NCBI GenBank assembly: GCA_959608625.1
Contig: CAUHQV010000001.1
Span: 39,783-103,782 of the forward strand
DNA from: an uncultured Flavobacteriales bacterium
Lineage (GTDB): Bacteria > Bacteroidota > Bacteroidia > Flavobacteriales > UBA1820
Direction of reading: 5' to 3'
Length of the DNA stretch: 64,000 bases
Shown here: in pieces, positions 1-64,000 of the stretch
Position numbering within the stretch: the first letter of the stretch is position 1
Layout: each line of letters begins with the position of its first letter
The notes under the pieces: model-generated
Database searches by the model: none
What the model saw: the letters and a program-made list of their open reading frames with translations, nothing else
Told to the model about the DNA's origin: nothing
Translations under genes and position numbers: made by a program

Positions 1-1022
1 GAACCGAAATAACCCAGAAAGCGGCCTTTGATATCCCGGTTGAGTATTTTGGAAAGGAGGGCTTCCATGGTCGGAAAAACGGTCGTATTGTAGGTCGGCG
101 CCCCGACGATAAGGCCCTTGTAGCGGAACACATCGGCCAGGATATACGAAGCGTCGCTCTTGCTCACGTTGTGCATCGCGATATTGCAGACTCCCTGTGC
201 AGAGAGTTCGGCCGCGATCGTTTCGGCCATTTGCTCGGTATTGCCGTACATGCTCCCATAGGCCACCACCACGCCGTCCTCGGCCTCGTAGCGGCTCAGT
301 CGGTCGTAAATGTCCTTTACTTTCGGGACATTTTCCATCCATACGGGCCCGTGGGTGGAACAGATGGCGGATATGGGCAGTCCTTCCAGCTTCTGGAAAG
401 CCCGCTGGACGGACGTGCCGTATTTGCCCACGACATTGGAATAGTAACGGAACATCTCGTTCCAATATTTGTCGGTATTGATGCGGGTATCCAGTACGCC
501 TCCGTCCAGGGCGCCGAACGCGCCGAACGCATCGCCGGAGAAAAGCACTCCTTCCGTGCTGTCGAAAGTCATCATCGTTTCCGGCCAATGCACCATAGGG
601 GTGAGGCGGAATTGGAGTTTGTGATGCCCTAAGTCCAACCGGGTGTCGTCTGCCACCTGGATCTGTGCCCCGGTATCTATGCCGTAGAACCCTTCCAGCA
701 TGCCGAACGCCTGTTTGCTGGCCACGATGGTGATGTCCGGGTAATATTTGCGGATCAGGCTGATGGATCCCGAATGATCCGGTTCCATATGGTTGATAAT
801 CAGATAATCGACAGGCCGATCGCCCAGTATCTGTTTTAGCTTGTGGTAAAAAGGTTCAAAATAGCAGATGTCGACCGTATCCACCAAAGCTGTCTTTTGG
901 TCGTCTATCAGGTAGGAGTTATAGGAAATACCCAGGGGAAGGGGCCACATTCCCTCGAACAGGGCTTTGCTGCGGTCGTTCACCCCTACATAATGTATGT
1001 TCCCTTTTATTTTTACGTCCAT
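1..1022 (-). CDS. FprA-family flavodiiron protein (A-type flavoprotein, O2/NO reductase); C-terminus runs off the window start
   Basis: Absent from the ORF track because it is open to the window edge. Hand translation of the reverse strand from ATG (complement of 1020-1022) gives MDVKIKGNIHYVGVNDRSKALFEGMWPLPLGISYNSYLIDD. It contains the metallo-beta-lactamase-like diiron motif NHMEPDHSG, then a flavodoxin-like VVVAYGSMYGNTEQMAETIA. Confidence 0.85.
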   Translation of the reverse strand, partial: MDVKIKGNIHYVGVNDRSKALFEGMWPLPLGISYNSYLIDDQKTALVDTVDICYFEPFYHKLKQILGDRPVDYLIINHMEPDHSGSISLIRKYYPDITIVASKQAFGMLEGFYGIDTGAQIQVADDTRLDLGHHKLQFRLTPMVHWPETMMTFDSTEGVLFSGDAFGAFGALDGGVLDTRINTDKYWNEMFRYYSNVVGKYGTSVQRAFQKLEGLPISAICSTHGPVWMENVPKVKDIYDRLSRYEAEDGVVVAYGSMYGNTEQMAETIAAELSAQGVCNIAMHNVSKSDASYILADVFRYKGLIVGAPTYNTTVFPTMEALLSKILNRDIKGRFLGYFG

Positions 1023-1069
1023 ATATCGTTTGTGATTTAATTTATTTTCGGGAAAAACCAACGATGCGG

Positions 1070-2014
1070 TTATTGCGCTTTGCTCAGAAAGGCTTCTGCG
1101 TGCCACAGGTCTGCGTCCTTCATAAGGACTTTCTTGTCCTTGTCCAGCAGGTACAGCGAAGGGATGGCCCGCAGGTCGTAAAGCCGTCCGGCGTCTATCG
1201 TGCGGCCTTTATCGTATGCTACCACCCAATTGGAAGGGAAATCCGCCGCATGTTCGCGCCACATCTCGACTTGGCCGTCCGGATAGATGGAAAGGATGGT
1301 CAATTGTTTGTCGCGGATCATTTCGTTCAGGGTCGGGGAATTTTTCATCCGGCTGGTGGTGATATGGCAGTTCTCGCATTCGGGATTGTTGAAATAGACC
1401 AGCGTGTATGGTGTTTTGATCCCGTACAGGCTTCCTTTGGCCCCGCCGATGGTCTCGTACCTGAAATCGGCTGCCGGGGCTCCCTGCCGGTTTTTGAGCA
1501 GCGTTTCCAGTTGGGCCGCAGGCCTCAAACGCGACACTTCGGGAACGCGTTTATCGGTCAGGTACGATTCTATTACACAAATGTACAATTCTTCATTGCG
1601 CATCGGGGAATTCGGGTCGTACAGGTATTTTTCGGCCAGCGTGAGGAAATGGTCGCGGGCCGCAGGCGCTGCCGATGCTTTTTCGAGGAACAGGCCGATC
1701 GACTTACGCGCCATATCCGGTTCCACGCCGTTGAGAATGTGCGTGTAATCGGCAAAACCCTGTTCGCTGACCTGGGGCAGGGACAGCAGGCTCGTATCCG
1801 CAAAATCGTAGTTGTCCCAGAAGTGTTCCGTCACGTATTCGGCCCGCGCCTGGGGCGAAGCGAGGGAATCCGGCACTTTTATGTATTCGAATGTCCGGGT
1901 AGAGTCTGCCATGGCGGCCGTTTGTTTTTCGGTTGCCGCATTGTGCCCTTTGCATCCCCAGGAAAATAAAAGGGTCGCGAACAGGGCGAGCATGGTGCAG
2001 GTTATTTTATACAT
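1070..2014 (-). CDS. Thioredoxin-fold (TlpA/AhpC-TSA-like) lipoprotein with N-terminal helical DUF5106-like domain
   Basis: 314-aa ORF. Lipoprotein-type signal (LFATLLFSWGC). C-terminal thioredoxin-like region with CxxC (NPECENCH) and the typical IPSLYLLDKDKKVL end. Confidence 0.8.
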   Translation of the reverse strand: MYKITCTMLALFATLLFSWGCKGHNAATEKQTAAMADSTRTFEYIKVPDSLASPQARAEYVTEHFWDNYDFADTSLLSLPQVSEQGFADYTHILNGVEPDMARKSIGLFLEKASAAPAARDHFLTLAEKYLYDPNSPMRNEELYICVIESYLTDKRVPEVSRLRPAAQLETLLKNRQGAPAADFRYETIGGAKGSLYGIKTPYTLVYFNNPECENCHITTSRMKNSPTLNEMIRDKQLTILSIYPDGQVEMWREHAADFPSNWVVAYDKGRTIDAGRLYDLRAIPSLYLLDKDKKVLMKDADLWHAEAFLSKAQ

Positions 2015-2064
2015 TATGTCTTGTTTTTTGTTCGTATTCCGGCCGGTTGCGGCCTTTCGGGTAA

Positions 2065-2072
2065 CAAATATA
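2065..2072 (-). promoter_or_regulatory. Candidate Bacteroidetes -7 promoter element (TATATTTG on minus strand) for the thioredoxin-fold lipoprotein/fprA unit
   Basis: Plus strand reads CAAATATA, reverse complement TATATTTG, which matches TAnnTTTG. It lies about 50 nt upstream of the ATG at 2014. Confidence 0.35.
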
Positions 2073-2084
2073 AGTCATATTTCG

Positions 2085-2092
2085 TACATTTG
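2085..2092 (+). promoter_or_regulatory. Candidate -7 promoter element TACATTTG for the eamA-eamA-bioD operon
   Basis: Exact TAnnTTTG match 22 nt upstream of the ATG at 2114. It lies inside the ORF-track N-terminal extension (2021..), which argues for the 2114 start. Confidence 0.4.
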
Positions 2093-2113
2093 CCCGCGTT
2101 AGTTGTATCCGGA

Positions 2114-3082
2114 ATGAGAAAACTGTTCACTTCCACGACTTTTCTGGCCGTGATATGTTGCATCCTTTGGGCATCGCCTTTTGTCCCGCTCAAGATAGGG
2201 CTGGAGATCATGCCGCGCCCATTGGAGTTCGCAGGGTACCGCTTTTTCCTGGCCGGTTTTTTCATCGCCTTGTTCTATGCCCTGTCGCGCATAGGGAAGA
2301 AGAACGATCCCGGTAAAGGAGGCTATTTCGCCCAGGTGCGGCGCAATTTCCCGAAAATACTGCTTATATCGGTATTTCATACTTCCCTGCTGTACACCTG
2401 TTTCTACATGGGGCAGATGCGCGTGGAAGCGGCCATCGGAGCCCTTGTGGTGGGTTCCCAACCGCTGTTTGTGGCGGTGTTCGCCCATTTTATGAAGCGC
2501 GACGACCGGCTGTCCTGGCGGAAAACGGCTGCCATTCTGCTCGGGCTGGCCGGGCTGGTGATTATCGCTTCCGGCAAAATATCGGGGGCCGATTTCCTGG
2601 GGTGGACCCCGATCCTCGGCATCCTGTTCCTGGTGGGCAACAACATGACGTCCGCATTTTCCAATGTCTTGATATCCCGTACCCAGACCGACCGGCTGGA
2701 TCCATTGGTGTTCTCCTCCTCGCAGTTGATGGTGGGCGGGCTTACCTTGTTGGCCATATCGTATCCGGTTGCCGGTTTTCACGGGTTTCCTACACAGGGA
2801 ATTTGGTGGGTGTCGCTGGCCGTACTGGTGTTCATTTCGACGGTAGCTATCGGGCTGTGGTTCGTGCTGCTGGCCCGTCCGGGTATAAAAGTATCCGAAC
2901 TGAATATGTGGAAATTCCTCATCCCGGTGGTCGGTTCGATGGAAAGCTGGGCGCTGATGCCGAATGAGTATCCTCAGTTGTATTCGGTAGTGGGGTTGCT
3001 CGTCCTCACCTCGTCCTTGGTGCTGCTGAACTATGGTAACCTGTACCGGGCTATATTTCAAAAAAATCCTCTCGAGAGATGA
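2114..3082 (+). CDS. EamA/DMT-superfamily permease (paralog 1 of tandem pair)
   Basis: Track ORF 2021..3082 trimmed to MRKLFTSTTFLAVICCILWAS. About 10 hydrophobic helices. Shares end motifs with the next gene (LWASxFVPxKxGLE, KVSELNMWKFLxPVxGSxESW). Confidence 0.85.
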   Translation: MRKLFTSTTFLAVICCILWASPFVPLKIGLEIMPRPLEFAGYRFFLAGFFIALFYALSRIGKKNDPGKGGYFAQVRRNFPKILLISVFHTSLLYTCFYMGQMRVEAAIGALVVGSQPLFVAVFAHFMKRDDRLSWRKTAAILLGLAGLVIIASGKISGADFLGWTPILGILFLVGNNMTSAFSNVLISRTQTDRLDPLVFSSSQLMVGGLTLLAISYPVAGFHGFPTQGIWWVSLAVLVFISTVAIGLWFVLLARPGIKVSELNMWKFLIPVVGSMESWALMPNEYPQLYSVVGLLVLTSSLVLLNYGNLYRAIFQKNPLER

Positions 3083-4026
3083 AGAAAATAATATTTTCCA
3101 CGCCTTTTTTGGCTATTATGACCTGCCTGTTGTGGGCTTCGACCTTCGTGCCTACCAAAGTGGGTCTCGAATACCTTTCTTCCCCCCTGCAGTTCGCGGG
3201 ATACACATACCTGATCGCAGGCGTCGTGCTGATGCCTTGGGCCCGGATCGGCCCCCGGTATTTCCGTCAGGTGAAGGACAACCTGTGGCTGATGATAAAA
3301 GTAGCCCTTTTCTCCACGACGATACTCTACGGAGCCTATTACCTGGGACAAAACCTGCTCGACGCCTCGCTGGCATCGCTCATCGTGAGCGCCCAGCCGT
3401 TCTTCGTGGCCGTGATGGCGCATTTCATGCTCAAGACCGACCGTTTTACTCCGCTCAAAGTGTTCAGCATCGCCCTGGCGGTGGTAGGCTTGGTGGTAGT
3501 GAGTTTCCCCAGCCTGATCAACATGCAGGCGATGGGTGTGGCGGCCATAGGCGGTATTTTGCTGATGCTGGTGAACTGCGTTTCGGCGGCTTACGGCAAT
3601 ATCATCGTCTCGCAAATCGATTTTTCCAAAGTGGATATCCGGGTGCTCAATTCGGCGGAACTGACTATCGGCGGCGCACTACTGCTCGCCCTGGCGGCTA
3701 TCACCGGCGACTGGCAGCCGTTCCCCACGGCCGGAATGTTCCACATCGCCCTGGTGATAAAAGTGTTCATCGCCGTCACGACGATGGTCACCTGGTTTGC
3801 CCTGCTGGCCCGTCCGGAAGTGAAAGTTTCGGAACTCAATATGTGGAAATTCCTGATGCCGGTGTTCGGATCGATCGAGAGCTGGCTGCTGATGACGGGC
3901 GACAATCCCAATGCCTTTACCGTGGCCGGGCTGTTCATCCTGACCGCTTCGCTGCTCATATTCTACAATCGGCCCCTACGGGATTTCTTTTTCAGGAAGA
4001 AAAATACGGCTAAAACAGAAAAATAA
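3079..4026 (+). CDS. EamA/DMT-superfamily permease (paralog 2 of tandem pair)
   Basis: 315-aa polytopic ORF. The start overlaps the previous stop (ATGA at 3079-3082). Clear paralog of the 2114..3082 product. Confidence 0.85.
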   Translation: MKKIIFSTPFLAIMTCLLWASTFVPTKVGLEYLSSPLQFAGYTYLIAGVVLMPWARIGPRYFRQVKDNLWLMIKVALFSTTILYGAYYLGQNLLDASLASLIVSAQPFFVAVMAHFMLKTDRFTPLKVFSIALAVVGLVVVSFPSLINMQAMGVAAIGGILLMLVNCVSAAYGNIIVSQIDFSKVDIRVLNSAELTIGGALLLALAAITGDWQPFPTAGMFHIALVIKVFIAVTTMVTWFALLARPEVKVSELNMWKFLMPVFGSIESWLLMTGDNPNAFTVAGLFILTASLLIFYNRPLRDFFFRKKNTAKTEK

Positions 4027-4709
4027 TGGCCCATAAAAAGACTTATTTCATCACCGGCATCGATACCGACGCCGGGAAAACATGGGTGACAGGCGCGTTC
4101 GCCCGCTACCTGAAAGACCACGGCAAAAACGTGGTGACCCAGAAGATCGCCCAGACAGGTTGCGTGGGGTCGTCGGAAGATATCGAACGCCACCGCCTGA
4201 TGATGGGGGTGGACTCTTTGCCGGAGGACAGGGAAGGGCTTACATGCCCCTTTATTTTCACGGTGCCGTGTTCCCCGCATCTGGCGGCCGAGATAGACGG
4301 TGCGGAGATAGATCCCGAAAAGATCACCGCCGCCCGGAAAGAACTGGAAAAACGTTATGAATACGTCCTGTGCGAAGGGGTGGGGGGGCTTTGTGTGCCC
4401 CTGAACAGGCGCGAATATTTGCTCGACTGGCTTGCCCGGCAAGACCTGCCGGTCGTATTGGTCACTTCGGGCAAACTGGGGAGCATCAACCATACGGTGA
4501 TGAGTCTCGAACTGTGCAAAGCGCGCGGGATAGACGTGGTAGCGGTCGTGTACAACTATTACCCCGATGTGTTGCCCCAAATAGAGAGGGATACGGTACG
4601 TGTGATCAAAGACTATTTGGAAGAAACGTATCCCGGGTGCGGTTTTATCCGTCTGGGCAACCTGAAAGAGGAAGGTTACGGCAGCGGGGATTTTTCCGTG
4701 TTGCTGTAA
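4026..4709 (+). CDS. bioD: Dethiobiotin synthase
   Basis: 227 aa. N-terminal P-loop FITGIDTDAGKTWVTGA, later EGVGGLCVP and GSINHT, typical of BioD. The ATG overlaps the previous TAA by 1 nt (TAATG). Confidence 0.9.
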   Translation: MAHKKTYFITGIDTDAGKTWVTGAFARYLKDHGKNVVTQKIAQTGCVGSSEDIERHRLMMGVDSLPEDREGLTCPFIFTVPCSPHLAAEIDGAEIDPEKITAARKELEKRYEYVLCEGVGGLCVPLNRREYLLDWLARQDLPVVLVTSGKLGSINHTVMSLELCKARGIDVVAVVYNYYPDVLPQIERDTVRVIKDYLEETYPGCGFIRLGNLKEEGYGSGDFSVLL

Positions 4710-4912
4710 TTTTACGCATGGCTTACCTGAAACACCTGGCCTCAGGCGGGACGGCTAAAAAAGCGAAGCGAGTGATCGTTTCTTAAAGTACCATATTGCG
4801 GCGGATAAAGAAGCCGTTAGCGAAGCTCCCATTTTCTTTATATCCCTGCATAAGGCAGGTGAACCTCGGTCTTGCTCAAACGAATTTGGCCCTGGACCCG
4901 GATTTGTCCGTT

Positions 4913-5242
4913 TCAGTCTTCAAAGTCCAATTCTGCGATCCGTTTTTGCCAGCGCTCCCATGATCTTGTGCGGGTGGTGGTGATACACAGCCGCATCGAC
5001 TGCCCGAGAATCCGGCGTTCGTCTTTTGTCCGGCCTAAACGTTCCAATAGGGGCTGCACGGCGTCGGTCAGGCGCACGATACGGCCGCATAATTTCATTT
5101 TCCGGGCGTATTCCGTTTCCAGCAAGGCCATGTACGCCTCTGCAGCTTCGATCGGCTTTCCCTGTTTTTGCAGGTCGCCCGCATGTCCGACGGCCTTTTG
5201 GTAAGCGCTTCCGGTAAAAAAGGCGATGATCCCGTCTATCAT
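4913..5242 (-). CDS. Hypothetical helical protein (109 aa), possibly co-transcribed downstream of the ZIP transporter
   Basis: ORF begins 11 nt after the ZIP gene stop on the same strand. Balanced helical composition. No family recognised. Confidence 0.35.
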   Translation of the reverse strand: MIDGIIAFFTGSAYQKAVGHAGDLQKQGKPIEAAEAYMALLETEYARKMKLCGRIVRLTDAVQPLLERLGRTKDERRILGQSMRLCITTTRTRSWERWQKRIAELDFED

Positions 5243-5252
5243 GCGGCGGATG

Positions 5253-6020
5253 CTATATGACCACCAGCATGGCGGCGATGAATCCCAAAACGATAATAAC
5301 CAGTTTGCGCACTTTCCCGTATGCCGCCATATCGCAGTCGAAGAGCATGACCGAGGAAACGTGCAGCAGAATACCTACTACCACGGCCAACGCCGCGTAG
5401 TAATACTCGTGGAATATCTCCGTATGCGCCCCTACGAACATGCCGAGTGGGCCGGCCAGCCCGAACAGCAGCATCAGGAGCATGGCCTTGGTCTTGCTGC
5501 GTACGCTGCGAAGGATCAGGATGTACAGCACGATAGCCATCGGGATGGTGTGCAGAGCGATACTCAGCAGCAGCGGGGATACTCCGCCTATATCCAGGAT
5601 GCCGTGGGCATGGTCGTGGCCGTGGACATCCCCGGCCAATATCGGGGTGGATTCCAGGAAAGTATGGAGGAACAGGCTGACGAACATGCCGATGGTCAGC
5701 GAATTGTCGACTTTTTCGCCCGAATGGGAATGGCTGTGCGTACAGGAATCCGTATGGGTATGCCCATGGTCGACTCCTTTGGTGAAAAAATCGAGTACCG
5801 CCTGGATGAGCAGCCCGCCCATGATGCAGAATCCGATCACAGTGGCCGAGAGGCCTCCTTCGTAAGCCTCGGGAAGCATGTGGAATACGATAATGCCCAG
5901 TACGAAAGCCCCGGTGAATCCGGAAATCAGGTCGACGGCCGTTTTAGTCAGCCGGCCCCGGAAAATATTGACCACTACTACTGCCAGTACGGTGGCGGCG
6001 AACAGGATGAGGTAATCCAT
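5253..6020 (-). CDS. ZIP-family divalent metal (zinc/iron) transporter
   Basis: Track ORF 5253..6170 trimmed to MDYLILFAATVLAVVVVNIF. Polytopic, with a His-rich loop GVDHGHTHTDSCTHSHSHSGE and DVHGHDHAHG. Confidence 0.85.
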   Translation of the reverse strand: MDYLILFAATVLAVVVVNIFRGRLTKTAVDLISGFTGAFVLGIIVFHMLPEAYEGGLSATVIGFCIMGGLLIQAVLDFFTKGVDHGHTHTDSCTHSHSHSGEKVDNSLTIGMFVSLFLHTFLESTPILAGDVHGHDHAHGILDIGGVSPLLLSIALHTIPMAIVLYILILRSVRSKTKAMLLMLLFGLAGPLGMFVGAHTEIFHEYYYAALAVVVGILLHVSSVMLFDCDMAAYGKVRKLVIIVLGFIAAMLVVI

Positions 6021-6043
6021 GCGGGATGCGGTTTTTAGGTTTG

Positions 6044-6051
6044 CAAAGTTA
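6044..6051 (-). promoter_or_regulatory. Candidate -7 element TAACTTTG (minus strand) for the ZIP transporter
   Basis: Plus strand CAAAGTTA, reverse complement TAACTTTG, about 23 nt upstream of the ATG at 6020. It lies inside the track's N-terminal extension, which supports the trimmed start. Confidence 0.35.
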
Positions 6052-6213
6052 AGCCAAATGTAACGGTTTTTCACCACAGGAAGGCAATAAATGGAAACCT
6101 TGGCAGGAAAAAACGAAACTCTTCCGCGCGGTAAATGCAGGCGGGCTTTGTGTGTGAACGGATATGACAATTCTCATAGTTTGTGGGATTTTTAGATACA
6201 CCCGTTCTTTTCG

Positions 6214-6221
6214 TATTTTTG
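6214..6221 (+). promoter_or_regulatory. Candidate -7 element TATTTTTG for the GNAT gene
   Basis: Exact TAnnTTTG about 30 nt upstream of the ATG at 6251. It lies inside the track extension (6164..). Confidence 0.35.
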
Positions 6222-6250
6222 CAGGTAAACACACCCTAAAACGAAAACAG

Positions 6251-6565
6251 ATGAATGTGATCTCCCTGAGAGAACAACCCCGGTATTTGGAAACGGCGAT
6301 CGCCTATTTCCAAAGCAAATGGGCCGGAGAAGACTCCCGGATGGATCTGTATCCCTGGTTGGTGGCGCTATTCATCGAGGAAAAACACCGGGGAAATAAC
6401 TATGGGAAATTGTTGATCGACCAAGCGGAAAAAGATGCGCGGGCTGCAGGATTTGAGAACATGTACCTGTGTACCGATCATACTTCCTATTACGAGCGGT
6501 TCGGATTTGCTTATTTGGGCGAATGCTACCACCCTTGGGGGGCGTTCGCGGGTGTACGGGATTAG
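6251..6565 (+). CDS. GNAT-family N-acetyltransferase, unusually short (104 aa), possibly internally deleted
   Basis: Starts [55 protein letters not shown]. Retains the acetyl-CoA motif region (RGNNYG). It appears to lack the central strands present in longer homologs as I remember them. Confidence 0.6.
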
Positions 6566-6589
6566 TCTGTGACGCCGGATTAAGATACA

Positions 6590-6621
6590 AAACGGCCCCG
6601 GTAAAACCGGGGCCGTTTTTG
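6590..6621. terminator. Bidirectional rho-independent terminator between GNAT (+) and amidase (-)
   Basis: Stem CGGCCCCGG (6593-6601), loop TAAAA, stem CCGGGGCCG (6607-6615), then TTTTT. There is an A-run on the 5' side. Confidence 0.7.
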
Positions 6622-6642
6622 CACGTAAATATGCTTGCCTGT

Positions 6643-8370
6643 TTATTTGGAAGCCTTGAATTTCTTCGGGGCTTTGGCATCGCTGCCGTCCACCGAGGCG
6701 AGGAATTTTTCCAATCCCCAGGCCGTACGCTCCATCATTTCATCCCGGAAATGTTTGTCCAGTATCTTGGACGAATCTTCCGGGGAAGAGAGGAACAGCG
6801 TTTCCACCAGGACGGTCAGGTATTCGGTAGGTTGGTTGAGCGAGAAGTTGAAATTTCCCACGTTTCCGAAATTGGCCACGTCCATCGGCAGGATGCTTTC
6901 CAGGATGAAGGCGGAAAGCGGACGGTGGGACAGGTGGCGGTAATAAGTGCTGGTACCTTTGGCCGTGAAGGGCGAACCGCCGGCGTTGCAGTGGATGGAA
7001 ATCAGGATGTCGGCCCCGGCGTTCAGGGCGGTTGCCTTGCGGTCGGCCATCGAGGTATTATCTATGCCCGGGCGGGTGAGGATCACTTTCGCTCCTTTGG
7101 ATTCCAGCACTTTTTTCAGGTGTTCGGCCATATCTTTGGTCAGATCCTGTTCTTTCACTCCGCTGGTCGTCCGGGCCCCGTTCCAGGGTTCCCCGTGGCC
7201 TGCGTCTACGGCGATGACCAGGTTTTTTAGCTTCAGGCTTTCGGGCCGGTGTTTCACTTTAATCACCAGACTGTTGCCCCGGTAGGACACAGAGTAACCC
7301 CATATCTGGCTGTTCTTCAGGTCTACTACCACACGGAACACATCGTCCTCGACCTGTTTGTACGATACGTTGGCGATCTCTTTCTCGCCTTTGAGCTGGG
7401 TAATCCAGTTCGTGTTGCAGGCTGCGCCGAACAGATCGACGTTGATCCGGTGAAGGTCCACGTCTTCGGTAATGGCGTAGGGCAGGCGTTCGCTCAGACC
7501 TACGACCAGGTAGTCGTAATTCCCGTCGGTCGAGACGCTCCACGATCCGGTGAGCGATTCCCCCGGGAAAGTTCCTTCGGGGAGTTTTTCAGTGTAGCTG
7601 TCCGGTATCCAGGCGATCGTATTGCGCGAGAGCTGCACTTTATACATATCGTTCACCCGGCCTATTACCCGGAGTTTTATCCCGGCGTCGAGCGAGTTGA
7701 TCTTCGTGCCGCCCAAGCGGTCGGTTCCCAGCCCGTAGTTGAGGTAGGCCCCCTCCTTGGTTTGTACCATGAAGGGCGTTTTTCCGTCCAGGAACTCCAT
7801 TTTGGATTTGACGGCCTGCACGGCGGACGAATCCCCTGCGGCGATCGAAAGTTCTACCGGCCGGGTGATATTCGTGTCGTCCGGCTGTACCGTGTATTGC
7901 CCCTGGAAAACGCCGGGGGATACTTCGTAAAGAGGACTGCCTCCCAACCAGGATAGTTTGGCACCCGGCATCGAACGCAGGCGGATACGTACGGCATCTC
8001 CCGGGGCGACTGCCATATTGTCGGAAGGGAGTATCTGGACGTTTTCGGCGCGCAGACCGTCTACCGGTTTAGGCGCTTCCCGTTTTTTCAGGAAAACGCT
8101 TTTAGTCAGGCTCTGCCCATCCCCTGTGGACAGGGTGAAAGTGTTGTCGCCTTCTTTCAGGTCGACCCGCGCCGCCCATTCCCCGGACGAATAGATGGGG
8201 AAAGACTGTCCCTGCACGGTGATCTGCGACCCGGCCGGGCCCATTCCGCGCAGGTTGACGATAGCGGTGTAGGTCGTGTCGGCCGATCCGGCCACGATTT
8301 TCAGTTCCTGGGCCTGTGCGGCGAGTACCGGGGCGGCGGCCAGAAGGATGCAAATAGATTTTTTCAGCAT
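6643..8370 (-). CDS. N-acetylmuramoyl-L-alanine amidase (Amidase_3) with N-terminal beta-sandwich and SH3-like domains
   Basis: Track ORF trimmed to the signal peptide MLKKSICILLAAAPVLAAQAQ (cat at 8368-8370). C-terminal LVIAVDAGHGEPWNGA, ADILISIHCNAGG and FLSSPED motifs. Confidence 0.85.
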   Translation of the reverse strand: MLKKSICILLAAAPVLAAQAQELKIVAGSADTTYTAIVNLRGMGPAGSQITVQGQSFPIYSSGEWAARVDLKEGDNTFTLSTGDGQSLTKSVFLKKREAPKPVDGLRAENVQILPSDNMAVAPGDAVRIRLRSMPGAKLSWLGGSPLYEVSPGVFQGQYTVQPDDTNITRPVELSIAAGDSSAVQAVKSKMEFLDGKTPFMVQTKEGAYLNYGLGTDRLGGTKINSLDAGIKLRVIGRVNDMYKVQLSRNTIAWIPDSYTEKLPEGTFPGESLTGSWSVSTDGNYDYLVVGLSERLPYAITEDVDLHRINVDLFGAACNTNWITQLKGEKEIANVSYKQVEDDVFRVVVDLKNSQIWGYSVSYRGNSLVIKVKHRPESLKLKNLVIAVDAGHGEPWNGARTTSGVKEQDLTKDMAEHLKKVLESKGAKVILTRPGIDNTSMADRKATALNAGADILISIHCNAGGSPFTAKGTSTYYRHLSHRPLSAFILESILPMDVANFGNVGNFNFSLNQPTEYLTVLVETLFLSSPEDSSKILDKHFRDEMMERTAWGLEKFLASVDGSDAKAPKKFKASK

Positions 8371-8513
8371 AGTATGGTGGTTTTTTAATATATCCGTTCG
8401 GATTTTACAAATATCGCAAATAAGACGTTCCGTCCGCCGATCACCCACAAAAAAAAGACGGCCTTTGGCTATTTTCCCGCGGGATGCTTACTTTTACCGG
8501 AAAATAGAACCCG

Positions 8514-9329
8514 ATGAAAATATCCGCGATAGGAATCTCTACGATTCTTTGTTTGATCTTCGGCGCCTGTTCCGCCGGAAAAATGGCTGTAGGGAAGGGC
8601 CTGCCCCGCCCTGAGGAAGGGGGCGAAGCATTCCGGGTACAGGCCGAAGCGGCCAATGTGCCCGAAAGGGATTCCATGGCCGTGCGCTGGTATTCGGACG
8701 GGAATTTCCCGCAGTTCATGCGCCGGTTTGCCCGGGTGGATGTTGAGTTCGCGACTTCCGACGGGCGTACCGTGAAAGCACATTATTATGTTTCGCCGGA
8801 TTACCTGTGTGTAGGAACGGATGCGGATTTCCTCCGCCTTCCCGTTACCCCGCGCGCTGCGCAGCGGATCGCAGACATGCTCGGATGCTTCCTGTCCACG
8901 CCCAAAATATGCGACGATGTCTACCGTACGGCCCGGGTGAAACTGAAACCCATGCCGATGATGTGCGAGCGGGAAACGTTCAATACGTTCGTCGTGCACA
9001 ACTATATCATCGAGGGGCAGCGCAAAGGCCGCAAAGGCCTCGTAGCCGGACATAAGAAAGATGTGGTAATTACCCAGACGCTTTCCGGAAAGCCCGGGCG
9101 GATCGCCCTTTACGGCTGGCACAAACCCGACGGAAAGCCGATACAGCCGGTATATACCGGTCATATAATGCGGTATGTGGATTACAGCCACGGATTCCGC
9201 CTGGTCAAGCGGGAAATATGGGTAGATGGGAAAAAGATGGACTATACCGAAGTACTCGTACACCCGGAATACTGGCGGGCGCTCAGTTACCAGCCGGGAC
9301 AGACTTTTATCGCCTATCCGATCCGGTAA
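8514..9329 (+). CDS. Lipoprotein of unknown function (271 aa)
   Basis: Signal plus lipobox (LCLIFGACS). Protein-like composition, whereas the antisense ORF 8469..9263 is Arg/Gly/His-rich. No family recognised. Confidence 0.7.
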   Translation: MKISAIGISTILCLIFGACSAGKMAVGKGLPRPEEGGEAFRVQAEAANVPERDSMAVRWYSDGNFPQFMRRFARVDVEFATSDGRTVKAHYYVSPDYLCVGTDADFLRLPVTPRAAQRIADMLGCFLSTPKICDDVYRTARVKLKPMPMMCERETFNTFVVHNYIIEGQRKGRKGLVAGHKKDVVITQTLSGKPGRIALYGWHKPDGKPIQPVYTGHIMRYVDYSHGFRLVKREIWVDGKKMDYTEVLVHPEYWRALSYQPGQTFIAYPIR

Positions 9330-9383
9330 GGCCTTAAATCTTAAATTATGGGCAAAAGCCGCGGAGGAGAAAGTCTTTTGGCG

Positions 9384-9391
9384 TATTTTTG
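9384..9391 (+). promoter_or_regulatory. Candidate -7 element TATTTTTG for lysA
   Basis: Exact TAnnTTTG. It overlaps the TTG (9389) that the ORF track used as the start, so that start is unlikely. Confidence 0.4.
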
Positions 9392-9418
9392 CACCTGCAC
9401 GATAAATTTGAAGCGACA

Positions 9419-10642
9419 GTGGATAGTAACGGATACACGATAGGCGGTATACCCGCCGAAATATTAGCCGCCAAGTACGGCACCCCCCTTTATGCTTACG
9501 ATTACGGCATCATCAGGGAGCAATACGAACGCCTGGAGAGGGCTTTTGCACCGGTGAATGACTTCCGGATCAATTTTGCGATGAAATCCCTGAATAACAT
9601 CAATATCCTGCGCCTGATGCGGGGGTTGGGCAGCGGGATAGACGCTGTATCGGTCAATGAGGCCTCTCTGGCCCTTATGGCTGGTTTTTCCCCTGCGGAT
9701 ATCGTGTACACTCCCAACGGGGTGCCGATGGGGGAACTGGACGAGGCTGTTTCACTGGGGATACGTATCAATATCGACTCGGTAGAGACGCTCCGGGAAT
9801 TTGCCGACAGGCATCCGGGCATTCCGGTGGGCATTCGCATTACCCCGGACATTTATGCGGGCGAGCATGCCAAGATATCGGTCGGGGGAAAAGAATCGAA
9901 ATTCGGGATCGCCCTGCAACAAATAGACCAGGTGGAAGCCTTGGCCAAAGAAAAGAATATTGCGATCGACGGGGTACACCTGCATACCGGTTCGGGTATA
10001 TACGATGTAGACGTGTTCCTCGAAGCGGCCGAACGTATCTTTGCTGTGGCCGAAAGGTTCCCGGTGGAATACATCGATTTCGGCGGCGGATTCAAAGTGC
10101 CGTACAAGCCGGAAGAGACCGGTACGAATATCGAACTGCTGGGTGAAAAACTATCCGAACGGTTCAACCGTTTCGCAGAAAAGGCTGGACGGCGCATACG
10201 CATGATGGTCGAGCCGGGAAAATTCCTGGTGAGCCGCGCCGGGACGCTGTTGGTGCGCGTGGACTGGGTAAAACGTACCCCCGCCGCTACCTTCGCCCAG
10301 GTGGACAGCGGGCTGTGCCATCTGATCCGCCCGATGATGTACGATGCTTACCAGCATATCCTCAACGTATCCAACCCCGCCGGACAGCCGGAAGAATACA
10401 ATGTGACGGGCTATATTTGTGAGACGGATAATTTCGCCGTGTACCGCCGGATCCCGGAAATACGCCGGGGCGATCTGCTGGCCATACTGAACGCAGGGGC
10501 TTATGGGTATACGATGGCCTCGGTGTACAATTCCCGTTTCCGTCCTCCGCAGGTATTGGTGAAGGACAGGCAGGACTACCTCCTGTCCCGGCGCGAAACG
10601 CTGGACGACCTGTTGGCCCTGCAAACAGACCATGGGTTTTGA
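9419..10642 (+). CDS. lysA: Diaminopimelate decarboxylase
   Basis: Fold-III PLP decarboxylase pattern: KYGTPLYAYD, INFAMKSLNN, HLHTGSG, IDFGGGF, EPGKFLV, GYICETDNF, AGAYG. Start set to GTG 9419 (VDSNGYTIGG) because the upstream TTG sits in the putative promoter. The start is uncertain. Confidence 0.9.
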   Translation: MDSNGYTIGGIPAEILAAKYGTPLYAYDYGIIREQYERLERAFAPVNDFRINFAMKSLNNINILRLMRGLGSGIDAVSVNEASLALMAGFSPADIVYTPNGVPMGELDEAVSLGIRINIDSVETLREFADRHPGIPVGIRITPDIYAGEHAKISVGGKESKFGIALQQIDQVEALAKEKNIAIDGVHLHTGSGIYDVDVFLEAAERIFAVAERFPVEYIDFGGGFKVPYKPEETGTNIELLGEKLSERFNRFAEKAGRRIRMMVEPGKFLVSRAGTLLVRVDWVKRTPAATFAQVDSGLCHLIRPMMYDAYQHILNVSNPAGQPEEYNVTGYICETDNFAVYRRIPEIRRGDLLAILNAGAYGYTMASVYNSRFRPPQVLVKDRQDYLLSRRETLDDLLALQTDHGF

Positions 10643-10681
10643 TAGGGGTTTTGACGGGCGATTGATTATCTTTGCAAGGAC

Positions 10682-11812
10682 ATGAAATTCGATATAGAAC
10701 AAAGCGACTCAAACTCCAAAGCCAGGGCGGGTGTGCTGCATACCGCCCACGGCGATGTGCCTACGCCCATATTCATGCCGGTGGGTACGGTAGGGAGCGT
10801 AAAAGGCGTACACCAGCGGGAGCTTTCGGACGATGTGAACGCAAAGATCATTCTGGGAAACACGTACCACCTGTACCTGCGTCCCGGTACCGACATCCTG
10901 CAAAAGGCCGGAGGACTCCACAAATTCATCGGTTGGGAGCGCCCTATCCTTACCGACAGCGGCGGTTACCAGGTGTATTCGCTTTCGGCCACCCGCAAGA
11001 TAAAGGAAGAGGGAGTCCGTTTCAAATCGCATATAGACGGTTCCGTCCATTTCTTTTCCCCGGAGAGCGTGATGGACATCGAACGCAAGATAGGCGCCGA
11101 TATCATCATGGCTTTCGACGAATGCACCCCGTACCCCTGCGAATATTCCTATGCCAAGGCTTCGATGCAGATGACTCACCGCTGGCTCGACCGCTGTGTG
11201 GCCCATCTGAAAGAGAATCCCGAACTGTACGGGTATTCCCAGGCGTTGTTCCCCATCGTGCAGGGTTCGGTCTACCCGGACTTGCGCCGTATGTCGGCCG
11301 AAAAGATCGCTTCGGTCGGGGCGGACGGGAATGCCATCGGCGGCCTTTCCGTAGGGGAACCTCATGAGATCATGTACGAGATGATCGAGGAGGTCTGCGC
11401 CATCCTGCCGGCCGACCGGCCCCGCTACCTGATGGGGGTGGGCACCCCGGTCAATATCCTGGAGGCCATATCCCGCGGGATCGATATGATGGACTGCGTG
11501 ATGCCTACCCGCAACGGGCGCAACGGCATGCTGTTCACCTCGGAAGGGATTCTCAATATCAAAAACCGCAAATGGGCCGACGATTTTTCGCCTGTCGATC
11601 CCGCCGGGCATACCTGGGTCGATACGGCTTATTCCCGTGCCTACCTGCGGCACCTTTTCTCGGCAGATGAATTTTTGGGCAAACAGATCGCCTCGATACA
11701 CAATTTAGGATTCTATCTCTGGCTTGTCTCCGAGGCCCGCAAGCGGATAGAGGCCGGTGATTTTGCCTTGTGGAAGGCCGAAATGGTGGAAAAACTGGAT
11801 CGCAGGTTATGA
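10682..11812 (+). CDS. tgt: tRNA-guanine transglycosylase (queuine tRNA-ribosyltransferase)
   Basis: 376 aa with hallmark TPIFMPVGT, LGNTYHL, TDSGGYQV, AFDEC, GGLSVGE, MGVGTP, DCVMPTRNGRNG. Confidence 0.95.
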   Translation: MKFDIEQSDSNSKARAGVLHTAHGDVPTPIFMPVGTVGSVKGVHQRELSDDVNAKIILGNTYHLYLRPGTDILQKAGGLHKFIGWERPILTDSGGYQVYSLSATRKIKEEGVRFKSHIDGSVHFFSPESVMDIERKIGADIIMAFDECTPYPCEYSYAKASMQMTHRWLDRCVAHLKENPELYGYSQALFPIVQGSVYPDLRRMSAEKIASVGADGNAIGGLSVGEPHEIMYEMIEEVCAILPADRPRYLMGVGTPVNILEAISRGIDMMDCVMPTRNGRNGMLFTSEGILNIKNRKWADDFSPVDPAGHTWVDTAYSRAYLRHLFSADEFLGKQIASIHNLGFYLWLVSEARKRIEAGDFALWKAEMVEKLDRRL

Positions 11813-12906
11813 AGCGGCTGAAGATACTCGACTGGTATATCCTCAAGAATTTCCTGGGCACTTTCCTGGTGACCGAGGTGGTGATCCTCGTATTGGCGGT
11901 GGTGGTCGATATGTCGGAAAAGATCGACAAATACCTCACCAACGAGGCCCCGATGATCGAGATCGTCAAGTATTACCTGAATTTCGCGCTTTATTACGGC
12001 AACATGTACATGTCGCTGGTCGTATTCCTGGCGGCGACCATTTTTACGTCCAAGTTCGCGGCCCGTTCGGAGATCATCGCCATTATGAGCGCGGGGGTGA
12101 ATTACAACCGTTTCCTCCGCCCGTATCTTGTGGGGGCAACGCTTTTGATGTGCTTTTCGATGGTGATCAACAATTTCATCCTGCCGTATTCCAACGTGCG
12201 CCGTTTCGCTTTCGAGGCGAAGTATGTCAAACCCCAGCGGCAGGACTTCCAATTTGAACAGAACATCCACAAACAGGTCGGGCCGGGGCAGATGCTGTAT
12301 ATATACGACTGGAACATCGGTCAAAAGACCGGGCAAAAATTTGCGCTCGAACAGTACGATTCCACAGGGGCGCTGGTTCATAAATTTTCGGCGGACAATA
12401 TCCGGTACGATGAAGATTCGGCCCGGTACCATATTTCTACCTTTTTCGTCCGCGACCTGAATCCCGACGGGTCGGACAATCTCAGATCGGGCTATTTGTT
12501 GGATACGATTTTCCCGTTCACCCCGGCCGATTTTACCAAAGATAAACGCATCGGGGACAAAAAAAACTCCCTCGAACTGGAAAAATTGATAAAACTGGAA
12601 CAGGAGCGGGGTTCGCCGGACGTACGGGCGCTTATTACCGAAAAATACAAACGGTTCGCTCTGCCTTTTTCCTGTATTATCCTTACGCTGCTGGCGGTAT
12701 CCCTCTGCTCGCGCAAGAAGCGGGGCGGGGCGGGGATCAACATCGCGGTGGGCATTGTGCTGATGGCGGCTTATTTATTCATGCTCCGTATCTTTGAAAC
12801 CACCGCCGCCAAGAGTGTCGATGGGTATCCGCTTTTCTGGATATGGCTCCCCAATATCTTGTTCGCAGGGATAGCTTATTATCTGTACCGCAATGCAAAG
12901 AAGTGA
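11809..12906 (+). CDS. LptF/LptG-family LPS export permease
   Basis: Trimmed to MKRLKILDWYILKNFLGTFL (ATGA overlap with the tgt stop). N-terminal 3 TM, a periplasmic beta-jellyroll-sized loop, then C-terminal 3 TM. Confidence 0.85.
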   Translation: MKRLKILDWYILKNFLGTFLVTEVVILVLAVVVDMSEKIDKYLTNEAPMIEIVKYYLNFALYYGNMYMSLVVFLAATIFTSKFAARSEIIAIMSAGVNYNRFLRPYLVGATLLMCFSMVINNFILPYSNVRRFAFEAKYVKPQRQDFQFEQNIHKQVGPGQMLYIYDWNIGQKTGQKFALEQYDSTGALVHKFSADNIRYDEDSARYHISTFFVRDLNPDGSDNLRSGYLLDTIFPFTPADFTKDKRIGDKKNSLELEKLIKLEQERGSPDVRALITEKYKRFALPFSCIILTLLAVSLCSRKKRGGAGINIAVGIVLMAAYLFMLRIFETTAAKSVDGYPLFWIWLPNILFAGIAYYLYRNAKK

Positions 12907-13825
12907 CCATAAAGCGCACCCGTACCTCTCCCTCCATCTCGTTATCCTGATATTCGGTTTTACCGGGATACTCGGGCGGTACATCGATACCCCGCCTACG
13001 GCCCTGACCATTTACCGTACCGGGCTTACGTTCATCTGCCTGGGGCTTTTCATGTGGTACAAAGGCATGTCTTTCCGGGTGGGGACAAAAAACATCGTCC
13101 TGCTCCTGCTTTCGGGCGGGGTAATAGGTATACACTGGGTATTGTTCTTTTCGGCTATCAAGCAGGCCAACGTTTCGGTGACCATGGCGATGCTCGCTAC
13201 GGGAGCTTTGTTCGCTTCGTTCCTCGAACCCGTATTTTATCACCGCCGCCTGCGTATCCATGAAGTCCTGTTCGGGCTGCTGGCCGTAGTGGGTATATTC
13301 GTCATATCGGGGCAGAATTCCGATTTCCACGGCGGGATCATTACCGCATTGGCCGCCTCGTTCGTATCGGCCTGTTATTCCATCATCAACAGCAAGTGGT
13401 ACCGCAAGTTTCCCAACGATGCGGTGATGGTGTCCTTTTACGAAATGGTCGGCGCCGTGGTGGTCGTAGCCTTGGTGTTCGCCCCGACGGAAGGTTTTGT
13501 GCAGGGATTGGGAAAAGTCGACTTAAAGGATGCTTTGGGTATCCTGTTCCTGGCGATCGTATGTACTTCGTATACCAGCGTACGGATGATCCAATTGTTC
13601 CGTTACCTTTCGCCGTTCACCGTGATGCTCAATATCAACCTCGAGCCGGTGTATGCCATGCTGATGGCGGCGGTCCTGTACCCGGACGAGCGGATGTCGG
13701 GGACTTTTTATGCCGGGGCGGCCATTATCCTTTCCACGGTAGTACTCAACGCCCTGCTGAACAATTACCGCGACCGCCGCAAGGCCAAACGCCTGGCTGC
13801 GGGGAAGGAAAAAATGGCGAATTAA
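12893..13825 (+). CDS. DMT/EamA-superfamily permease
   Basis: 310-aa 10-TM ORF overlapping the lptF/G end by 14 nt. Two EamA-like halves. Confidence 0.8.
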
Positions 13826-13856
13826 TCCTTTTTTGCGTACCTTTACGATCCCTGTA

Positions 13857-14333
13857 ATGGCAGCGAACATGAAATCGAGACCCAACAACGTAAACATACA
13901 GAACAAGCGCGCTTCGTTCGAATACGAACTGCTCGACCGCTATATGGCCGGTATCGTGCTGTACGGCACCGAGATAAAATCCCTCCGATTGGGTAAAGGG
14001 CGTATCGCGGACAGTTTCTGCCAGTTCAAGGACAACGAACTGTTCATCATCAACATGAACATCGACCAGTACGACCATGCCACATATTTCAACCATGCGG
14101 CCCGGCGCGAGCGCAAACTTTTGCTCACCCGCGCCGAACTCCGGCGCCTCGACCGTGCCGTGAAGGAAAAAGGGCTTACCATCGTCCCGTTGAAACTCTT
14201 TATCAACGACAAAGGGCTGGCCAAGATCGAGATCGCATTGGGCCGCGGGAAAAAATTGTACGACAAGCGCGAATCCATCAAGGATAAGGACGTGCGCCGG
14301 GATATGGACCGGGCTGTAAAGATCAAACTTTGA
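13857..14333 (+). CDS. smpB: SsrA-binding protein
   Basis: [46 protein letters not shown] and [19 protein letters not shown] are classic SmpB. The start is ATG 13857 or 13869; the track TTG 13833 is unlikely. Confidence 0.9.
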
Positions 14334-14346
14334 TATTTCTACCGCG

Positions 14347-14979
14347 ATGAGAACCAAAGACAAGGTCGAATTCCTGATAAAAACGCTGGACGAACTTTAT
14401 CCCGATCCCCGGATACCCCTTTCACATATCGATCCGTTTACCTTTCTGGTGGCGGTATTGCTTTCTGCCCAGACGACCGACAAGCGCGTCAATGAAGTCA
14501 CCCCGGCCCTCTTTGCCAAAGGCCCTACGCCGCGGGAAATGGCGCGGCTGGAGGAGGACGAAATCATCTCCATTATCCATCCGGTAGGCCTGGCCCCGAC
14601 TAAAGGGAAAAATGTAAAAGCCCTTTCGCAGATCCTGCTCGAAAAACACGACGGGCAGGTGCCCCGCACGTTCGAAGAACTGGAAGCCCTGCCGGGAGTA
14701 GGGCACAAGACGGCCTCGGTGGTCATGTCGCAGGCATTCGGCGTTCCTGCGTTCCCGGTGGATACCCATATACATCGGCTGATGCACCGCTGGGGGCTTT
14801 CTTCCGGAAAAAATGTGGTCGAGACCGAAAAAGACGCCAAACGGGTATTCCCCCGTGAGCTATGGACACGTTTGCATTTGCAGATCATCTACTACGGCCG
14901 GGAGTATTCACCTGCCCGGGGGGCCACGCTGGAAAAGGATATCATTACTGCCACGATCAATCCCAAAGCCCTGAGCTGA
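14347..14979 (+). CDS. nth: Endonuclease III (HhH-GPD DNA glycosylase/AP lyase) homolog lacking the Fe-S cluster cysteines
   Basis: LPGVGHKTASVVM (catalytic Lys) and VDTHIHRL (Asp) are conserved. The whole 210-aa product contains no cysteine. Confidence 0.85.
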   Translation: MRTKDKVEFLIKTLDELYPDPRIPLSHIDPFTFLVAVLLSAQTTDKRVNEVTPALFAKGPTPREMARLEEDEIISIIHPVGLAPTKGKNVKALSQILLEKHDGQVPRTFEELEALPGVGHKTASVVMSQAFGVPAFPVDTHIHRLMHRWGLSSGKNVVETEKDAKRVFPRELWTRLHLQIIYYGREYSPARGATLEKDIITATINPKALS

Positions 14980-15020
14980 TTTTAGGGCAGATTTATGAAA
15001 CGGTTTCCCGGCTAATTTAT

Positions 15021-15028
15021 TACCTTTG
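15021..15028 (+). promoter_or_regulatory. Candidate -7 element TACCTTTG for the LytM-domain gene
   Basis: Exact TAnnTTTG 37 nt upstream of the ATG at 15065. It overlaps the track start at 15026. Confidence 0.35.
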
Positions 15029-15064
15029 TGCGTGGCACCTGAAAAAGTGCCGGATCGATACAAA

Positions 15065-15973
15065 ATGGCCGCAAAAAAGAAGGAATCAGAAGCAAAAAAA
15101 GGGAAAGAGGACCGCTTCCGCAAAAGACTGCGCAAGAAGCTCACCAACCATTTCAAGTTCATCGTATTCGACGAGGCCATGTTCCACGAGGTGTTCTCGC
15201 TGCGCCTGCGGCCGATGAACATCGTAATCCTTCTGGCGGTGGCCACTATCGTACTGATAGGGGGAACTATTCTTCTGCTCCGCTATACCAGTTTGAAAAC
15301 GTATGTGGTGACCGACGACGTGCCGGCTCTGCGCCGCCAGACGACCGTCCTGCTTTCCCAACTGGATGCCATGGAAAACAAACTGTCCCAGAACGAGGCT
15401 TATCTGTCTGCTATGCGGGATGTATTGGCCGGGAATGTGGAACCCGAGAAACTCCAGGACTCCGTTTTTGTAGACTCTATTTCCCGGAACGCTAAAAAAC
15501 ATATCTGGGCCTCTCCGCAGGATTCGGCTTTCCGTACCGACGTAGAGACCCGGCAGCTCAACGCCCAGGCAAGCGGGGCCTCGGCCTCCCGCAATATGAT
15601 GGTCTTTTCCACGCCGGTGCGTGGGGCTGTGATAGCGGCTCCTTACGACAAATCTTCAGACCATATGTGGATCGGCCTTTCGGCCAAAGCCAACACACCT
15701 ATTTTCGCCTTGGCCCCGGGTACGGTCGTGTACCGGGAATGGACTCCCGAAAGCGGCAATGTAGTGATCATCAACCACTCGGAAAACGTCACCAGCGTAT
15801 ATAAGAATGTCGGGCTGACCGAAAAGAAAGCTGGCGACCGTGTGACACAGGGCGAACTTATCGCCATGACAGGCGTCGGGGCCAATGCGACTACCGATCC
15901 GGTCATCCACTTCGAACTATGGATCGACGGGCTTTCGGTCGATCCGCAGGACTATATCAGTTTCGGCATGTAA
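15065..15973 (+). CDS. Membrane-anchored M23/LytM-domain protein with degenerate catalytic motifs
   Basis: Trimmed to MAAKKKESEAKKG. One TM (IVILLAVATIVLIGGTILLL), a coiled-coil segment, and a C-terminal LytM fold (VVIINHSENVTSVYKNVG, IAMTGVG, PVIHFELW). Confidence 0.8.
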   Translation: MAAKKKESEAKKGKEDRFRKRLRKKLTNHFKFIVFDEAMFHEVFSLRLRPMNIVILLAVATIVLIGGTILLLRYTSLKTYVVTDDVPALRRQTTVLLSQLDAMENKLSQNEAYLSAMRDVLAGNVEPEKLQDSVFVDSISRNAKKHIWASPQDSAFRTDVETRQLNAQASGASASRNMMVFSTPVRGAVIAAPYDKSSDHMWIGLSAKANTPIFALAPGTVVYREWTPESGNVVIINHSENVTSVYKNVGLTEKKAGDRVTQGELIAMTGVGANATTDPVIHFELWIDGLSVDPQDYISFGM

Positions 15974-15986
15974 AGGGAAGGTATCG

Positions 15987-17504
15987 ATGAAAAAATACTT
16001 TGCATCCCTATTCGCCCGCCACTGCATCAGAAAATCCGACCAGGCTGTAAACCACCCCATAGCGGCCCAAGAACGTTTATTCCGCTCGCTTCTCGAAACG
16101 GCGAAAGACACCGCTTTCGGGCGGGAGCACGGATTCGGATCCATAAAGACTTACGGCGAATTCCGTTCGAAAGTCCCCCTTCACACGTACGAACAGTTGG
16201 AACCTTACGTCAGGCGTATTGCCGACGGAGAAAGCAATGTGCTTTGGCCCGGCCGTCCGGCTTACTTCGCCAAAACATCCGGCACTACGTCCGGCACCAA
16301 ATACATCCCGTTGACTAAAAAGGGCCTCGCCTGTCAGGCGAGGGCTACGCGGGATATGCTTCTTCGCTATATCCTCCTTTCCGGCAACGTCGGTTTTGTG
16401 GGCGGGAAAATGATCTTTCTACAGGGGAGTCCTGTGCTGGAAAATAAGAACGGGATAAAGACCGGGCGTCTCTCCGGCATTGTGGCCCATTGCGTACCCT
16501 TTTACTTGCGGAGCAACCGCAAGCCTTCCTACCGGACCAACTGCATGGAGGACTGGGAAACCAAAGTGGAGGCCGTGGTCGATGAAACGGCCGGGGCGGA
16601 TATGACCCTGATCTCCGGCATCCCTTCATGGCTCCAGATGTATTTTGAGCGGCTTATCGCCCGCAGCGGGAAAAAAGTGGGGGACCTTTTCCCGAATTTT
16701 TCGGTAATGGTCACCGGCGGGGTGAATTACGAACCGTACCGGGCGCGCTTCGAAGAGCTTATCGGCCGCCGTGTGGATATTTTAGAAACGTACCCGGCCT
16801 CCGAAGGATTTATCGCCGCTACGGACAGCGTCGCTACGGACGGCAGCTTGCTGCTCAATGTGGACGGAGGCCTGTTTTACGAATTCATCCCGGCCGACCG
16901 CTATGGCGAGGAAAACGCCCCGCGCCTAAGCCTTTCCGAAGTCGAGGTAGGAGTCAATTATGCAGTCGTGCTGTCGACCAATTCCGGGCTGTGGGCCTAT
17001 TCGATAGGGGATACGGTGATGTTTGCCTCTACGGCGCCTTACCGGGTGAAAGTCACGGGCCGCGTAGCCCATTATACGTCCGCATTCGGGGAGCATATCA
17101 TCGCCGCCGAAGCGGAAAATGCCGTGTCGCAGGCTGCCCGGGCGACCGGTGCGGTCGTGTCCGAATTTACCCTGGCCCCGCAGATCACTCCGCAAGAGGG
17201 GCTTCCTTACCACGAGTGGTTCATCGAATTCGGCCGGGAGCCCTCGGATATGAGCGAATTCTGCCGCCGGATAGACGAAAGCATGCAGGCGCAGAATATC
17301 TATTACCGCGACCTGATAGAAGGAGGCATACTCCGTCCGGCGGTAGTGCGCGCCCTGCCGGAAGGTTCTTTTACGGCCTATATGAAGTCGGTGGGGAAAT
17401 TGGGCGGACAGAACAAAATACCCCGCCTGTCCAACGACCGGAAGATCGCCGATGCACTTACGATCATACTGAATGATAATCCTAAAATAAAGATAGCACC
17501 ATGA
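15987..17504 (+). CDS. GH3 (auxin-responsive promoter) family adenylating enzyme homolog
   Basis: Trimmed to MKKYFASLFARHCIRK. FAKTSGTTSGTKYIP and YPASEGFIA motifs, typical of the Bacteroidetes GH3 family. Confidence 0.85.
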   Translation: MKKYFASLFARHCIRKSDQAVNHPIAAQERLFRSLLETAKDTAFGREHGFGSIKTYGEFRSKVPLHTYEQLEPYVRRIADGESNVLWPGRPAYFAKTSGTTSGTKYIPLTKKGLACQARATRDMLLRYILLSGNVGFVGGKMIFLQGSPVLENKNGIKTGRLSGIVAHCVPFYLRSNRKPSYRTNCMEDWETKVEAVVDETAGADMTLISGIPSWLQMYFERLIARSGKKVGDLFPNFSVMVTGGVNYEPYRARFEELIGRRVDILETYPASEGFIAATDSVATDGSLLLNVDGGLFYEFIPADRYGEENAPRLSLSEVEVGVNYAVVLSTNSGLWAYSIGDTVMFASTAPYRVKVTGRVAHYTSAFGEHIIAAEAENAVSQAARATGAVVSEFTLAPQITPQEGLPYHEWFIEFGREPSDMSEFCRRIDESMQAQNIYYRDLIEGGILRPAVVRALPEGSFTAYMKSVGKLGGQNKIPRLSNDRKIADALTIILNDNPKIKIAP

Positions 17505-18784
17505 ACGTTCTGATACTCGGTTCCGGGGGGCGCGAACACGCCCTGGCTTGGAAGATCGCCCAAAGCCCGCTTTGCGGGAAACTGTTCATCGCGCCCGGGA
17601 ATGCGGGTACGGCACAAACATGGACCAATCTGCCGGTGAAGGCCACCGATTTCCAGGGAATAAAAAAAGCCGTGCTGGACAACGCCGTCGATTTTGTTGT
17701 GGTAGGCCCGGAAGACCCGTTGGTAAACGGGATTTATGACTTTTTCCGAACGGATAAGCAACTCAAACATGTGGCCGTATTCGGCCCGTCTAAGCAAGGC
17801 GCCACGCTGGAAGGCAGCAAGGAATACGCCAAAGAATTCATGATGCGCCACGATATTCCGACCGCTGCCTACCGCAGTTTTACCAAGGAAAACCTGAACG
17901 AGGCCGATGCGTTCATCGACAGCCTGCAACCGCCGTATGTGCTGAAAGCCGACGGACTGGCCGCCGGGAAGGGCGTGCTGATCCTGCCTGATGCCGCCGA
18001 GGCTAAGAAAGAACTGCGGGAGATGATCCTTGCCCAAAAATTCGGTGAGGCTTCTGCTAAAGTGGTGATCGAGGAATTCCTTTCGGGCATCGAGCTTTCG
18101 GTATTCGCCATTACCGACGGGCACGATTATAAACTCCTGCCCACCGCTAAGGATTACAAGCGGATCGGAGAGGGGGATACCGGCCTGAACACCGGCGGAA
18201 TGGGAGCCGTGTCGCCCGTACCGTTCGCCGACGAGGCTTTCATGAAAAAGATCGAAGACCGTATCGTCCGCCCGACGATAAAAGGATTGGAAAAGGACGG
18301 TATCGTCTATACCGGTTTCGTCTTTTTCGGGCTCATCAACGTGGACGGGGAACCCAAAGTGATCGAATACAACGTGCGGATGGGCGATCCGGAAACGGAG
18401 GCCGTCATCCCCCGGGTAAAAAGCGACCTGCTGGAAGCCCTTTACGCCGCAGCCCGGGGCGGACTCTCGAACGTGCGTTTCGAGATAGATTCCCGCGCGG
18501 CCGTCACCGTGGTGATGGTGTCCGGCGGATATCCGGAATCCTATGAGAAAGGCAAGGAAATCACCGGCCTTGGGCAGGTGGGGGGGAGCATCGCGTTCCA
18601 CGCCGGTACTAGTCCGGCAGACGGGAAAGTGCTGACCGCCGGAGGCCGCGTATTGGCCGTGACGTCCTATGCGGACGATTTCCGGGAGGCGTTGAAGGAA
18701 AGCTACCGGAATATCGGCCGGATAAAGTTCGGCGGGGCCTATTGGCGCCGCGATATAGGCAAGGATTTGGAAAAAATGCTTTAG
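17501..18784 (+). CDS. purD: Phosphoribosylamine--glycine ligase
   Basis: MNVLILGSGGREHALAWK, ATP-grasp VLKADGLAAGKGV, EEFLSGIELSVFA, NTGGMGA, VIEYNVRMGDPE. ATGA overlap with the previous gene. Confidence 0.95.
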   Translation: MNVLILGSGGREHALAWKIAQSPLCGKLFIAPGNAGTAQTWTNLPVKATDFQGIKKAVLDNAVDFVVVGPEDPLVNGIYDFFRTDKQLKHVAVFGPSKQGATLEGSKEYAKEFMMRHDIPTAAYRSFTKENLNEADAFIDSLQPPYVLKADGLAAGKGVLILPDAAEAKKELREMILAQKFGEASAKVVIEEFLSGIELSVFAITDGHDYKLLPTAKDYKRIGEGDTGLNTGGMGAVSPVPFADEAFMKKIEDRIVRPTIKGLEKDGIVYTGFVFFGLINVDGEPKVIEYNVRMGDPETEAVIPRVKSDLLEALYAAARGGLSNVRFEIDSRAAVTVVMVSGGYPESYEKGKEITGLGQVGGSIAFHAGTSPADGKVLTAGGRVLAVTSYADDFREALKESYRNIGRIKFGGAYWRRDIGKDLEKML

Positions 18785-18863
18785 GGGCGGTTTCCCGGAT
18801 TTGCTTGAAATATTTCCCTCGGGGAAGAAAAAGAGAACAGAAATAATAAACACAATAAGACCT

Positions 18864-20273
18864 ATGGACCTAAAAAAATTGAGAAGCATTATCGCCGGCC
18901 CGACGTTTACGGGCGGCCTGCTGTTTTTCGCCGCGGTGGCGGCGTTCATCTGGGCGAACGTATCGCCGGATACCTATAACGCCGTCTGGAACCAGCCGCT
19001 GACCCTCAACCTAGGTACGCATATCGAAAAGGCGCTGGAAAACGGGGTGGAGGTGGAGCACGTCTCTTACTTCATGTCCATCCACCTGAAGAGCCTCCAG
19101 CTGTTGGTGAGCGACCTGCTGATGGTTATCTTCTTCTTTAGCGTCGGCCTGGAGATCAAAGGCGAGTTCATCGCCGGAAAACTCTCCACATTCAGCAAAG
19201 CGATCCTGCCTATAGGCGCAGCGCTGGGCGGCATGATCTTACCGGCCCTCATTTACTTCTGCTTCAACCATGATGCGACCGATATCGCCGAACAGGGGTG
19301 GGGTATCCCGATGGCCACGGACATCGCGTTCTCCCTGGCGGTTATTTCTCTGCTGGCCAAACGTGTGCCGCTGAGCCTGAAGATATTCCTGATGACCCTT
19401 GCCGTAGCGGACGACCTGGGTGGTATCGCCGTGATCGCGTTCTTCTATACCGAGCACCTCGATACGGGCGCGCTGGCTATCGCTCTGATCGGAACGGGCT
19501 TCCTGTTTTTGGCCAACATGGTCAACGCCCGTACGAAATGGCTGTACTATGTCGTCGGCTTCGTGGTCGTGTGGACACAGATTCTCGAATCGGGCGTACA
19601 TGCTACCATCGCCGGTATCCTGATGGGCTTCGCCTTCCCGACCAATGTCGGCATGCTGCCCAAGGAATATGCGGCCAAAGCGCAGAAAGTACTCGAAGGG
19701 CTCAAACACAAAGGACAGGAATCCCTGTTTCGTGGTATGCCCGATGCAGATACGTCGGATGCTTATTTTGAAATGCGCCAGCTTACCACCCGCGCGGAAA
19801 GCCCGCTGGCCAGCGTGGAGCGCTCTATTGCTCCGTTCGTAGCGCTCGTCATCATGCCGGTCTTTGCCCTGGCCAATGCCGGGGTGAATATTAGCGGCGA
19901 TTTGAGCTTTACCCAAGCGATCACGGCTCCTGTGGCATTAGGCGTGGGTATCGGCCTGCTGATCGGTAAACCGATAGGTATCTTCCTGTTCACCTTGCTC
20001 TTCGTCAAACTCGGTATCGGCAAACTGCCGGACGATGTGCGGTGGAAACACATATTCGGTATGGGTATCATCGCCGGTATGGGCTTCACGGTGGCCTTGT
20101 TCATTACCGAACTGGCCTTCCGCACGACCAACCTGTCCATCCGGGAGATAGCACTGAATTACACTTCCGAGGCAAAACTGGCGATCCTGTTGGCTTCTGT
20201 ATTGGCAGCCATCCTGGGGTATATGTTCCTGTATGCCGTATCCGGAAAAAAGAAAGCGAAAGCGCATAAATAA
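18864..20273 (+). CDS. nhaA: Na+/H+ antiporter NhaA
   Basis: Trimmed to MDLKKLRSIIAGPTF. GWGIPMATDIAFSL, LAVADDLGGI and PVFALANAGV are NhaA signatures. Confidence 0.9.
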   Translation: MDLKKLRSIIAGPTFTGGLLFFAAVAAFIWANVSPDTYNAVWNQPLTLNLGTHIEKALENGVEVEHVSYFMSIHLKSLQLLVSDLLMVIFFFSVGLEIKGEFIAGKLSTFSKAILPIGAALGGMILPALIYFCFNHDATDIAEQGWGIPMATDIAFSLAVISLLAKRVPLSLKIFLMTLAVADDLGGIAVIAFFYTEHLDTGALAIALIGTGFLFLANMVNARTKWLYYVVGFVVVWTQILESGVHATIAGILMGFAFPTNVGMLPKEYAAKAQKVLEGLKHKGQESLFRGMPDADTSDAYFEMRQLTTRAESPLASVERSIAPFVALVIMPVFALANAGVNISGDLSFTQAITAPVALGVGIGLLIGKPIGIFLFTLLFVKLGIGKLPDDVRWKHIFGMGIIAGMGFTVALFITELAFRTTNLSIREIALNYTSEAKLAILLASVLAAILGYMFLYAVSGKKKAKAHK

Positions 20274-20292
20274 AGTATAGGCTTTATCAACT

Positions 20293-20324
20293 AAAAAGGG
20301 GCCGGCATGCGCCGGCCCCTTTTT
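20293..20324. terminator. Bidirectional rho-independent terminator (first of two)
   Basis: AAAAA, then GGGGCCGGC, ATGC loop, GCCGGCCCC, then TTTTT. Confidence 0.8.
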
Positions 20325-20333
20325 AGTGTCCAT

Positions 20334-20368
20334 AAAAAAAGTCCCGGAATATTTCCGGGACTTTTTTT
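20334..20368. terminator. Bidirectional rho-independent terminator (second of two)
   Basis: AAAAAAA, then GTCCCGGAA, TAT loop, TTCCGGGAC, then TTTTTTT. Confidence 0.8.
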
Positions 20369-20394
20369 CAGTAGCACAAGTAATAAACCGCTGC

Positions 20395-20709
20395 TTATTT
20401 GAGCAGGGCTTCGACTTTTGCTTTCAGATCGGCCTTGGTAGCGGCACCTACTTGCTTGTCTGCCAGATGGCCGTCCTTGAAGAACAGGATAGTCGGAATG
20501 TTGCGGATGCCCAGGGTCGCGGAAACACCGGGGTTGTCGTCCACGTTCACTTTTCCGATCACCACTTTGCCGTCGTATTCGCCGGCCAGTTCGTCGATAA
20601 TGGGGGCTACCATGCGGCAGGGGCCGCACCAGGGAGCCCAGAAGTCTACTACTACCGCTCCGCTTTTGATCACTTCGGAGAAGTTAGCATCTGTTATTTC
20701 CTTTGCCAT
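20395..20709 (-). CDS. trxA: Thioredoxin
   Basis: Trimmed to MAKEITDANFSEVIKSG. Active site DFWAPWCGPCRM. 104 aa. Confidence 0.9.
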   Translation of the reverse strand: MAKEITDANFSEVIKSGAVVVDFWAPWCGPCRMVAPIIDELAGEYDGKVVIGKVNVDDNPGVSATLGIRNIPTILFFKDGHLADKQVGAATKADLKAKVEALLK

Positions 20710-20770
20710 TTTCAGTTGATATTTAAGTTTATAAAATGTTTTTCGGTTATAGTCGGTTTGTCTTCCTGGG

Positions 20771-21325
20771 CTATTTCTTAAAATAGCGGTTGTACAGGCC
20801 TTCGAAACCTTTGCCGTGGCGCGCTTCATCCTTGGCCATTTCATGCACCGTGTCGTGGATCGCGTCCAGGTTCAGCTCTTTTGCGCGTTTAGCGATACGC
20901 ATCTTATCCTCGCAGGCGCCGGATTCCGCGTGCATGCGTTTTTCCAGGTTGGTTTTGGTATCCCATACCACGTCGCCCAGCAATTCGGCGAATTTGCTGG
21001 CATGCTCGGCTTCTTCCCAGGCATAGCGTTTGTACGCTTCTGCGATCTCCGGGTATCCTTCGCGGTCTGCCTGGCGGCTCATGGCCAGATACATTCCCAC
21101 TTCGGAGCATTCTCCCATGAAATGGGCGTTCAGGTCCTTGATCATCTGTTCGTCACAGCCTTTGGCCACACCGATTACGTGCTCGGTCACGAACGCCAGT
21201 GATTCGCCGCTCTCCACCAATTCCTTGAATTTGCTGGCCGGGACATGGCATTGTGGGCATTTTTCGGGAGGAGTATCCCCTTCATGTACATAACCGCAGA
21301 CGGTGCAGATAAATTTCTTTTTCAT
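20771..21325 (-). CDS. Reverse rubrerythrin (N-terminal rubredoxin-like Cys4 domain plus C-terminal diiron four-helix bundle)
   Basis: N-terminus [20 protein letters not shown], then ferritin-like [24 protein letters not shown] and [14 protein letters not shown]. Confidence 0.9.
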
Positions 21326-21574
21326 GTTGATTGATGATGTATTATGTTTTTAATGCAAGTTCCCTGTTAGTTGTCGTAAAGATACGGCTTTTTGCCTGCC
21401 AGAGGAAAGCCCCGGATATAATAGTTTATGTTGGGGTAATAGATAAAAACTATAATTCTTGATCTTCAACTGATTACCGATAGATGGGAGGCTGTATTTC
21501 CGAAGCGGCGAAAAATACCGAATCTTAGGATTTATTTAAGTCCGTAGCCGGACGGGAAAAAGACATATTATATG

Positions 21575-21582
21575 TATCTTTG
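21575..21582 (+). promoter_or_regulatory. Candidate -7 element TATCTTTG for bamD-rpoZ
   Basis: Exact TAnnTTTG 62 nt upstream of the ATG at 21644. A second exact match, TAATTTTG, lies at 21631-21638. Confidence 0.35.
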
Positions 21583-21643
21583 CCCGATATGTTTATCCGG
21601 ATTTTTTGCCGGATTAATTGATAAAATTCATAATTTTGCGCCT

Positions 21644-22561
21644 ATGTTATCCAACCGTGTAAAATTACTATCCTTCTGCATCCTGACGCTATTGGCGACC
21701 GGTTGCAGTCAGTACGCCAAAATGCTTCGCAATGAAGATGCGAGCGCCAAACTGGAATATGCCAAAAAACTTTTCGAACAGGAAAAGTATTCCAAGGTCA
21801 CAAAACTCCTCGAACCGGTGTATTCGACATTCAAGAATACCAAAGAAGGGGAAAATACGGACTGGATGATGGCTTATTCCTGGTATATGGATGGTTCGTA
21901 TGAATTGGCCGCTTATATGATGTCGAATTACGCCCGTATGTACCCGCTGAGCGACAAAGCGGAAGAAGCCGCTTTCCTTTCCGCTGAGTCCTCCTACAAG
22001 ATATCCCCGGAAAGTTATCTCGACCAAGAAAATACGACCAAGGCGATCTCCGCAGTGCAACGTTTTCTGGATCGCTATCCCAATGCCCCCCAAGTACCTA
22101 AGGCAGACAGTATAGTCCGGGAATTGAATGCAAAACTAGACAGGAAACAATACGATATCGCTTATAATTATTATCGTTTAGAGGAGTACCAGGCGGCAGT
22201 AATCGCTTTTTCAAACATATTGGACGACAACCCATCCACCACGTACCGGGAAAAGATCATGTACTACCGTTTTCGGGCCGCCGCTATCTATGCCAACAAA
22301 AGTATACCTGAATTGCAGCAGGAACGCTATACCGATGCGCTTACTTATGGCCGGATATTCTTGCAGCGTTTCCCGGATTCCGTGCATGTGGCGGAAGTGC
22401 GGAATTTGGTGAAAGCCATTGAGGAGCGGTCTACGGCATTGAATGAAGTTATAAAGAACATGAATAAGGATCTTGGAAAAGTAAAGACCAGGAACCTCAA
22501 TAAAAAAGTGGAAAAAGAGGTCAAGACGACCCACAAGCAAGAAAAACACAAAGAAAAGTAA
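21644..22561 (+). CDS. bamD: Outer membrane protein assembly factor BamD (TPR lipoprotein)
   Basis: Trimmed to MLSNRVKLLSFCILTLLATGCS (lipobox). TPR-like repeats. Lys-rich tail. Followed by an omega-like gene, as in Bacteroidetes. Confidence 0.85.
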   Translation: MLSNRVKLLSFCILTLLATGCSQYAKMLRNEDASAKLEYAKKLFEQEKYSKVTKLLEPVYSTFKNTKEGENTDWMMAYSWYMDGSYELAAYMMSNYARMYPLSDKAEEAAFLSAESSYKISPESYLDQENTTKAISAVQRFLDRYPNAPQVPKADSIVRELNAKLDRKQYDIAYNYYRLEEYQAAVIAFSNILDDNPSTTYREKIMYYRFRAAAIYANKSIPELQQERYTDALTYGRIFLQRFPDSVHVAEVRNLVKAIEERSTALNEVIKNMNKDLGKVKTRNLNKKVEKEVKTTHKQEKHKEK

Positions 22562-22562
22562 T

Positions 22563-22931
22563 ATGGACCTTAAAAAATCGAATGCATCCCTTACCACTAT
22601 TACAAGGGATATCAGCGACATAGATGCCAAGACCGGCAATATTTACGAGGCGATCATGATCATCGGTAAACGGGCCACCCAGATAGGGGTGGATCTAAAA
22701 AAGGAACTTAACGATAAACTCGATGAGTTTGCCGCTAATGCCGAGAATTTGGAGGAAGTTTTTGAAAATAAGGAACAAATAGAGGTTTCCCGTTTTTATG
22801 AAAAGCTTCCTAAATCTACGGCGATCGCTATCCAGGAATGGATGGAAGACCGCATTTATTTCCGGCAAGGAGGAAAAAAAGCAGAGAATCAAGAGATTGT
22901 CCGCGGAGAAATCCCTGCTGAAAAAAAATAG
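22563..22931 (+). CDS. rpoZ: DNA-directed RNA polymerase subunit omega-like protein (Bacteroidetes type)
   Basis: 122 aa. NIYEAIMIIGKRATQI and EVSRFYEKLPKSTAIAIQEW match my recollection of the Bacteroidetes omega family located after bamD. Confidence 0.75.
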   Translation: MDLKKSNASLTTITRDISDIDAKTGNIYEAIMIIGKRATQIGVDLKKELNDKLDEFAANAENLEEVFENKEQIEVSRFYEKLPKSTAIAIQEWMEDRIYFRQGGKKAENQEIVRGEIPAEKK

Positions 22932-22983
22932 CGGAAAAACAGTTGCGGGGGTCGGAAAAATAACTAAATTTGCACCGCAGTTC

Positions 22984-23054
22984 AGCCCTATGGTGTAATG
23001 GTAGCACATCAGATTCTGGATCTGCTTGTCTAGGTTCGAATCCTGGTAGGGCTA
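22984..23054 (+). tRNA. tRNA-Gln (anticodon CTG)
   Basis: Hand-folded cloverleaf. Acceptor AGCCCTA/TAGGGCT, D arm GTGT-AATGGTA-GCAC, anticodon loop TTCTGGA, T arm CTAGG-TTCGAAT-CCTGG, discriminator A. 71 nt, no encoded CCA. Confidence 0.9.
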
Positions 23055-23057
23055 CAA

Positions 23058-23094
23058 AGTCTTTGTGATTTTAAAATTGCAAAGGCTTTTTTTT
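23058..23094 (+). terminator. Rho-independent terminator after tRNA-Gln
   Basis: AGTCTTTGTGATTT/AAATTGCAAAGGCT, a 14-bp stem (three G-U pairs as RNA) followed by a T8 run. Confidence 0.65.
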
Positions 23095-23157
23095 ATATCT
23101 TATCCGTTCCGGATTAACTTGTCACCCGATTTGTGCCCATAGGTTAGAAATATTTTA

Positions 23158-23165
23158 TATTTTTG
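23158..23165 (+). promoter_or_regulatory. Candidate -7 element TATTTTTG for the wza-like/wzz-like pair
   Basis: Exact TAnnTTTG 42 nt upstream of the ATG at 23207. Confidence 0.35.
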
Positions 23166-23206
23166 TTTTTTTAAGATACCCTGTTCCAGGAAATAAATTG
23201 CTATAG

Positions 23207-25636
23207 ATGAAGAAATTCTTGCCTTTTATTCTGTTTGTCTGTGCAGCTATGGCGGCTGCAGCGCAGAATGTTACTCCTCAAATGTTGCAGCAGGCAAAAT
23301 CTATGGGCGTCTCTGATACCCAGATAAACCAGGTGTTAAACAACCAAAAGAATACGCCGTCTTCCCAGACATTGAACGTGCCTGCGGATTCGACGCTGGG
23401 CGATCAGGCCGGATTGCGGACAGTCAAGCAGCAACTGCGCGCCCCAAATGATTCTACGGTGAAGGTCGATCTTACGAATACTGTTTTCGGGAAAGAAATA
23501 TTTGATACCCAGCGGCTTTCTTTCGAGCCGAACTTCAATATGCCGACTCCGGAAAATTATATCCTTTCCGCCGGGGATCAACTTTTGATAGAGTTATGGG
23601 GGAACTCAGAGGCATCGTATACCCGCAAAATTACGCCGGACGGAGTGATAAGCCTTCCTTCGGTAGGAGTCATATTCCTCAGTGGAAAATCCATCGCCGA
23701 TGCCCGGAAAATCGTCGAGGATAAACTCAGTGCAGTCTATTCGGAGATTACCACAGGAGGTATTCACGTCCGCGTTTCTTTAGGGCAGATACGCAGTATC
23801 CGGGTGAATATTGCCGGGGAAGCAGTGGCTCCCGGTACTTATACGCTGCCATCGCTTGCTACGCTTTTCAATGCAATGTATATGGCTGGAGGAGTGAATG
23901 ATATAGGTTCTTTGCGCGATATTCGGGTATATCGGAACAATAAGCAGGTTGCGGCGCTGGATGTTTACGACTACATAATAAACGGTAAGTACGAATCCAA
24001 TATAACCCTTGAGGATAATGACATGGTCGTGGTCAATCCGTATAGGAACCATATAAAGATCGCCGGCAAGGTCAAGAGGAACCGGATATTCGAATTGAAA
24101 GACGAAGAAACGTTGGGAGATCTTATCCGGTATGCCGGGAACTTTACAGGCGATGCCTATACCGAAAATGTATCGGTAAACCGGAAATCCGGACGTTTTT
24201 ACCAGATTTATACAGTGGACAAGGAGAGTTTCCCTACGTTTGTTATGAAAGACGGGGATTCTGTGACGGTCGATTCCGTACTCAATACGTATGATAATAA
24301 AATCTCTGTCCTGGGTGCCGTATGGCGTCCGGGAGATTATCAGCTTTCCGATCAGGTAAATACAGTAAAATCCCTGGTCGAAAAGGCGGAGGGACTCCGG
24401 GACGATGCATTTTTCGAGAGGGCTATTCTTCGCCGGCAAAAACTGGATTATACCGGACAAATGGTCTCCTTGGATATCAGTGCCGTTCTTTCTGGTTCGG
24501 CGGAGGATGTGGAGTTGATCAATGGGGATGTACTCTATATCCCGTACAAGAATTCCCTGAAGGAAAAATATTATATAACAGTCCGGGGTGAGGTGAACGG
24601 ACTGGAGAAAGAAGGCGCTGAAAATCTGCTGGCCAAAAACATAGATTCGGTTAAGGCCGGGAAATCTTATTCTTCCGATGGACAGGATACTCATAAAGAC
24701 GGGTATACTCTGGATTATTCGGAAGGGATGTCTGTACAGGACGCTATTTTGCTGGCCGGCGGGTTTAAAGAATCGGCTTCCCAGGTGTTGATAAATGTGG
24801 TCCGTCGGGTAAAAGATCCCCTGTCTACTTCTTATCAGGATACCCCGGCAGAGGTTTTCGAAGTAGCTTTGAACAATGGGCTTGCATTTGATCCAAAAAG
24901 GAATGATTTCCTTCTCCAGCCTTTTGACGAGGTGATTGTACGTCGTTCCCCGGCCTTTGTCACCCAAGAATTCGTGGCTGTGAACGGGGAAGTTATTTTC
25001 CCGGGTGGTTACAATATGACTAAGAATATGCGTTTGACGGACTTAGTTGCCAAATCGGGGGGCTTTACTCCTTATGCTTATGTAGAAGGGGCTCAGTTGC
25101 GGCGTAAATTGTCTGAATCCGACCTGGCAAAATTGGAGGCAAAGGCCCGGATGCTGGAAAACAATGCGGACGGGAAGGACTCTTTGAGTACGCAGATGCT
25201 TGAAATACCGAAATATTATGTGGTAGGTATCAATCTTCAGGCAGCGATGAAAGATAAAGGAGGAGCCCGGGATGTCATCCTGCAGGAAGGTGATGAATTG
25301 ATGGTGCCTGTCTATTCAAGTGTTGTGAAGATCAGTGGAGCAGTGGTTTATCCCAATGCCGTAACTTTCGAAAAGAGCAAGAGCCTTAAAAAATATATAC
25401 TTAATGCGGGGGGATATTCCCAGAATGCGAAAAGGAAGGCCTATGTGGTGTATGCCAACGGGCAGGTCGAAACCGTTCGGGGAGGCATCTTCCGTAGATA
25501 CCCGAAGATAAAGCCTGGTTGTGAGATAATCGTTCCTATGAAGTCTGCAAAAAAAGGACTTACATTGCCTGAAATAATGAGCCTGACATCGTCTACTACT
25601 TCCATTGCGGCGCTTATTAATTCGATGATCAAATAA
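23207..25636 (+). CDS. Large polysaccharide export protein (Wza-like; Poly_export plus multiple SLBB domains)
   Basis: 809 aa. Signal peptide. ILSAGDQLLIELWG and DGVISLPSVGVIFLSGKSIADARKIVEDKL (Poly_export). Repeated SLBB-like D.V.V segments. Confidence 0.85.
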   Translation: MKKFLPFILFVCAAMAAAAQNVTPQMLQQAKSMGVSDTQINQVLNNQKNTPSSQTLNVPADSTLGDQAGLRTVKQQLRAPNDSTVKVDLTNTVFGKEIFDTQRLSFEPNFNMPTPENYILSAGDQLLIELWGNSEASYTRKITPDGVISLPSVGVIFLSGKSIADARKIVEDKLSAVYSEITTGGIHVRVSLGQIRSIRVNIAGEAVAPGTYTLPSLATLFNAMYMAGGVNDIGSLRDIRVYRNNKQVAALDVYDYIINGKYESNITLEDNDMVVVNPYRNHIKIAGKVKRNRIFELKDEETLGDLIRYAGNFTGDAYTENVSVNRKSGRFYQIYTVDKESFPTFVMKDGDSVTVDSVLNTYDNKISVLGAVWRPGDYQLSDQVNTVKSLVEKAEGLRDDAFFERAILRRQKLDYTGQMVSLDISAVLSGSAEDVELINGDVLYIPYKNSLKEKYYITVRGEVNGLEKEGAENLLAKNIDSVKAGKSYSSDGQDTHKDGYTLDYSEGMSVQDAILLAGGFKESASQVLINVVRRVKDPLSTSYQDTPAEVFEVALNNGLAFDPKRNDFLLQPFDEVIVRRSPAFVTQEFVAVNGEVIFPGGYNMTKNMRLTDLVAKSGGFTPYAYVEGAQLRRKLSESDLAKLEAKARMLENNADGKDSLSTQMLEIPKYYVVGINLQAAMKDKGGARDVILQEGDELMVPVYSSVVKISGAVVYPNAVTFEKSKSLKKYILNAGGYSQNAKRKAYVVYANGQVETVRGGIFRRYPKIKPGCEIIVPMKSAKKGLTLPEIMSLTSSTTSIAALINSMIK

Positions 25637-25647
25637 ACGGAACACCG

Positions 25648-26751
25648 ATGGATCAGAATACTAAAGAAGAAAATACGGGAGGCCGTGAAATCGATCTGAT
25701 AGAGCTCGTTAAAAAGGTATGGGCCGCTCGGCGTTTTATCATTAAATGGACTGTGGCGACAACCGTTGTCGGTTTAGTGGTGGCTTTCAGCATTCCCGCG
25801 GAATATGGCGTGTCCGTAAAAATGGTCGCAGAAGACAATACCAATACACAGGCCTCGGGGGGGATGTCCCAATTGATGAATTTGGCCGGTTTTGGTACGG
25901 GTACGGCTGGAAGCGGATATGGCATAGGCGTTATGATGTATCCGGAAATAGTTTCTACCGTTCCTTTTTTGGCGGATATGCGAAATATCAAAGTGCAACC
26001 CCGAAAGGCAGATGTGCCGGTTACATTGTATGAATATATTACCAAAGACCAAGAAACAGCTTGGTGGAATTACATAATAAGCGCTCCTTTCAAGGCATTA
26101 GGTTGGGTTAGCTCTCTGTTTAGGGAGAAGAAAGAGGTGGCCCGGAATGACTCCTTCAATATTTTTGCTCTTACACCTGAACAGGAGCACTATATCAATG
26201 GAATGAGAGCCCGGGTGAACATAAGCCTTAATAAAAAGACAGCCATTGTTTCTGCCAATGTGACCATGCAGGATCCGGTAGTCACTGCTGTGGTAGCCGA
26301 TTCCATGGTTGCAAAACTGAAAGAATATATAATTCGTTACCGCACGGATAAAGCCCGGCAGGATATGGAATATTGTACCCGGGCTTTCGAAGAGTCTAAA
26401 AACCAGTATTTTAATGCGCAAAAGCGTTATGCTGTTTTTGTGGATCAGAATAAAAATATTGTAAAAGAATCGGTAAAAATAGAGCAGGATCGTCTCAACA
26501 ATGAAATGAATCTGGCATTCAGCGTTTACAATGCCACGGCACAGCAATTGGAAACGGCAAAATTGAAGGTCCAGGAGCAGACCCCGTGCGTGACGGTCAT
26601 CGAACCTGCCTCGGTGCCGTTGAGAAAATCGAAACCCCGGAAAATGAATATCCTGTTCGGCTTTATTTTCTTAGGGATTGTGGGATCCGCCGGTTATGTG
26701 GCCGGAAAAGAACTGTTTTTCGGTCAGAAGAGTTCGTCTATGCCCAAATAG
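25648..26751 (+). CDS. Wzz-like chain-length-determinant (PCP) protein without kinase domain
   Basis: 367 aa. N-terminal IDLIELVKKVWAARRFI plus a TM. Long periplasmic coiled coil. C-terminal P-rich segment plus a TM (KPRKMNILFGFIFLGIVG). Confidence 0.8.
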   Translation: MDQNTKEENTGGREIDLIELVKKVWAARRFIIKWTVATTVVGLVVAFSIPAEYGVSVKMVAEDNTNTQASGGMSQLMNLAGFGTGTAGSGYGIGVMMYPEIVSTVPFLADMRNIKVQPRKADVPVTLYEYITKDQETAWWNYIISAPFKALGWVSSLFREKKEVARNDSFNIFALTPEQEHYINGMRARVNISLNKKTAIVSANVTMQDPVVTAVVADSMVAKLKEYIIRYRTDKARQDMEYCTRAFEESKNQYFNAQKRYAVFVDQNKNIVKESVKIEQDRLNNEMNLAFSVYNATAQQLETAKLKVQEQTPCVTVIEPASVPLRKSKPRKMNILFGFIFLGIVGSAGYVAGKELFFGQKSSSMPK

Positions 26752-28019
26752 ACCTGTACGTCGCCGTGAGTATTGAATCCAATGTCGGCCCGGAAATACA
26801 TCCGCTGGCCCCTGAAAGGTTTGAAACGCACCCCGGCACCATAGGTGAACTTGTCTATTTTCAATGCTTTCAGGGGCGTGTCGCCAACATTTGAGGTACT
26901 GGCGAATGCCGATACCCCGAACCTTCCGAAATAATACCGGTATTCCGCCTGGAGCGACATTAGATTTTTGTCGATATAACGCCCCGTACCATATCCCCTT
27001 CCGTATACCCCGTTGGATAGTAAAGCCATATCTTGGAAAGGAACATCCCCTACAGATATCTGGGAGTAAAAATTCATAGCGATCAGCTGGTCTTTGGCCA
27101 CGGGTTGGTAGTATCTTATGTCGATGATGTATTTCGAGTAATCTTCCGTACTTCCCATGAATTTTCCGTTGAAATAACCTTCTATTTGCGTGTAAAACCC
27201 TTTCAACGGGACGAATTGATTGTCCCGGCTGTCGTATAGGTAATGAAGGGAAAGCCCGGAGATTTTAGTTCCCTTACTGCCTGCGATATGGCTTTCTTCG
27301 AGCATGCCCCCTTCTACGGTATTCGATACTCCATAATCGTAGTAATGGCCTCCGATACCGATGTACACGTTCTTAAACCATCTCCAGTAGGTGATCAGGC
27401 GGAACATAGTGGAGCTTTTGTCGTAATCTTCCTTTTGGTCGTCCGTTGTATTGGCTCCTATGGCCCGGAAGGTACTCGGATATCGGCCGAGGGAGAAACG
27501 CCCCCGGATAAGCAGTCGGTCGCTCATCAGGTAAAGGGTCGGGTTTATCGATACCGACATATTCCCTTTGAATGTAAAACTCCCGGAGAGGTCTACATAG
27601 GACTGGCGTTTTATGAAACCGGCCGGGCGCGGACTGTAATCGTTGATATACATACGTGCTGTGAATCCGAGCCCGAGTCCATTGTTGTCGCTATAGGAAA
27701 ATTCAGGGAGGGCAAGAAAAGTGATCCTTCGTCTTTTGGCCGTGTCTATCTGGAAGAAATTGCCCACCGAATTGATAAAATTGGTAAATCCGGATAAAGA
27801 ATCGCCCGGCTCCAAAAAAACAGGGGCCAGTTCCGAACAACCTATGGAGTCTGTCAGACAAGGATCGAATATCGGGCCGGGCCGTTTTATGGAGTCGGTT
27901 TTTTCCCGGACGGTCCGGGAGGGAGGATCGGCTTGCTGGAAGAGCAAGGCTGAGTGAGCCGGGCATAATTGTGCTGCGGCAAAAAAAATAAAGATCAATA
28001 TGGTGTTTTTTAGCAGCAC
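26724..28019 (-). CDS. Omp85/BamA-TamA-family outer-membrane beta-barrel (Bac_surface_Ag) without POTRA domains
   Basis: 431 aa. GTG start, signal peptide. Alternating beta-strand pattern. YDSRDNQFVPLKG, GRGYGTGRY and LMSLQAEYRY motifs. Terminal Phe (IDELF). Confidence 0.8.
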   Translation of the reverse strand: MLLKNTILIFIFFAAAQLCPAHSALLFQQADPPSRTVREKTDSIKRPGPIFDPCLTDSIGCSELAPVFLEPGDSLSGFTNFINSVGNFFQIDTAKRRRITFLALPEFSYSDNNGLGLGFTARMYINDYSPRPAGFIKRQSYVDLSGSFTFKGNMSVSINPTLYLMSDRLLIRGRFSLGRYPSTFRAIGANTTDDQKEDYDKSSTMFRLITYWRWFKNVYIGIGGHYYDYGVSNTVEGGMLEESHIAGSKGTKISGLSLHYLYDSRDNQFVPLKGFYTQIEGYFNGKFMGSTEDYSKYIIDIRYYQPVAKDQLIAMNFYSQISVGDVPFQDMALLSNGVYGRGYGTGRYIDKNLMSLQAEYRYYFGRFGVSAFASTSNVGDTPLKALKIDKFTYGAGVRFKPFRGQRMYFRADIGFNTHGDVQVYLGIDELF

Positions 28020-28145
28020 TCGGTGGGTAAATAGTGTTTTCGATTCAGCGCACTAAATTACTCAAAAGGTGCATCAATAATAGTTATCGTTCGTTTTTCC
28101 AGATTATTTTTTCATTTTCGGCTTGATTTATATTTCTTTTTTGAT

Positions 28146-28153
28146 TATATTTG
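28146..28153 (+). promoter_or_regulatory. Candidate -7 element TATATTTG for the tape-measure-like gene
   Basis: Exact TAnnTTTG in a roughly 32 percent GC spacer, 35 nt before the ATG at 28188. This makes the track GTG start at 28167 less likely. Confidence 0.4.
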
Positions 28154-28187
28154 ATAAGAATGATGTGTGATAATAAAAGGAAATGAA

Positions 28188-29699
28188 ATGGCAAAACAAG
28201 TAAATAAAAGTAAAACGGGTGGTAAACTCTCAAAATCCCAGGAACAGGAGATCGCAAAAGCGGAAGCCAATATCGCGGAATTAAAAAAACAGATCACCGA
28301 CAGTCTTGCCGGAATTAATGTCCTGGCGCGGGGATTGGTGGGATTCAACAGTGCGCTCGACCAGGCTGGCCGGTTGATTATCGATCTGGCTTCGGATGGA
28401 AAGGTACTGGTAAAAAGCCTGACTAATATAGTCGGCGACCTGAAAAAATCCAAAATTGTATCCGCAGGACAGAAAAATGCGGACGGAGGACAGGGGGGCC
28501 CAGCTGCCGCTGGGGATGTAGCCCAGGCAGGCGCTTCGATCGCAGGAGGAGCGGGTGAATCGAAAAAAGGGTTCGATCTAGGGGATATATTTTCCGGAGT
28601 GGGTGCGGGTTTTTCTATTGTGTCCGGCATATTTGGCATATTTCGCCGACGCAAGGAAGAAGAAAAAAAGTATCGGCGGGAAATGGAACAGGCGCTCAAC
28701 GATCAGTTAACAGCGGAGGTGGCGTTGTCGATGGCTACGTCCAAACGGTTGATCGATGAGCAATCCATTACCCGGGAGAAATACAAACAAATCGAAGCCG
28801 GCCTGAACAGATCGTCCGTTAGCCGGCGGGGGGTAATAGCCGATATCGATGAGGATATGGAAGAGATGTACCGGAAATTGAACGGGAATTACAGTTCCAA
28901 ATACAAGCGAGGTGTTGGAAATTATTACAAAGCGTTGCTGGATCTCAAGAATCACAAGGACGATCTCGAATGGCTTCAAACGATAGGGGATAACCCGTTG
29001 ATCACCCGGAGCGATGATTCGTACGACCGATATAAAAGCCTTTACGAGCGTCTGCTGAAGATCGCGGAGCAGGAAAAGGAATGGAAAGACCAGCAGAAAC
29101 AACTGGCCGATGGTGTGATCGACTCGTCCGCGCAGACGTTGGCGGATTCCTGGGTGGATGCATTCAAAAAAGGAGAGGAAGCTACATGGGATTTTGCCAA
29201 GAATTTCGAAGATGTGATGCGCCAGGCTATCATCAACGGATTTTCCGACTCGGTGATCGCGGCACAGATAGACCCGATATTCAATAAGTTCCGGGACAAG
29301 ATCATGGGATACCTTTCCGGCGATCTCGATTTGGAAGAGGTCGTGACCCCGGACCTGGAAAAGGAGATAGAACAAACGGCCGAAAAGATCAAAAAACTGT
29401 CGCCCGAACTGAAAAATATTCTGGAAAAATTGGGCCTTGAAGTGGACAATTCGGGTTCGGAAACGATGTCGGCCGCGATAAAGGGGGTGAGCGAAGAAAC
29501 CGCTTCGCTGGTAGCCGGGCAGATGAACGCGATCCGCACCAACCAGCTGAAATCGTTGGATCTGTTTGCCGAGAGTGTGGCTTCTTTGGGGCTGATAGAG
29601 GCCAATACCCGCTACAACCGCTACCTGGAGAGCATAGATCGCAGGCTTAGCCTGTTGTCGGCTTCCGGCGGGTCGTTACGTGCCGCCGGGCTTTCCTAA
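28188..29699 (+). CDS. Orphan coiled-coil membrane protein resembling a phage tail tape-measure protein
   Basis: 503 aa from MAKQVNKSK. Long heptad-like helices. Gly-rich segment and one TM (FSGVGAGFSIVSGIFGIF followed by RRRKEEEKK). Motif LADSWVDAFKKGEEATWDFAKNFEDVMRQAIINGF. C-terminal AGQMNAIRTNQ. No similarity search was possible. Confidence 0.75.
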   Translation: MAKQVNKSKTGGKLSKSQEQEIAKAEANIAELKKQITDSLAGINVLARGLVGFNSALDQAGRLIIDLASDGKVLVKSLTNIVGDLKKSKIVSAGQKNADGGQGGPAAAGDVAQAGASIAGGAGESKKGFDLGDIFSGVGAGFSIVSGIFGIFRRRKEEEKKYRREMEQALNDQLTAEVALSMATSKRLIDEQSITREKYKQIEAGLNRSSVSRRGVIADIDEDMEEMYRKLNGNYSSKYKRGVGNYYKALLDLKNHKDDLEWLQTIGDNPLITRSDDSYDRYKSLYERLLKIAEQEKEWKDQQKQLADGVIDSSAQTLADSWVDAFKKGEEATWDFAKNFEDVMRQAIINGFSDSVIAAQIDPIFNKFRDKIMGYLSGDLDLEEVVTPDLEKEIEQTAEKIKKLSPELKNILEKLGLEVDNSGSETMSAAIKGVSEETASLVAGQMNAIRTNQLKSLDLFAESVASLGLIEANTRYNRYLESIDRRLSLLSASGGSLRAAGLS

Positions 29700-29753
29700 A
29701 GGGGATAGGAGTCTTTTTTGTTTTTCAGCTTATTGTGTTTGTTGTTTAGGGTG

Positions 29754-29793
29754 GCGCGCCGCACGGGTCTTTTCCGTGCGGCGCGCTTTTTTT
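29754..29793 (+). terminator. Strong rho-independent terminator after the tape-measure-like gene
   Basis: 13-bp GC stem GCGCGCCGCACGG/CCGTGCGGCGCGC, 7-nt loop, T7 run. Confidence 0.85.
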
Positions 29794-29802
29794 GAAAAGA
29801 AA

Positions 29803-30966
29803 TTAATAAGCGCTCGGGTCGTCCTTCATGTTCTGCTTGTCTATCTTATGGCGCCCCATCGAGTACCAGGTGTAAGCGATGTAGCCTATTACGATCGGAA
29901 TAAAGAGCGATACGTAGCTCATCACCGTCAGCGTATAGCGCCCGGACGAACTGTTCTGTATCGTCAGTCCGTTCTGGATGTATTGCCCGGTAGCCGGATA
30001 ATAGACCGTATTGTTCAGCCCGGCAGTAAGCAAAAGGGCGAATACGACTAGTACCACACCCGCGCCCGAATAGTAAAACCCGCGTTTGATGGTCGTATAA
30101 CCCGACAGGATGATGCCCGTCAGGGTAAGGCCTACCCCGAAAAGGAGCAATGCCAGCACCAACGGCATCTGTATCAGGTTGTGGAGGTATTTAAAACTTT
30201 CGGTATAGATCAGTCCCTCGCTGTCGTAGGCATAACCGATGCGCAGCAGGACGTTGAGCAGGAAAAATACGAAGAAAAGCAGGAAGAAAGGAGCCTCATG
30301 CCGAATGGTCTTCGCCGCCCGGGCGATGATCTCCGGGGAATCTATGCTGCCTTTGATAAACATGGCCCCCAGAATGCGGGTCAGAAATACGAGCGCTACG
30401 CCTAAAGAAAGGTTGATGTATGTCGTGTAATTGCTCAGGTCGAAAGCGAGTTCCAAGCCACCGAATCCACCCATCCACTGGGGGGTCAATACGCCGCTGG
30501 TCGGATCGGAATTGAGCACGAACTGGCTTCCGGTGAAAAACGAGGCGACTGCTACGCCCAGAAAGAGGGGGGCCCCGATACCGTTTATGAGCAGGAAATT
30601 CTGGTAAGTCCGTTGACCGAGTAAGTTCCCCGCTTTCGTGCGGAATTCGTACGATACGGCCTGGATGACGAAAAAGAACAAGATGATCATCCATACCCAG
30701 TACGCTCCGCCGAAACTTGTAGCGTAGAACAGGGGAAACGACGCGAAGAACGCCCCGCCGAATACCACGAGGGTCGTGAACGTGAGCTCCCATTTATGTC
30801 CCAGGGCGTTGACGATCATGGTGCGTTCCATGTCGGTCTTTCCGGCCTGGTAGATTAGAGTTTGTCCGCCCTGCACGAACATCAGGGCGACCAAAAGCCC
30901 ACCCAGCAGGGATATCAAGACCCACCAGTACTGCTGGAGGGCGAGTAAGGAATAGGTTTCAAACAT
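29803..30966 (-). CDS. cydB: Cytochrome bd ubiquinol oxidase subunit II
   Basis: 387-aa polytopic ORF starting MFETYSLLALQQYWWVLISLLGGLLV. Directly downstream of cydA. Confidence 0.95.
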   Translation of the reverse strand: MFETYSLLALQQYWWVLISLLGGLLVALMFVQGGQTLIYQAGKTDMERTMIVNALGHKWELTFTTLVVFGGAFFASFPLFYATSFGGAYWVWMIILFFFVIQAVSYEFRTKAGNLLGQRTYQNFLLINGIGAPLFLGVAVASFFTGSQFVLNSDPTSGVLTPQWMGGFGGLELAFDLSNYTTYINLSLGVALVFLTRILGAMFIKGSIDSPEIIARAAKTIRHEAPFFLLFFVFFLLNVLLRIGYAYDSEGLIYTESFKYLHNLIQMPLVLALLLFGVGLTLTGIILSGYTTIKRGFYYSGAGVVLVVFALLLTAGLNNTVYYPATGQYIQNGLTIQNSSSGRYTLTVMSYVSLFIPIVIGYIAYTWYSMGRHKIDKQNMKDDPSAY

Positions 30967-31014
30967 GGCCGTATTTTTTTAGTTCCGGGGAATTCCCGTG
31001 TTGATTCAGTTCGA

Positions 31015-32622
31015 TTATTTGGCGTTTTTCGCAGGTGCGCCGGGCGCATTGTCCGCCGGCGGGGTCATGCCTTTTTTGATTTGGGAGATCATGATCTTCA
31101 CCTCCGCGATCAGCAGCACGGTAAACGTGCAGGCGAATATCCAGAAGGTAGTCTGTACCGAGGAGGCTTTCACATCGGATACGGCACCCATGGTAGGCAT
31201 CAGGCTTTCGATGATCCAGGGCTGGCGGCCTACTTCGGCTACGACCCAACCAGCCATCGAGCAGACGTATACCAGCGGGATGGAAGCGATAGCGGCGTAG
31301 AAGAACCAGCGCTTGCCTTCCAGGCGTTTTTTGTAGGACAGGTACAGGGCTATGGCGAACAGGAGCAGGAACAGGCAGCCCAGTCCGACCATTGCGCGGA
31401 ACGAATAGAAGATCAGCGGGACATTCGGTACCAAGTGCTGGGCGTTGGCCTGCATGATCTCCGGATTCTTATTGTAAAAATACCCGTACCCGAAATAACT
31501 GAAGTAATCTTTCTGCCACTGGGGGTCGGCGAATTTTTCAAGGGCCAGATGGTATTCCAGCGAACCTTTCTCCATATCTTTCAGGTCGGAAAGAGCCTTT
31601 TGAGCCACGGCTCCGCGTTCCATCTTTTCGTAGGCGGACATAATGCCGTGTTCCGGGTTGCCTTCGATCAGGTCGTTCACGCCGGGTACGAAAGTGTGGA
31701 ACTTGTGGTCCGAGAGCAGGGACAGCATGCCGGGAACCTTGATGCCTTTTACGTCGATGCCTTTATAGCCTTTTTCCTTGTCTGTGCTCACGTAGCCGAT
31801 GACCGTCAGCGGGGCTTCCTTCTGCCCGTAGACCAGCCCTTCGGCAGCGGCGAGTTTCATCGGCTGTATCTCGAATATCCGGCGTCCGGAACCGTCTCCC
31901 GTCCAAATACTCAGTACGATGCCGACAAGTCCGAATATCGCGCCGATACGCAGGCTCTTGGCCGCGTATTCCACGTTTTTCTTTTTCAGCAGCAGCCAGG
32001 AACTTACCCCCACTACGAATACCCCGGCCGTTACGTATCCGGAGAGGACGGTATGAAAGAACTTGTTGATGGCCGTGGGCGAGAAAAGGATCGCCCAGAA
32101 GTCGTACATCTCGTTGCGGGCCGTTTCCGGATTGAAGACCATCCCTACGGGATCCTGCATCCAAGCGTTGGCCACCAGGATCCACAAGGCGGACAGATTG
32201 GCCCCCACGGCGACCAGCCAGGCGGAGGTCAGATGGAGGCCTTTCCCCACGCGGTTCCAGCCGAAGAACAGTACGGCGATAAACGTACTTTCCAAAAAGA
32301 AAGCCATAATGCCTTCCACGGCCAGCGGAGCGCCGAAAATATCGCCCACGAACCACGAATAGGCCGACCAGTTGGTGCCGAACTCGAATTCGAGGATCAG
32401 CCCGGTGGCTACTCCTACGGCAAAATTGATTCCGAAAAGTTTCAGCCAGAATTTGGTGATGGTCTTCCATTTTTCTTCGCCCGTGCGGTAGTAGATGGTG
32501 GCCATGATGGCGATGATCCAGGTCAACCCGAGGGTCAGCGGGACGAATATCCAATGATAGAGGGCCGTGAGCGCAAATTGGGCGCGCGACCAGTCGACAA
32601 GGGTGAAATCGATATGTTCCAT
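31015..32622 (-). CDS. cydA: Cytochrome bd ubiquinol oxidase subunit I
   Basis: 535 aa. DWSRAQFALTALYHWIFVPLTLG, AYSWFVGDIFGAPLAVEG, GWVVAEVGRQPW. Confidence 0.95.
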   Translation of the reverse strand: MEHIDFTLVDWSRAQFALTALYHWIFVPLTLGLTWIIAIMATIYYRTGEEKWKTITKFWLKLFGINFAVGVATGLILEFEFGTNWSAYSWFVGDIFGAPLAVEGIMAFFLESTFIAVLFFGWNRVGKGLHLTSAWLVAVGANLSALWILVANAWMQDPVGMVFNPETARNEMYDFWAILFSPTAINKFFHTVLSGYVTAGVFVVGVSSWLLLKKKNVEYAAKSLRIGAIFGLVGIVLSIWTGDGSGRRIFEIQPMKLAAAEGLVYGQKEAPLTVIGYVSTDKEKGYKGIDVKGIKVPGMLSLLSDHKFHTFVPGVNDLIEGNPEHGIMSAYEKMERGAVAQKALSDLKDMEKGSLEYHLALEKFADPQWQKDYFSYFGYGYFYNKNPEIMQANAQHLVPNVPLIFYSFRAMVGLGCLFLLLFAIALYLSYKKRLEGKRWFFYAAIASIPLVYVCSMAGWVVAEVGRQPWIIESLMPTMGAVSDVKASSVQTTFWIFACTFTVLLIAEVKIMISQIKKGMTPPADNAPGAPAKNAK

Positions 32623-32658
32623 AGGACTTAGATGGTAGTAGTTTTTAATTCACAGCCG

Positions 32659-32874
32659 TTATTTTTTGCCCGTAAGGGCCTGTATGACATATTCCGTTTT
32701 TTGCTCCTGTGTGTCGAAATTGGCCGACATGTAGTTTTCGAAGAAAAAGACCTTCAGTACCACGAACATGATGACCAGTTTGACGATGACAATAGCCCAT
32801 AGCAGGCGCCCCAGCCGACCCATCCGGGCGAATCCGTCCCGGTAGAAACAGTAGACATTCCGAATGGCTTGCAT
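32659..32874 (-). CDS. DUF4492-like small membrane protein preceding cydAB
   Basis: 71 aa. FYRDGFARMGRLGRLLWAIVIVKLVIMFVVLKVFFF. This position upstream of cydA is typical in Bacteroidetes as I recall. Confidence 0.75.
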   Translation of the reverse strand: MQAIRNVYCFYRDGFARMGRLGRLLWAIVIVKLVIMFVVLKVFFFENYMSANFDTQEQKTEYVIQALTGKK

Positions 32875-32950
32875 AGTTTGAGGTTGGTTTTATCGGGTGT
32901 ACGATTACAAATGATAAAATTAGTAAAAAATCGGTACGATGTAAATATCC

Positions 32951-33020
32951 CCGCATTTTATTTTCTTTTCCGGAGGCTGACGGGTATAACTCCGGTTTCT
33001 TGTCCCCGGATAAAATGCGG
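32951..33020. repeat. Nested inverted repeat (11-bp outer arms, 6-bp inner arms)
   Basis: CCGCATTTTAT (32951-32961) pairs with ATAAAATGCGG (33010-33020). Inner CCGGAG (32970-32975) pairs with CTCCGG (32990-32995). Confidence 0.6.
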
Positions 33021-33062
33021 TAAAAAGCGCGAGAGGGGAGCCATTCGGCTCCCCTCTCGCGC
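33021..33062 (-). terminator. Rho-independent terminator of the GH43 gene
   Basis: 16-bp stem GCGCGAGAGGGGAGCC/GGCTCCCCTCTCGCGC with a 4-nt loop. T5 run on the minus strand. Confidence 0.8.
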
Positions 33063-33081
33063 TTGCCAAGGCCGGGATGTG

Positions 33082-34119
33082 TCAGGATTTCACTACGGTC
33101 AATGAGTCGCCCGTGTCCTCGAGTTCGAACAAACGCGCATGGGGTGTGTCCCCGCTGTTGGGATAATGGAACACTAGCATCAGCCGCCCGTCGAAAGTGG
33201 TGAAAAGCATCCCGTGACCACCATTGCCGGAGAACAGGGGCGCGGCGTCCTGCGTCCACGGGCCGGCCAGTTTTCCGGATTCCGACCGGGCGGTGGCGAT
33301 GTTGTACCCGTCTTTCCCGAAACTCGACCAGATCATCAGCAGTTCCCCGTCCTTTGTACGGTACAGGTAGCAGCCGTCTGTCACGTAGCAGCCCGGGTAG
33401 GGGAACAATTCCGTCGTTTCGGCGGGTACCCACGGGGCTTCGCTGGCCCGGAACAGGGTCTTAGGCGTTCCTGCCAAAGCCGATAGGTCGGTATTCAATG
33501 GAACGTACTCCATCGTGCCGTCGCCGACCTGCACCCATTCGCGGCAGAATACCATATACGGCACATTGTCTTCTTCCCAAAGCGTGCCGTCGAGCGCCAT
33601 CCAATCCGCCGGGGTGCGGGCCCCGGGGGTCGCCGCCTCGAAAGGCCCTTCGGGACTGTCGGCCACGAATATTTGGGTGCCCCGCATCATCAGGGTGGGC
33701 AGTGTCGTATCTTTTTGCACCCCGAGCGGTTTTTGGTTGTTGTGCAGGGTAGCGAAAAGGTAATATTTTCCCTTGTAGTAGTGTACTTCCGGCGCCCAGA
33801 CCCCTTGGTGGGGATTGGCCCAGGAGTCCTCCGGGATTTCGAATACCAGGTACGGCCCCTCCCAGGTTTTCAGGTCTTTGCTTTTATAGGTTTTAACGCC
33901 GGCCCGCCCGCGGGGGCGTTCCTCTTTTGGGGTAGCTGCGTAGAGATAATAAGTACCGGAAACGGAATCGGCCAGAATGCAAGGGTCGCGTATGGCGAGG
34001 TCTTCCAGCGCATACTGCGATACCGGGAGTGCCGGCAGGGCTTCGGGGGTGGATTTTCCGGTGTTTTTACAGCCAAAGGCCAGTACGATCAGGATGAAGG
34101 GTAATAAGAACTGTTTCAT
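33082..34119 (-). CDS. Glycoside hydrolase family 43 lipoprotein
   Basis: Trimmed to MKQFLLPFILIVLAFGC. DPCILADSVSGTYYLY, WAPEVHYYKGKYYLF and GHGMLF are typical of the GH43 five-bladed propeller. Confidence 0.85.
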   Translation of the reverse strand: MKQFLLPFILIVLAFGCKNTGKSTPEALPALPVSQYALEDLAIRDPCILADSVSGTYYLYAATPKEERPRGRAGVKTYKSKDLKTWEGPYLVFEIPEDSWANPHQGVWAPEVHYYKGKYYLFATLHNNQKPLGVQKDTTLPTLMMRGTQIFVADSPEGPFEAATPGARTPADWMALDGTLWEEDNVPYMVFCREWVQVGDGTMEYVPLNTDLSALAGTPKTLFRASEAPWVPAETTELFPYPGCYVTDGCYLYRTKDGELLMIWSSFGKDGYNIATARSESGKLAGPWTQDAAPLFSGNGGHGMLFTTFDGRLMLVFHYPNSGDTPHARLFELEDTGDSLTVVKS

Positions 34120-34257
34120 AGAGTTCTCTGTAGCTTTTTTTAAGGTTTTTCTTCTGAAAAAAAAGGGGAAAAAACAAATATACGTTTTTCGTCGGGATGC
34201 CCGCACAAGATAAAGATTATTTAAAACGGCGGTTGAAAAAGTATGCGGGCAAAAACG

Positions 34258-34265
34258 TATTTTTG
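34258..34265 (+). promoter_or_regulatory. Candidate -7 element TATTTTTG for the P-type ATPase
   Basis: Exact TAnnTTTG 38 nt upstream of the ATG at 34303. Confidence 0.35.
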
Positions 34266-34302
34266 TAAATTACAATCTTAAGGAAATACACAGATACTGT
34301 AC

Positions 34303-37215
34303 ATGGCACAAACCGCTAAAGGGCTCTCCTCTGCGCAGGCCGAGGAAAGCCGCCGTAAACACGGCGCCAATATCGTCACTCCGGCTAAACGGGACTCCGT
34401 CTGGAAACTGCTGCTGGAAAAATTCAAGGATCCGATCATCGAGATCCTTTTGGTCGCCGCGCTGCTGTCGTTCCTGATAGCGGCTACTTCCGGGGAGTAC
34501 ATCGAAACGATAGGCATCATCGTAGCCATCCTTTTGGCTACGTGCGTGGGTTTTTTCTTCGAGTGGGATGCCGGAAAAAAATTCGACCTGCTCAACCAGG
34601 TAAATGACGATGTGCCGGTAAAGGTATACCGGGACGGGGCTGTGCACGAGATACCCCGCAAGGATGTCGTAGTGGGCGACGTGGTTATCCTGGCGCAGGG
34701 GGACGAGATACCGGCCGACGGGCGGCTGACGGAAGCGGTGTCGCTGCAGGTGAACGAATCCGCCCTGACCGGGGAGCCGGTGATAGATAAAACGACGGAT
34801 GAGGCCGGTTTCGAGGCCGATGCCACTTATCCTTCCAACATGGTCATGCGCGGCACCACGGTAGTGGACGGCCGGGGCGAGATGGTCGTTACGGCGGTAG
34901 GGGATGCGACGGATTTCGGGAACGTAGCCCGCGAATCGACGGCCAAAAGCGAAGAGAAAACCCCGCTCAACCGGCAATTGGAAGGACTGGCCAAGTTCAT
35001 CAGCGCGATGGGCTTCGCTTTTGCCATGCTGATATTCGTGCTGCTGTTCGTACGCGATACTTTACTGGGTATCCCCGACTTCGGCTCGCTTCAGTCCATC
35101 TCCCTGTGGGTGTTGGTTGGGGCCTTCCTGATCTTCGGGACTAAAGTATGGGTGAAGATCATCTACGACGTAGCGGCTATTTTCCGCAAGGGTGCCGAAC
35201 AGCCGCGTTGGATAAAACGGAGCAAATGGTGGGTGTGGGGCCTTTTGGCTGCGGGCGTGGTGGCCGTGTTCATCGGCGTGGAGTTCGCCCTGGGCATCGA
35301 CCCGGCCAACGAAGCCAACTGGGTGCCGATGGGCGTACTGGCCGAGATACTCGGTTACCTGATGGTGGCTGTCACGTTGATCGTGGTGGTAGTGCCGGAA
35401 GGGCTTCCGATGAGCGTGACCCTGTCGCTGGCGCTGAGCATGCGCCGGATGCTCAAATCCAACAACCTGGTACGCAAGATGCACGCCTGCGAGACGATGG
35501 GGGCTATCACGGTCATCTGTACGGACAAGACGGGTACGCTCACCCAGAACCGGATGCAGGTTTACCAAACCGATTTCTACGGGCTCAAGGACGGCGCCGT
35601 GCTGACCGGCGACGATCTATCCTATCTGGTAAAGGTGGGCATCGCGGCCAACTCGACTGCGTTCCTCGAAACGGCCGACAGCGACAAAATACATGCGATC
35701 GGCAATCCGACCGAAGGAGCTTTGTTATTGTGGCTCCGTGCCCAGGGGCAGGATTACCAGCAGATAAGGGATGAAGTGGAAATAGTGTCTCAGCTCACTT
35801 TCTCCACCGAGCGAAAATATATGGCCACGCTCGTGCGGGATGCGAGAGGGCGTTATCTTTTATTCGTCAAAGGGGCGCCGGAGATTGTGTTCTCCAAATC
35901 CCTGCTCGTAGCTACTGCGGACGGGTTGGAAAATGCCGTATCGCACGAACCGGGCCTGCGGGAGACTCTTACCGGATACCAGAACCAGGCGATGCGTACC
36001 CTCGGTTTCGCTTACCGGGAGGTGGCGGAAAAAGATATCCGGGCATCGCTGGAAAAACTGGCCGGGGAAGGCCTCGTATTCCTTGGGATCACCGCTATTT
36101 CCGACCCGGTGCGACCGGACGTAGGGGAGGCTATTTCCGAATGCCTCCATGCGGGTGTCGCCGTGAAGATCGTCACGGGCGATACGCCGGCTACGGCCCG
36201 GGAAATAGCCCGGCAGATCGGGCTTTGGGATCCGGCACAGGATACGGAACGCAATATCATCACCGGGCCCGAATTCGCCGCCCTTTCCGACCAGCAGGCT
36301 TACGATAGGGTAGAACATATAAAGATCATGGCGCGCGCCCGGCCGATGGACAAACAGAGGCTGGTGCAGCTGCTCCAGAAACGCGGGGAGGTGGTAGCCG
36401 TCACCGGCGACGGGACGAACGACGCCCCGGCGCTCAATTTCGCCCATGTGGGGCTGTCGATGGGGACGGGCACTTCGGTAGCCAAGGAAGCCAGCGATAT
36501 CACGATCCTCGACGATTCGTTCACTTCGATATCGACGGCAGTGATGTGGGGACGTTCGCTTTATAAAAACATCCAGCGTTTCATCGTATTCCAGCTTACG
36601 ATCAATCTGGTAGCCCTGGTCGTGGTCTTTTTGGGCTCGGCCCTGGGCGGGGAGGCCCCGCTGAGCGTGACGCAGATGCTTTGGGTCAACCTCATTATGG
36701 ATACGCTGGCGGCCGGTGCACTGGCTTCGCTGCCGCCCGACCGCAGCGTGATGAAAGAGCGCCCGAGGGATGCCTCCGCTTTCATCATCACCAAGGGAAT
36801 GAAACACGCGATATTCCTTACAGGAGGACTTTCCGCGGCGGCGCTTCTGGCGGTGCTCGGCTGGTTCTATTATACCGGCAGTGTCCTGACCCCGACGGAA
36901 CTTTCGATGTTCTTTACGCTGTTCGTGATGATGCAGGTGTGGAACCTTCTCAACGTAAGGGCGTTCTCCTCGGGCCATTCGGCCTTCTACCATCTGGGCC
37001 GCAGTTCGGCGTTCGTACTCATTGTACTGGCCATTATGATAGGGCAGGTGTTGATCGTCACTTTCGGGGGCGAAGCGTTCAGCGTGGTGCCGCTCACCGG
37101 ACAGCAGTGGATATGGGTGGTGGCCGGTTCTTCGGCCGTACTGTGGGTTGGGGAACTGATCCGCTTGTTCACCCGCGGAAACGTGACGCACAAGGCCGAA
37201 TATGTAAAACATTGA
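34303..37215 (+). CDS. P-type (type II, Ca2+-transporting, PMCA/SERCA-like) cation ATPase
   Basis: 970 aa. TGEP, ICTDKTGTLTQN (phospho-Asp), KGAPE, MARARPMDK, VTGDGTNDAPAL, PEGLP in M4. Confidence 0.9.
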   Translation: MAQTAKGLSSAQAEESRRKHGANIVTPAKRDSVWKLLLEKFKDPIIEILLVAALLSFLIAATSGEYIETIGIIVAILLATCVGFFFEWDAGKKFDLLNQVNDDVPVKVYRDGAVHEIPRKDVVVGDVVILAQGDEIPADGRLTEAVSLQVNESALTGEPVIDKTTDEAGFEADATYPSNMVMRGTTVVDGRGEMVVTAVGDATDFGNVARESTAKSEEKTPLNRQLEGLAKFISAMGFAFAMLIFVLLFVRDTLLGIPDFGSLQSISLWVLVGAFLIFGTKVWVKIIYDVAAIFRKGAEQPRWIKRSKWWVWGLLAAGVVAVFIGVEFALGIDPANEANWVPMGVLAEILGYLMVAVTLIVVVVPEGLPMSVTLSLALSMRRMLKSNNLVRKMHACETMGAITVICTDKTGTLTQNRMQVYQTDFYGLKDGAVLTGDDLSYLVKVGIAANSTAFLETADSDKIHAIGNPTEGALLLWLRAQGQDYQQIRDEVEIVSQLTFSTERKYMATLVRDARGRYLLFVKGAPEIVFSKSLLVATADGLENAVSHEPGLRETLTGYQNQAMRTLGFAYREVAEKDIRASLEKLAGEGLVFLGITAISDPVRPDVGEAISECLHAGVAVKIVTGDTPATAREIARQIGLWDPAQDTERNIITGPEFAALSDQQAYDRVEHIKIMARARPMDKQRLVQLLQKRGEVVAVTGDGTNDAPALNFAHVGLSMGTGTSVAKEASDITILDDSFTSISTAVMWGRSLYKNIQRFIVFQLTINLVALVVVFLGSALGGEAPLSVTQMLWVNLIMDTLAAGALASLPPDRSVMKERPRDASAFIITKGMKHAIFLTGGLSAAALLAVLGWFYYTGSVLTPTELSMFFTLFVMMQVWNLLNVRAFSSGHSAFYHLGRSSAFVLIVLAIMIGQVLIVTFGGEAFSVVPLTGQQWIWVVAGSSAVLWVGELIRLFTRGNVTHKAEYVKH

Positions 37216-37235
37216 ACGGATAAGACAATAGTCGG

Positions 37236-38009
37236 ATGAAATTGATATTTTTGGGAACGGGTACCTCGCAGGGGGTACCGATGATAGGGAGCAAAAGTCC
37301 GGTGTCGCGTTCGAAGGACCCACGGGACAACCGCCTGCGTACCTCGGCGGCCGTGGTGACCGATAGCGGGCATATCATTTTGCTGGACTGCGGGCCGGAT
37401 TTCCGGTACCAAATGCTCCGGGCCGGTTTGTCCGACCTGGACGGAATCCTGTTCACCCACGCCCATGCCGACCATACCGCCGGATTGGACGACGTACGGC
37501 CTATTTGTTATTTCCGCAGCCATGATATCGATATCTATGCCAAAGAGGATGTAATAGAGTCGCTCCACGCCCGGTTCGCCTATGTATTCGCCCAGGGGGC
37601 CGCCCGTTATCCCGGTGCGCCCGACGTGGCCGAACACGTCATTACCGACGAGCCTTTTTACGTGCGCGATGTAAAAGTAATCCCTATACCGGCCAGTCAC
37701 GGCTGGATCGGGGTAACCGGATACCGGATCGGCAATATGGCGTACCTGACAGATGTGAAGACCATGTACGAGAGTTCGTATAAGCTGCTCGAAGGCCTCG
37801 ATGTGCTGGTGCTGAACTGCCTGCGGCACAGCGACCCGCACCCCACGCATATGATACTGCCCGAATCGCTGGAAGTGGTGCAGCGTATCGCGCCGAAAAA
37901 GGCCTATTTCACGCATATCAGCGAGGCGATGGGCTTTGCCGCCGAGGCGGAGAAACTACTGCCCGAAGGGGTACATTTGGCTTACGATACGCTCGAGATC
38001 GAATTATAA
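37236..38009 (+). CDS. MBL-fold metallo-hydrolase (PhnP/GPMM-like)
   Basis: MKLIFLGTGTSQGVP and FTHAHADHTAG (HxHxDH). Confidence 0.85.
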   Translation: MKLIFLGTGTSQGVPMIGSKSPVSRSKDPRDNRLRTSAAVVTDSGHIILLDCGPDFRYQMLRAGLSDLDGILFTHAHADHTAGLDDVRPICYFRSHDIDIYAKEDVIESLHARFAYVFAQGAARYPGAPDVAEHVITDEPFYVRDVKVIPIPASHGWIGVTGYRIGNMAYLTDVKTMYESSYKLLEGLDVLVLNCLRHSDPHPTHMILPESLEVVQRIAPKKAYFTHISEAMGFAAEAEKLLPEGVHLAYDTLEIEL

Positions 38010-38030
38010 TCACCCAAAACCCATTTTATT

Positions 38031-38480
38031 TTGAGAGAAAGGATAAAACTGACCGAAGAACAAGCGCTGGCCCGCATGAATGCGATATGTCCGGGCACGC
38101 TGATGGAAGCGCTTGGCATCCGCTATACCGGTGCCGGAGAAAACACCATCACCTGCATGATGGAAGTTACCCCCCTTCATTCGCGCACGGAAGGCCTGCT
38201 GCACGGGGGCGCTACGCTCGCCCTGATAGAGACTGCCGGGAGTTCCGGCTCTTACCTTTTCATGGATCCCGAAACGGAGATTGTGATGGGGATAGACGTG
38301 TCGGTCTCCCATATAAGCCCCGGTAAACTGGGCGATATGCTCACGGCCACCGCTACGGCAGTTCATGTAGGCCGTACGACCCAGGTATGGCAGGTCGAGG
38401 TCCGCACACAGGACGGCCGCCTGGTCTCCGTCGGGAAAGTGACCAACGTAATACTACCCAAGAACCGGGAAAAACGATAG
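38031..38480 (+). CDS. PaaI/hotdog-fold thioesterase (candidate 1,4-dihydroxy-2-naphthoyl-CoA hydrolase)
   Basis: LHGGATLALIETAGS and VHVGRTTQVWQVEV. Adjacent to menF. The start is uncertain (TTG 38031 or ATG 38076). Confidence 0.8.
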   Translation: MRERIKLTEEQALARMNAICPGTLMEALGIRYTGAGENTITCMMEVTPLHSRTEGLLHGGATLALIETAGSSGSYLFMDPETEIVMGIDVSVSHISPGKLGDMLTATATAVHVGRTTQVWQVEVRTQDGRLVSVGKVTNVILPKNREKR

Positions 38481-38483
38481 GGT

Positions 38484-39578
38484 ATGGCAGAGAAGAAAGA
38501 CTTTACGGCGATCATGGAGGCCCTTTGTAAAGGGAATTTTCCTTTTGCCGTATACCGCGCCCCGGGAGAAAATGAAGTGAGGATCGTGATAGACCACGAT
38601 CCGGAATTAAATGTGGTCACGGACGCCGGGAAAGACCGGGGTTTTGTATTCGCACCGTTCGCTTCGGACAGCGTGCCGGCCGTATTGTTACGACCGGCCG
38701 CTCTTACGCGCATTCCGGTCTCGGATCTGCCTTATGCGCGCACGGATGAAGAGGCGGTATTCGATTACGGGGATGAAATATCCCTGAAGCAGCATTATAC
38801 GGCCTTGGTGGAAAAGGCGTTGGATGCCTTAAGTGAAGGGGTGCTGAAAAAGATAGTCACTTCCCGCTGTGTGAAAATACCGTATGCCTATATCAACGTG
38901 GCCGGGTTGTTCGCTGCCATGTGTGCGAAATACCCGGAATCGTTCGTGTATTACTTCTCGCACCCGCAGGTAGGGCAATGGGCGGGAGCGACGCCGGAGT
39001 TGCTTTTGCTGCGCCGGGGAAAAGAAATCCACACGATGTCGCTGGCCGGCACGATACCGTACCAGGGGGAGCAAATGTACCGCTGGGATACGAAAAACGT
39101 GGAGGAGCAGGCCATTGTGAGTGTATTTATTAAGGATGCGCTGGAGTGCAGCGGGGTCGCTACGGTGAGCGTATCGAAACCGGGCAACCAAGTGGCCGGC
39201 CCTGTGGTGCACTTGTGCAGCCATATAAATGGACAGGCACCCAAGGATATGGATATGAATGTTTTGCTCAAGAATTTAGCGCCCACTCCGGCTTTGTGCG
39301 GGTATCCCCGCAAAGAAGCGATGGAGTTTATCCGGCGCTACGAGGGCTATCCGCGGGAGTTTTACGGCGGGTATCTGGGCGAACTCAATATGGCGGGCGA
39401 GGACTCCGCCGAACTCTACGTGAATATCCGCTGCCTGCAGGTGGCTAAGGAGGATGCCATACTATATGCCGGAGGCGGGGTCGTCCCCGGCAGCGAGCCG
39501 GAAAGCGAATGGGAAGAAACTTCCCGCAAACTCTCGGCAGTCGGGTCGATGCTCGGCGGCTTTATCACAATACGTTAA
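38484..39578 (+). CDS. menF: Isochorismate synthase
   Basis: 364 aa. Chorismate-binding C-terminus LAPTPALCGYP, REFYGGYLG, ELYVNIRC, AILYAGGGVVPGSEPESEWEET. Confidence 0.85.
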   Translation: MAEKKDFTAIMEALCKGNFPFAVYRAPGENEVRIVIDHDPELNVVTDAGKDRGFVFAPFASDSVPAVLLRPAALTRIPVSDLPYARTDEEAVFDYGDEISLKQHYTALVEKALDALSEGVLKKIVTSRCVKIPYAYINVAGLFAAMCAKYPESFVYYFSHPQVGQWAGATPELLLLRRGKEIHTMSLAGTIPYQGEQMYRWDTKNVEEQAIVSVFIKDALECSGVATVSVSKPGNQVAGPVVHLCSHINGQAPKDMDMNVLLKNLAPTPALCGYPRKEAMEFIRRYEGYPREFYGGYLGELNMAGEDSAELYVNIRCLQVAKEDAILYAGGGVVPGSEPESEWEETSRKLSAVGSMLGGFITIR

Positions 39579-39598
39579 CGCTAAACAATAGGGGAACT

Positions 39599-39997
39599 AT
39601 GAATACGAAACCGTTCGACGAAGTGATGGGTCGCTTCCGAGCCTTGCAGATAGACGAACCGCTGGATATGATCGTCGCCATTGCAGACGGCGGTATCCTG
39701 CCTGCCGGCATCCTGTGCCGCAAATTGGGTCTGCCGGTATATCTGCTGAAGCTCAACCTGCGGGACGAGTGCCAGAACAAACTTTACGACCGGCCTAAGT
39801 TGCTCCATGAGATCGATTTCGATTTCCGGGGAAAAAGGATACTGCTGGTAGAAGATCGGATAAAGACGGGTACGACGATCAATTTTGCCAAGGAATTACT
39901 CTCTCAGGCAGCTGTGGTACGTACTTTTGCGGTGAACGGGACGGCCGATTACTGCCTGTACGACGAACCTTGCTTTCGTTTTCCGTGGATTTTATAG
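39599..39997 (+). CDS. Small phosphoribosyltransferase-family protein
   Basis: Trimmed to MNTKPFDEVM. PRPP-binding loop ILLVEDRIKTGTT. Confidence 0.75.
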   Translation: MNTKPFDEVMGRFRALQIDEPLDMIVAIADGGILPAGILCRKLGLPVYLLKLNLRDECQNKLYDRPKLLHEIDFDFRGKRILLVEDRIKTGTTINFAKELLSQAAVVRTFAVNGTADYCLYDEPCFRFPWIL

Positions 39998-40134
39998 GGA
40001 TCGCCTGAATCCCCGGGATGCGGTTGTTTTTCGGATGACCGGGGAATGCGGAAAATGTTTTTTTTAATTGTGTTAAAAACAGGATTCTGTAATTTTTTTT
40101 AACAATAATATTTCTTCTTATATGGAAATATGAA

Positions 40135-40142
40135 TATATTTG
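40135..40142 (+). promoter_or_regulatory. Candidate -7 element TATATTTG for the histone-H1-like gene
   Basis: Exact TAnnTTTG about 98 nt upstream of the ATG at 40240. This implies a roughly 90-nt leader. Confidence 0.35.
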
Positions 40143-40239
40143 CAAGTGAGAATGGTAATTAGCCTTACGGAAAGGCGTTTAGAATATCCAACGACAAACA
40201 CAATTAACACTTATATTTAACTAAAAATTCGTTTTCGAT

Positions 40240-40416
40240 ATGAAAAAGTTACTTGATCAGATCAAAGGGCAGATTGACGGTTTTGTCAAGGATGCCGAGG
40301 CTAACGTAGTAAAAGGCAACAAGGCTGCTGGTACCCGTGCCCGCAAGGCATCTCTGGAACTCACCAAATTGTTCAAGGAATTCCGCAAACAATCTATCGA
40401 CGCTGCCAAGAAATAA
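40240..40416 (+). CDS. Histone H1/Hc1-like small basic DNA-binding protein (58 aa)
   Basis: Missing from the ORF track (under 60 aa). Hand translation gives MKKLLDQIKGQIDGFVKDAEANVVKGNKAAGTRARKASLELTKLFKEFRKQSIDAAKK. The GNKAAGTRARK core matches the Bacteroidetes histone H1-like family as I recall. A terminator follows. Confidence 0.8.
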   Translation: MKKLLDQIKGQIDGFVKDAEANVVKGNKAAGTRARKASLELTKLFKEFRKQSIDAAKK

Positions 40417-40433
40417 CTTTTCTGAAGTTGCAT

Positions 40434-40471
40434 AAAAAACCGGGAAGATTTACGAATCTTCCCGGTTTTTT
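40434..40471. terminator. Bidirectional rho-independent terminator
   Basis: AAAAA, then AACCGGGAAGATT, TACG loop, AATCTTCCCGGTT, then TTTT. It sits between convergent genes. Confidence 0.85.
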
Positions 40472-40496
40472 ATTAGTTAGCGCCGATACCGGACTT

Positions 40497-41312
40497 TTAT
40501 CTTTTTGCCTTTGTGCGCAGGTCGAACAGGTCGTAGCTCAAAGTGAGGGTTCCGCGCATCTGCAGCATCTTGTAATCGAAATACTTGTTGTCGGATTTGA
40601 AAATGTCTTTCAGCCCGCAGGTCACTCGCAGACCGATGTTAAAGCGGGAGAGGAGGGTCTTTTCGTAACCCACCAGCAGACCTGCATCCCATTTGCCGAC
40701 CGAAGAAGAGAAGTCCATATGGATCGGGGCATCGGGAGTGACGGAATTCCGGTATTCGTCCGGTTCGTTGCCTACATATCCTTTGGTGGCCGTCACTTTG
40801 AATTTGCTGTTCAGGTAGTAGGCTCCGTATACTCCGAAGAGCAGTTTGTGGCTTCCTCCGGAAGTGAAAGCGTATTTGGCGTAAAGGGGCACTTCGATCA
40901 TATTGAATCCCATGCTCATCTCCGCCGTTCCCGAATAGTATTGTGTTTTAGGCACTCCCTGGTCTTTGCCGTCGAAGCGTTGGTTTTCCACCCGTGCGTC
41001 GGCATCGAGGGCGACCCGCTTGTAAGTCACTTCCGCGCCCAGGGCCCATTTTTCATCTTTCAGGGGGATGGTTATCTTCGCTCCGAGGGAAATGGATAGC
41101 TGCGGATAGGGATTGAACTTGTCGGGAATATGTTTGAAGGGGAACGGTACGGCCCCGCCGATATCCGTGCCGGTCTGTACGCCAAGCGCTATGCGGCGCT
41201 TGAGCACGATAGTGTCCTTTTTTTCAGGTTCCGAGCTTTTCTGCCCGTCTGCAGCCCATAGGGCGGGGCAGGCGAACAGGGCTATTAAGAAGAGGTATAT
41301 CTTGGTTTTCAT
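40497..41312 (-). CDS. Outer-membrane beta-barrel (porin-family/OMP_b-brl) protein
   Basis: 271 aa. Signal peptide MKTKIYLFLIALFACPALWA. Alternating strand pattern. Aromatic-rich C-terminus. Confidence 0.8.
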   Translation of the reverse strand: MKTKIYLFLIALFACPALWAADGQKSSEPEKKDTIVLKRRIALGVQTGTDIGGAVPFPFKHIPDKFNPYPQLSISLGAKITIPLKDEKWALGAEVTYKRVALDADARVENQRFDGKDQGVPKTQYYSGTAEMSMGFNMIEVPLYAKYAFTSGGSHKLLFGVYGAYYLNSKFKVTATKGYVGNEPDEYRNSVTPDAPIHMDFSSSVGKWDAGLLVGYEKTLLSRFNIGLRVTCGLKDIFKSDNKYFDYKMLQMRGTLTLSYDLFDLRTKAKR

Positions 41313-41338
41313 CTTATCTTGGTATTCAGTGCAGTGAA

Positions 41339-42460
41339 TCAGTAATTGAGTCTAACGTCGTCTATCAGCAAAGTGCTGCCGGGAGCCCCTTCGAAGTAAT
41401 CTCCGCGTACACTCGAGGTGAATACGATGGCGATGTAATTGGGATTGATAGCCGTATTCGTGTAGGTTACGTCGATGGTCACTTCGATCCACCCGTTGGT
41501 ATCGTCTATGGACAGCTGACCTGAGCCCAATACTGTAACGCCAGGAGTGGTTTCCTTGTGGTATTCCATTTCGCCGACACCGTTATAGTTGAGCAGTTGT
41601 ATCCAGGCCTCGCCCTTGTCTTTGCCCGGAAGGTTGACGAAAGCCCCATTTTCCACTTTTTGCAGCTGGTCGCCGGCTTTGTAGTTCATGCGGAACGTCA
41701 TGGATTTAGGCCGTTTGATGAAATGTGAGCCGAAGAACGTCATTTGCCGCGGATTTTCCAGGTTGACGTTGGTCGAGAATTTCCCGGTGAATGTCGTGCC
41801 GGCCGCAATGGTACGGTATACGAAATCGACTTTTTTGGTCACCATCTGTGCGCACAGGCCGTTGGAGCTCTCCAACGGATGGGTACCCTGCACGAAATAA
41901 TTGTTGGCTGTACACCAGTACCTGTTTCCTTCGATGGACGTAGGGTTGATGTTCACTTTGTTGGTCCCTACGTTGATCCACTGCTCGAAATCGCTGTTCG
42001 GGATCTGGTAGAGATCTTCCAGGTAACCGCCTCCGCCCGTAGCATTGTCGGTCAGGGATATGGTGTAGGTATTTACCAGTCCGCTTTCGGCGATAAGCAC
42101 GAATTTATACGATTCGCCGTAGCTGAATTCCAGCGGGCTCATAAAATCCCACTCTACGCTTTCATCCTTGGCCGGGATGAAAAATATCTTTTCTGCGTTC
42201 GAGTATTTCACGTCGACCAGCACGGATACCGGATAATCGCTGTTGGAGGCATCGGTGTTGATGACGATTTTGTTCCCGTCGGGGTTTTCGGGGGTGAGGA
42301 TCAGATCTACGCTTTCCACGGTCACATTGCCAGGGGCTACGCCGGTCACGGCGAAACTGTCGATGGTTGTTTCGTTACTCAGATCGTCGACCCTGTCGCA
42401 GGAAAGAACCGAGGCGCACAGAGCGGCACACAGTATGATAATCTTGTTGAACTTCGACAT
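41339..42460 (-). CDS. PCMD-domain lipoprotein (putative carbohydrate metabolism domain)
   Basis: Trimmed to MSKFNKIIILCAALCASVLSC. YQIPNSDFEQW, YWCTANN, TTFTGKF and FIKRPKSMTFRMNYKAG resemble the PCMD family. Confidence 0.75.
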   Translation of the reverse strand: MSKFNKIIILCAALCASVLSCDRVDDLSNETTIDSFAVTGVAPGNVTVESVDLILTPENPDGNKIVINTDASNSDYPVSVLVDVKYSNAEKIFFIPAKDESVEWDFMSPLEFSYGESYKFVLIAESGLVNTYTISLTDNATGGGGYLEDLYQIPNSDFEQWINVGTNKVNINPTSIEGNRYWCTANNYFVQGTHPLESSNGLCAQMVTKKVDFVYRTIAAGTTFTGKFSTNVNLENPRQMTFFGSHFIKRPKSMTFRMNYKAGDQLQKVENGAFVNLPGKDKGEAWIQLLNYNGVGEMEYHKETTPGVTVLGSGQLSIDDTNGWIEVTIDVTYTNTAINPNYIAIVFTSSVRGDYFEGAPGSTLLIDDVRLNY

Positions 42461-42487
42461 ATATTTTCTAGTGTTGGTAAAACGCCA

Positions 42488-42495
42488 CAAATGTA
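42488..42495 (-). promoter_or_regulatory. Candidate -7 element TACATTTG (minus strand) for the PCMD/beta-barrel pair
   Basis: Plus strand CAAATGTA. It overlaps the track start codon at 42490, which supports the 42460 start. Confidence 0.35.
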
Positions 42496-42585
42496 TAAAT
42501 TAACGGAATAGTCGGCGCGGTTTTTTTGTATTTTATGTGTTAAAGGGTAGACGAACGGCCTAATAAGGCTGTTTAAACGGGGTTA

Positions 42586-44079
42586 TTAATGAAATTTTGG
42601 CAATTTCAGCCCCTTCCCGCTTTCAGGGGGTGTTTTCCGGCACATATCGCTCATCGTCCGGATATCTTTCCGGCTTTCGGACATCAGAGTCAGTACGTCC
42701 CCTTTTTCGATGACGGTCGAGCCGTTCGGAGCGAAGTACTTGCGGCTCCGGTAGATCAGGATGATCATCACCGAATGGGGAATGTCCAGGTCGACGATCT
42801 TTTTTCCCATGATGAACGACCCGTCTTCCACGTTCACGTCCACCAGTTCGCTTTTGAAGCTTTCGGATGTCTCGTAGTCCAATGGATGTTGCCGGGCGTC
42901 GCTGGCAGGCAGGTTGAGCCCCAGCAGCCGCGCCATGAACGGGAGGGATGTGCCCTGGATAAGCACCGAGGAAATCGAGATGAAGAATACGATGTTGAAT
43001 ATCGTATTGGCATGCGGCACGCCGGCTACCAGGGCGTAGGAGGCGAAGACGATCGGTACGGCCCCGCGGAGCCCGCCCCAGGAGATGAATATTTTGTCCT
43101 TGACCGAGAACTTGGAAAAGGCCATCAGGATAAAGACTACCAGCGGGCGCGCCACCAGGATCATGAAGAACGAGATGACCAGGCCGATGCCTATTACCGG
43201 GACGATCTTCGAGGGATACACCAGCAGTCCCAGCATGAGGAACATCACCACCTGCATCAACCAGGCCAGCCCGTCGTTGAACTGCGTCAGGCTGCGTTTG
43301 TGCACGAAATTCCCGTTGCCCAGGATGACGGCCGAGATATAGACGGCCAGAAAGCCGTTGCCCCCGATCAGGTCGGTGGCCGAAAAAGTGAGCAATGTCG
43401 TAGCCATGACCAATACGGGATAAAGTCCTTCCGTATCCAGTTTGATCCGGTTGATCAGCCAGAGGGCGGCCTTTCCGAAGGCCCAGCCGGCTACGGTACC
43501 CAATGTAATGGATTTTACCAACAGGAAGGCCATGCTTCCGAACGAGGTGGAGGGCTCCTGGATCAGGTAGATGAACGTCGTGGTCATGATGTAGGCCATC
43601 GGATCGTTGGATCCGCTCTCCAACTCCAACAGGGGGCGCAGGTTGTGCTTGAGCCCCATTTTCCGGCTTCGGAACACCCCGAATACCGCCGCCGCGTCCG
43701 TGGACGATACGATGGAACCTATCAGCAGGGACACCAGTAGCGAAAAATCCGTCACCAGGTAGACGAACCCTCCGACTACGAATACCGTCAGTAATACCCC
43801 CAGGGTGGATAAAATAACTCCTTCCCACAGGATGGGACGGATGGTGGAGAATTTGGTCTCCAACCCTCCGGAAAACATGATGAATATCAGGGCGATATTT
43901 CCGATGAACTGAGCGAAACGGTAATCGTCGAACTCGATGCCCCCGATGCCCTCGGATCCGGCCAGCATACCGGTTATCAGGAAAAGGATCAGGGACGGCA
44001 TGCCGAATTTGTAAGAGGTCTTGCTCAAGATAATGCTGGTGAGCAGTAAAAGTGCGGCAAGGAAAATAAAATGCGTCAT
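42586..44079 (-). CDS. K+/H+ (CPA1, NhaP2/CvrA-like) antiporter with C-terminal RCK_C/TrkA_C domain
   Basis: 497 aa. About 12 TM. LESGSNDPMA motif. C-terminal soluble domain VMIILIYRSRKYFAPNGSTVIEKGDVLTLM. Confidence 0.9.
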   Translation of the reverse strand: MTHFIFLAALLLLTSIILSKTSYKFGMPSLILFLITGMLAGSEGIGGIEFDDYRFAQFIGNIALIFIMFSGGLETKFSTIRPILWEGVILSTLGVLLTVFVVGGFVYLVTDFSLLVSLLIGSIVSSTDAAAVFGVFRSRKMGLKHNLRPLLELESGSNDPMAYIMTTTFIYLIQEPSTSFGSMAFLLVKSITLGTVAGWAFGKAALWLINRIKLDTEGLYPVLVMATTLLTFSATDLIGGNGFLAVYISAVILGNGNFVHKRSLTQFNDGLAWLMQVVMFLMLGLLVYPSKIVPVIGIGLVISFFMILVARPLVVFILMAFSKFSVKDKIFISWGGLRGAVPIVFASYALVAGVPHANTIFNIVFFISISSVLIQGTSLPFMARLLGLNLPASDARQHPLDYETSESFKSELVDVNVEDGSFIMGKKIVDLDIPHSVMIILIYRSRKYFAPNGSTVIEKGDVLTLMSESRKDIRTMSDMCRKTPPESGKGLKLPKFH

Positions 44080-44098
44080 CCGTGTTTGGGTATAAAAT

Positions 44099-45055
44099 TT
44101 ACGTTTTCAGATGGCCTTTCTGTTTCTGAAGGCTGAAATATTTCTGCAGTTTGACAAACGGGTTGTTTTCGCGGTTCTTGTTGAGTATCACCAGGAATAC
44201 GGCGCATATCACCAATACGAACCCCAGCACCGAACGGGAACTGAAACCTTCCCCCAGGCACAGGATCCCCACCACCATGGCGGTAAGCGGTTCGGCCGAT
44301 CCCAGGATGGACGTCACCACCGGCCCGGCATTCTTTACCGCCTTGAGCAGCGCGATATTGGGAATGACGGTGGATAGGACAGCCACACCCGCGATCATCT
44401 TCCACTCGTATGCCGTATTTAGTGGTTGCAGTCCGCCTTCGGCCAGGGTCGTCAGGGCGAACAGGAAAGACCCGATCACGAATATATAGAACATCATGGG
44501 GATACTCTGTACTGTGCTGACCGACGAACGGTTCACGATGATCAGGTACGAGGCGTACCAGAAGATCGTCGATCCCGCCCATATAATGCCCCGCATATCC
44601 AGTGAGCCGTCCGGCGACCAGCACAACAGTGCCACTCCGGCTACGGCCATGAACATAGCCGTGAAGATGGTTTTCGAGCGCCGCTCCTTGAACACGAATA
44701 TCATGATGGCGGTAACGATGACCGGATAGATGAAATGGATGGTCGTGGCCACCCCGCTGGGGATATACATGTAAGAATGCACTAAGCCTGTGCCCGACGC
44801 TACGTACATGGCGGCCAACAGGATCAGGATGAAAAATTGCCGGCGGGTGATACGCAGGTTTATCCGTTTTATGAGCACGAATACCGTCAGGATGACGGCC
44901 GCGAACACGAAACGGTAGAACAGCAGGGAAGATATCGGCAGCCCGGCCCCCATCAGGGGTATCGAAAAGAAAGGGAGGAACCCGAACGTTACCGCTGCAA
45001 ACAGACCGAAGAATATGCCTTTTGCGTTGTCTGTTTTCAGGGGGTTCTTGTACAT
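44099..45055 (-). CDS. EamA/DMT-superfamily permease (RarD-like)
   Basis: Trimmed to MYKNPLKTDNAKGIFFGLFAAVTFGFLPFF. 10 TM. Confidence 0.8.
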   Translation of the reverse strand: MYKNPLKTDNAKGIFFGLFAAVTFGFLPFFSIPLMGAGLPISSLLFYRFVFAAVILTVFVLIKRINLRITRRQFFILILLAAMYVASGTGLVHSYMYIPSGVATTIHFIYPVIVTAIMIFVFKERRSKTIFTAMFMAVAGVALLCWSPDGSLDMRGIIWAGSTIFWYASYLIIVNRSSVSTVQSIPMMFYIFVIGSFLFALTTLAEGGLQPLNTAYEWKMIAGVAVLSTVIPNIALLKAVKNAGPVVTSILGSAEPLTAMVVGILCLGEGFSSRSVLGFVLVICAVFLVILNKNRENNPFVKLQKYFSLQKQKGHLKT

Positions 45056-45091
45056 ACGTTGCGGGAACTGATTTAAGGGCTTTGCCCGGTA

Positions 45092-45099
45092 CAAATTTA
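45092..45099 (-). promoter_or_regulatory. Candidate -7 element TAAATTTG (minus strand) for the RarD-like permease
   Basis: Plus strand CAAATTTA, 37 nt upstream of the ATG at 45055. It lies inside the track's long N-terminal extension. Confidence 0.35.
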
Positions 45100-45248
45100 C
45101 GGAAAATGTGTTAAGTTCCGCGCCGGGTATGCCGGAATTTACGTCCGGGCTGAAATCAAGCGCCCTTACAGCGTGGCAGGTATGTATTTTTTTTATAAAT
45201 TGCAACTTCTTACCGGCGTCCCCGGTCGTAGGAAAAATAAGAGGCAAT

Positions 45249-46313
45249 ATGTTCATAGTCAAATGGGTAGTAAAAGCGATCAATATCCTGTGCGCAATAG
45301 CGTTGGCGGTCGCGTTCATCTGTCCCCATTTTTCACCCCAGACGCTGCCTTATATTTCGACGGTAGGATTTGTGGTGCCGTTTCTGATCATCGTCAATAT
45401 TTTCTTCGTAATACTCTGGGCCGTACGGTTGAATATATTCGTCCTCTATTCGGTTTTCGCGTTGTTGGTGGGGATAGGCCAACTCGGTCATTTTTTCGCG
45501 ATAGGCTCCTCCAGCAAGCCCGATGGCGCCGATACACTCCGTATTGTCAGTTATAACGTGCATGGTTTCAGTTATAAAAAAAGCAAAGGCGACAATCCTG
45601 CGGAAAAAATACACCGCGAGATCGTAAAATACGCACCCGATATCGTTTGTTTTCAGGAATATGCCCCCCGGAAGATAAGCCTTCCCGAATTGAAATACTC
45701 GTATGTGCAGAACCATGGCTGGTTCGGGGACGCTATTTTTTCCCGGTATCCTATTGTGGGGCAGGGGACGCTCAATTTCCAGCGGACGCAGAACAACGCT
45801 ATCTATGCCGATATTTTGCTTCCGGATAAAAAAATCGTGCGGGTCTATAGTGTGCACCTGCAGTCGCTCGGCATTACGGCCGATGAGGTGAACGAGCTCG
45901 CGTCCCTCTCTTCGGACAAACTGAAGAGCCGGGCAAAAGGCCTTTTATGGCGCATAAATTCCGGTTTTGTCCGCCAGCAGGCCCAGGTAGAGGCTGTGCG
46001 GGCCAGTATGGACCGATCGCCGTATCCCTGTATCGTAGCGGGGGATTTCAACAATACGCCGTTCTCCTATTCTTTCCTCAAATTGGAAGGGGATAATATG
46101 GACGACGCCTTTGCGAAGGCCGGTTTCGGCTTGGGGAAGACTTTCCGGGAGATAAAATTGTATCCCTTGCGCATCGATTTTATCCTTTCGGATAAAGAAG
46201 CCTTCAAGGTGAACCGCTTCTCCACTATCCACAGCGATGCCAGCGACCATAACGGGATCACGGCCCTTCTGTCGCTGAAGGATGTAAAAGAAAAACAAGA
46301 AGAAGAACAATAA
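45249..46313 (+). CDS. Membrane-anchored endonuclease/exonuclease/phosphatase (EEP) family protein
   Basis: Trimmed to MFIVKWVVKAINIL. 3-4 N-terminal TM, then LRIVSYNVHGF, IVCFQE, VAGDFNNTP and SDASDHNGI. Confidence 0.8.
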   Translation: MFIVKWVVKAINILCAIALAVAFICPHFSPQTLPYISTVGFVVPFLIIVNIFFVILWAVRLNIFVLYSVFALLVGIGQLGHFFAIGSSSKPDGADTLRIVSYNVHGFSYKKSKGDNPAEKIHREIVKYAPDIVCFQEYAPRKISLPELKYSYVQNHGWFGDAIFSRYPIVGQGTLNFQRTQNNAIYADILLPDKKIVRVYSVHLQSLGITADEVNELASLSSDKLKSRAKGLLWRINSGFVRQQAQVEAVRASMDRSPYPCIVAGDFNNTPFSYSFLKLEGDNMDDAFAKAGFGLGKTFREIKLYPLRIDFILSDKEAFKVNRFSTIHSDASDHNGITALLSLKDVKEKQEEEQ

Positions 46314-46321
46314 CTGTAAAT

Positions 46322-47059
46322 ATGGAAAAAGACAACAACAACGGGTTGCAGATCAGTGAAATAGAACAACAGATACGCCGGGACTTCAAGCCCCATACGT
46401 GGAATGAAATAAAGACCAACGATTCGTGGACCATTTTCAAGGTGATGAGCGAGTTTGTCAGCGGGTTCGACATCATGGCCCGGATCGGGCCCTGCGTATC
46501 CATTTTCGGCTCGGCGCGGATCAAACCCGGTACGAAATATTACAAACTGGCCGAACAGGTCGCTTATAAATTGACGGGCATGGGATTCGGTATCATTACC
46601 GGCGGCGGCCCCGGTATTATGGAGGCAGCCAACAAAGGGGCTTATTTCGGCGGGGGTACTTCATGCGGGATGAACATCGAACTGCCCCACGAACAGAATT
46701 CCAATCCGTTCATCGATAAGGATAAAAATGTGTATTTCAGTCATTTCTTTGTCCGTAAGGTGATGTTCGTCAAGTATGCCCAGGCATTCGTGGTGATGCC
46801 CGGAGGTTTCGGTACGTTGGACGAGTTGTTCGAGGCGCTCACTTTGATACAGACCGGTAAATCGGCTATGTACCCTATCGTGATGGTCGGCACGGAATAC
46901 TGGCAAGGATTGCTCGATTGGATCAAAGAACGCCTGGTGGCCGATGGTATGGCCGCTCCGGACGATTTACACCTGATAAAACTGGTCGATACTCCGGACG
47001 AGGTCATCGAAGCGATCAGCGAGTTCTATGACAAAAAATCCTTCTCGCCCAATTTCTAA
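46322..47059 (+). CDS. LOG-family / TIGR00730 Rossmann-fold nucleotide phosphoribohydrolase
   Basis: GIITGGGPGIMEAANKGA and PGGFGTLDELFEALTLIQTGK. Confidence 0.9.
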   Translation: MEKDNNNGLQISEIEQQIRRDFKPHTWNEIKTNDSWTIFKVMSEFVSGFDIMARIGPCVSIFGSARIKPGTKYYKLAEQVAYKLTGMGFGIITGGGPGIMEAANKGAYFGGGTSCGMNIELPHEQNSNPFIDKDKNVYFSHFFVRKVMFVKYAQAFVVMPGGFGTLDELFEALTLIQTGKSAMYPIVMVGTEYWQGLLDWIKERLVADGMAAPDDLHLIKLVDTPDEVIEAISEFYDKKSFSPNF

Positions 47060-47092
47060 TTTGGAGGGTAATCAATTTAATCGGCAAAAGTC

Positions 47093-47821
47093 ATGCGCAA
47101 AATTTTGGTTTTATTCATTCTGTCGCTCTTTGCCGCGGCTCCCGCCGCGGCGCAGACGGTCTCGCCCCAGCCTGTACGTTATATAGATGTGACGGGCAAT
47201 TCGGAAATAGAGGTCGAACCGGATGAAATCATCCTTTCGATCCGGATAAAGGAATATTGGGAGGAAGAATTTGCCCGCAAGGCCAAGCCCGAAGATTATA
47301 AAACGAAAGTTCCGTTGGAGCGCATCGAAAAAGACCTTACTGCCGCTTTGGTCCGTTCAGGCGTGAAGAAAGAGGATATATCGGTGCAGGGCATAGGGGA
47401 TTCCTGGCGCGAACAGGGCCGGGATTTTCTGGTGGGCAAACAATTCCAGGTACGGGTATACAATTTTGGAACGGTCAATGCGATAGTCCGCAATGTCGGT
47501 ACGCGCGGTATCGAATATATGAATATTGCCGAGTTGAAAAACAAGGATATCGCCCGTTACCGGGAGAAAGGCAAGATCGAGGCGCTGAAAGCGGCCCGCT
47601 ACAAAGCCGGATACCTTCTGGAGGCCTTGGGAAAGAAAGTAGGCGAAGTGATAGCCGTGGAAGAACCTAATGAGAGTGGGTTTTACGGGGCTCCACAATA
47701 TAAGCAGAGCAATGTAATGCTCGAAGAAGCCGCCGCCGATACGGGTGGCGGGAATATGGCCGATGTAGTCAAGATCAAGCTCAGCTACCAGATGCGGGCC
47801 CGTTTCCAGATCGCCGACTAG
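47093..47821 (+). CDS. SIMPL (DUF541) domain periplasmic protein
   Basis: Signal peptide. IDVTGNSEIEVEPDEIILSI start and a VKIKLSYQMRARFQI end, typical of SIMPL. Confidence 0.8.
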   Translation: MRKILVLFILSLFAAAPAAAQTVSPQPVRYIDVTGNSEIEVEPDEIILSIRIKEYWEEEFARKAKPEDYKTKVPLERIEKDLTAALVRSGVKKEDISVQGIGDSWREQGRDFLVGKQFQVRVYNFGTVNAIVRNVGTRGIEYMNIAELKNKDIARYREKGKIEALKAARYKAGYLLEALGKKVGEVIAVEEPNESGFYGAPQYKQSNVMLEEAAADTGGGNMADVVKIKLSYQMRARFQIAD

Positions 47822-47900
47822 ACCGGGTGTCCCCGGTGGACAAAAAGGGACGGTAAAAACGAAAATACTAAACTAAAAAATAGGGCCGAAGCCCGGATTT

Positions 47901-49424
47901 ATGCAGAACAAAGTCCTCATACTCGATTTCGGATCGCAGTACACGCAGTTGATCGCACGCCGCGTGCGCGAACTCAACATTTATTGTGAGATACACCCGT
48001 TCAACAAATTGCCGGACGTGTCCGGCTACGGGGCCGTTATCCTGAGCGGGAGCCCTTATTCGGTGCGCCAGCCCGACGCCCCCCAGATAGATCTGGGGAT
48101 ATGCGGCAAAATGCCGCTGTTGGGCGTATGTTACGGGGCGCAATATATGGCACAAAAATACGGCGGGGAGGTAATGCCCAGCCAGGTGAGGGAATACGGC
48201 CGGGCCAATATCGTCAAGATAGACGCCTCGGATCCGCTGTTGAAGGACATCCCGGTGGGGACGCAGGTATGGATGAGCCATGGGGATACGATCAAAACCC
48301 TTCCTTCAGGCTTCCGGATCGTCGCTTCCACGGCCGATGTGTCCGTAGCGGCCTACCATGTGGACGGCGAGGATACGTACGGTATCCAGTTCCACCCCGA
48401 GGTGTACCATTCCGAACACGGCATGCAACTGCTCCGCAATTTTTTGGTCGGTGTAGCGGGTTTGAGACAGGATTGGACGCCGGATTCTTTTGTGGAAAGC
48501 ACGGTGCGGGCGCTCAAGGAGACCGTAGGCAACGACCGGGTCGTGCTGGGACTTTCCGGAGGTGTGGATTCGACCGTGGCGGGCGTACTGCTGTCCAGGG
48601 CGATAGGCGACAACCTCACCTGTATTTTCGTCAATAACGGTCTGCTGCGCAAGAACGAGTTCGACAGCGTACTGGCCCAATACAAGGATATGGGCCTGAA
48701 CATAATAGGAGTCGACGCTTCTCAGCGCTTTTACAAGGCCTTGGCCGGGGTGACCGATCCTGAAAAGAAACGCAAGGCCATCGGCGCGGCGTTCATCGAA
48801 GTGTTCGATGCCGAGGCTGCCAAGATAAAAGATGCCAAATGGCTGGCGCAGGGTACGATCTATCCCGACGTGATAGAATCGTGCTCCGTAAAAGGCCCTT
48901 CGGCTACCATTAAAAGCCACCACAATGTAGGCGGCCTTCCCGATTACATGAAACTGAAAGTAGTCGAACCGCTCCGCACTCTGTTCAAGGACGAGGTGCG
49001 CCGGGTGGGGGCTACCCTGGGCATTTCCGACGAACTCCTCTCCCGCCACCCGTTCCCGGGGCCGGGGTTGGCCATCCGGATATTGGGCGATATCACGCCT
49101 GAAAAAGTGCAGATCCTCCAGGAAGTGGACGATATCTTTATTTCATCCCTACGCCAGTGGGACCTTTACAAAAAGGTATGGCAGGCCGGGGCTATCCTGC
49201 TCCCGATACAGTCGGTGGGCGTGATGGGTGACGAACGTACCTACGAACGGGTAGTGGCCCTGCGCGCCGTCGGTTCTACCGATGGAATGACGGCCGACTG
49301 GTCGCATCTGCCCTATGAGTTCCTGGCCAAGGTATCCAACGATATCATCAACAAAGTAAAAGGGGTAAACCGCGTGGTGTACGATATCAGTTCCAAGCCG
49401 CCGGCCACCATCGAATGGGAGTAA
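47901..49424 (+). CDS. guaA: GMP synthase (glutamine-hydrolysing)
   Basis: [46 protein letters not shown], and the terminal PPATIEWE. Confidence 0.95.
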
Positions 49425-49438
49425 AACGACTGGTATAA

Positions 49439-49702
49439 ATGGAAACACAATATCCGGATCAAACCGGGCGCTGCCGCAAAGCGCGCCTCCGCGGCGATAG
49501 CGGGAAAGCCAACCCTCTTTCTTTGGGTATAGGTATGGGGATGCTTTGGGGAGTGGTTTTAGGGGTAGCTCTGGATAATTTAGCCCTCGGACTGTCTGTC
49601 GGCATAAGCTTAGGTGTGGCTTTTTCAATTCTTGTAAAAAAGAAAAAGGAGAAGGACGCGGCACTCCACGGGCGGCATGCCGGAGAGAAAAAGGAAGAAT
49701 AG
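49439..49702 (+). CDS. Possible small Gly-zipper membrane protein (87 aa or shorter)
   Basis: Hydrophobic core GIGMGMLWGVVLGVALDNLALGLSVGISLGVAFSILV followed by a KKKKEKD tail. No family recognised. Internal starts are possible. Confidence 0.35.
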   Translation: METQYPDQTGRCRKARLRGDSGKANPLSLGIGMGMLWGVVLGVALDNLALGLSVGISLGVAFSILVKKKKEKDAALHGRHAGEKKEE

Positions 49703-49721
49703 AAAAAACATATAACGAAAT

Positions 49722-51530
49722 ATGCCAATATTTTTCAAGAGAGCCATAGCCGTTCTGGTCTTGGCAGCGTTCTCCCTGCCGGCAAATGCCCAGGCGGTGG
49801 AGACATACCGGGCGAAAAAAAGCGACACGATGCAGACCATCGCCGATCGGGTCGGTATGACGGTGGACGAACTTTTAGAATACAATAAGGAATATAAAGG
49901 CCGCGAGGTAAAAGCGCGCGACATTCTGGTGGTGCCGTCTAAAAAAGAGCGGAAGGAGCGGGAACGGCAGAAAGCGCTGGCTGCCCTGAATCCGCAGCCC
50001 GCTGTTCCCGAGCCTCCCAAACCGGTCGAATTCACTACCCATGTAGTGGTTCCCAAGGAAACGGTATACGGAATATCCCGGCAGTGGGGCATCACCCAGG
50101 ATATGCTCAAAGAATACAATCCGGAACTCAAGACCTCCGTACTCAAAATAGGGATGGAGCTGCGTATACCGGTGGTAAGTGTGGAGGATAAAGTGCTGGA
50201 ACCGACACAAACCCAGGTCCAAATTCAAACTCAGGCTCAAACACAGGGGCGCTCTCAGGCTATTACGCCTTCCGGACAGGTAACGAACAGGCCGGGCCGG
50301 CAGGATCAATTCCGACCCGAGACCCGCCCGCAGGGTCAGGAAAGGCCCCGCGATACCGTGCAGTCCTCTTCGTGGGTGGTGGGGGTCGATACGGTACGGC
50401 ACGATCTGCCGGCCGCTACCCCGGCTGCCGAACAACTCGACGTCAAACGTTTCCTGAAAGTAGACGTCATGCTTCCTTTTTACCTGGACAGGGCCGATTC
50501 GCTGATCGGGGCCCCGCCGGCCAAGCGCCTGGCGGATTCCCAGGTCGCTTTGAGCTTTTATATGGGGGTGAAAATGGCCCTCGATTCGCTGGCCGGGCAG
50601 GGATTGGTCGCCGATGTGCGGGTGTTCGATACCCGGCGGGATACAGTGGCGGTAGACAGCCTGATGAGGGCGAACGACTTTTCACAGACCGACGTAATTA
50701 TAGGCCCGTTGTTTGCGGAAATAGTGGAACGCGTGGCCCGGAATCTGGATGGAAAGAAAGCGATCGTCGTGTCACCGTTCTCCACCAAGCACAATGTGGT
50801 GGGCTCCTTCAATATCCTCCAGGTGTCCGCTTCGGCCGAAGACCTTCAGGATGCGATGCTCGGTTATATGAAAGACAATATGGCCTCCCCCCAGCATATC
50901 GTTATCGTGGCTTCGTCCACCCAGCAGGCCGTGCAAATAGAAAAGATTAAGCGAGCCTTGTCTTCCGTAGCCGGCTCCTCCGGTATTGCGGTACTCGATA
51001 CGGATCTGGGGGAGAATGCCCGCCGTTTGGGGGAAATGATCAAGCAAGGAGTTCCGATGTCCCTGGTAGTACCGGCCCTTACCTCGTCCACGACCGTGGA
51101 GGTGCTTCAGGCCGTGGAACAGTCCAACCGGCTGGACGAAGTGGACGTCTATGGTTTTGAAGCGGATACCCGCGCCAAAAAACTCATGGAGGATACCCGG
51201 GGGCAGGCTGCGTCGCGCGCCCGTTTCATCTATGCCGAGCGCCATTTTGAGAATACGGGCAAGGCGCAGTATCATGATTTTGTCCGCAGTTTCCGCAAGC
51301 GTTACCGCGAGGTTCCGGGTACGTATTCACTTTCCGGTTTCGACGTGACGTACGACCTGCTGACCCGTATGGCGGTAGAGCCCGACAACGAGAAAGCGAT
51401 CACATCCCATCCCAGCGAACAGGTAGCCGACCGTTTCCGGTTCATCAAATACCTCGGGGGGGGATATATCAATACCGACGTATATATCCTGATGTACGAC
51501 GCCCGGCACGGTACGGTGCTGTTGTACTGA
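49722..51530 (+). CDS. LysM x2 plus type-1 periplasmic-binding-protein fusion
   Basis: Signal peptide. Two LysM repeats (YRAKKSDTMQTIADRVGMTVDELLEYN and HVVVPKETVYGISRQWGITQDMLKEYN). A TQ/PQ-rich linker. PBP1-like alpha/beta region. Confidence 0.8.
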   Translation: MPIFFKRAIAVLVLAAFSLPANAQAVETYRAKKSDTMQTIADRVGMTVDELLEYNKEYKGREVKARDILVVPSKKERKERERQKALAALNPQPAVPEPPKPVEFTTHVVVPKETVYGISRQWGITQDMLKEYNPELKTSVLKIGMELRIPVVSVEDKVLEPTQTQVQIQTQAQTQGRSQAITPSGQVTNRPGRQDQFRPETRPQGQERPRDTVQSSSWVVGVDTVRHDLPAATPAAEQLDVKRFLKVDVMLPFYLDRADSLIGAPPAKRLADSQVALSFYMGVKMALDSLAGQGLVADVRVFDTRRDTVAVDSLMRANDFSQTDVIIGPLFAEIVERVARNLDGKKAIVVSPFSTKHNVVGSFNILQVSASAEDLQDAMLGYMKDNMASPQHIVIVASSTQQAVQIEKIKRALSSVAGSSGIAVLDTDLGENARRLGEMIKQGVPMSLVVPALTSSTTVEVLQAVEQSNRLDEVDVYGFEADTRAKKLMEDTRGQAASRARFIYAERHFENTGKAQYHDFVRSFRKRYREVPGTYSLSGFDVTYDLLTRMAVEPDNEKAITSHPSEQVADRFRFIKYLGGGYINTDVYILMYDARHGTVLLY

Positions 51531-51553
51531 GGGATTCCTGACAAATAAAAACT

Positions 51554-52933
51554 ATGAACGCACTGAATTTCCTAACCACTCGGGATACGGTGTGGGCGCG
51601 GGAGAAGTTCCGCGTATTCCTGCTCCTGTGGTTCGTGCTCAGCTATGTCCAGGGGGTCTTTTCCGGACTCAACGAGGATGAGCCTTACTATTATATGTAT
51701 GCCATGTTCCCGGCGTGGGGGTATTTCGACCATCCGCCTATGGTGGGGACTTTTGCGTTGCTGGGCATCAAGATGTTCGGCAAGGTGCTGGGATTCCGCC
51801 TGTTCTCGGCTATTTCTTCGACCCTGTTCCTGTATGCGGTGTGGCGCATCATCGAGTTCAAAGACAAGTATAAATACGTCAATGTGTTCATCCTGCTCGC
51901 GCTGTCCATTCCGATGGTCAGTGTGTATGGATTTATTCTCGTGCCGGACGGCCCGCTGCTGTTCTTCGCTTCGTTGTTCCTGCTGGCCTACCGGTGGTTT
52001 TTGAAAAGTGAAAACGTCCTTAAAGCGGTACTGCTCGGGATTTTGGCGGCTGCGATGCTGTACAGCAAATACCACGGGGTACTCGTGCTGTTCTTTGTCG
52101 TACTGGCCAATCTGAAGCTTCTGCGCAACAAATATTTTTATGTGGCGCTGGTCACGGCCCTAATTCTTTTTATCCCGCATATCGTATGGCAGGTGGAAAA
52201 CGGATTCCCGTCGCTCACTTACCATTTGTATGAACGGACAGCGACCAAGGCCTATAAATTCCAGTATACCTGGGAGTATCCGCTCAACCAACTGGCCGTA
52301 TTCGGCCCTTTCCTGTTCCCGGTCATGATAGCGGCCGTGGTGAAGGGCGGGAAAATAAAGACCCCACTGGCCCGTACGATGAGGTTCCTGTTCTGGGGAT
52401 TCCTGATATTTTTCTTTTTTATGACATTCAAAGGACATGTGGAGCCGCACTGGACGGTAGTGGCCATCATTCCCGCCATTTATTTCACGTTCCACTACGT
52501 GCTGCGCAGCGAAGGAAAGGCGCGTTATTTTGTCATCGCTTCGCTCGTGTCGGCGGCCCTGCTATTTGTGATACGTATTGCGTTTTTCATTCCTTCGCTC
52601 GATACGCCGTACCACCACCAGAAAGAGTGGGCGGCCAGTATCCACGAGGTGGCAGGAGATGCGCCCGTCCTGTTCCGCGACAGTTACCAGAAAGCCTCGA
52701 TGTATGCCTATTATACCAACGAGCCTTCGCTCAGCGCCCGGACTCCCGGGGGGCGGCGCAACCAATATGATATATTCCCCATCAAGGACCGGATACTCGG
52801 CCGGCGGGTGCTGTACCTGGACGGGGAAAGCGATGAGGTGATCATCCGGGTCGGGAAGAAAGAACTGCGCGGCCGTTGGATAGACCCGTATGTGCCGGAC
52901 AGTATTGCCGTAAAGCCCCCTGTAAAGCCATGA
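51554..52933 (+). CDS. Glycosyltransferase family 39 (ArnT/PMT-like, GT-C) membrane protein
   Basis: 459 aa. Multi-TM. First-loop DEPYYYMYA acidic motif. Soluble C-terminal domain. Confidence 0.8.
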   Translation: MNALNFLTTRDTVWAREKFRVFLLLWFVLSYVQGVFSGLNEDEPYYYMYAMFPAWGYFDHPPMVGTFALLGIKMFGKVLGFRLFSAISSTLFLYAVWRIIEFKDKYKYVNVFILLALSIPMVSVYGFILVPDGPLLFFASLFLLAYRWFLKSENVLKAVLLGILAAAMLYSKYHGVLVLFFVVLANLKLLRNKYFYVALVTALILFIPHIVWQVENGFPSLTYHLYERTATKAYKFQYTWEYPLNQLAVFGPFLFPVMIAAVVKGGKIKTPLARTMRFLFWGFLIFFFFMTFKGHVEPHWTVVAIIPAIYFTFHYVLRSEGKARYFVIASLVSAALLFVIRIAFFIPSLDTPYHHQKEWAASIHEVAGDAPVLFRDSYQKASMYAYYTNEPSLSARTPGGRRNQYDIFPIKDRILGRRVLYLDGESDEVIIRVGKKELRGRWIDPYVPDSIAVKPPVKP

Positions 52934-53592
52934 TGGAGATCGTCCGCGCCGAAGGGGAAAGCTCGCCGCTGTTTTTCGTGCTGCTGGCCGGGTTTGCATT
53001 CGTCGTATTGCTCGAATATATGTACCCCGAACTCTTCCGGCGCGATACGCGGCATCTGTTTTATTTTTCCGGCCTTAATTCCGAGCAGCGCAATACGCGC
53101 ACCTATACGGCCTACCAAGTGTTGAGTGTGGTGCTGTTTGCTTTCACTTTTTCGGTATTTTTTTCGACGTACCTAAAAGAAAATTACCTTGGAGAAGGTT
53201 TTTCAGTGCCGTTTATGGCGTTAGTGTTTGCCGGTGCGTTGATCTATTTGTTTTTCAGATATTTGACAGACATGATTCTGGCGTGGTTGTTTGACATGCG
53301 CGCTTTTGCTCAGGTTGCTATTGAAAAAGGAGTGGCGATGCGGCTGGCTTTTGGGGTGTATGGGTTGGCTGTATTCTTTTTGTGTACCTATTCGGGATTT
53401 TCGGCCGCCCGTTTTGGCGATAATTTATTGTTGTGGGGCTTTGTTTTCTATATTGTAATATACCTGGCCGTGATGGTTGAGTATTTACTGAAAAATGCAG
53501 GTTATTTTTTCTATTTTATTTTTTATCTTTGCATCGTTGAAATTTGCCCAGCCCTAATCGCCTGGAATATACTGAAACAGGTATTGGTCTGA
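52930..53592 (+). CDS. DUF4271-like polytopic membrane protein
   Basis: Trimmed to MMEIVRAEG (ATGA overlap with the GT39 stop). 5-6 TM. The position before hemD matches the Bacteroidetes arrangement I recall. Confidence 0.7.
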   Translation: MMEIVRAEGESSPLFFVLLAGFAFVVLLEYMYPELFRRDTRHLFYFSGLNSEQRNTRTYTAYQVLSVVLFAFTFSVFFSTYLKENYLGEGFSVPFMALVFAGALIYLFFRYLTDMILAWLFDMRAFAQVAIEKGVAMRLAFGVYGLAVFFLCTYSGFSAARFGDNLLLWGFVFYIVIYLAVMVEYLLKNAGYFFYFIFYLCIVEICPALIAWNILKQVLV

Positions 53593-53638
53593 GCAAAAAA
53601 AATCATTTGCCTGCCCGGCAGCGCAATTCTAACAGAAC

Positions 53639-54382
53639 ATGAAGGTAAAAACCATACTCGTTTCCCAGCAGGAACCTAAAGCGGAAGGTTCGCCATATGG
53701 CGAATTGGAGCAGAAATTCGGAGTCAAAGTCGACTTTATGCCTTTTTCCCTGGTGGAAGGAGTGGATGCGTCGGCCGTCCGGAAGCAGAAGATCGACCTG
53801 AAAAATTATACGGCGCTCATTCTCAACAGTAAAAACGCAGTAGACCATTATTTCCGTATCGCCGATGAAATGCGTTTCAAGGTGCCGGATACCATGAAAT
53901 ATTTTTGCCAGACGGAAACGATAGCCTACTACCTTCAGAAGTATGTGGTATACCGTAAACGAAAAATATATATCGGAGGCAAGGTTTTCGAGGACGTGGT
54001 CAAACTGATAAAAAAGCACCGTTCCGAAACATTCCTGATGCCTACTTCCGACAGCCTGCGCCCGGAGATACCGGCCACTCTCGATGAAACGGGGATAAAA
54101 TGGGATCGCGCTATCCTGTATACCAACGTTTACGCGGATCTTTCGTCTCTGAAGGATAAAAAATACGATATCCTGGCTTTCTTTACCCCGGCCGCCCTGA
54201 AATCGATGTTCCATAACTTCCCCGATTTCGAGCAAGGGGATATCCGTATTGCCACTTTCGGGGTTTCCACGTTCAAGGAAGCGGAAGCATCCGGCCTTAC
54301 GGTAGACATCAAGGCCCCCTCTCCGGAAGCTCCTTCGATGGCGATGGCGCTGCAGGAATATATTAAGGCAGCCAATAAATAG
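53639..54382 (+). CDS. hemD: Uroporphyrinogen-III synthase (HemD-like)
   Basis: 247 aa. MKVKTILVSQQEP, ILNSKNAVDHYF and AFFTPAALKSM fit the Bacteroidetes HemD family. The antisense 394-aa ORF is rejected. Confidence 0.8.
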   Translation: MKVKTILVSQQEPKAEGSPYGELEQKFGVKVDFMPFSLVEGVDASAVRKQKIDLKNYTALILNSKNAVDHYFRIADEMRFKVPDTMKYFCQTETIAYYLQKYVVYRKRKIYIGGKVFEDVVKLIKKHRSETFLMPTSDSLRPEIPATLDETGIKWDRAILYTNVYADLSSLKDKKYDILAFFTPAALKSMFHNFPDFEQGDIRIATFGVSTFKEAEASGLTVDIKAPSPEAPSMAMALQEYIKAANK

Positions 54383-54487
54383 GTACATGTATCGAAACAC
54401 CGTCCGGACGCCATTTAGGCGCCCGGACTTTTTTTGCCCTGCCTGTATGGGGAAAAACCGTACCTTTGCGCATAATCGATAGAAGTC

Positions 54488-55189
54488 ATGCTGCTTATAT
54501 ACGAAGATATGCCACTCAGTGGGATCATTGAAGAAAATGTTTCGTTGATCCCTCTGCTGGATCGTTTCGGCATCTCCCTGGGTATGGCCGACAAAACGGT
54601 GGGGGAAGTATGTGCCGGGCAGGGGATAGATACCGGCTTTTTCCTGACGGTACTCAATACTTTTCTGAACGAAGATTATTTTCCCGAGAAAAAATTCGCG
54701 GCCTTCCATATCGAACAAATCGTGGATTATCTGCGCAAGACCAACCTGTATTACCGGAATTACCAGCTCCCCAATATAGAACGCCACTTAAAAGGTTTTG
54801 TCGGCTCGGCCGCCGGTCAAAATCCATCTCTGGTTATGGTGGGAAATATTTTTTCCCGGGCGAGGAATTTACTGTTGGAACGCATCGAACGGGATGAGCA
54901 TTCGTTTTTTCCATACGTATCCGGGCTTTGTGCCGATCATCCCCAAATTTCCGACCGGCAGATGATCCGGCAGGAAGACGATGCTCAGGACAGCGGATGG
55001 GAGCTGCTCCACGATATAAAGAGCGTCATGATCCGGCATTTGACGGGGAATTACGACCGGAACCTCTGCTATGCCGTCCTGTTTGCCGTGTCGGCCCTCG
55101 AACGGGACGTGAAACAGCATGACCGTATCCGTTACCGTATTTTGGAACCGGCTGTCAGGGCGATGGAGAAAGCCAAAAAACAGGGATAA
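54488..55189 (+). CDS. ScdA-N/hemerythrin-like helical protein (putative sensor partner of the next gene)
   Basis: The N-terminus PLSGIIEENVSLIPLLDRFGISLGMADKTVGEVCAGQGIDTGFFLTVLN resembles the ScdA/RIC N-terminal domain. The remainder is helical with spaced His/Glu. The assignment is tentative. Confidence 0.55.
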   Translation: MLLIYEDMPLSGIIEENVSLIPLLDRFGISLGMADKTVGEVCAGQGIDTGFFLTVLNTFLNEDYFPEKKFAAFHIEQIVDYLRKTNLYYRNYQLPNIERHLKGFVGSAAGQNPSLVMVGNIFSRARNLLLERIERDEHSFFPYVSGLCADHPQISDRQMIRQEDDAQDSGWELLHDIKSVMIRHLTGNYDRNLCYAVLFAVSALERDVKQHDRIRYRILEPAVRAMEKAKKQG

Positions 55190-55191
55190 CG

Positions 55192-55743
55192 ATGCGGAAC
55201 CTCCGAAGAATAGCGGTCATTTCCCAGGATACTTTGCGGGCTACAGGCCTTCAGAATATGCTGGTGTCCTATTTTTCTCCGGTGGAGACGGATCTGTTCC
55301 CTCTGGAAGAACTGGAGAATGGCCTTCCGGGCGAGTACGACTATTATTTTATCGACAAAGGGTTGGCGGATACATACGGGCTAGTGTTTCCGGGGGTAAA
55401 AGTGATGTATCTTTCTCCCGGTCGGGAAAGTTGCGGTGCATGCTGCCTTGATGTATCTATCGGTGTACAGGAAATACTGGGGGCTATCGAGACCTTCTTT
55501 TCGGACGGCTGCGAGGATCAGGAGCGCAGCAAAACATTGACCGACCGCGAGATACAAGTGCTCCGGCAGATAGCCTCCGGTGCGATAAACAAGGAGATCG
55601 CCGACCGGCTGTCCATCAGTTTCAATACCGTCCTCACACACCGGAAGAATATCACGGCCAAAACAGGGATTAAAACCGTTTCCGGGCTCACCTTCTACGC
55701 GATCATCAACGGGTACGCTTCCCCGTCCGATATCGAATTCTAG
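55192..55743 (+). CDS. LuxR-family (GerE HTH) transcriptional regulator with atypical N-terminal domain
   Basis: C-terminal LTDREIQVLRQIASGAINKEIADRLSISFNTVLTHRKNITAKTG. Starts 3 nt after the previous stop. Confidence 0.85.
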   Translation: MRNLRRIAVISQDTLRATGLQNMLVSYFSPVETDLFPLEELENGLPGEYDYYFIDKGLADTYGLVFPGVKVMYLSPGRESCGACCLDVSIGVQEILGAIETFFSDGCEDQERSKTLTDREIQVLRQIASGAINKEIADRLSISFNTVLTHRKNITAKTGIKTVSGLTFYAIINGYASPSDIEF

Positions 55744-56753
55744 TTCACGGTTTTCAGTCCGAGAATATTTTCCGAAAAAGAGAAAATGGCTTTTTCTACC
55801 GATGGGATGTCTTTTGAAACGATCCCGCTGGCCATCGGGTGCACTCCTACATCAGGCAGTTCCACGTACACATTCTCGTGGGGCGGAGTGCCCAGTTCAG
55901 ACACCATCTTGCGGATTTCGCTTACCCGTACAGTGCCATCCTGGTGTTTTTTATCTTTGTAATAGGCCAATGTGAGACACGGTACCGTTACTTTCTCAAA
56001 AGTTTTCCGGGTCATCGTAGCATCGACCAATACTTGCAATTGCACGGTGGACTCCAGCCTCGCTCCTTCGCTCCAGGCCTCCGGGTGATAGGAGCCCGGG
56101 TTTATCGGCATATACTTGCCGCCCATCACCAGCCGGGCGATCTGCAATCCCCAAGGGCCATCCAGGAGTTTCACCCCGAAGTCGGCTGGCAGGATGTTGG
56201 GGGAAATATTGATAAGCGCCGTGACTTTTCCCGGATAGGTGGCTGCCAAATAGAGAGCGAGCGTCCCTCCGGTAGATGTACTCATTATCAGTATTTTGTC
56301 GCCCAGTTTTTCGGCCACGGCCAGCGCGTTCTTCGCGCTTTCCCACAGGCATTCGGCGGTCATATCTAACAACGGCTCTTTCGTATCCAGTCCGTGTGCA
56401 CACAGGCGGGGAGCGTACAGGTTGCACCCGTACCGGGCGGCAAAATCGGTGGTCACCGGTTCGCCTTCGAGCCGTGAAGCGCTGTACCCGTGCAAGTATA
56501 ATAGAACGTACTGCGTGCGCGCCATCGTGTCGGCGTGCCAGAAAATACGGGCTTCGTTGTCTTTTTTTACATTCCCGAGGCTCTGTTCCGCCGCATTTAT
56601 GCTGTCCTGAAGCGCGGTCAGGGAAGAGGGCACTACTGGGAAAGCGGCAGATAGAACGGGTTTTTCCGGGCGCGGGCCAGCCAGATAAAGGATGGCCAGG
56701 AGAATAACAATCGCACCCGTGATAGAAAATATCCGGTGTTTTTTCGTTTTCAT
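55740..56753 (-). CDS. Alpha/beta-hydrolase-fold esterase/lipase, membrane-anchored or secreted
   Basis: 337 aa. N-terminal hydrophobic anchor. YLHGYSAS. Nucleophile elbow MSTSTGG. Confidence 0.8.
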   Translation of the reverse strand: MKTKKHRIFSITGAIVILLAILYLAGPRPEKPVLSAAFPVVPSSLTALQDSINAAEQSLGNVKKDNEARIFWHADTMARTQYVLLYLHGYSASRLEGEPVTTDFAARYGCNLYAPRLCAHGLDTKEPLLDMTAECLWESAKNALAVAEKLGDKILIMSTSTGGTLALYLAATYPGKVTALINISPNILPADFGVKLLDGPWGLQIARLVMGGKYMPINPGSYHPEAWSEGARLESTVQLQVLVDATMTRKTFEKVTVPCLTLAYYKDKKHQDGTVRVSEIRKMVSELGTPPHENVYVELPDVGVHPMASGIVSKDIPSVEKAIFSFSENILGLKTVN

Positions 56754-56766
56754 AGTATGGAATGGT

Positions 56767-57240
56767 TTATTTGGCGTTTTCCGTCTCGAAGGCAGTATCT
56801 GCCGCCAGGGTTTTCAGGGGTGCGGTGGCTGCTTCTACGGCCATCGTGTCGCACCGCTCATTCTCGGGATGCTCGTTGTGCCCTTTGATCCAATGGAAGG
56901 TAACGTGCTGGTACTTGGCCGCCCGCAGATAGCGCATCCAGAGGTCGGAGTTTTTCTTCCCGTCGAAGTTCTTTTTTACCCAACCTTGTAGCCAGCCCTT
57001 TTCGACGGCGTCCACCACGTATTTGGAATCCGAATAGATATGGACTTCATGGCCGGACGTTTTTAGTTTTTCCAGGGCAACGATCACCGCCAGGAGTTCC
57101 ATCCGGTTGTTGGTGGTCAGGCGGAAGCCCCGGTTGAAAGTCTTTTCGTAGCCTGTCCCGGCCACCCGCATGAGGATACCGTATCCTCCTGGTCCGGGGT
57201 TGCCCCGGGAAGAGCCGTCGGTGTATATCTCGATCTTCAT
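56767..57240 (-). CDS. rnhA: Ribonuclease HI
   Basis: IYTDGSSRGNPGPGGYG, TNNRMEL, IYSDSKYV, WIKGHNEHPENERCD. Confidence 0.95.
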   Translation of the reverse strand: MKIEIYTDGSSRGNPGPGGYGILMRVAGTGYEKTFNRGFRLTTNNRMELLAVIVALEKLKTSGHEVHIYSDSKYVVDAVEKGWLQGWVKKNFDGKKNSDLWMRYLRAAKYQHVTFHWIKGHNEHPENERCDTMAVEAATAPLKTLAADTAFETENAK

Positions 57241-57614
57241 TCGTTTTTTTCGTTCAGTTTTTCATGCCAGCGGGCAAAAACTTTTTCCATACGGGCTTTC
57301 ACTTCGGCAAAATCCGGGACTTCCCGTCCCGTCCAGAAAAAGATAAATGCAAAATTCCGGTCGTATTTTTTGAGGTTTTTTTCGCGGGAGGTGCGGTAAA
57401 CTTCTCGCATCAGGCGTTTTATATGGTTGCGGTCTACGGCGTGGCGGTAGTGTTTTTTCGGGACGAAAAAAGCGGCCGCCGTATTTTTTTCTTTTTCCAC
57501 CTCGCGCCAGCACATACGGAGTGGAAAACTGGCAACACTCCTGCGATCCGAAAGGATTTCCCGAATGAGTTTTAAACTTTTCAGCCGTTGGTTTTTTCCG
57601 AGTGTCGCCCGCAT
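57237..57614 (-). CDS. rnpA: Ribonuclease P protein component
   Basis: 125 aa, basic. AVDRNHIKRLMREVYR (RNR-like motif). 4-nt overlap with rnhA. Confidence 0.85.
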   Translation of the reverse strand: MRATLGKNQRLKSLKLIREILSDRRSVASFPLRMCWREVEKEKNTAAAFFVPKKHYRHAVDRNHIKRLMREVYRTSREKNLKKYDRNFAFIFFWTGREVPDFAEVKARMEKVFARWHEKLNEKNE

Positions 57615-57640
57615 GTGTGTTTTTGTTTTTCAGCTTACGA

Positions 57641-57648
57641 CAAAGATA
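57641..57648 (-). promoter_or_regulatory. Candidate -7 element TATCTTTG (minus strand) for rnpA-rnhA
   Basis: Plus strand CAAAGATA, 27 nt upstream of the ATG at 57614. Confidence 0.4.
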
Positions 57649-57720
57649 GGCAATAGGGATTGCAAGAAAAAAGCGAGAAAGGAAATTTTCGGAAAAAATA
57701 TTCCGTTTTTTGCCGAAAAA

Positions 57721-57900
57721 GAGCTTTGATTTTTAAAAAATAATTATTGATGTAAAAAAATATTAAATAGTAAAATTTTAGAAAAAAAATCATCTTTTAA
57801 AATTATTTTATTTTGGCATTTTTCGATTTTGTTTTGATTGTCAATTAATTATAAAAAAAACGTATGTTAATTTGCTAAAAGTTTTGAAAATTAAGAACAA
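57721..57900. other. Extreme AT-rich tract with multiple A/T runs in the rnpA/nrdJ divergent spacer
   Basis: Hand count gives 28 G+C in 180 nt (about 16 percent). A6, A7, A8 and A8 runs at 57735-40, 57754-60, 57782-89 and 57853-60, plus T-runs. No ORF. Confidence 0.7.
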
Positions 57901-57917
57901 GCAACAGGGAAAAGGTT

Positions 57918-57925
57918 TACATTTG
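57918..57925 (+). promoter_or_regulatory. Candidate -7 element TACATTTG for nrdJ
   Basis: Exact TAnnTTTG about 163 nt upstream of the ATG at 58088, implying a long leader. Confidence 0.3.
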
Positions 57926-58087
57926 TCTCACCGAAAAGGCAGCGTTTTTGCCTCTCCGGCCGCCGCTCTTCGCCCAAACACCTAAAGGTAGGTACTTAGT
58001 GTGGTAAAAACAAAATAATAATATATAAATATTGGATTCGCCGCAGGGAGCAGACACCCGAACGGCCCTTTTTAAAAGCTATCTGTT

Positions 58088-60682
58088 ATGAAAAACACGA
58101 CAGGTGAGGCCGGAGCGCCTCCGAAAAAAAAGAAAACCTATCCTTACCAGGAAGTATTAGCCGCCGCGTTGAAATATTTCGACGGCGACGAACTGGCTGC
58201 CACGACCTGGGCTAAAAAGTACGCCCTCAAAGATTTGAACGGGGAAATTCTGGAAAAATCCCCGGAAGACATGCACCGCCGGATGGCTGCGGAATTCGCC
58301 CGCATCGAAAAGAAATATCCGGTGAAAAGCAAAACGCGTTTGTCGGATTATGGAAAAACGCGCGAGGAATTGGGTGAAAAGCAGATATTTCACCTGTTCG
58401 ATAAGTTCGGCTATATCGTTCCCCAAGGGAGTGTAATGACTGCACTGGGAAACAAGGAGATTATCGCTTCCCTGTCGAACTGCGTGGTCGTTCCTTCGGT
58501 TGTCGATTCGTATGGCGGAATATTCTATACCGACGAGCAGCTAGCCCAATTGTTCAAACGCCGCTGTGGGGTTGGAGTCGACATTTCCGGCCTGCGGCCC
58601 AAAAATTCCATCGTGTCCAACGCCGCCGGCACAACTACCGGGGCGGTATCGTTCATGGAGCGTTTTTCCAATACTACGCGCGAGGTGGCCCAGAACGGCC
58701 GCCGCGGGGCGTTGATGCTCACCATGGATGTGGCCCATCCCAATGTCGAGGATTTTATTACCATCAAGCAAGACCTGTCCAAAGTCACCGGCGCCAACGT
58801 ATCGGTGCGTATTTCCGACGAGTTCATGAAAGCGGTGGAGGAAGATGCCGAATATACCCAGCGTTGGCCGATAGACGATCCGGATCCGAGGTACAATAAG
58901 ACGATAAAGGCCCGCGAACTGTGGGACAAGATCATCTCTTCGGCCCACAATACGGCCGAACCGGGGATCATTTTTTGGGACCGCCAGCATAAGTATTCGA
59001 CTTCGTCCGTGTACCCGGGTTATAAGAACGAATCGACCAACCCGTGCTCGGAGATCGCGATGCAGGGAGGGGATTCCTGCCGACTGATCGCGATCAATAT
59101 GTATTCGTTCGTCAAGAACCCGTTCTCGGACAAGGCGGAATTCGATTTCGACAAATTCTACCGGGTAGCTTACGAAGGGCAGCGCCTGAACGATGACTTG
59201 GTAGATCTCGAGCTCGAATGCGTAGAGCGTATCCTGGCCAAAGTGGACGCCGATCCGGAGCCCGATTTCATCAAGCGCAACGAACGCGAGCTATGGGAAC
59301 TCCTCTATAATACCGGGAAAAAAGGCCGCCGTACGGGGTTGGGATTCACCGGGCTGGCCGATACGCTGGCCGGGCTGAACATCAAGTTCGATTCCCTGGA
59401 GGCGCTCGATATGGTGGAGAAGATTATGCGGGTCAAACTGCAGGGTGAATTCGATTCTTCCATCGACATGGCTATTACCCGCGGAGCGTTCGAAGGATTC
59501 GATCCCAAATGGGAGAATACGTCGGAATTCGTCCAGATGCTGGAAAAGGAATTCCCCGGGATTTACAAGCGGATGATGAAGGAAGGGCGACGCAACATCT
59601 CTCTTTCTACGGTGGCCCCGACAGGCTCCATCAGCTTGCTCACCCGGACCTCTTCCGGAATAGAGCCCGTGTTCATGCTTTCGTACAAGCGCCGCCGCAA
59701 GATCGTAGGCGGGAACGAAGGCAAAGCCGACTTCGTGGACAATATGGGAGATGCATATGAGGAATTCGAAGTGTTCCATCCGGCCCTGCTGAAATGGAAA
59801 CAGGTCACCGGGAAAGACGATATCGCCCAGTCCCCGTATGCCGGGTCGACTGCCGGGGAGATCGACTGGTTCAAACGGGTGCAAATGCAATCCCTCGTCC
59901 AAAAATACACGACCCATTCCATTTCGTCGACTATCAACCTGCCAACCGACGTCAACGTCGACCGGGTAGGGGAGATTTATCTCGAAAGTTGGAAACAAGG
60001 GCTCAAAGGTATCACCGTATACCGTGACGGTTCGCGTTCGGGCGTATTGGTAGCCTCGGACTCGAAAGAGAAAAAAGAAAAGAAAGAGTCGGACGACAAG
60101 ACGCTCAAAGCCCTGGGCAACCTGGTGCTGGAACGCGACTTGATCCGCCGTCCCAAACGCCTGGAGGCCGATATAGTCCGTTTCCAGAACGAATACGAAA
60201 AATGGCTGGCCGTGATCGGCATTATGGACGGGCGTCCGTACGAGATATTCACCGGCCGGATGGAAGATGCGTTCAACCTGCCTTCCTATGTGGAAAAAGG
60301 AGTGGTGATCAAGGAGAAGGACGACGACGGTATCTCCCGGTATGACTTCCAGTATACCGATAAAGAAGGCTACCGTACGACGATCGAAGGGTTGTCCCGT
60401 TCGTTCAACAAGGAGTACTGGAACTATGCCATCCTTATTTCCGGAGTCCTCCGCCACGGAATGCCGCTCAACTATGTGGTGGAACTGATCGGCAACCTCC
60501 ACTTGTATGACGAAAACCTCAATACGTGGAAGAACGGCGTGCTTCGCGCCCTGAAGCGCTATATCCCCAACGGGACGGCTGCCGCGGATAAAAAATGCCC
60601 CGAATGCGGCGATCCGGACGGACTGATCTACGAGAACGGCTGCCTGATCTGCAAGAGCTGCGGGCATTCCAAATGCGGTTGA
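58088..60682 (+). CDS. nrdJ: Adenosylcobalamin-dependent (class II) ribonucleoside-diphosphate reductase
   Basis: 864 aa. NPCSEIAMQ (catalytic Cys), STVAPTGSISLL, HSISSTINLP. C-terminal Cys4 finger CPECG...CKSCGHSKCG. Confidence 0.9.
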   Translation: MKNTTGEAGAPPKKKKTYPYQEVLAAALKYFDGDELAATTWAKKYALKDLNGEILEKSPEDMHRRMAAEFARIEKKYPVKSKTRLSDYGKTREELGEKQIFHLFDKFGYIVPQGSVMTALGNKEIIASLSNCVVVPSVVDSYGGIFYTDEQLAQLFKRRCGVGVDISGLRPKNSIVSNAAGTTTGAVSFMERFSNTTREVAQNGRRGALMLTMDVAHPNVEDFITIKQDLSKVTGANVSVRISDEFMKAVEEDAEYTQRWPIDDPDPRYNKTIKARELWDKIISSAHNTAEPGIIFWDRQHKYSTSSVYPGYKNESTNPCSEIAMQGGDSCRLIAINMYSFVKNPFSDKAEFDFDKFYRVAYEGQRLNDDLVDLELECVERILAKVDADPEPDFIKRNERELWELLYNTGKKGRRTGLGFTGLADTLAGLNIKFDSLEALDMVEKIMRVKLQGEFDSSIDMAITRGAFEGFDPKWENTSEFVQMLEKEFPGIYKRMMKEGRRNISLSTVAPTGSISLLTRTSSGIEPVFMLSYKRRRKIVGGNEGKADFVDNMGDAYEEFEVFHPALLKWKQVTGKDDIAQSPYAGSTAGEIDWFKRVQMQSLVQKYTTHSISSTINLPTDVNVDRVGEIYLESWKQGLKGITVYRDGSRSGVLVASDSKEKKEKKESDDKTLKALGNLVLERDLIRRPKRLEADIVRFQNEYEKWLAVIGIMDGRPYEIFTGRMEDAFNLPSYVEKGVVIKEKDDDGISRYDFQYTDKEGYRTTIEGLSRSFNKEYWNYAILISGVLRHGMPLNYVVELIGNLHLYDENLNTWKNGVLRALKRYIPNGTAAADKKCPECGDPDGLIYENGCLICKSCGHSKCG

Positions 60683-60743
60683 TTCCCCTTTGAAGAATGT
60701 GGCCGGCAGCTAAGGCCTGCTTTCCGAAATACGAAACCTTCCT

Positions 60744-60772
60744 AAAAATCCCGGCGTAGCCGGGATTTTTTT
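60744..60772. terminator. Bidirectional rho-independent terminator
   Basis: AAAAA, then ATCCCGGC, GTA loop, GCCGGGAT, then TTTTTT. It overlaps the stop codon of the minus-strand lysO-like gene. Confidence 0.75.
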
Positions 60773-61397
60773 ATAAAGAACAGAAAAAGGTGACCAGAAA
60801 AGGTACCGAAAGGTCTGCCACGGCTCCGTGGATAATGGCCACGAATACCCATTTTTCCCCGCTGGTGCGGGTAATAATGGGCAGGGTGGAGTCCATCGTC
60901 GTAGCTCCTCCCGCATTGATCGGCGCCAGAGGGCCGAAATACCGGGCTAAAAACGGTGCCCCGAGGAATGTGAAAAGTTCCCGCAGGATATTGCTCACCA
61001 GGGCGACTGTTCCCAAGGCGGCTGCGGCCTGTGTCCCCAGGGAGACCTCCCGCAGGTCGGCAATCAGGATGGAGGAAAGGGAATAGTAGCCCATACCGCT
61101 CCCTACCGCCATACAATCCGCCGGACTCCACCGGGAGATGGCCAGACTGATCAGGGCTGCTCCGACGAGGGCCCCGACGATGGTCGAAAGGGGAACCAGT
61201 AGAACTTTAGGGCGGAGTGTCCGGAGTATTTCTTTCAACCGGCGGTCGCTTCCGATACTCATTCCCACCAGGAACATCAGCAAATAGAGTACATACGAGG
61301 ACAGATCGCCGCTGCCCAGGCTTTCCGGCAAGAGATCCGCATATCCGCCGAAAAATCCCAGGATAAAAAATCCGACGATGATAAGGCTGGTCTTCAT
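60771..61397 (-). CDS. LysO-family (DUF340) exporter, large subunit
   Basis: Trimmed to MKTSLIIVGFFILGFFGGY. About 6 TM, 208 aa. Confidence 0.75.
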   Translation of the reverse strand: MKTSLIIVGFFILGFFGGYADLLPESLGSGDLSSYVLYLLMFLVGMSIGSDRRLKEILRTLRPKVLLVPLSTIVGALVGAALISLAISRWSPADCMAVGSGMGYYSLSSILIADLREVSLGTQAAAALGTVALVSNILRELFTFLGAPFLARYFGPLAPINAGGATTMDSTLPIITRTSGEKWVFVAIIHGAVADLSVPFLVTFFCSL

Positions 61398-61672
61398 TGG
61401 CCTTTCTCTTTTTTGAAGAACGAGCGGTATACGACAACCCCGACCAATACGCTGCCCAGGGTACTGGCAACGGCTATCAAAGCGGCGTCGGCCCCCAGGG
61501 AGAGCAGATTGGCGGTGAGGGTTTTGTTGCTCCCTGCCGAGACCCCCATCAGAAAGAGCAGCAGGGCCACGGTGTAAATGACGGATTTTCCTAAATACTG
61601 TGTCCACCGGGCTTTGCGGAGCAGGTATCCAGCGGCGATTCCGGCGGTCATTACGGCGATCACGATGAACAT
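61394..61672 (-). CDS. LysO-family (DUF340) exporter, small subunit
   Basis: Trimmed to MFIVIAVMTAGIAAGYLLRK. 3 TM, 92 aa. ATGA overlap with the large subunit. Confidence 0.7.
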   Translation of the reverse strand: MFIVIAVMTAGIAAGYLLRKARWTQYLGKSVIYTVALLLFLMGVSAGSNKTLTANLLSLGADAALIAVASTLGSVLVGVVVYRSFFKKEKGQ

Positions 61673-61689
61673 AACGGTCGGCTTTTCGG

Positions 61690-61697
61690 CAAAGATA
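61690..61697 (-). promoter_or_regulatory. Candidate -7 element TATCTTTG (minus strand) for the split lysO-like operon
   Basis: Plus strand CAAAGATA, 18 nt upstream of the ATG at 61672. Confidence 0.35.
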
Positions 61698-61717
61698 GTG
61701 CAAACCGAGAGCAGAGT

Positions 61718-61737
61718 AAAATGAGCCTGCTCATTTT
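61718..61737. promoter_or_regulatory. Perfect 8-4-8 palindrome upstream of the lysO-like promoter (candidate operator)
   Basis: AAAATGAG CCTG CTCATTTT, located 21-40 nt upstream of the -7 element on the minus strand. Confidence 0.35.
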
Positions 61738-61805
61738 CTACCCGAGATGCAGCCTGTTTTCCTTTGACGAAAAAATACGGCGAATCCCCCGATATCACGG
61801 CGCGG

Positions 61806-61852
61806 AAAAAAGCCGGGAGGGCCGCCGGATATTTTTTCCGCGGCCCTCCCGG
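61806..61852 (-). terminator. Rho-independent terminator of the ECF-sigma operon
   Basis: 13-bp stem CCGGGAGGGCCGC/GCGGCCCTCCCGG. T6 run on the minus strand. Confidence 0.75.
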
Positions 61853-61891
61853 ACAATCAAAACATCTATAACAGCACAATAAAAGCCTTAA

Positions 61892-62944
61892 TTATTTCTT
61901 CCGGGGAGCATCGGGCCTCCCTTGTCCCGGGCGCTGCGCGTTCGCATCGCCCGGCCGTTTACCGGGCCCGGAAATACGGACGGTATCCGCCTTCATCATC
62001 ATGGAACGGGAGCGGTCGCCGTGTGACATCGCATCTTTGGCGAATTTGAGATCGGCCTTGTACAGTTTTACCAACTGCTCGTCATTAAGGGTTTTGCCAA
62101 GGGCTTTATACATCTCGTACCGCTTTTGCTCGATGGTGATGTTGTTTTTCAGGATGGGCTCCAGAGCATCCTGCCAGCCCGTCTTTTTGAGTAAAGCGCT
62201 GTTTTCCTTGCGCAAGTCTTCGATCTGTTTATTGTACGAGTCGTACGTTTTTTCGAATGCCTCTTTCTGGTCGTCTTTCAGGCCGATGGCGCGTGTGAGA
62301 TATTGCATGCGCATCCGATCCATGGACTTTTTCATGGCGGGAGTCCCCTTGGTAAGTATGATCACGCCGTTGCGGGCCTTTTCCCCGTATTTCTTCACCG
62401 CTTCATCCGTTTTGAGGATAGAGATGGAGCTGATGTTGTCCCGGTCGACGGACTCGATGGAAGGCACTTCTTTCCCGTCGTAAATAACCAGGGGTTGCAT
62501 GGCTTTGCGAGCCTCGAAAACGGATTTTTGGGCTTTTACCAAAGCGTTCTGAACTTGCTTGGAATCCATGTTTTGTTTGAATTCCTCCTGAACCTTTTTA
62601 AGTTGCGCTTCCGCATCTTTGAGAGCCTGAAGATTTTTGGTATCGATCATTTTCGTTCCGTGGTCTGTTCCGCGCTTTACCATCTGCTCTTTCTGGTAAG
62701 TCACCAGGGCTTTCTGGGCGGCGATGAATTTATCGGCCGCTTCTTTCGAGTCGGGGGCCTCCATCAGGGCTTTTTGAGCTTTCGCCACATTGCTGCGCAG
62801 TTCTTTTTCTTTGCTGTCGCTCTGCGACATGCTCATACGCATTTGGCCGGAAGACGATTTGCCTATCGTCATCTGGGTCGTATTCTGCGCTGCAAGCCCC
62901 AGGGAGAGACACAGTGCGAGAGTGAGTAACATGTATTTTTTCAT
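61892..62944 (-). CDS. Secreted helical protein with central plug-like beta motif (third gene of the ECF operon)
   Basis: 350 aa. Signal peptide MKKYMLLTLALCLSLGLAAQ. Long Lys/Gln/Glu-rich helices with LxxxQ-type repeats. Central LVIYDGKEVPSIESVDRDNISSISILKTDEAVKKYGEKARNGVIILTKG. Pro/Gly/Arg tail. Confidence 0.7.
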   Translation of the reverse strand: MKKYMLLTLALCLSLGLAAQNTTQMTIGKSSSGQMRMSMSQSDSKEKELRSNVAKAQKALMEAPDSKEAADKFIAAQKALVTYQKEQMVKRGTDHGTKMIDTKNLQALKDAEAQLKKVQEEFKQNMDSKQVQNALVKAQKSVFEARKAMQPLVIYDGKEVPSIESVDRDNISSISILKTDEAVKKYGEKARNGVIILTKGTPAMKKSMDRMRMQYLTRAIGLKDDQKEAFEKTYDSYNKQIEDLRKENSALLKKTGWQDALEPILKNNITIEQKRYEMYKALGKTLNDEQLVKLYKADLKFAKDAMSHGDRSRSMMMKADTVRISGPGKRPGDANAQRPGQGRPDAPRKK

Positions 62945-62984
62945 CTTTTTTCTTTTTTAAAGGGTTTGAAAACATTTTCATGCA

Positions 62985-63461
62985 TCAGAGAGTGGCCAGC
63001 TCCATGATGTTGTAATTGTCGGTAATGTACTGTTCTATAGCAGTTTGGTCGGTGGCATACAGGTTGTTTTGATCCGTGTATATCACTTCCATGTCGTGGG
63101 TGGTTATCAGGTCGGTCAAAAGTTCGGAGGGTACGTCCAGCGAGCCTTCGGGGTGCGTATATCCGCCTGAAATAACATCGATGTATTCGTTGATAAAGTC
63201 CTGTGCCTGCTGTCCGGTCATCACCAGGGCGGTGTCCGCAGGGGCGGTGTGGAAGAAGAAATTGGCGCCCAGTGCCAAAGCGGATACGACGGCCGCCGCG
63301 GCCGACCAGCGGACAATGCGCATACGTATCGTCCGTCCGCGGTGGCCACTGCCTGCTGCGATGCGTGCTTCCACGCGTTTTTCAAGCCCTTCGAAGTAGC
63401 CTTCGGGGATATTGAATTCAGGTTCTTTTATTTCGTTTAAATTTTCCATTTTTTTCTTCAT
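62985..63461 (-). CDS. Single-pass membrane protein, probable anti-sigma factor
   Basis: 158 aa. Starts 3 nt after the sigma-factor stop. One TM (WSAAAAVVSALALGANFFF). Confidence 0.6.
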   Translation of the reverse strand: MKKKMENLNEIKEPEFNIPEGYFEGLEKRVEARIAAGSGHRGRTIRMRIVRWSAAAAVVSALALGANFFFHTAPADTALVMTGQQAQDFINEYIDVISGGYTHPEGSLDVPSELLTDLITTHDMEVIYTDQNNLYATDQTAIEQYITDNYNIMELATL

Positions 63462-63463
63462 TT

Positions 63464-63988
63464 TTAAGCCTGGCCGGCATTTTCCCGGAGGTAAGCCCGT
63501 ATTTTTTCCAGCGCTATGTGGTACGAGGCCTTTAACGCCCCTTCCGAAGTGCCCAGCACTTCGCTTATTTCCCGGTATTTCAGCCCTTCGAAATGCTTCA
63601 TCGTGAATACCGTCTGCTGCGCTTTGGGCAGCGAGTGGATGGCTTTCAGCGTCAGAGCCCCCATTCGTTCCGTTTGTCCGGAAAGGTCTTCGGCTGGAGT
63701 TTCATCCGCCAGTTCCACCTCGTCCAGGGGCACATGCGCCCGCCGCGCTTTTTCCGAAAGGAAGGACATCGTCTCGTTGGTGGCTATTCGGTACAGCCAG
63801 GAAGACAATGCCACGCTTTGTTTCAACGAACCGATATTTTCCCATGCCTTTACCAGGGTGTTCTGGAGTACGTCGTCCGTATCGTCATGGTTTACCAGCA
63901 TCCGGCGGATATACAGGTACAGTCGCCGGGAATACTTGCCCATGAGCATTCTGAAAGCCTTTTCGCGATCACTGCCGAACATTTCCAC
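63464..63988 (-). CDS. ECF-type RNA polymerase sigma-70 factor
   Basis: Region 2 DDVLQNTLVKAWENI and WLYRIATNE. Region 4 FEGLKYREISEVLGTSEGALKASYHIALEKIR. The frame stays open to the window end, so the true start may lie beyond 64000. Confidence 0.9.
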   Translation of the reverse strand: MEMFGSDREKAFRMLMGKYSRRLYLYIRRMLVNHDDTDDVLQNTLVKAWENIGSLKQSVALSSWLYRIATNETMSFLSEKARRAHVPLDEVELADETPAEDLSGQTERMGALTLKAIHSLPKAQQTVFTMKHFEGLKYREISEVLGTSEGALKASYHIALEKIRAYLRENAGQA

Positions 63989-64000
63989 TATATCCCCGTC

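Follow-up and report, generated by a model that had tools for sequence, protein, structure and literature searches.

A predicted eamA-eamA-bioD operon conserved in the gut Flavobacteriales family UBA1820, a candidate module for salvage of a biotin precursor

Gut and marine bacteria often have truncated biotin pathways, and cross-feeding of precursors is accepted. For variant A2 (BioD, BioB and BirA), found in 38 gut genomes of Actinobacteria, Proteobacteria and Firmicutes, salvage of 7,8-diaminopelargonate (DAPA) is predicted with no dedicated transporter known, and the carriers are predicted to be biotin auxotrophs that grow when given DAPA, dethiobiotin or biotin (Rodionov et al. 2019, PMC6593275). 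The first-pass annotation of the locus described here had suggested uptake of DAPA as one possibility, and salvage of DAPA by truncated pathways is an accepted prediction of the literature (PMC6593275). Growth of bioB-only bacteria on dethiobiotin released by others has been shown experimentally (PMC9561691). No bacterial KAPA or DAPA transporter has been identified, and BioY or YigM have been guessed to be broad (PMC6593275, PMC9561691). In yeast, the permease Bio5 imports KAPA and DAPA, and BIO5 is clustered with BIO3 and BIO4, according to the work of Phalip et al. 1999 as summarized in PMC7187267. Escherichia coli BioP (YigM) belongs to the DMT superfamily and is a secondary transporter with ten helices and two EamA domains (PMC4049904), and the canonical biotin operon of Bacteroidota has the order bioB-bioA-bioF-bioG-bioC-bioD.

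The locus lies in a stretch of 64,000 nucleotides, here called the window, from a gut bacterium with relatives of about 1.8-2.0 Mb genome size. The host had been assumed to belong to Bacteroidales and is placed instead in the Flavobacteriales family UBA1820. The open reading frames of the head-to-tail unit EamA1-EamA2-BioD were confirmed at the positions first given, together with the two start/stop overlaps and the solitary occurrence of bioD that had been reported for it. The features are as follows.

2085..2092, + strand: putative Bacteroidota-type -7 promoter box TACATTTG, within a conserved block, some 21 nt before the start of EamA1
2114..3082, + strand: EamA1, DMT/EamA permease of 322 aa with two Pfam EamA domains (ATG at 2114, TGA ending at 3082)
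3079..3082, + strand: ATGA start/stop overlap of EamA1 and EamA2, 4 nt, seen in the sequence
3079..4026, + strand: EamA2, DMT/EamA permease of 315 aa with two Pfam EamA domains
4024..4028, + strand: TAATG stop/start overlap of EamA2 and BioD, with 1 nt shared, seen in the sequence
4026..4709, + strand: BioD, ATP-dependent dethiobiotin synthetase of 227 aa matching TIGR00347, last gene of the operon

The frame of EamA1 opens at TTG 2021; of the possible starts, relatives share ATG 2114 alone. The gene 3′ of BioD (4913-5242) is encoded on the opposite strand. In tblastn searches of the 64 kb window with the proteins of the canonical operon, BioD alone was matched and BioB, BioA, BioF, BioG and BioC were not, and Pfam scans of the about 50 other open reading frames of the window revealed no bio, BioY or BirA gene.

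The locus resembles variant A2 in that BioD is kept, the upstream enzymes are not nearby and the host is a gut bacterium, but it belongs to Flavobacteriales, bioD is the one bio gene in the window and within 10 kb in the related loci, and bioD is placed in an operon with two DMT permeases, whereas BioY or YigM of suggested broad specificity are considered for A2 (PMC6593275). With the experimentally studied dethiobiotin salvage it would share a truncated pathway fed by the precursor of others; there, however, BioB suffices, bioD is not involved and the transporter is not known (PMC9561691). The Saccharomyces cerevisiae cluster BIO3-BIO4-BIO5, as far as it is described in PMC7187267, likewise has a vitamer permease beside the dethiobiotin synthetase Bio4 and its biotin synthase elsewhere, and follows a like scheme of uptake and then conversion of a precursor, but it is eukaryotic and includes the aminotransferase Bio3, and the likeness is one of analogy, not of homology. 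In the canonical Bacteroidota operon bioD is also the last gene, but there it follows five other bio genes, and here, as in the relatives of the window, a pair of permease genes takes their place.

The junctions between the three genes are tight in the window and in its relatives. The ATGA overlap of EamA1 and EamA2 is conserved in the window and in L002, L007, L012, L013 and L015; the overlap amounts to 8 nt in L103 and L104, and a gap of 32 nt is found in its place in L016. At the EamA2/BioD junction, L002 has TGATG, which is equivalent to TAATG, L013 and L016 have gaps of at most about 15 nt, and L015 has a gap of about 87 nt caused by an insertion of 84 nt. In a pattern scan, neither promoter-like nor terminator-like sites were enriched within the three-gene unit. 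From the common strand, the lack of room for a promoter or terminator, and the conservation of the junctions as overlaps or short gaps, we infer that EamA1, EamA2 and BioD are co-transcribed as one operon. Since bioD has no space for a promoter of its own, it would depend on the promoter upstream of EamA1.

Upstream of EamA1, a block of the sequence TTTCGTACATTTGyCCrCGTTAGTTGT is shared, fully or almost fully, by 5 of the 6 aligned upstream regions, the remaining intergenic sequence having diverged. It looks like a promoter with a short leader, and the putative box at 2085..2092 was called on the basis of TAnnTTTG, which we take to be the Bacteroidota -7 consensus. The dyad ACA...TGT in the block is weak. 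No known RNA or riboswitch was matched by Rfam in positions 1-7000 of the window, and a riboswitch upstream of EamA1 was rejected on the grounds of this empty search and of a leader that is too short. Neither the upstream alignment nor Rfam, used without a phylum-specific operator model, disclosed a biotin-type regulatory site in front of EamA1.

By its profile match and its residues, the BioD of the window is an authentic dethiobiotin synthetase (EC 6.3.3.3), as had been proposed. It scored 153.1 bits against TIGR00347 (equivalog cut-off 83.3) with the profile covered over its full length (1-166), and its best PDB matches are the E. coli BioD structures. The P-loop GxDTxxGKT and the residues T14, K18, T19, K40, T44, E117-G-x-G-G, N177 and P203 are kept, and the DAPA-binding substrate loop K150-L-G-S-I-N-H156 is intact (E. 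coli reference: T11, K15, T16, K37, S41, E115, N175, P204 and the loop KLGxINH). The catalytic and ligand residues and the loop are invariant in an alignment of nine sequences including E. coli BioD; for E. coli D54 the alignment is ambiguous, D52 being the likely counterpart. A canonical enzyme with this loop would need DAPA. The nearest outgroup BioDs, with 55-56% identity, are encoded by the last gene of complete bioB-A-F-G-C-D operons, so that the clade has lost this arrangement. Horizontal acquisition of bioD was considered and dropped: the nearest named BioD matches come from Bacteroidales and Marinilabiliales rather than Flavobacteriales, and the housekeeping control GuaA gave the same taxonomic mix, so that no inference on transfer was drawn.

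The two permeases are tandem paralogues, in agreement with the first-pass annotation. EamA1 and EamA2 share 40% identity over 318 aa (E 2e-77) and contain both of the shared motifs that had been quoted, and the similarity claimed at DNA level was located in a stretch of 158 nt (2858-3015 versus 3793-3950) with 73% identity. The two Pfam EamA domains per permease were detected with E-values of 9e-25 and 2e-28. The pair thus has two EamA repeats (PF00892 twice) and, according to an AlphaFold model of EamA2 (pLDDT 86.7, pTM 0.83), the ten-helix DMT fold. A sequence search of EamA2 against the PDB gave no match; in a fold search the model matched the choline importer LicB (7PAF, TM 0.74/0.83) and the exporter YddG (5I20). 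This confirms the general DMT fold only, which is common to importers and exporters alike. The weak NCBIfam affinities of the permease subfamily point to exporters (YedA, EamA; O-acetylserine/cysteine exporter) as much as to the BioP family.

In spite of their adjacency, the permeases do not appear to be products of a recent tandem duplication, a possibility rejected because EamA1 and EamA2 were exclusive sisters in 0 of 100 replicates and EamA2 grouped with the solitary homologues of other organisms (100% bootstrap). EamA2 is an orthologue of single-copy permeases common across Bacteroidota, and EamA1 is sister to the group of EamA2 and the solitary homologues (82% bootstrap). EamA1 represents a divergent paralogue type found only in the UBA1820 clade and only where bioD is linked; when 1.84 billion representatives were searched exhaustively, a single other full-length cluster (P0326, 64%) exceeded 42% identity to it, P0326 being the one further cluster of the EamA1 type.

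The analogy with E. coli YigM/BioP drawn in the first-pass annotation holds at the level of the DMT superfamily and fails at the level of orthology. In BLASTP, EamA1 is 23% identical to BioP over 246 aa (E 9e-4), and EamA2 had no significant match. The single NCBIfam match of EamA1 is to TIGR00950 (CAAT family), to which BioP belongs. Against TIGR00950 (cut-off 230.2 bits), on which BioP itself reaches 309.9 bits, EamA1 scored 68.8 bits and EamA2 was not matched; unrelated EamA genes of the window, used as control, reached 56 and 88 bits. This profile is matched equally well or better by the EamA genes of the control and by distant solitary homologues, so that the match of EamA1 was rejected as generic. 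On these scores, EamA1 and EamA2 are not BioP/YigM orthologues, although they share the ten-helix architecture with two EamA domains described for BioP (PMC4049904).

The trio was kept in every clade member examined, amounting to about 18 loci from at least 7 lineages (trio-bearing loci: L002-L005, L007-L009, L012-L016, L023-L030, L032-L033, L103, L104), and it is present in 5 of 5 GTDB species representatives, in 10 loci from metagenomes and in two lineages of greater divergence. An apparent EamA2 pseudogene in L005 is a frame interrupted by a stretch of N in the scaffold, and L015 carries the 84-nt insertion, partly duplicated and located at the 3′ end; in neither case is there a real loss. 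Purifying selection is strong on each of the three genes, the dN/dS values being 0.04-0.11 for EamA1, 0.03-0.15 for EamA2 and 0.03-0.14 for BioD in comparisons in which synonymous sites are saturated (dS 1-3). The flanks are rearranged, with a downstream neighbour that differs even between strains with at least 94% identical BioD, and the breakpoints are located at the operon borders. Within 10 kb of the trio in related loci, bioA, bioF and the other bio genes (BioB/A/F/G/C) are absent. A lack of conservation, which the first-pass annotation had named as speaking against its proposal, was thus not what was found inside the family. Outside it the linkage is absent from all 75 permease loci: 70 metagenome loci of the same subfamily, all single-copy, had no bio neighbour in 618 kb of flanks (31 of them with 3 kb or more to either side), and the same was true of 5 looked-up loci, also single-copy. 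BioF-like genes at 3-4 kb from some solitary permeases were identified as glycine C-acetyltransferase (Kbl), scoring above the Kbl and below the BioF cut-offs. The linkage of bioD with the permeases arose once, in one family, and therefore counts as a single evolutionary event. Since the subfamily is solitary and without bio neighbour elsewhere, its ancestral substrate was probably something general.

The reading that we tentatively favour, at rather less than an even chance, is that the trio is a salvage operon in which imported DAPA is converted to dethiobiotin, with BioB encoded elsewhere. Neighbouring organisms would release a biotin precursor and the small-genome gut bacterium would take it up; one or both DMT permeases would import DAPA or another biotin vitamer closely related to it, BioD would use CO2 and ATP to close the ureido ring and so form dethiobiotin, and a BioB encoded elsewhere would complete biotin. 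Besides type I, a type II form of BioB with a 4Fe-5S cluster is described (PMC10813225). This is a reasonable but unproven lead, in which the substrate, the direction of import, the presence of BioB and the genome-wide absence of BioA and BioF are what we infer. It is supported by a BioD that abuts or overlaps EamA2 and has an intact active site, by the family-wide trio without bioA or bioF nearby, kept under purifying selection while the downstream neighbour changes, by the loss of the canonical arrangement seen in the outgroups, and by the confinement of the EamA1 type to bioD-linked loci. By analogy, variant A2 and yeast Bio5 lend support as precedents, and so does a DMT fold that includes the amine importer LicB and the biotin importer BioP. 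Bio5 itself is a member of the amino-acid permease (APC) superfamily, not of DMT. Against DAPA salvage stand the one-family linkage, the occurrence of the subfamily elsewhere without bio context, the exporter affinities and the search for a biotin-type regulatory site, which found none upstream of EamA1. DAPA is moreover a minor excreted vitamer in comparison with dethiobiotin and KAPA, which counts against its salvage, as does the gut survey, where about 91% of BioD-carrying genomes are full prototrophs (from counts in PMC6593275).

Several of these points would be expected if the genes were co-transcribed without a shared function, which is nearly as likely. Here a housekeeping bioD of a complete, scattered pathway would by chance follow two permeases for general metabolites (exporting or importing amino acids or carboxylates), and this order would persist because breaking a promoter-less operon is deleterious. 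The restriction of the linkage to one family, the permease subfamily without bio context elsewhere, the unrelated contexts of the two further EamA genes of the window and the prototrophy of surveyed BioD genomes (PMC6593275) all fit, and breakpoints at the borders are expected of any operon. The closest outgroup BioDs, however, are in compact six-gene operons, so that several relocations, each separate, would be needed to arrive at a complete but scattered pathway; the small genomes and gut association favour auxotrophy, and the clade-specific EamA1 paralogue coincides exactly with bioD linkage. A very unlikely alternative would have DAPA made internally and the permeases exporting either a toxic side product or, for cross-feeding or as overflow, dethiobiotin, biotin or another vitamer. 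Exporters are numerous among the characterised bacterial DMT proteins, the weak matches of the subfamily include YedA and the O-acetylserine/cysteine exporter, YddG is among the best structural matches of the EamA2 model, and enterobacteria are reported to excrete biotin vitamers (as cited in PMC6593275); yet export would have no obvious selective benefit for a small-genome organism, would need bioA and bioF elsewhere in the genome, and a dedicated vitamer exporter linked to bioD is without precedent.

Least probable of the readings weighed is that the clade has no BioB and that BioD converts DAPA or an analogue, taken up from outside, for purposes other than the cell's own biotin, one permease perhaps importing the substrate and the other exporting the cyclic-urea product. 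With bioB first and bioD last in the operons of the closest outgroups, a single deletion sparing only bioD would remove bioB too, and two different permeases with one enzyme fit import, conversion and export. The 2,228 gut genomes surveyed, by contrast, show upstream truncations only and never BioD without BioB (PMC6593275), and all canonical BioD residues are kept with no sign of an altered pocket. The proposal that UBA1820 lacks BioB and any other bio gene, and uses the trio as a self-contained import-cyclise-release module with BioD outside its own biotin synthesis, is improbable; if true, it would give dethiobiotin synthetase a role beyond the biotin synthesis of the cell.

The permease pair, tied to bioD throughout a family, is a candidate for the missing KAPA/DAPA transporter that is cheap to test; that EamA1 and EamA2 are the first transporters in bacteria dedicated to a biotin precursor is a more doubtful proposition. 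Confirmation would make predictions of auxotrophy in uncultured gut Flavobacteriales more reliable and point to DAPA or dethiobiotin as growth supplements for them. If the pathway is complete genome-wide, the finding would be an ordinary mixed operon.

Two minor observations concern other EamA genes. In a Wolbachia strain, a SAM importer of the EamA type is encoded next to the biotin operon (PMC7750005); this function was rejected for the present permeases, as BioD does not use SAM. The window itself contains two more EamA genes, which are unrelated to the pair and lie in unrelated contexts.

Three overlapping ORFs on the forward strand form a predicted operon, in which two DMT/EamA permease genes precede a dethiobiotin synthetase gene:

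2114-3082, forward strand: EamA1, ORF with two Pfam EamA repeats
3079-4026, forward strand: EamA2, ORF with two Pfam EamA repeats
4026-4709, forward strand: BioD, ORF matching TIGR00347

Start and stop codons of adjacent genes overlap, giving ATGA at the EamA1/EamA2 junction (3079-3082) and TAATG at the EamA2/BioD junction (4024-4028), exactly as described in the first-pass annotation, and overlaps or short gaps were found at all trio junctions across relatives. The EamA1 reading frame opens with TTG at 2021, and the sole start common to the relatives is the ATG at 2114. The block conserved directly 5′ of EamA1 includes TACATTTG. The −7 promoter consensus of Bacteroidota is TAnnTTTG, which this element fits, and we take it to be a putative promoter. 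No RNA element was detected near the trio by Rfam.

BioD scored 153 bits against the NCBIfam equivalog TIGR00347 (dethiobiotin synthase; cut-off 83 bits), and its top structural-database alignments were to E. coli dethiobiotin synthetase structures. The P-loop (G11-x-D-T-x-x-G-K18-T), the carbamate lysine K40 (E. coli K37), T44 (S41), E117-G-x-G-G (E115), N177, P203 and the substrate loop K150-L-G-S-I-N-H are retained and were invariant in an alignment of members of the clade (the gut Flavobacteriales family UBA1820), canonical Bacteroidota BioDs and E. coli BioD. Judged by these conserved residues, nothing suggests an altered substrate. The claim of a lone bioD in the window was borne out: tblastn with BioB, BioA, BioF, BioG, BioC and BioD from a canonical operon returned BioD as the sole match in the 64 kb, and no biotin-related gene was found by Pfam scan among the approximately 50 other ORFs. 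Horizontal transfer of bioD was considered and dropped, since a housekeeping control failed to support it.

The permeases are tandem paralogues, as had been proposed, with 40% identity over 318 residues (E 2e-77); both motifs quoted earlier were found, and the two genes share 73% DNA identity over 158 nt surrounding the KVSELNMWKF motif. The suggested analogy to the E. coli biotin transporter BioP/YigM did not hold. EamA1 is 23% identical to it (E 9e-4), EamA2 gave no significant alignment to it, and neither permease is its ortholog. On TIGR00950 (cut-off 230 bits) EamA1 reached 69 bits and BioP 310 bits; an affinity of EamA1 to the BioP family was rejected as generic, since two unrelated EamA genes of the window equal or surpass its score. 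Altogether four DMT genes lie in these 64 kb of a genome of about 2 Mb; the third (12893-13825, forward strand) follows LptF/G and has no significant BLASTP similarity to EamA2, and the fourth is located at 44099-45319 on the reverse strand.

The nearest named BioD is that of Candidatus Merdimorpha stercoravium (85% identity). When GTDB species were scanned, each represented by one genome, the order EamA1-EamA2-BioD was present in all five genomes recovered, two of them from human gut. These are labelled Flavobacteriales, UBA1820 or Merdimorpha, not Bacteroidales as had been assumed. The UBA1820 family comprises Flavobacteriales of the bird and human gut, and their genomes measure about 1.8-2.0 Mb (PMC7214798). 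The trio was also found in ten metagenome loci, several strain-level contigs and two more divergent lineages (EamA2 59-63%, BioD 67-70% identity). Each gene of the trio had a pairwise dN/dS of 0.03-0.15; between the deeper lineages, synonymous sites had reached saturation. An apparent EamA2 pseudogene in related locus L005 (two ORFs of 232 and 91 aa) was traced to a scaffold gap, an N run at about 3020-3035. In locus L015 (MGYG-HGUT-02722) an 84-nt insertion at the EamA2 3′-end (3384-3470), partly duplicating the preceding sequence, displaces the stop codon, and the gap to bioD becomes about 87 nt; either a genuine duplication or an error in the assembly could explain it.

The flanks of the trio are unstable. 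The region directly 3′ of bioD (4710-6200) is a rearrangement hot spot, and the following gene differs even between strains with BioDs at least 94% identical: a small ORF (109 aa) and a ZIP transporter in the window, UvrB in related loci L007 and L008, and DUF179/HMG-CoA synthase in L009. Across the clade genomes, an amidase occurs at this place as well. UvrB looks ancestral, because L103 and L104 have it too. Upstream, a divergent gene for a DUF5106 and thioredoxin-like protein (1070-2014, reverse strand) is shared with L007, L103 and L104; in Merdimorpha it is replaced by a 73-aa ORF and a flavodiiron-type protein.

In the loci examined outside the clade, permeases and bioD occur apart. Both permeases fall into a distinct DMT subfamily, whose marker is K-V-S-x-L-N-x-W-K-F. 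Among the best 80 metagenome loci of a search based on this motif, all 70 from outside the clade carried one permease gene each, and no BioD, BioB or BioA was found in their 618 kb of flanks (at least 1 kb downstream in 53, 3 kb or more on each side in 31). Five further homologues, looked up individually, were likewise solitary and in unrelated contexts. BioF-like genes near a few solitary permeases were identified as Kbl (glycine C-acetyltransferase), located 3-4 kb upstream in L035, L036, L048 and L054, with two copies in each of the latter two; this recurrence might suggest that one solitary subgroup has a substrate related to amino acids. By neighbour joining, EamA2 formed a group with its nearest solitary homologues (100% bootstrap), to which EamA1 was sister (82%). 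When 1.84 billion cluster representatives were searched exhaustively, one other full-length EamA1-type protein cluster emerged, P0326, with 64% identity to EamA1 of both the window and L103; the remaining full-length matches did not exceed 42%, and short fragments alone were higher. The closest BioDs beyond the clade (55-56% identity) are each encoded by the terminal gene of a complete bioB-bioA-bioF-bioG-bioC-bioD operon. The permease-bioD linkage therefore arose once, in the UBA1820 lineage, and it coincides with the EamA1 paralogue.

The best-supported reading, held tentatively, is a salvage operon, in which a permease would bring 7,8-diaminopelargonate (DAPA) into the cell, BioD would turn it into dethiobiotin, and BioB, encoded away from the trio, would finish biotin. 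In its favour are the canonical, strongly conserved BioD with no DAPA source nearby (window and 10-kb flanks of relatives), the predicted dependence of bioD on being expressed together with the permeases, persistence of the trio through numerous rearrangements, disappearance of the ancestral order of six genes, and the small, host-associated genomes. Precedents are the predicted A2 variant (BioD and BioB) of 38 gut genomes, whose DAPA transporter is not known (PMC6593275), and Bio5, a yeast permease for KAPA/DAPA whose gene lies in a cluster with BIO3 and BIO4 (PMC7187267). An analogy to the SAM importer of Wolbachia was discarded as a poor fit, since BioD uses ATP and CO2. Against salvage stand the single origin of the linkage, a permease subfamily elsewhere unconnected to biotin, the failure to find a regulatory signature, and the predominance of prototrophs among BioD-bearing genomes (PMC6593275). 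The main rival, mere co-transcription of bioD with permeases for unrelated metabolites, is nearly as likely.

Vitamer export by the permeases is improbable. EamA2 had no match in a sequence search of the PDB; its structure model (pLDDT 86.7, pTM 0.83) superposes on the DMT fold, closest to LicB, a choline importer of pneumococcus, and to YddG, an exporter, so the fold is uninformative on transport direction. A BioD-only module in a clade without BioB is likewise improbable: it gains slightly from the outgroup operon order, as one deletion sparing the last gene, bioD, would also take the first, bioB, but it clashes with a survey in which upstream truncations alone occur (PMC6593275). Of the initial interpretation, the architecture and the salvage logic stood; the BioP analogy, the taxon and generality beyond UBA1820 did not. 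Each component belongs to a known family and is ordinary for it, and the idea that truncated pathways salvage precursors is already in the literature; new is the physical joining of bioD with two DMT permeases, kept across an uncultured gut family, which makes these permeases a candidate for a bacterial DAPA/KAPA transporter.

Elsewhere in the window, GC content falls to 0.45-0.49 at about 20000-30000 (0.53-0.58 in the remainder), a stretch that is possibly a capsule or exopolysaccharide island that was acquired. Oxygen-handling genes of this gut Flavobacteriales bacterium were also observed:

23207-25636: Wza-like polysaccharide export protein, low-GC stretch
25648-26751: Wzz chain-length determinant, low-GC stretch
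26724-28019: Omp85-like gene, low-GC stretch
20771-21325, reverse strand: rubrerythrin, oxygen handling
29803-32622, reverse strand: cytochrome bd oxidase subunits I and II, oxygen handling

Follow-up and report, generated by a model that had tools for sequence, protein, structure and literature searches.

A conserved standalone protein homologous to the C-terminal region of siphovirus tape measure proteins in uncultured gut Flavobacteriales

We analyzed a window of 64,000 nucleotides from contig CAUHQV010000001.1 of an uncultured Flavobacteriales bacterium (GCA_959608625.1, lineage UBA1820). An open reading frame on its plus strand (28167/28188..29699) encodes a protein that the original prediction described as an orphan with the motif style of phage tail tape measure proteins (TMPs). 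Translation from the ATG at 28188 gives a product of 503 aa, and this start is supported by the orthologs, which likewise begin MA(K/S). The neighboring genes are a divergent Omp85-like gene (PF01103), wzz, wza, and cydBA. A Pfam scan of 26 other ORFs in the window assigned 23 to ordinary cellular families, left three without a match, and identified no phage gene. Phage genes were also not found within the annotated 10 kb on either side of the gene in close relatives. The gene is thus an orphan in the window, as had been claimed, and also in the related loci. No flanking att-like repeats or tRNA integration site were found, and the sole tRNA gene (Gln) lies 5 kb away.

The 503-aa gene and the divergent Omp85-like gene have a promoter spacer in common. 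The whole 168-nt spacer upstream of the 503-aa gene has a GC content of 29%, and the earlier hand count of 38 G+C in positions 28021-28140 was exact. We identified a Bacteroidota-type promoter on the plus strand (28122..28153) that consists of cTTG (28122-28125), a gap of 20 nt, and the exact -7 box that had been reported in the spacer (TATATTTG, 28146-28153). A TTGATT-17-TATATT arrangement also lies upstream of the gene at 28123-28151. One box alone is unremarkable, since TANNTTTG matches occur 49 times in the window against 30.5 expected. The block cTTG-N20-TATATTTG is nonetheless kept in relatives whose synonymous sites are saturated. The block TTTTATTTCTTTTTTGATTATATTTG is conserved in W, L001, L005, L007, L024, and L028, and the TTATATTTG box is found in L020 and L022 too; the coding sequences in this comparison are just 53-64% identical. 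Downstream of the gene, an intrinsic terminator on the plus strand (29753..29794, with the hairpin at 29753-29787) has a 15-pair stem containing 12 GC pairs, a 5-nt loop, and a T7 run. A hairpin and T-run occupy the same place in L001, L005, and L007, with stem sequences that differ. This terminator had been called the strongest in the window, but it ranks third by folding energy (-30.9 kcal/mol), behind minus-strand hairpins ending near 33026 (-37.8 kcal/mol) and near 61811 (-35.0 kcal/mol). The conserved promoter block and the presence of a terminator in each lineage support the original proposal of a self-contained transcription unit.

The features first quoted for the protein (a Gly-rich patch, a transmembrane segment, sequence motifs, and a C-terminal AGQMNAIRTNQ...ANTRYN segment) are all present in the translation of 28188..29699. 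The N-terminal part (28233..28586, plus strand) combines a long helix (residues 16-93) with a flexible linker rich in Gly, Ala, and Ser that comes after it (residues 94-133). It evolves quickly, with only 25-29% identity among cellular orthologs and an omega of 0.12-0.38. The linker has a pLDDT of 20-35 in both of our AlphaFold2 models and carries indels between orthologs. A glycine-zipper hydrophobic helix, IFSGVGAGFSIVSGIFGIF (residues 134-152), comes next and runs into the basic cluster RRRKEEEKKYRRE (residues 153-165); together they span 28587..28682 on the plus strand and appear in the translation as FSGVGAGFSIVSGIFGIF followed by RRRKEEEKK. Residues 134-152 form the sole Kyte-Doolittle peak of the protein (19-residue mean of 1.84). 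The mean for this helix is 1.77-1.97 across all orthologs, compared with 1.24 for the aligned phage segment PLSIIQGSIGLLTSAFDLF. The arrangement of a hydrophobic 19-mer and then RRRK is conserved, cell-to-cell identity is 59-72% over the helix and basic cluster, and the protein has no signal peptide. Approximately residues 205-280 (28800..29027, plus strand), which include DLEWL..G.NPL, make up a largely cell-lineage-specific region in which phage sequences fill just 41% of the alignment columns. This region is confidently predicted to form a helical hairpin or bundle, and pLDDT reaches 90-98 over residues 200-310 in the second AlphaFold2 model.

The remainder of the protein carries motifs found in phage TMPs. 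The conserved motif LADSWVDAFKKGEEATWDFAKNFEDVMRQAIINGF (residues 318-352; 29139..29243, plus strand) is common to phage TMPs, where it takes forms such as LGDSLVEAFKKGEDASKAFEETVNEVLQNAIVNQL. Identity over residues 311-352, which bear this motif, is 81% from cell to cell and 34% from cell to phage, and G329 is invariant across 62-121 aligned sequences. A second, near-invariant TMP motif, AIKGVSEETASLVAGQMNAIRTNQ (residues 430-453; 29475..29546, plus strand), is 87% identical among cellular proteins and 83% identical between cellular and phage proteins. Its invariant columns include G433, V434, G444-R450, and Q453. Across 121 diverse TMPs, R450 never varies, and Q445, N447, A448, and Q453 hardly vary. 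An 18-aa motif, GVSEETASLVAGQMNAIR, is nearly identical between the 503-aa protein and phage TMPs. The C-terminal helices and tail (..IEANTRYNRYLESIDRRL..GGSLRAAGLS; 29547..29696, plus strand) match phage TMPs colinearly at their extreme C-terminus.

We examined the fold of the protein with two AlphaFold2 models, both of which were all helix by DSSP. Supplying a 62-sequence alignment as input increased the mean pLDDT from 48.8 to 64.4. The all-helix models and the single hydrophobic peak bear out the long helical architecture with a glycine-zipper hydrophobic helix that had been described. The models were only moderately confident, and the fold searches proposed along with them were uninformative. 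Foldseek returned no match at E<=0.001 against the PDB or BFVD. The PDB matches, which lay above E 0.001, were axonemal filament proteins. The top named BFVD matches were tape measure proteins, and we did not count them as evidence because they were non-significant. A sequence search of the PDB with the family profile returned just noise, such as designed coiled coils and viral fusion proteins. Coiled-coil and low-complexity proteins draw spurious matches, and hits of this kind are what would be expected if the resemblance to TMPs were coiled-coil similarity without homology.

Searches of phage protein families argue against mere coiled-coil similarity. Residues 59-503 of the protein matched positions 1015-1395 of the 1395-position profile phrog_21917 with an E value of 1e-26. 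A second family, phrog_9959 ('tail length tape measure protein'), was matched at E=4.6e-16 over positions 1171-1705 of 1708. Pairwise BLASTP comparisons gave E values of 1e-27 to 1e-31, and tblastn matched annotated TMPs of Riemerella, Porphyromonas, Elizabethkingia, and Bacteroides phages. The 503-aa protein is colinear, to its final residue, with the C-terminal ~450-600 aa of Bacteroidota siphovirus TMPs of 1100-1600 aa. In 80 of 80 viral loci, the match stops 0-2 residues short of the stop codon of the long ORF. The relative P0079 spans 1384 aa and belongs to phrog_21917 over its full length. It lies in an Alistipes prophage, where it is flanked by capsid and tail-tube genes on one side and a Dit-like gene on the other; the layout around P0130 is the same. 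Pfam and NCBIfam scans of the 503-aa protein gave nothing above noise and no match to a TMP model, and the full-length phage relatives do not belong to a Pfam family either. The profile searches thus recovered PHROG TMP families and assigned no well-known cellular family from Pfam or NCBIfam. The initial guess of tape measure ancestry, made from composition and motifs, proved well founded: profile and homolog searches show that the protein is truly homologous to the C-terminal region of TMPs, with residue order preserved.

The family is dominated by phage proteins. We found 3236 relatives among 1.84 billion representative proteins. Among the matches listed, nearly all are 1100-1600 aa long and match at their extreme C-terminus. 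The standalone form of ~500 aa accounts for one cluster at 50% identity, compared with more than 3000 clusters that, among the matches listed, are mostly giant TMPs. We considered P0259 (554 aa) as a second standalone form. Its contig is 3.7 kb long, the ORF starts at base 34, and the 169-aa gene typical of the phages comes next, so we interpret P0259 as a TMP fragment at a contig edge. The distribution of the module across Bacteroidota phages, set against a single narrow cellular cluster, favors transfer from phage to cell by parsimony. Transfer in the reverse direction, from a cell into phage TMPs, is at odds with this distribution, and a resemblance without homology is at odds with the long (near-)identical motifs, the colinearity to the C-terminus, and the E values reported above. 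We consider either of these explanations very unlikely, and phage-to-cell exaptation of a TMP fragment highly probable.

We compared the cellular protein to the Bacteroidota siphovirus TMPs to which its C-terminal part is homologous (PHROG 21917 / 9959; P0079, Riemerella phage RAP44, and Porphyromonas and Elizabethkingia phages). Both have a hydrophobic segment followed by a basic cluster, an AFKKGE.. motif, the GVSEETASLVAGQMNAIR motif, a ..SLRxxGLS end, and an all-helical prediction. At 503 aa versus 1100-1600 aa, the cellular protein is not a full-length TMP. It corresponds to the last third to half and lacks the N-terminal two-thirds that bear strong transmembrane segments. Its glycine-zipper helix is much more hydrophobic than the phage counterpart and carries an RRRK clamp, and it contains an extra helical insertion of ~75 aa. 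The gene lies outside a tail morphogenesis module, the position seen for P0079 and P0130, and has no accompanying chaperone, Dit, or hub genes. Finally, it is chromosomal, vertically inherited, and preceded by a host-type promoter.

The genomic location of the 503-aa gene is stable. It adjoins cydB in lineages at 89%, 60-64%, and 52-54% protein identity, and the Omp85-like gene lies directly upstream except in one lineage (L111), where one gene intervenes. No empty site, with Omp85 next to cydB and the gene missing, was present among 11 metagenome and 5 genome loci, and none of the related loci examined contained phage genes or a full prophage at the site. The original prediction raised the idea of a system shared with the Omp85-like gene. 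In such a two-component envelope system, maybe also involving Wza/Wzz, the 503-aa protein might, for example, act as an inner-membrane partner of the outer-membrane barrel. The Omp85-like gene is divergent and adjacent in most lineages, the promoter spacer is common to both genes, and envelope genes (BamD-like, Wza, Wzz) are abundant nearby. The entire ~20-kb block is syntenic, however, and includes the unrelated cydAB, a P-type ATPase, and an MBL-fold gene, so adjacency to Omp85 carries little specific information. The gene that separates Omp85 from the 503-aa gene in the lineage of P0016 is a Poly_export gene of 265 aa, and the large Wza/Wzz genes are missing at that position. The constant neighbor is cydB, not Omp85. 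A shared system is therefore not specifically supported, and we regard it as improbable.

We evaluated whether the gene is under selection. Overall dN/dS was 0.08-0.17 (0.083-0.087 in unsaturated pairs), and omega was similar to that of the neighboring genes. Purifying selection is strongest in the TMP-like C-terminal domain, with an omega of 0.00-0.04 in residues 311-503. The gene is intact in four protein clusters, which together comprise 369 sequences. Intact copies of 485-510 aa are found in clusters of 220 and 131 members, on contigs of up to 1.98 Mb. The GC content of the gene (0.507) is near that of the window (0.525), and related phage TMP genes have values of 0.36-0.47. These data uphold the view that the gene is maintained rather than decaying.

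The presence of a TMP fragment with no other phage genes left could also be read as a decaying prophage remnant whose ORF has stayed open by chance. We found none of the relaxed selection, disruption, patchiness, or foreign composition that mark such remnants, and the gene was intact in all good assemblies. It persists at the same locus in lineages with as little as 52-54% identity, metagenomic copies number in the hundreds, dN/dS falls to about 0.02 in the C-terminal domain, and the promoter, terminator, and GC content are conserved or host-like. Disruption of the ORF in relatives was limited to two apparent truncations (P0020/L017 and L028), both in assemblies with many frameshifts, including frameshifted housekeeping genes next to the gene. 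The 352-aa P0020 is best explained as a sequencing artifact because Wzz and CydB are also split on the same contig. L028 initially appeared to be a deeper lineage (X ~38%, CydA 49%). Because its upstream DNA is almost identical to that of L007/L024 and its genes are broken up across many frames, we treat it as a noisy assembly of the L007 lineage. A chance-preserved remnant is scarcely credible given these observations. We conclude that the 503-aa gene behaves as a vertically inherited core gene of an uncultured gut Flavobacteriales clade (UBA1820 / Ca. Merdimorpha type MAGs).

The domestication of complete phage-tail machines is known from bacteria. Tailocins, gene transfer agents, T6SS, and eCIS resemble the present case in that phage tail components are kept by bacteria under selection. 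In those systems the multi-gene assembly is retained as a whole and its TMP still measures a tube, whereas here one TMP fragment survives alone. Our literature search found no report of the long-term keeping of a single TMP fragment as a core gene, and it is apparently rare for one part of a phage tail to become a host membrane protein, as the standalone conserved fragment seems to have done. A partial precedent is Tde1, an Agrobacterium T6SS effector whose N-terminal glycine-zipper region resembles the C-terminal region of Burkholderia TMPs and permeabilizes membranes (PMC10240207). Tde1 illustrates the reuse of a TMP-like membrane-active glycine-zipper segment outside a phage tail. In Tde1 only a short motif is borrowed, it is joined to a DNase toxin, and the effector is delivered by a T6SS; the 503-aa protein is a ~500-aa TMP portion alone with no toxin domain. 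The small protein isolates the near-invariant GVSEETASLVAGQMNAIR module common to thousands of Bacteroidota phage TMPs, making the function of that module (oligomerization, hub docking, or host-factor binding) directly testable.

Our preferred explanation, which we advance tentatively, is that a single gene portion, encoding the C-terminal region of a siphovirus TMP, was captured long ago and is now a host membrane-associated gene. The fixed locus, the lack of presence/absence variation, the neighbor-like omega, and genomes of perhaps only ~2 Mb fit a core gene, and they make a membrane or envelope role in the host the most likely one. We assign the protein to host housekeeping or the envelope rather than to immunity with corresponding caution. 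If this assignment is correct, the protein would be a new membrane scaffold of viral origin in poorly known uncultured gut Flavobacteriales.

A different role is suggested by the 83% identity of residues 430-453 to phage TMPs, which would be easily explained by a continued phage or TMP partner. The protein could be a fixed, membrane-anchored TMP mimic that provides immunity against siphophages with the same module. Such a mimic might co-assemble with incoming or nascent TMP trimers, occupy an inner-membrane host factor needed by the TMP, or capture the tail-tip hub/Dit initiator so that tail assembly fails. The extreme C-terminus is colinear with that of TMPs, the N-terminal third evolves faster (omega of up to 0.38), and some bacterial defenses are known to act on TMPs or on the assembly of tails (PMC13190303, PMC11364771). 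The motif is also nearly invariant in the 121 diverse TMPs. Phages might therefore find no escape from a decoy built on it, which would reconcile such a role with low dN/dS. Core-gene behavior argues against immunity: the locus is fixed, presence/absence variation was not seen in the loci examined, and omega is neighbor-like. The neighborhood is one of housekeeping genes, with no defense island or mobile context, and the one host-labeled prophage with a related TMP belongs to Alistipes rather than the host clade. The best PADLOC match, LeoBC, was weak (E=1e-4, 19.5 bits). We rejected this LeoBC/LeoB match as a defense identity because it falls in the coiled-coil region and was judged compositional. 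We therefore view a clade-wide fixed, constitutively expressed TMP-module mimic that poisons TMP trimer/channel formation or tail-tip initiation as possible but doubtful.

Known defenses provide a further point of comparison. SNIPE binds the TMP at the membrane, and no more than about 10% of the genomes in a clade carry it (PMC13190303). Tai systems block tail assembly and are prevalent in PICIs, prophages, and phage satellites (PMC11364771). HK97 gp15 mediates superinfection exclusion and is cited in both papers. If the anti-phage reading is right, all of these would share with the 503-aa protein a point of attack, namely TMP-dependent genome entry at the inner membrane, or tail assembly. SNIPE, Tai, and HK97 gp15 are not described as TMP-derived in PMC13190303 and PMC11364771. 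In contrast to SNIPE and Tai, the 503-aa gene is a fixed core gene, and its product has no nuclease or other effector domain. Among bacteria, an anti-phage mimic would correspond to restriction factors derived from gag, such as Fv1. It would also constitute a new class of defense, in which a structural-protein mimic is fixed in a lineage and built on a motif that phages cannot change.

Returning to the capture of a TMP fragment as a host membrane protein, we propose a model for how the retained portion might work. The captured part would be the membrane-inserting, tip-docking half of the TMP, and the cellular copy has lost the rest of the TMP and all other phage genes. If confirmed, this model would mean that this half can be repurposed alone. 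In T5, the C-terminus of the TMP sits in the hub as a trimeric coil, and the hydrophobic stretch next to it makes up the membrane channel (PMC10038345). T5 pb2 and lambda gpH are alike in general plan to what we propose for the 503-aa protein, with a C-terminal-proximal membrane-inserting stretch and a trimeric hub-docking coil (PMC10038345). In sequence, no similarity was detected between the 503-aa protein and either of them, or between it and any solved structure. It also carries no peptidase or muralytic domain and is made by the cell rather than delivered by a tail. On balance, we expect the protein to be a membrane-associated oligomer. It would work as a homo-oligomer, and by analogy with the C-termini of the T5 and 80alpha TMPs (PMC10038345) probably as a trimer. 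The retained TMP helices would zip up as a coiled-coil stalk, the glycine-zipper helices would pack in the inner membrane, and the basic cluster would keep the conserved 350-aa helical domain at the cytoplasmic face. Alternatively, the hydrophobic helix may be buried in the oligomer, much as a TMP is enclosed in the tail tube. Under the positive-inside rule, the side of a membrane helix that bears the basic cluster is cytoplasmic. Placing the C-terminal domain in the cytoplasm by this rule would require that the 133-residue Lys-rich N-terminal part be exported without a signal peptide.

The gene at 28188..29699 (+) is a genuine protein-coding ORF. Its reading frame opens at GTG 28167 (510 aa) or ATG 28188 (503 aa), both ending at 29699, and we take the ATG as the start because orthologue N-termini read MA(K/S). 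The Gly-rich patch, helix, motif, and C-terminal segment quoted in the original prediction were all found in the translation. The hydrophobic helix IFSGVGAGFSIVSGIFGIF (residues 134-152) directly follows the Gly-rich patch and is the sole Kyte-Doolittle peak (19-residue mean of 1.84); the basic cluster RRRKEEEKKYRRE lies directly C-terminal to it. The motif LADSWVDAFKKGEEATWDFAKNFEDVMRQAIINGF occupies residues 318-352 and the AGQMNAIRTNQ...ANTRYN segment residues 443-476.

We compared the 503-aa protein to known families. Pfam and NCBIfam scans gave nothing above noise. A PHROGs search matched phrog_21917 (E=1e-26, profile positions 1015-1395 of 1395) and phrog_9959, annotated as tail length tape measure protein (E=4.6e-16, positions 1171-1705 of 1708), in both cases matching only the C-terminal end of a very long profile. 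A translated search of GenBank phages matched annotated tape measure proteins (TMPs) of Riemerella, Porphyromonas, Elizabethkingia, and Bacteroides phages. The common segments, phage versus window, are LGDSLVEAFKKGEDASKAFEETVNEVLQNAIVNQL versus LADSWVDAFKKGEEATWDFAKNFEDVMRQAIINGF, AVKGVTEETASLVAGQMNAIRINQ versus AIKGVSEETASLVAGQMNAIRTNQ, and ANTQYNRYLVKIDRIISLLESSGNSLRSQGLS versus ANTRYNRYLESIDRRLSLLSASGGSLRAAGLS, and the likeness extends to the final residue of the protein. Where the window protein has its TM-like helix, the phage proteins likewise carry a hydrophobic segment and, after it, a basic cluster. Judged from the alignments, the likeness is more than one of composition. These matches bear out the proposed tape-measure ancestry, and by sequence the protein is homologous to the C-terminal module of TMPs in a family represented by models in PHROGs but in neither Pfam nor NCBIfam.

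The gene contexts of long relatives identify them as TMPs. Proteins of ~1380-1460 aa made up more than 100 clusters in a profile search, and the contigs encoding them mostly ranged from a few kb to ~57 kb. P0079, from an Alistipes-labelled prophage, is a full-length member of phrog_21917; it is preceded by major capsid, connector, and tail-tube-size genes and followed by genes for 169-aa, Dit-like 401-aa, and 1623-aa hub-like proteins. The related protein P0130 has a matching layout, with holin and glucosaminidase genes coming next. Such relatives are TMPs because sequence family, length, and gene position agree. The window protein differs from a functional TMP in gene context and length, and is therefore not a TMP in the functional sense. 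On two phage contigs the TMP gene is divided, into overlapping ORFs of 855 and 619 aa (L015:7474-11860) and into ORFs of 538 and 841 aa with a stop between them (L016:3838-7981). The split points differ, and the TMP is a single ~1384-aa ORF in more than 100 relatives; assembly error, programmed frameshifting, or stop-codon recoding in gut phages could account for the splits. The prophage encoding P0079 also carries an RVT_1 reverse-transcriptase gene just downstream of its tail-fibre region (L018:23203-24155), which may be part of a diversity-generating retroelement that targets a tail gene.

The standalone form is rare. HMMER, run exhaustively against 1.84 billion representative proteins, returned 3236 relatives at E<=1e-3, 294 of them at E<=1e-30. 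Among the matches listed, nearly all are 1100-1600 aa, and the query profile maps whole to their extreme C-terminus (e.g., 743-1346 of 1346). On viral contigs, the match runs to within 0-2 residues of a long ORF's stop in all of the 80 best loci. The ~500-aa cellular form is one 50%-identity cluster in the same protein set. Short matches are fragments; P0259, considered as a second standalone form, was rejected on the same grounds, as it starts at base 34 of its contig. Because giant TMPs abound, the cellular form is one cluster, and the short matches are fragments, parsimony favours a single event in which a cell captured a phage module, over transfer in the reverse direction.

In extent, the cellular protein matches about the C-terminal third to half of a TMP. 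The missing N-terminal portion holds the strong transmembrane segments of the phage protein (~219 and ~355-395 of P0079). The retained hydrophobic segment scores 1.77-1.97 in all orthologues versus 1.24 in phage (Kyte-Doolittle); its helix is rich in small-xxx-small spacing, and the basic cluster now reads RRR(K/R)EEEKKY. Residues ~205-280 are mostly missing from phage sequences, and residues 200-310 form the sole very confident part of AlphaFold2 models (pLDDT 90-98). Cell-to-cell identity is 25-29% over the N-terminal 133 residues, 59-72% over 134-204, 81% over 311-352, and 87% over 430-453, the last being also where cell-to-phage identity is highest (83%).

Orthologues occur in MAGs of uncultured gut Flavobacteriales (UBA1820, Candidatus Merdimorpha stercoravium, MGYG-HGUT-00418, and MGYG-HGUT-02722). 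The gene holds the same locus at 89%, 60-64%, and 52-54% protein identity, divergent from an Omp85-like gene and convergent with cydB, within a syntenic block of BamD-like, RpoZ-like, Wza, Wzz, Omp85, the gene itself, cydBA, DUF4492, and P-type ATPase genes. No phage genes are present around the orthologues at that locus, and more than 20 loci showed no presence/absence variation. Clusters of 220 and 131 member sequences consist almost exclusively of 485-510-aa copies, on contigs of up to 1.98 Mb. Identity to the window copy is 53-64%, in step with the 57-70% of the neighbouring envelope genes Wza, Wzz, and Omp85. By the Nei-Gojobori method, unsaturated pairs give a dN/dS of 0.083-0.087 and more divergent pairs ~0.17, values close to those of the neighbouring genes; along the protein, omega falls from 0.12-0.38 (residues 1-133) through 0.08-0.10 (134-310) to 0.00-0.04 (311-503). 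The gene, as predicted, is maintained and not decaying. Its GC content is 0.507, versus 0.525 for the window and 0.36-0.47 for related phage TMP genes. Apparent truncation or degradation in two assemblies (P0020, a 352-aa copy on L017, and L028) was rejected, since Wzz, CydB, and Wza are, like the gene itself, each broken into several frames there; low identities and short ORFs from these assemblies should not be taken as biology.

The gene has the signals of a transcription unit of its own. A recount of 28021-28140 gave exactly the 38 G+C claimed, and the -7 box TATATTTG lies at 28146-28153. Despite saturated synonymous sites, the lineages compared retain the non-coding block TTTTATTTCTTTTTTGATTATATTTG and, 20 nt upstream of its TA, cTTG; each lineage has its own hairpin and T-run downstream. 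In the window this is an intrinsic terminator at 29753-29787 (+), with 15 pairs (12 GC) followed by T7. It had been called the strongest in the window, but at -30.9 kcal/mol it ranks third in folding energy, behind terminator-like hairpins with GC-rich stems of 16 and 15 pairs at 33026(-) (-37.8) and 61811(-) (-35.0). An 18-nt A/T-rich inverted repeat (94% complementary) pairs 28094-28111 in the promoter spacer with 29412-29429 in the coding region, 1300 nt away, probably by chance. We rejected a prophage remnant because the fixed locus, low dN/dS, conserved promoter block, host-like GC, and intact copies all point to domestication.

A dedicated partnership with the divergent Omp85-like gene, proposed as a shared system, is possible, but found no specific support. 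In one lineage (L111:5676-7865, GCA_028709885.1), a 265-aa Poly_export gene, co-oriented with the Omp85-like gene, separates it from the gene of interest; cydB is still the downstream neighbour and the large Wza/Wzz pair is missing. This locus is a local rearrangement of polysaccharide-export genes beside the TMP-derived gene. Terminator rank and the specific Omp85 link aside, the original prediction was upheld in both observation and interpretation.

The gene is a well-supported and unusual exaptation of a phage structural gene; its cellular function we can only infer. Domesticated tail machines retain whole gene sets. The open-access literature yielded no account of a single TMP fragment becoming fixed on its own as a core gene, though absence there is no proof. 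The closest parallel found for a reused TMP membrane segment is the N-terminal glycine zipper of the T6SS effector Tde1, which differs in being a short motif joined to a toxin (PMC10240207). In T5, the C-terminal end of the TMP forms a trimeric coil that the baseplate hub holds, and a hydrophobic stretch near it enters the membrane and forms a channel after ejection; the authors of that work suggest that trimers are perhaps general among siphophages (PMC10038345). By position and architecture, not sequence likeness to T5, the captured module is probably the part of the TMP that inserts into the membrane and docks at the tail tip; on that reading we propose a homo-oligomeric, membrane-associated, helical protein. 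Its glycine-zipper helices would pack together within the inner membrane; the conserved ~350-aa domain would be kept facing the cytoplasm by the RRRK cluster, and the retained C-terminal helices would assemble into a coiled-coil stalk. This topology is uncertain: for the N-terminus to lie outside, its 133 Lys-rich residues would have to be exported with no signal peptide. We tentatively favour a host membrane or envelope role because the gene has the traits of a core gene, with a fixed locus, neighbour-like omega, and a housekeeping-type promoter in genomes of perhaps only ~2 Mb. The same traits make it less likely that the protein is a TMP mimic blocking related phages, although the motif common to phage TMPs is near-invariant and the known defences SNIPE (PMC13190303) and Tai (PMC11364771) target TMPs or tail assembly.

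The other window ORFs scanned are largely of cellular type, in line with the gene's predicted orphan status. A Pfam scan of 26 of them detected no phage functions; 23 belong to ordinary cellular families, including Omp85 domain, Wzz, polysaccharide export protein, BamD-like lipoprotein, amidase, TGT, LptF/G, PurD, NhaA, GuaA, and ribonucleotide reductase. Three had no match at E<=1e-5: 53603-54787 (-, 394 aa), 55740-56753 (-, 337 aa), and 61892-62944 (-, 350 aa). Four separate EamA-family transporter genes, two of them adjacent, occur within the 64 kb (2021-4026, 12893-13825, and 44099-45319). A 257-aa metallo-beta-lactamase-fold gene (37236-38009, +), whose orthologue matches Pfam Anti-Pycsar_Apyc1 (PF23023) and Lactamase_B, is 82-98% conserved across the clade and probably encodes a housekeeping phosphodiesterase, not an anti-defence protein. 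Directly upstream of cydA, a 71-aa DUF4492 ORF (32659-32874, -; Pfam E=8e-26) is kept in all related loci and looks like a cytochrome bd operon gene typical of this lineage, for a small subunit or an accessory function.
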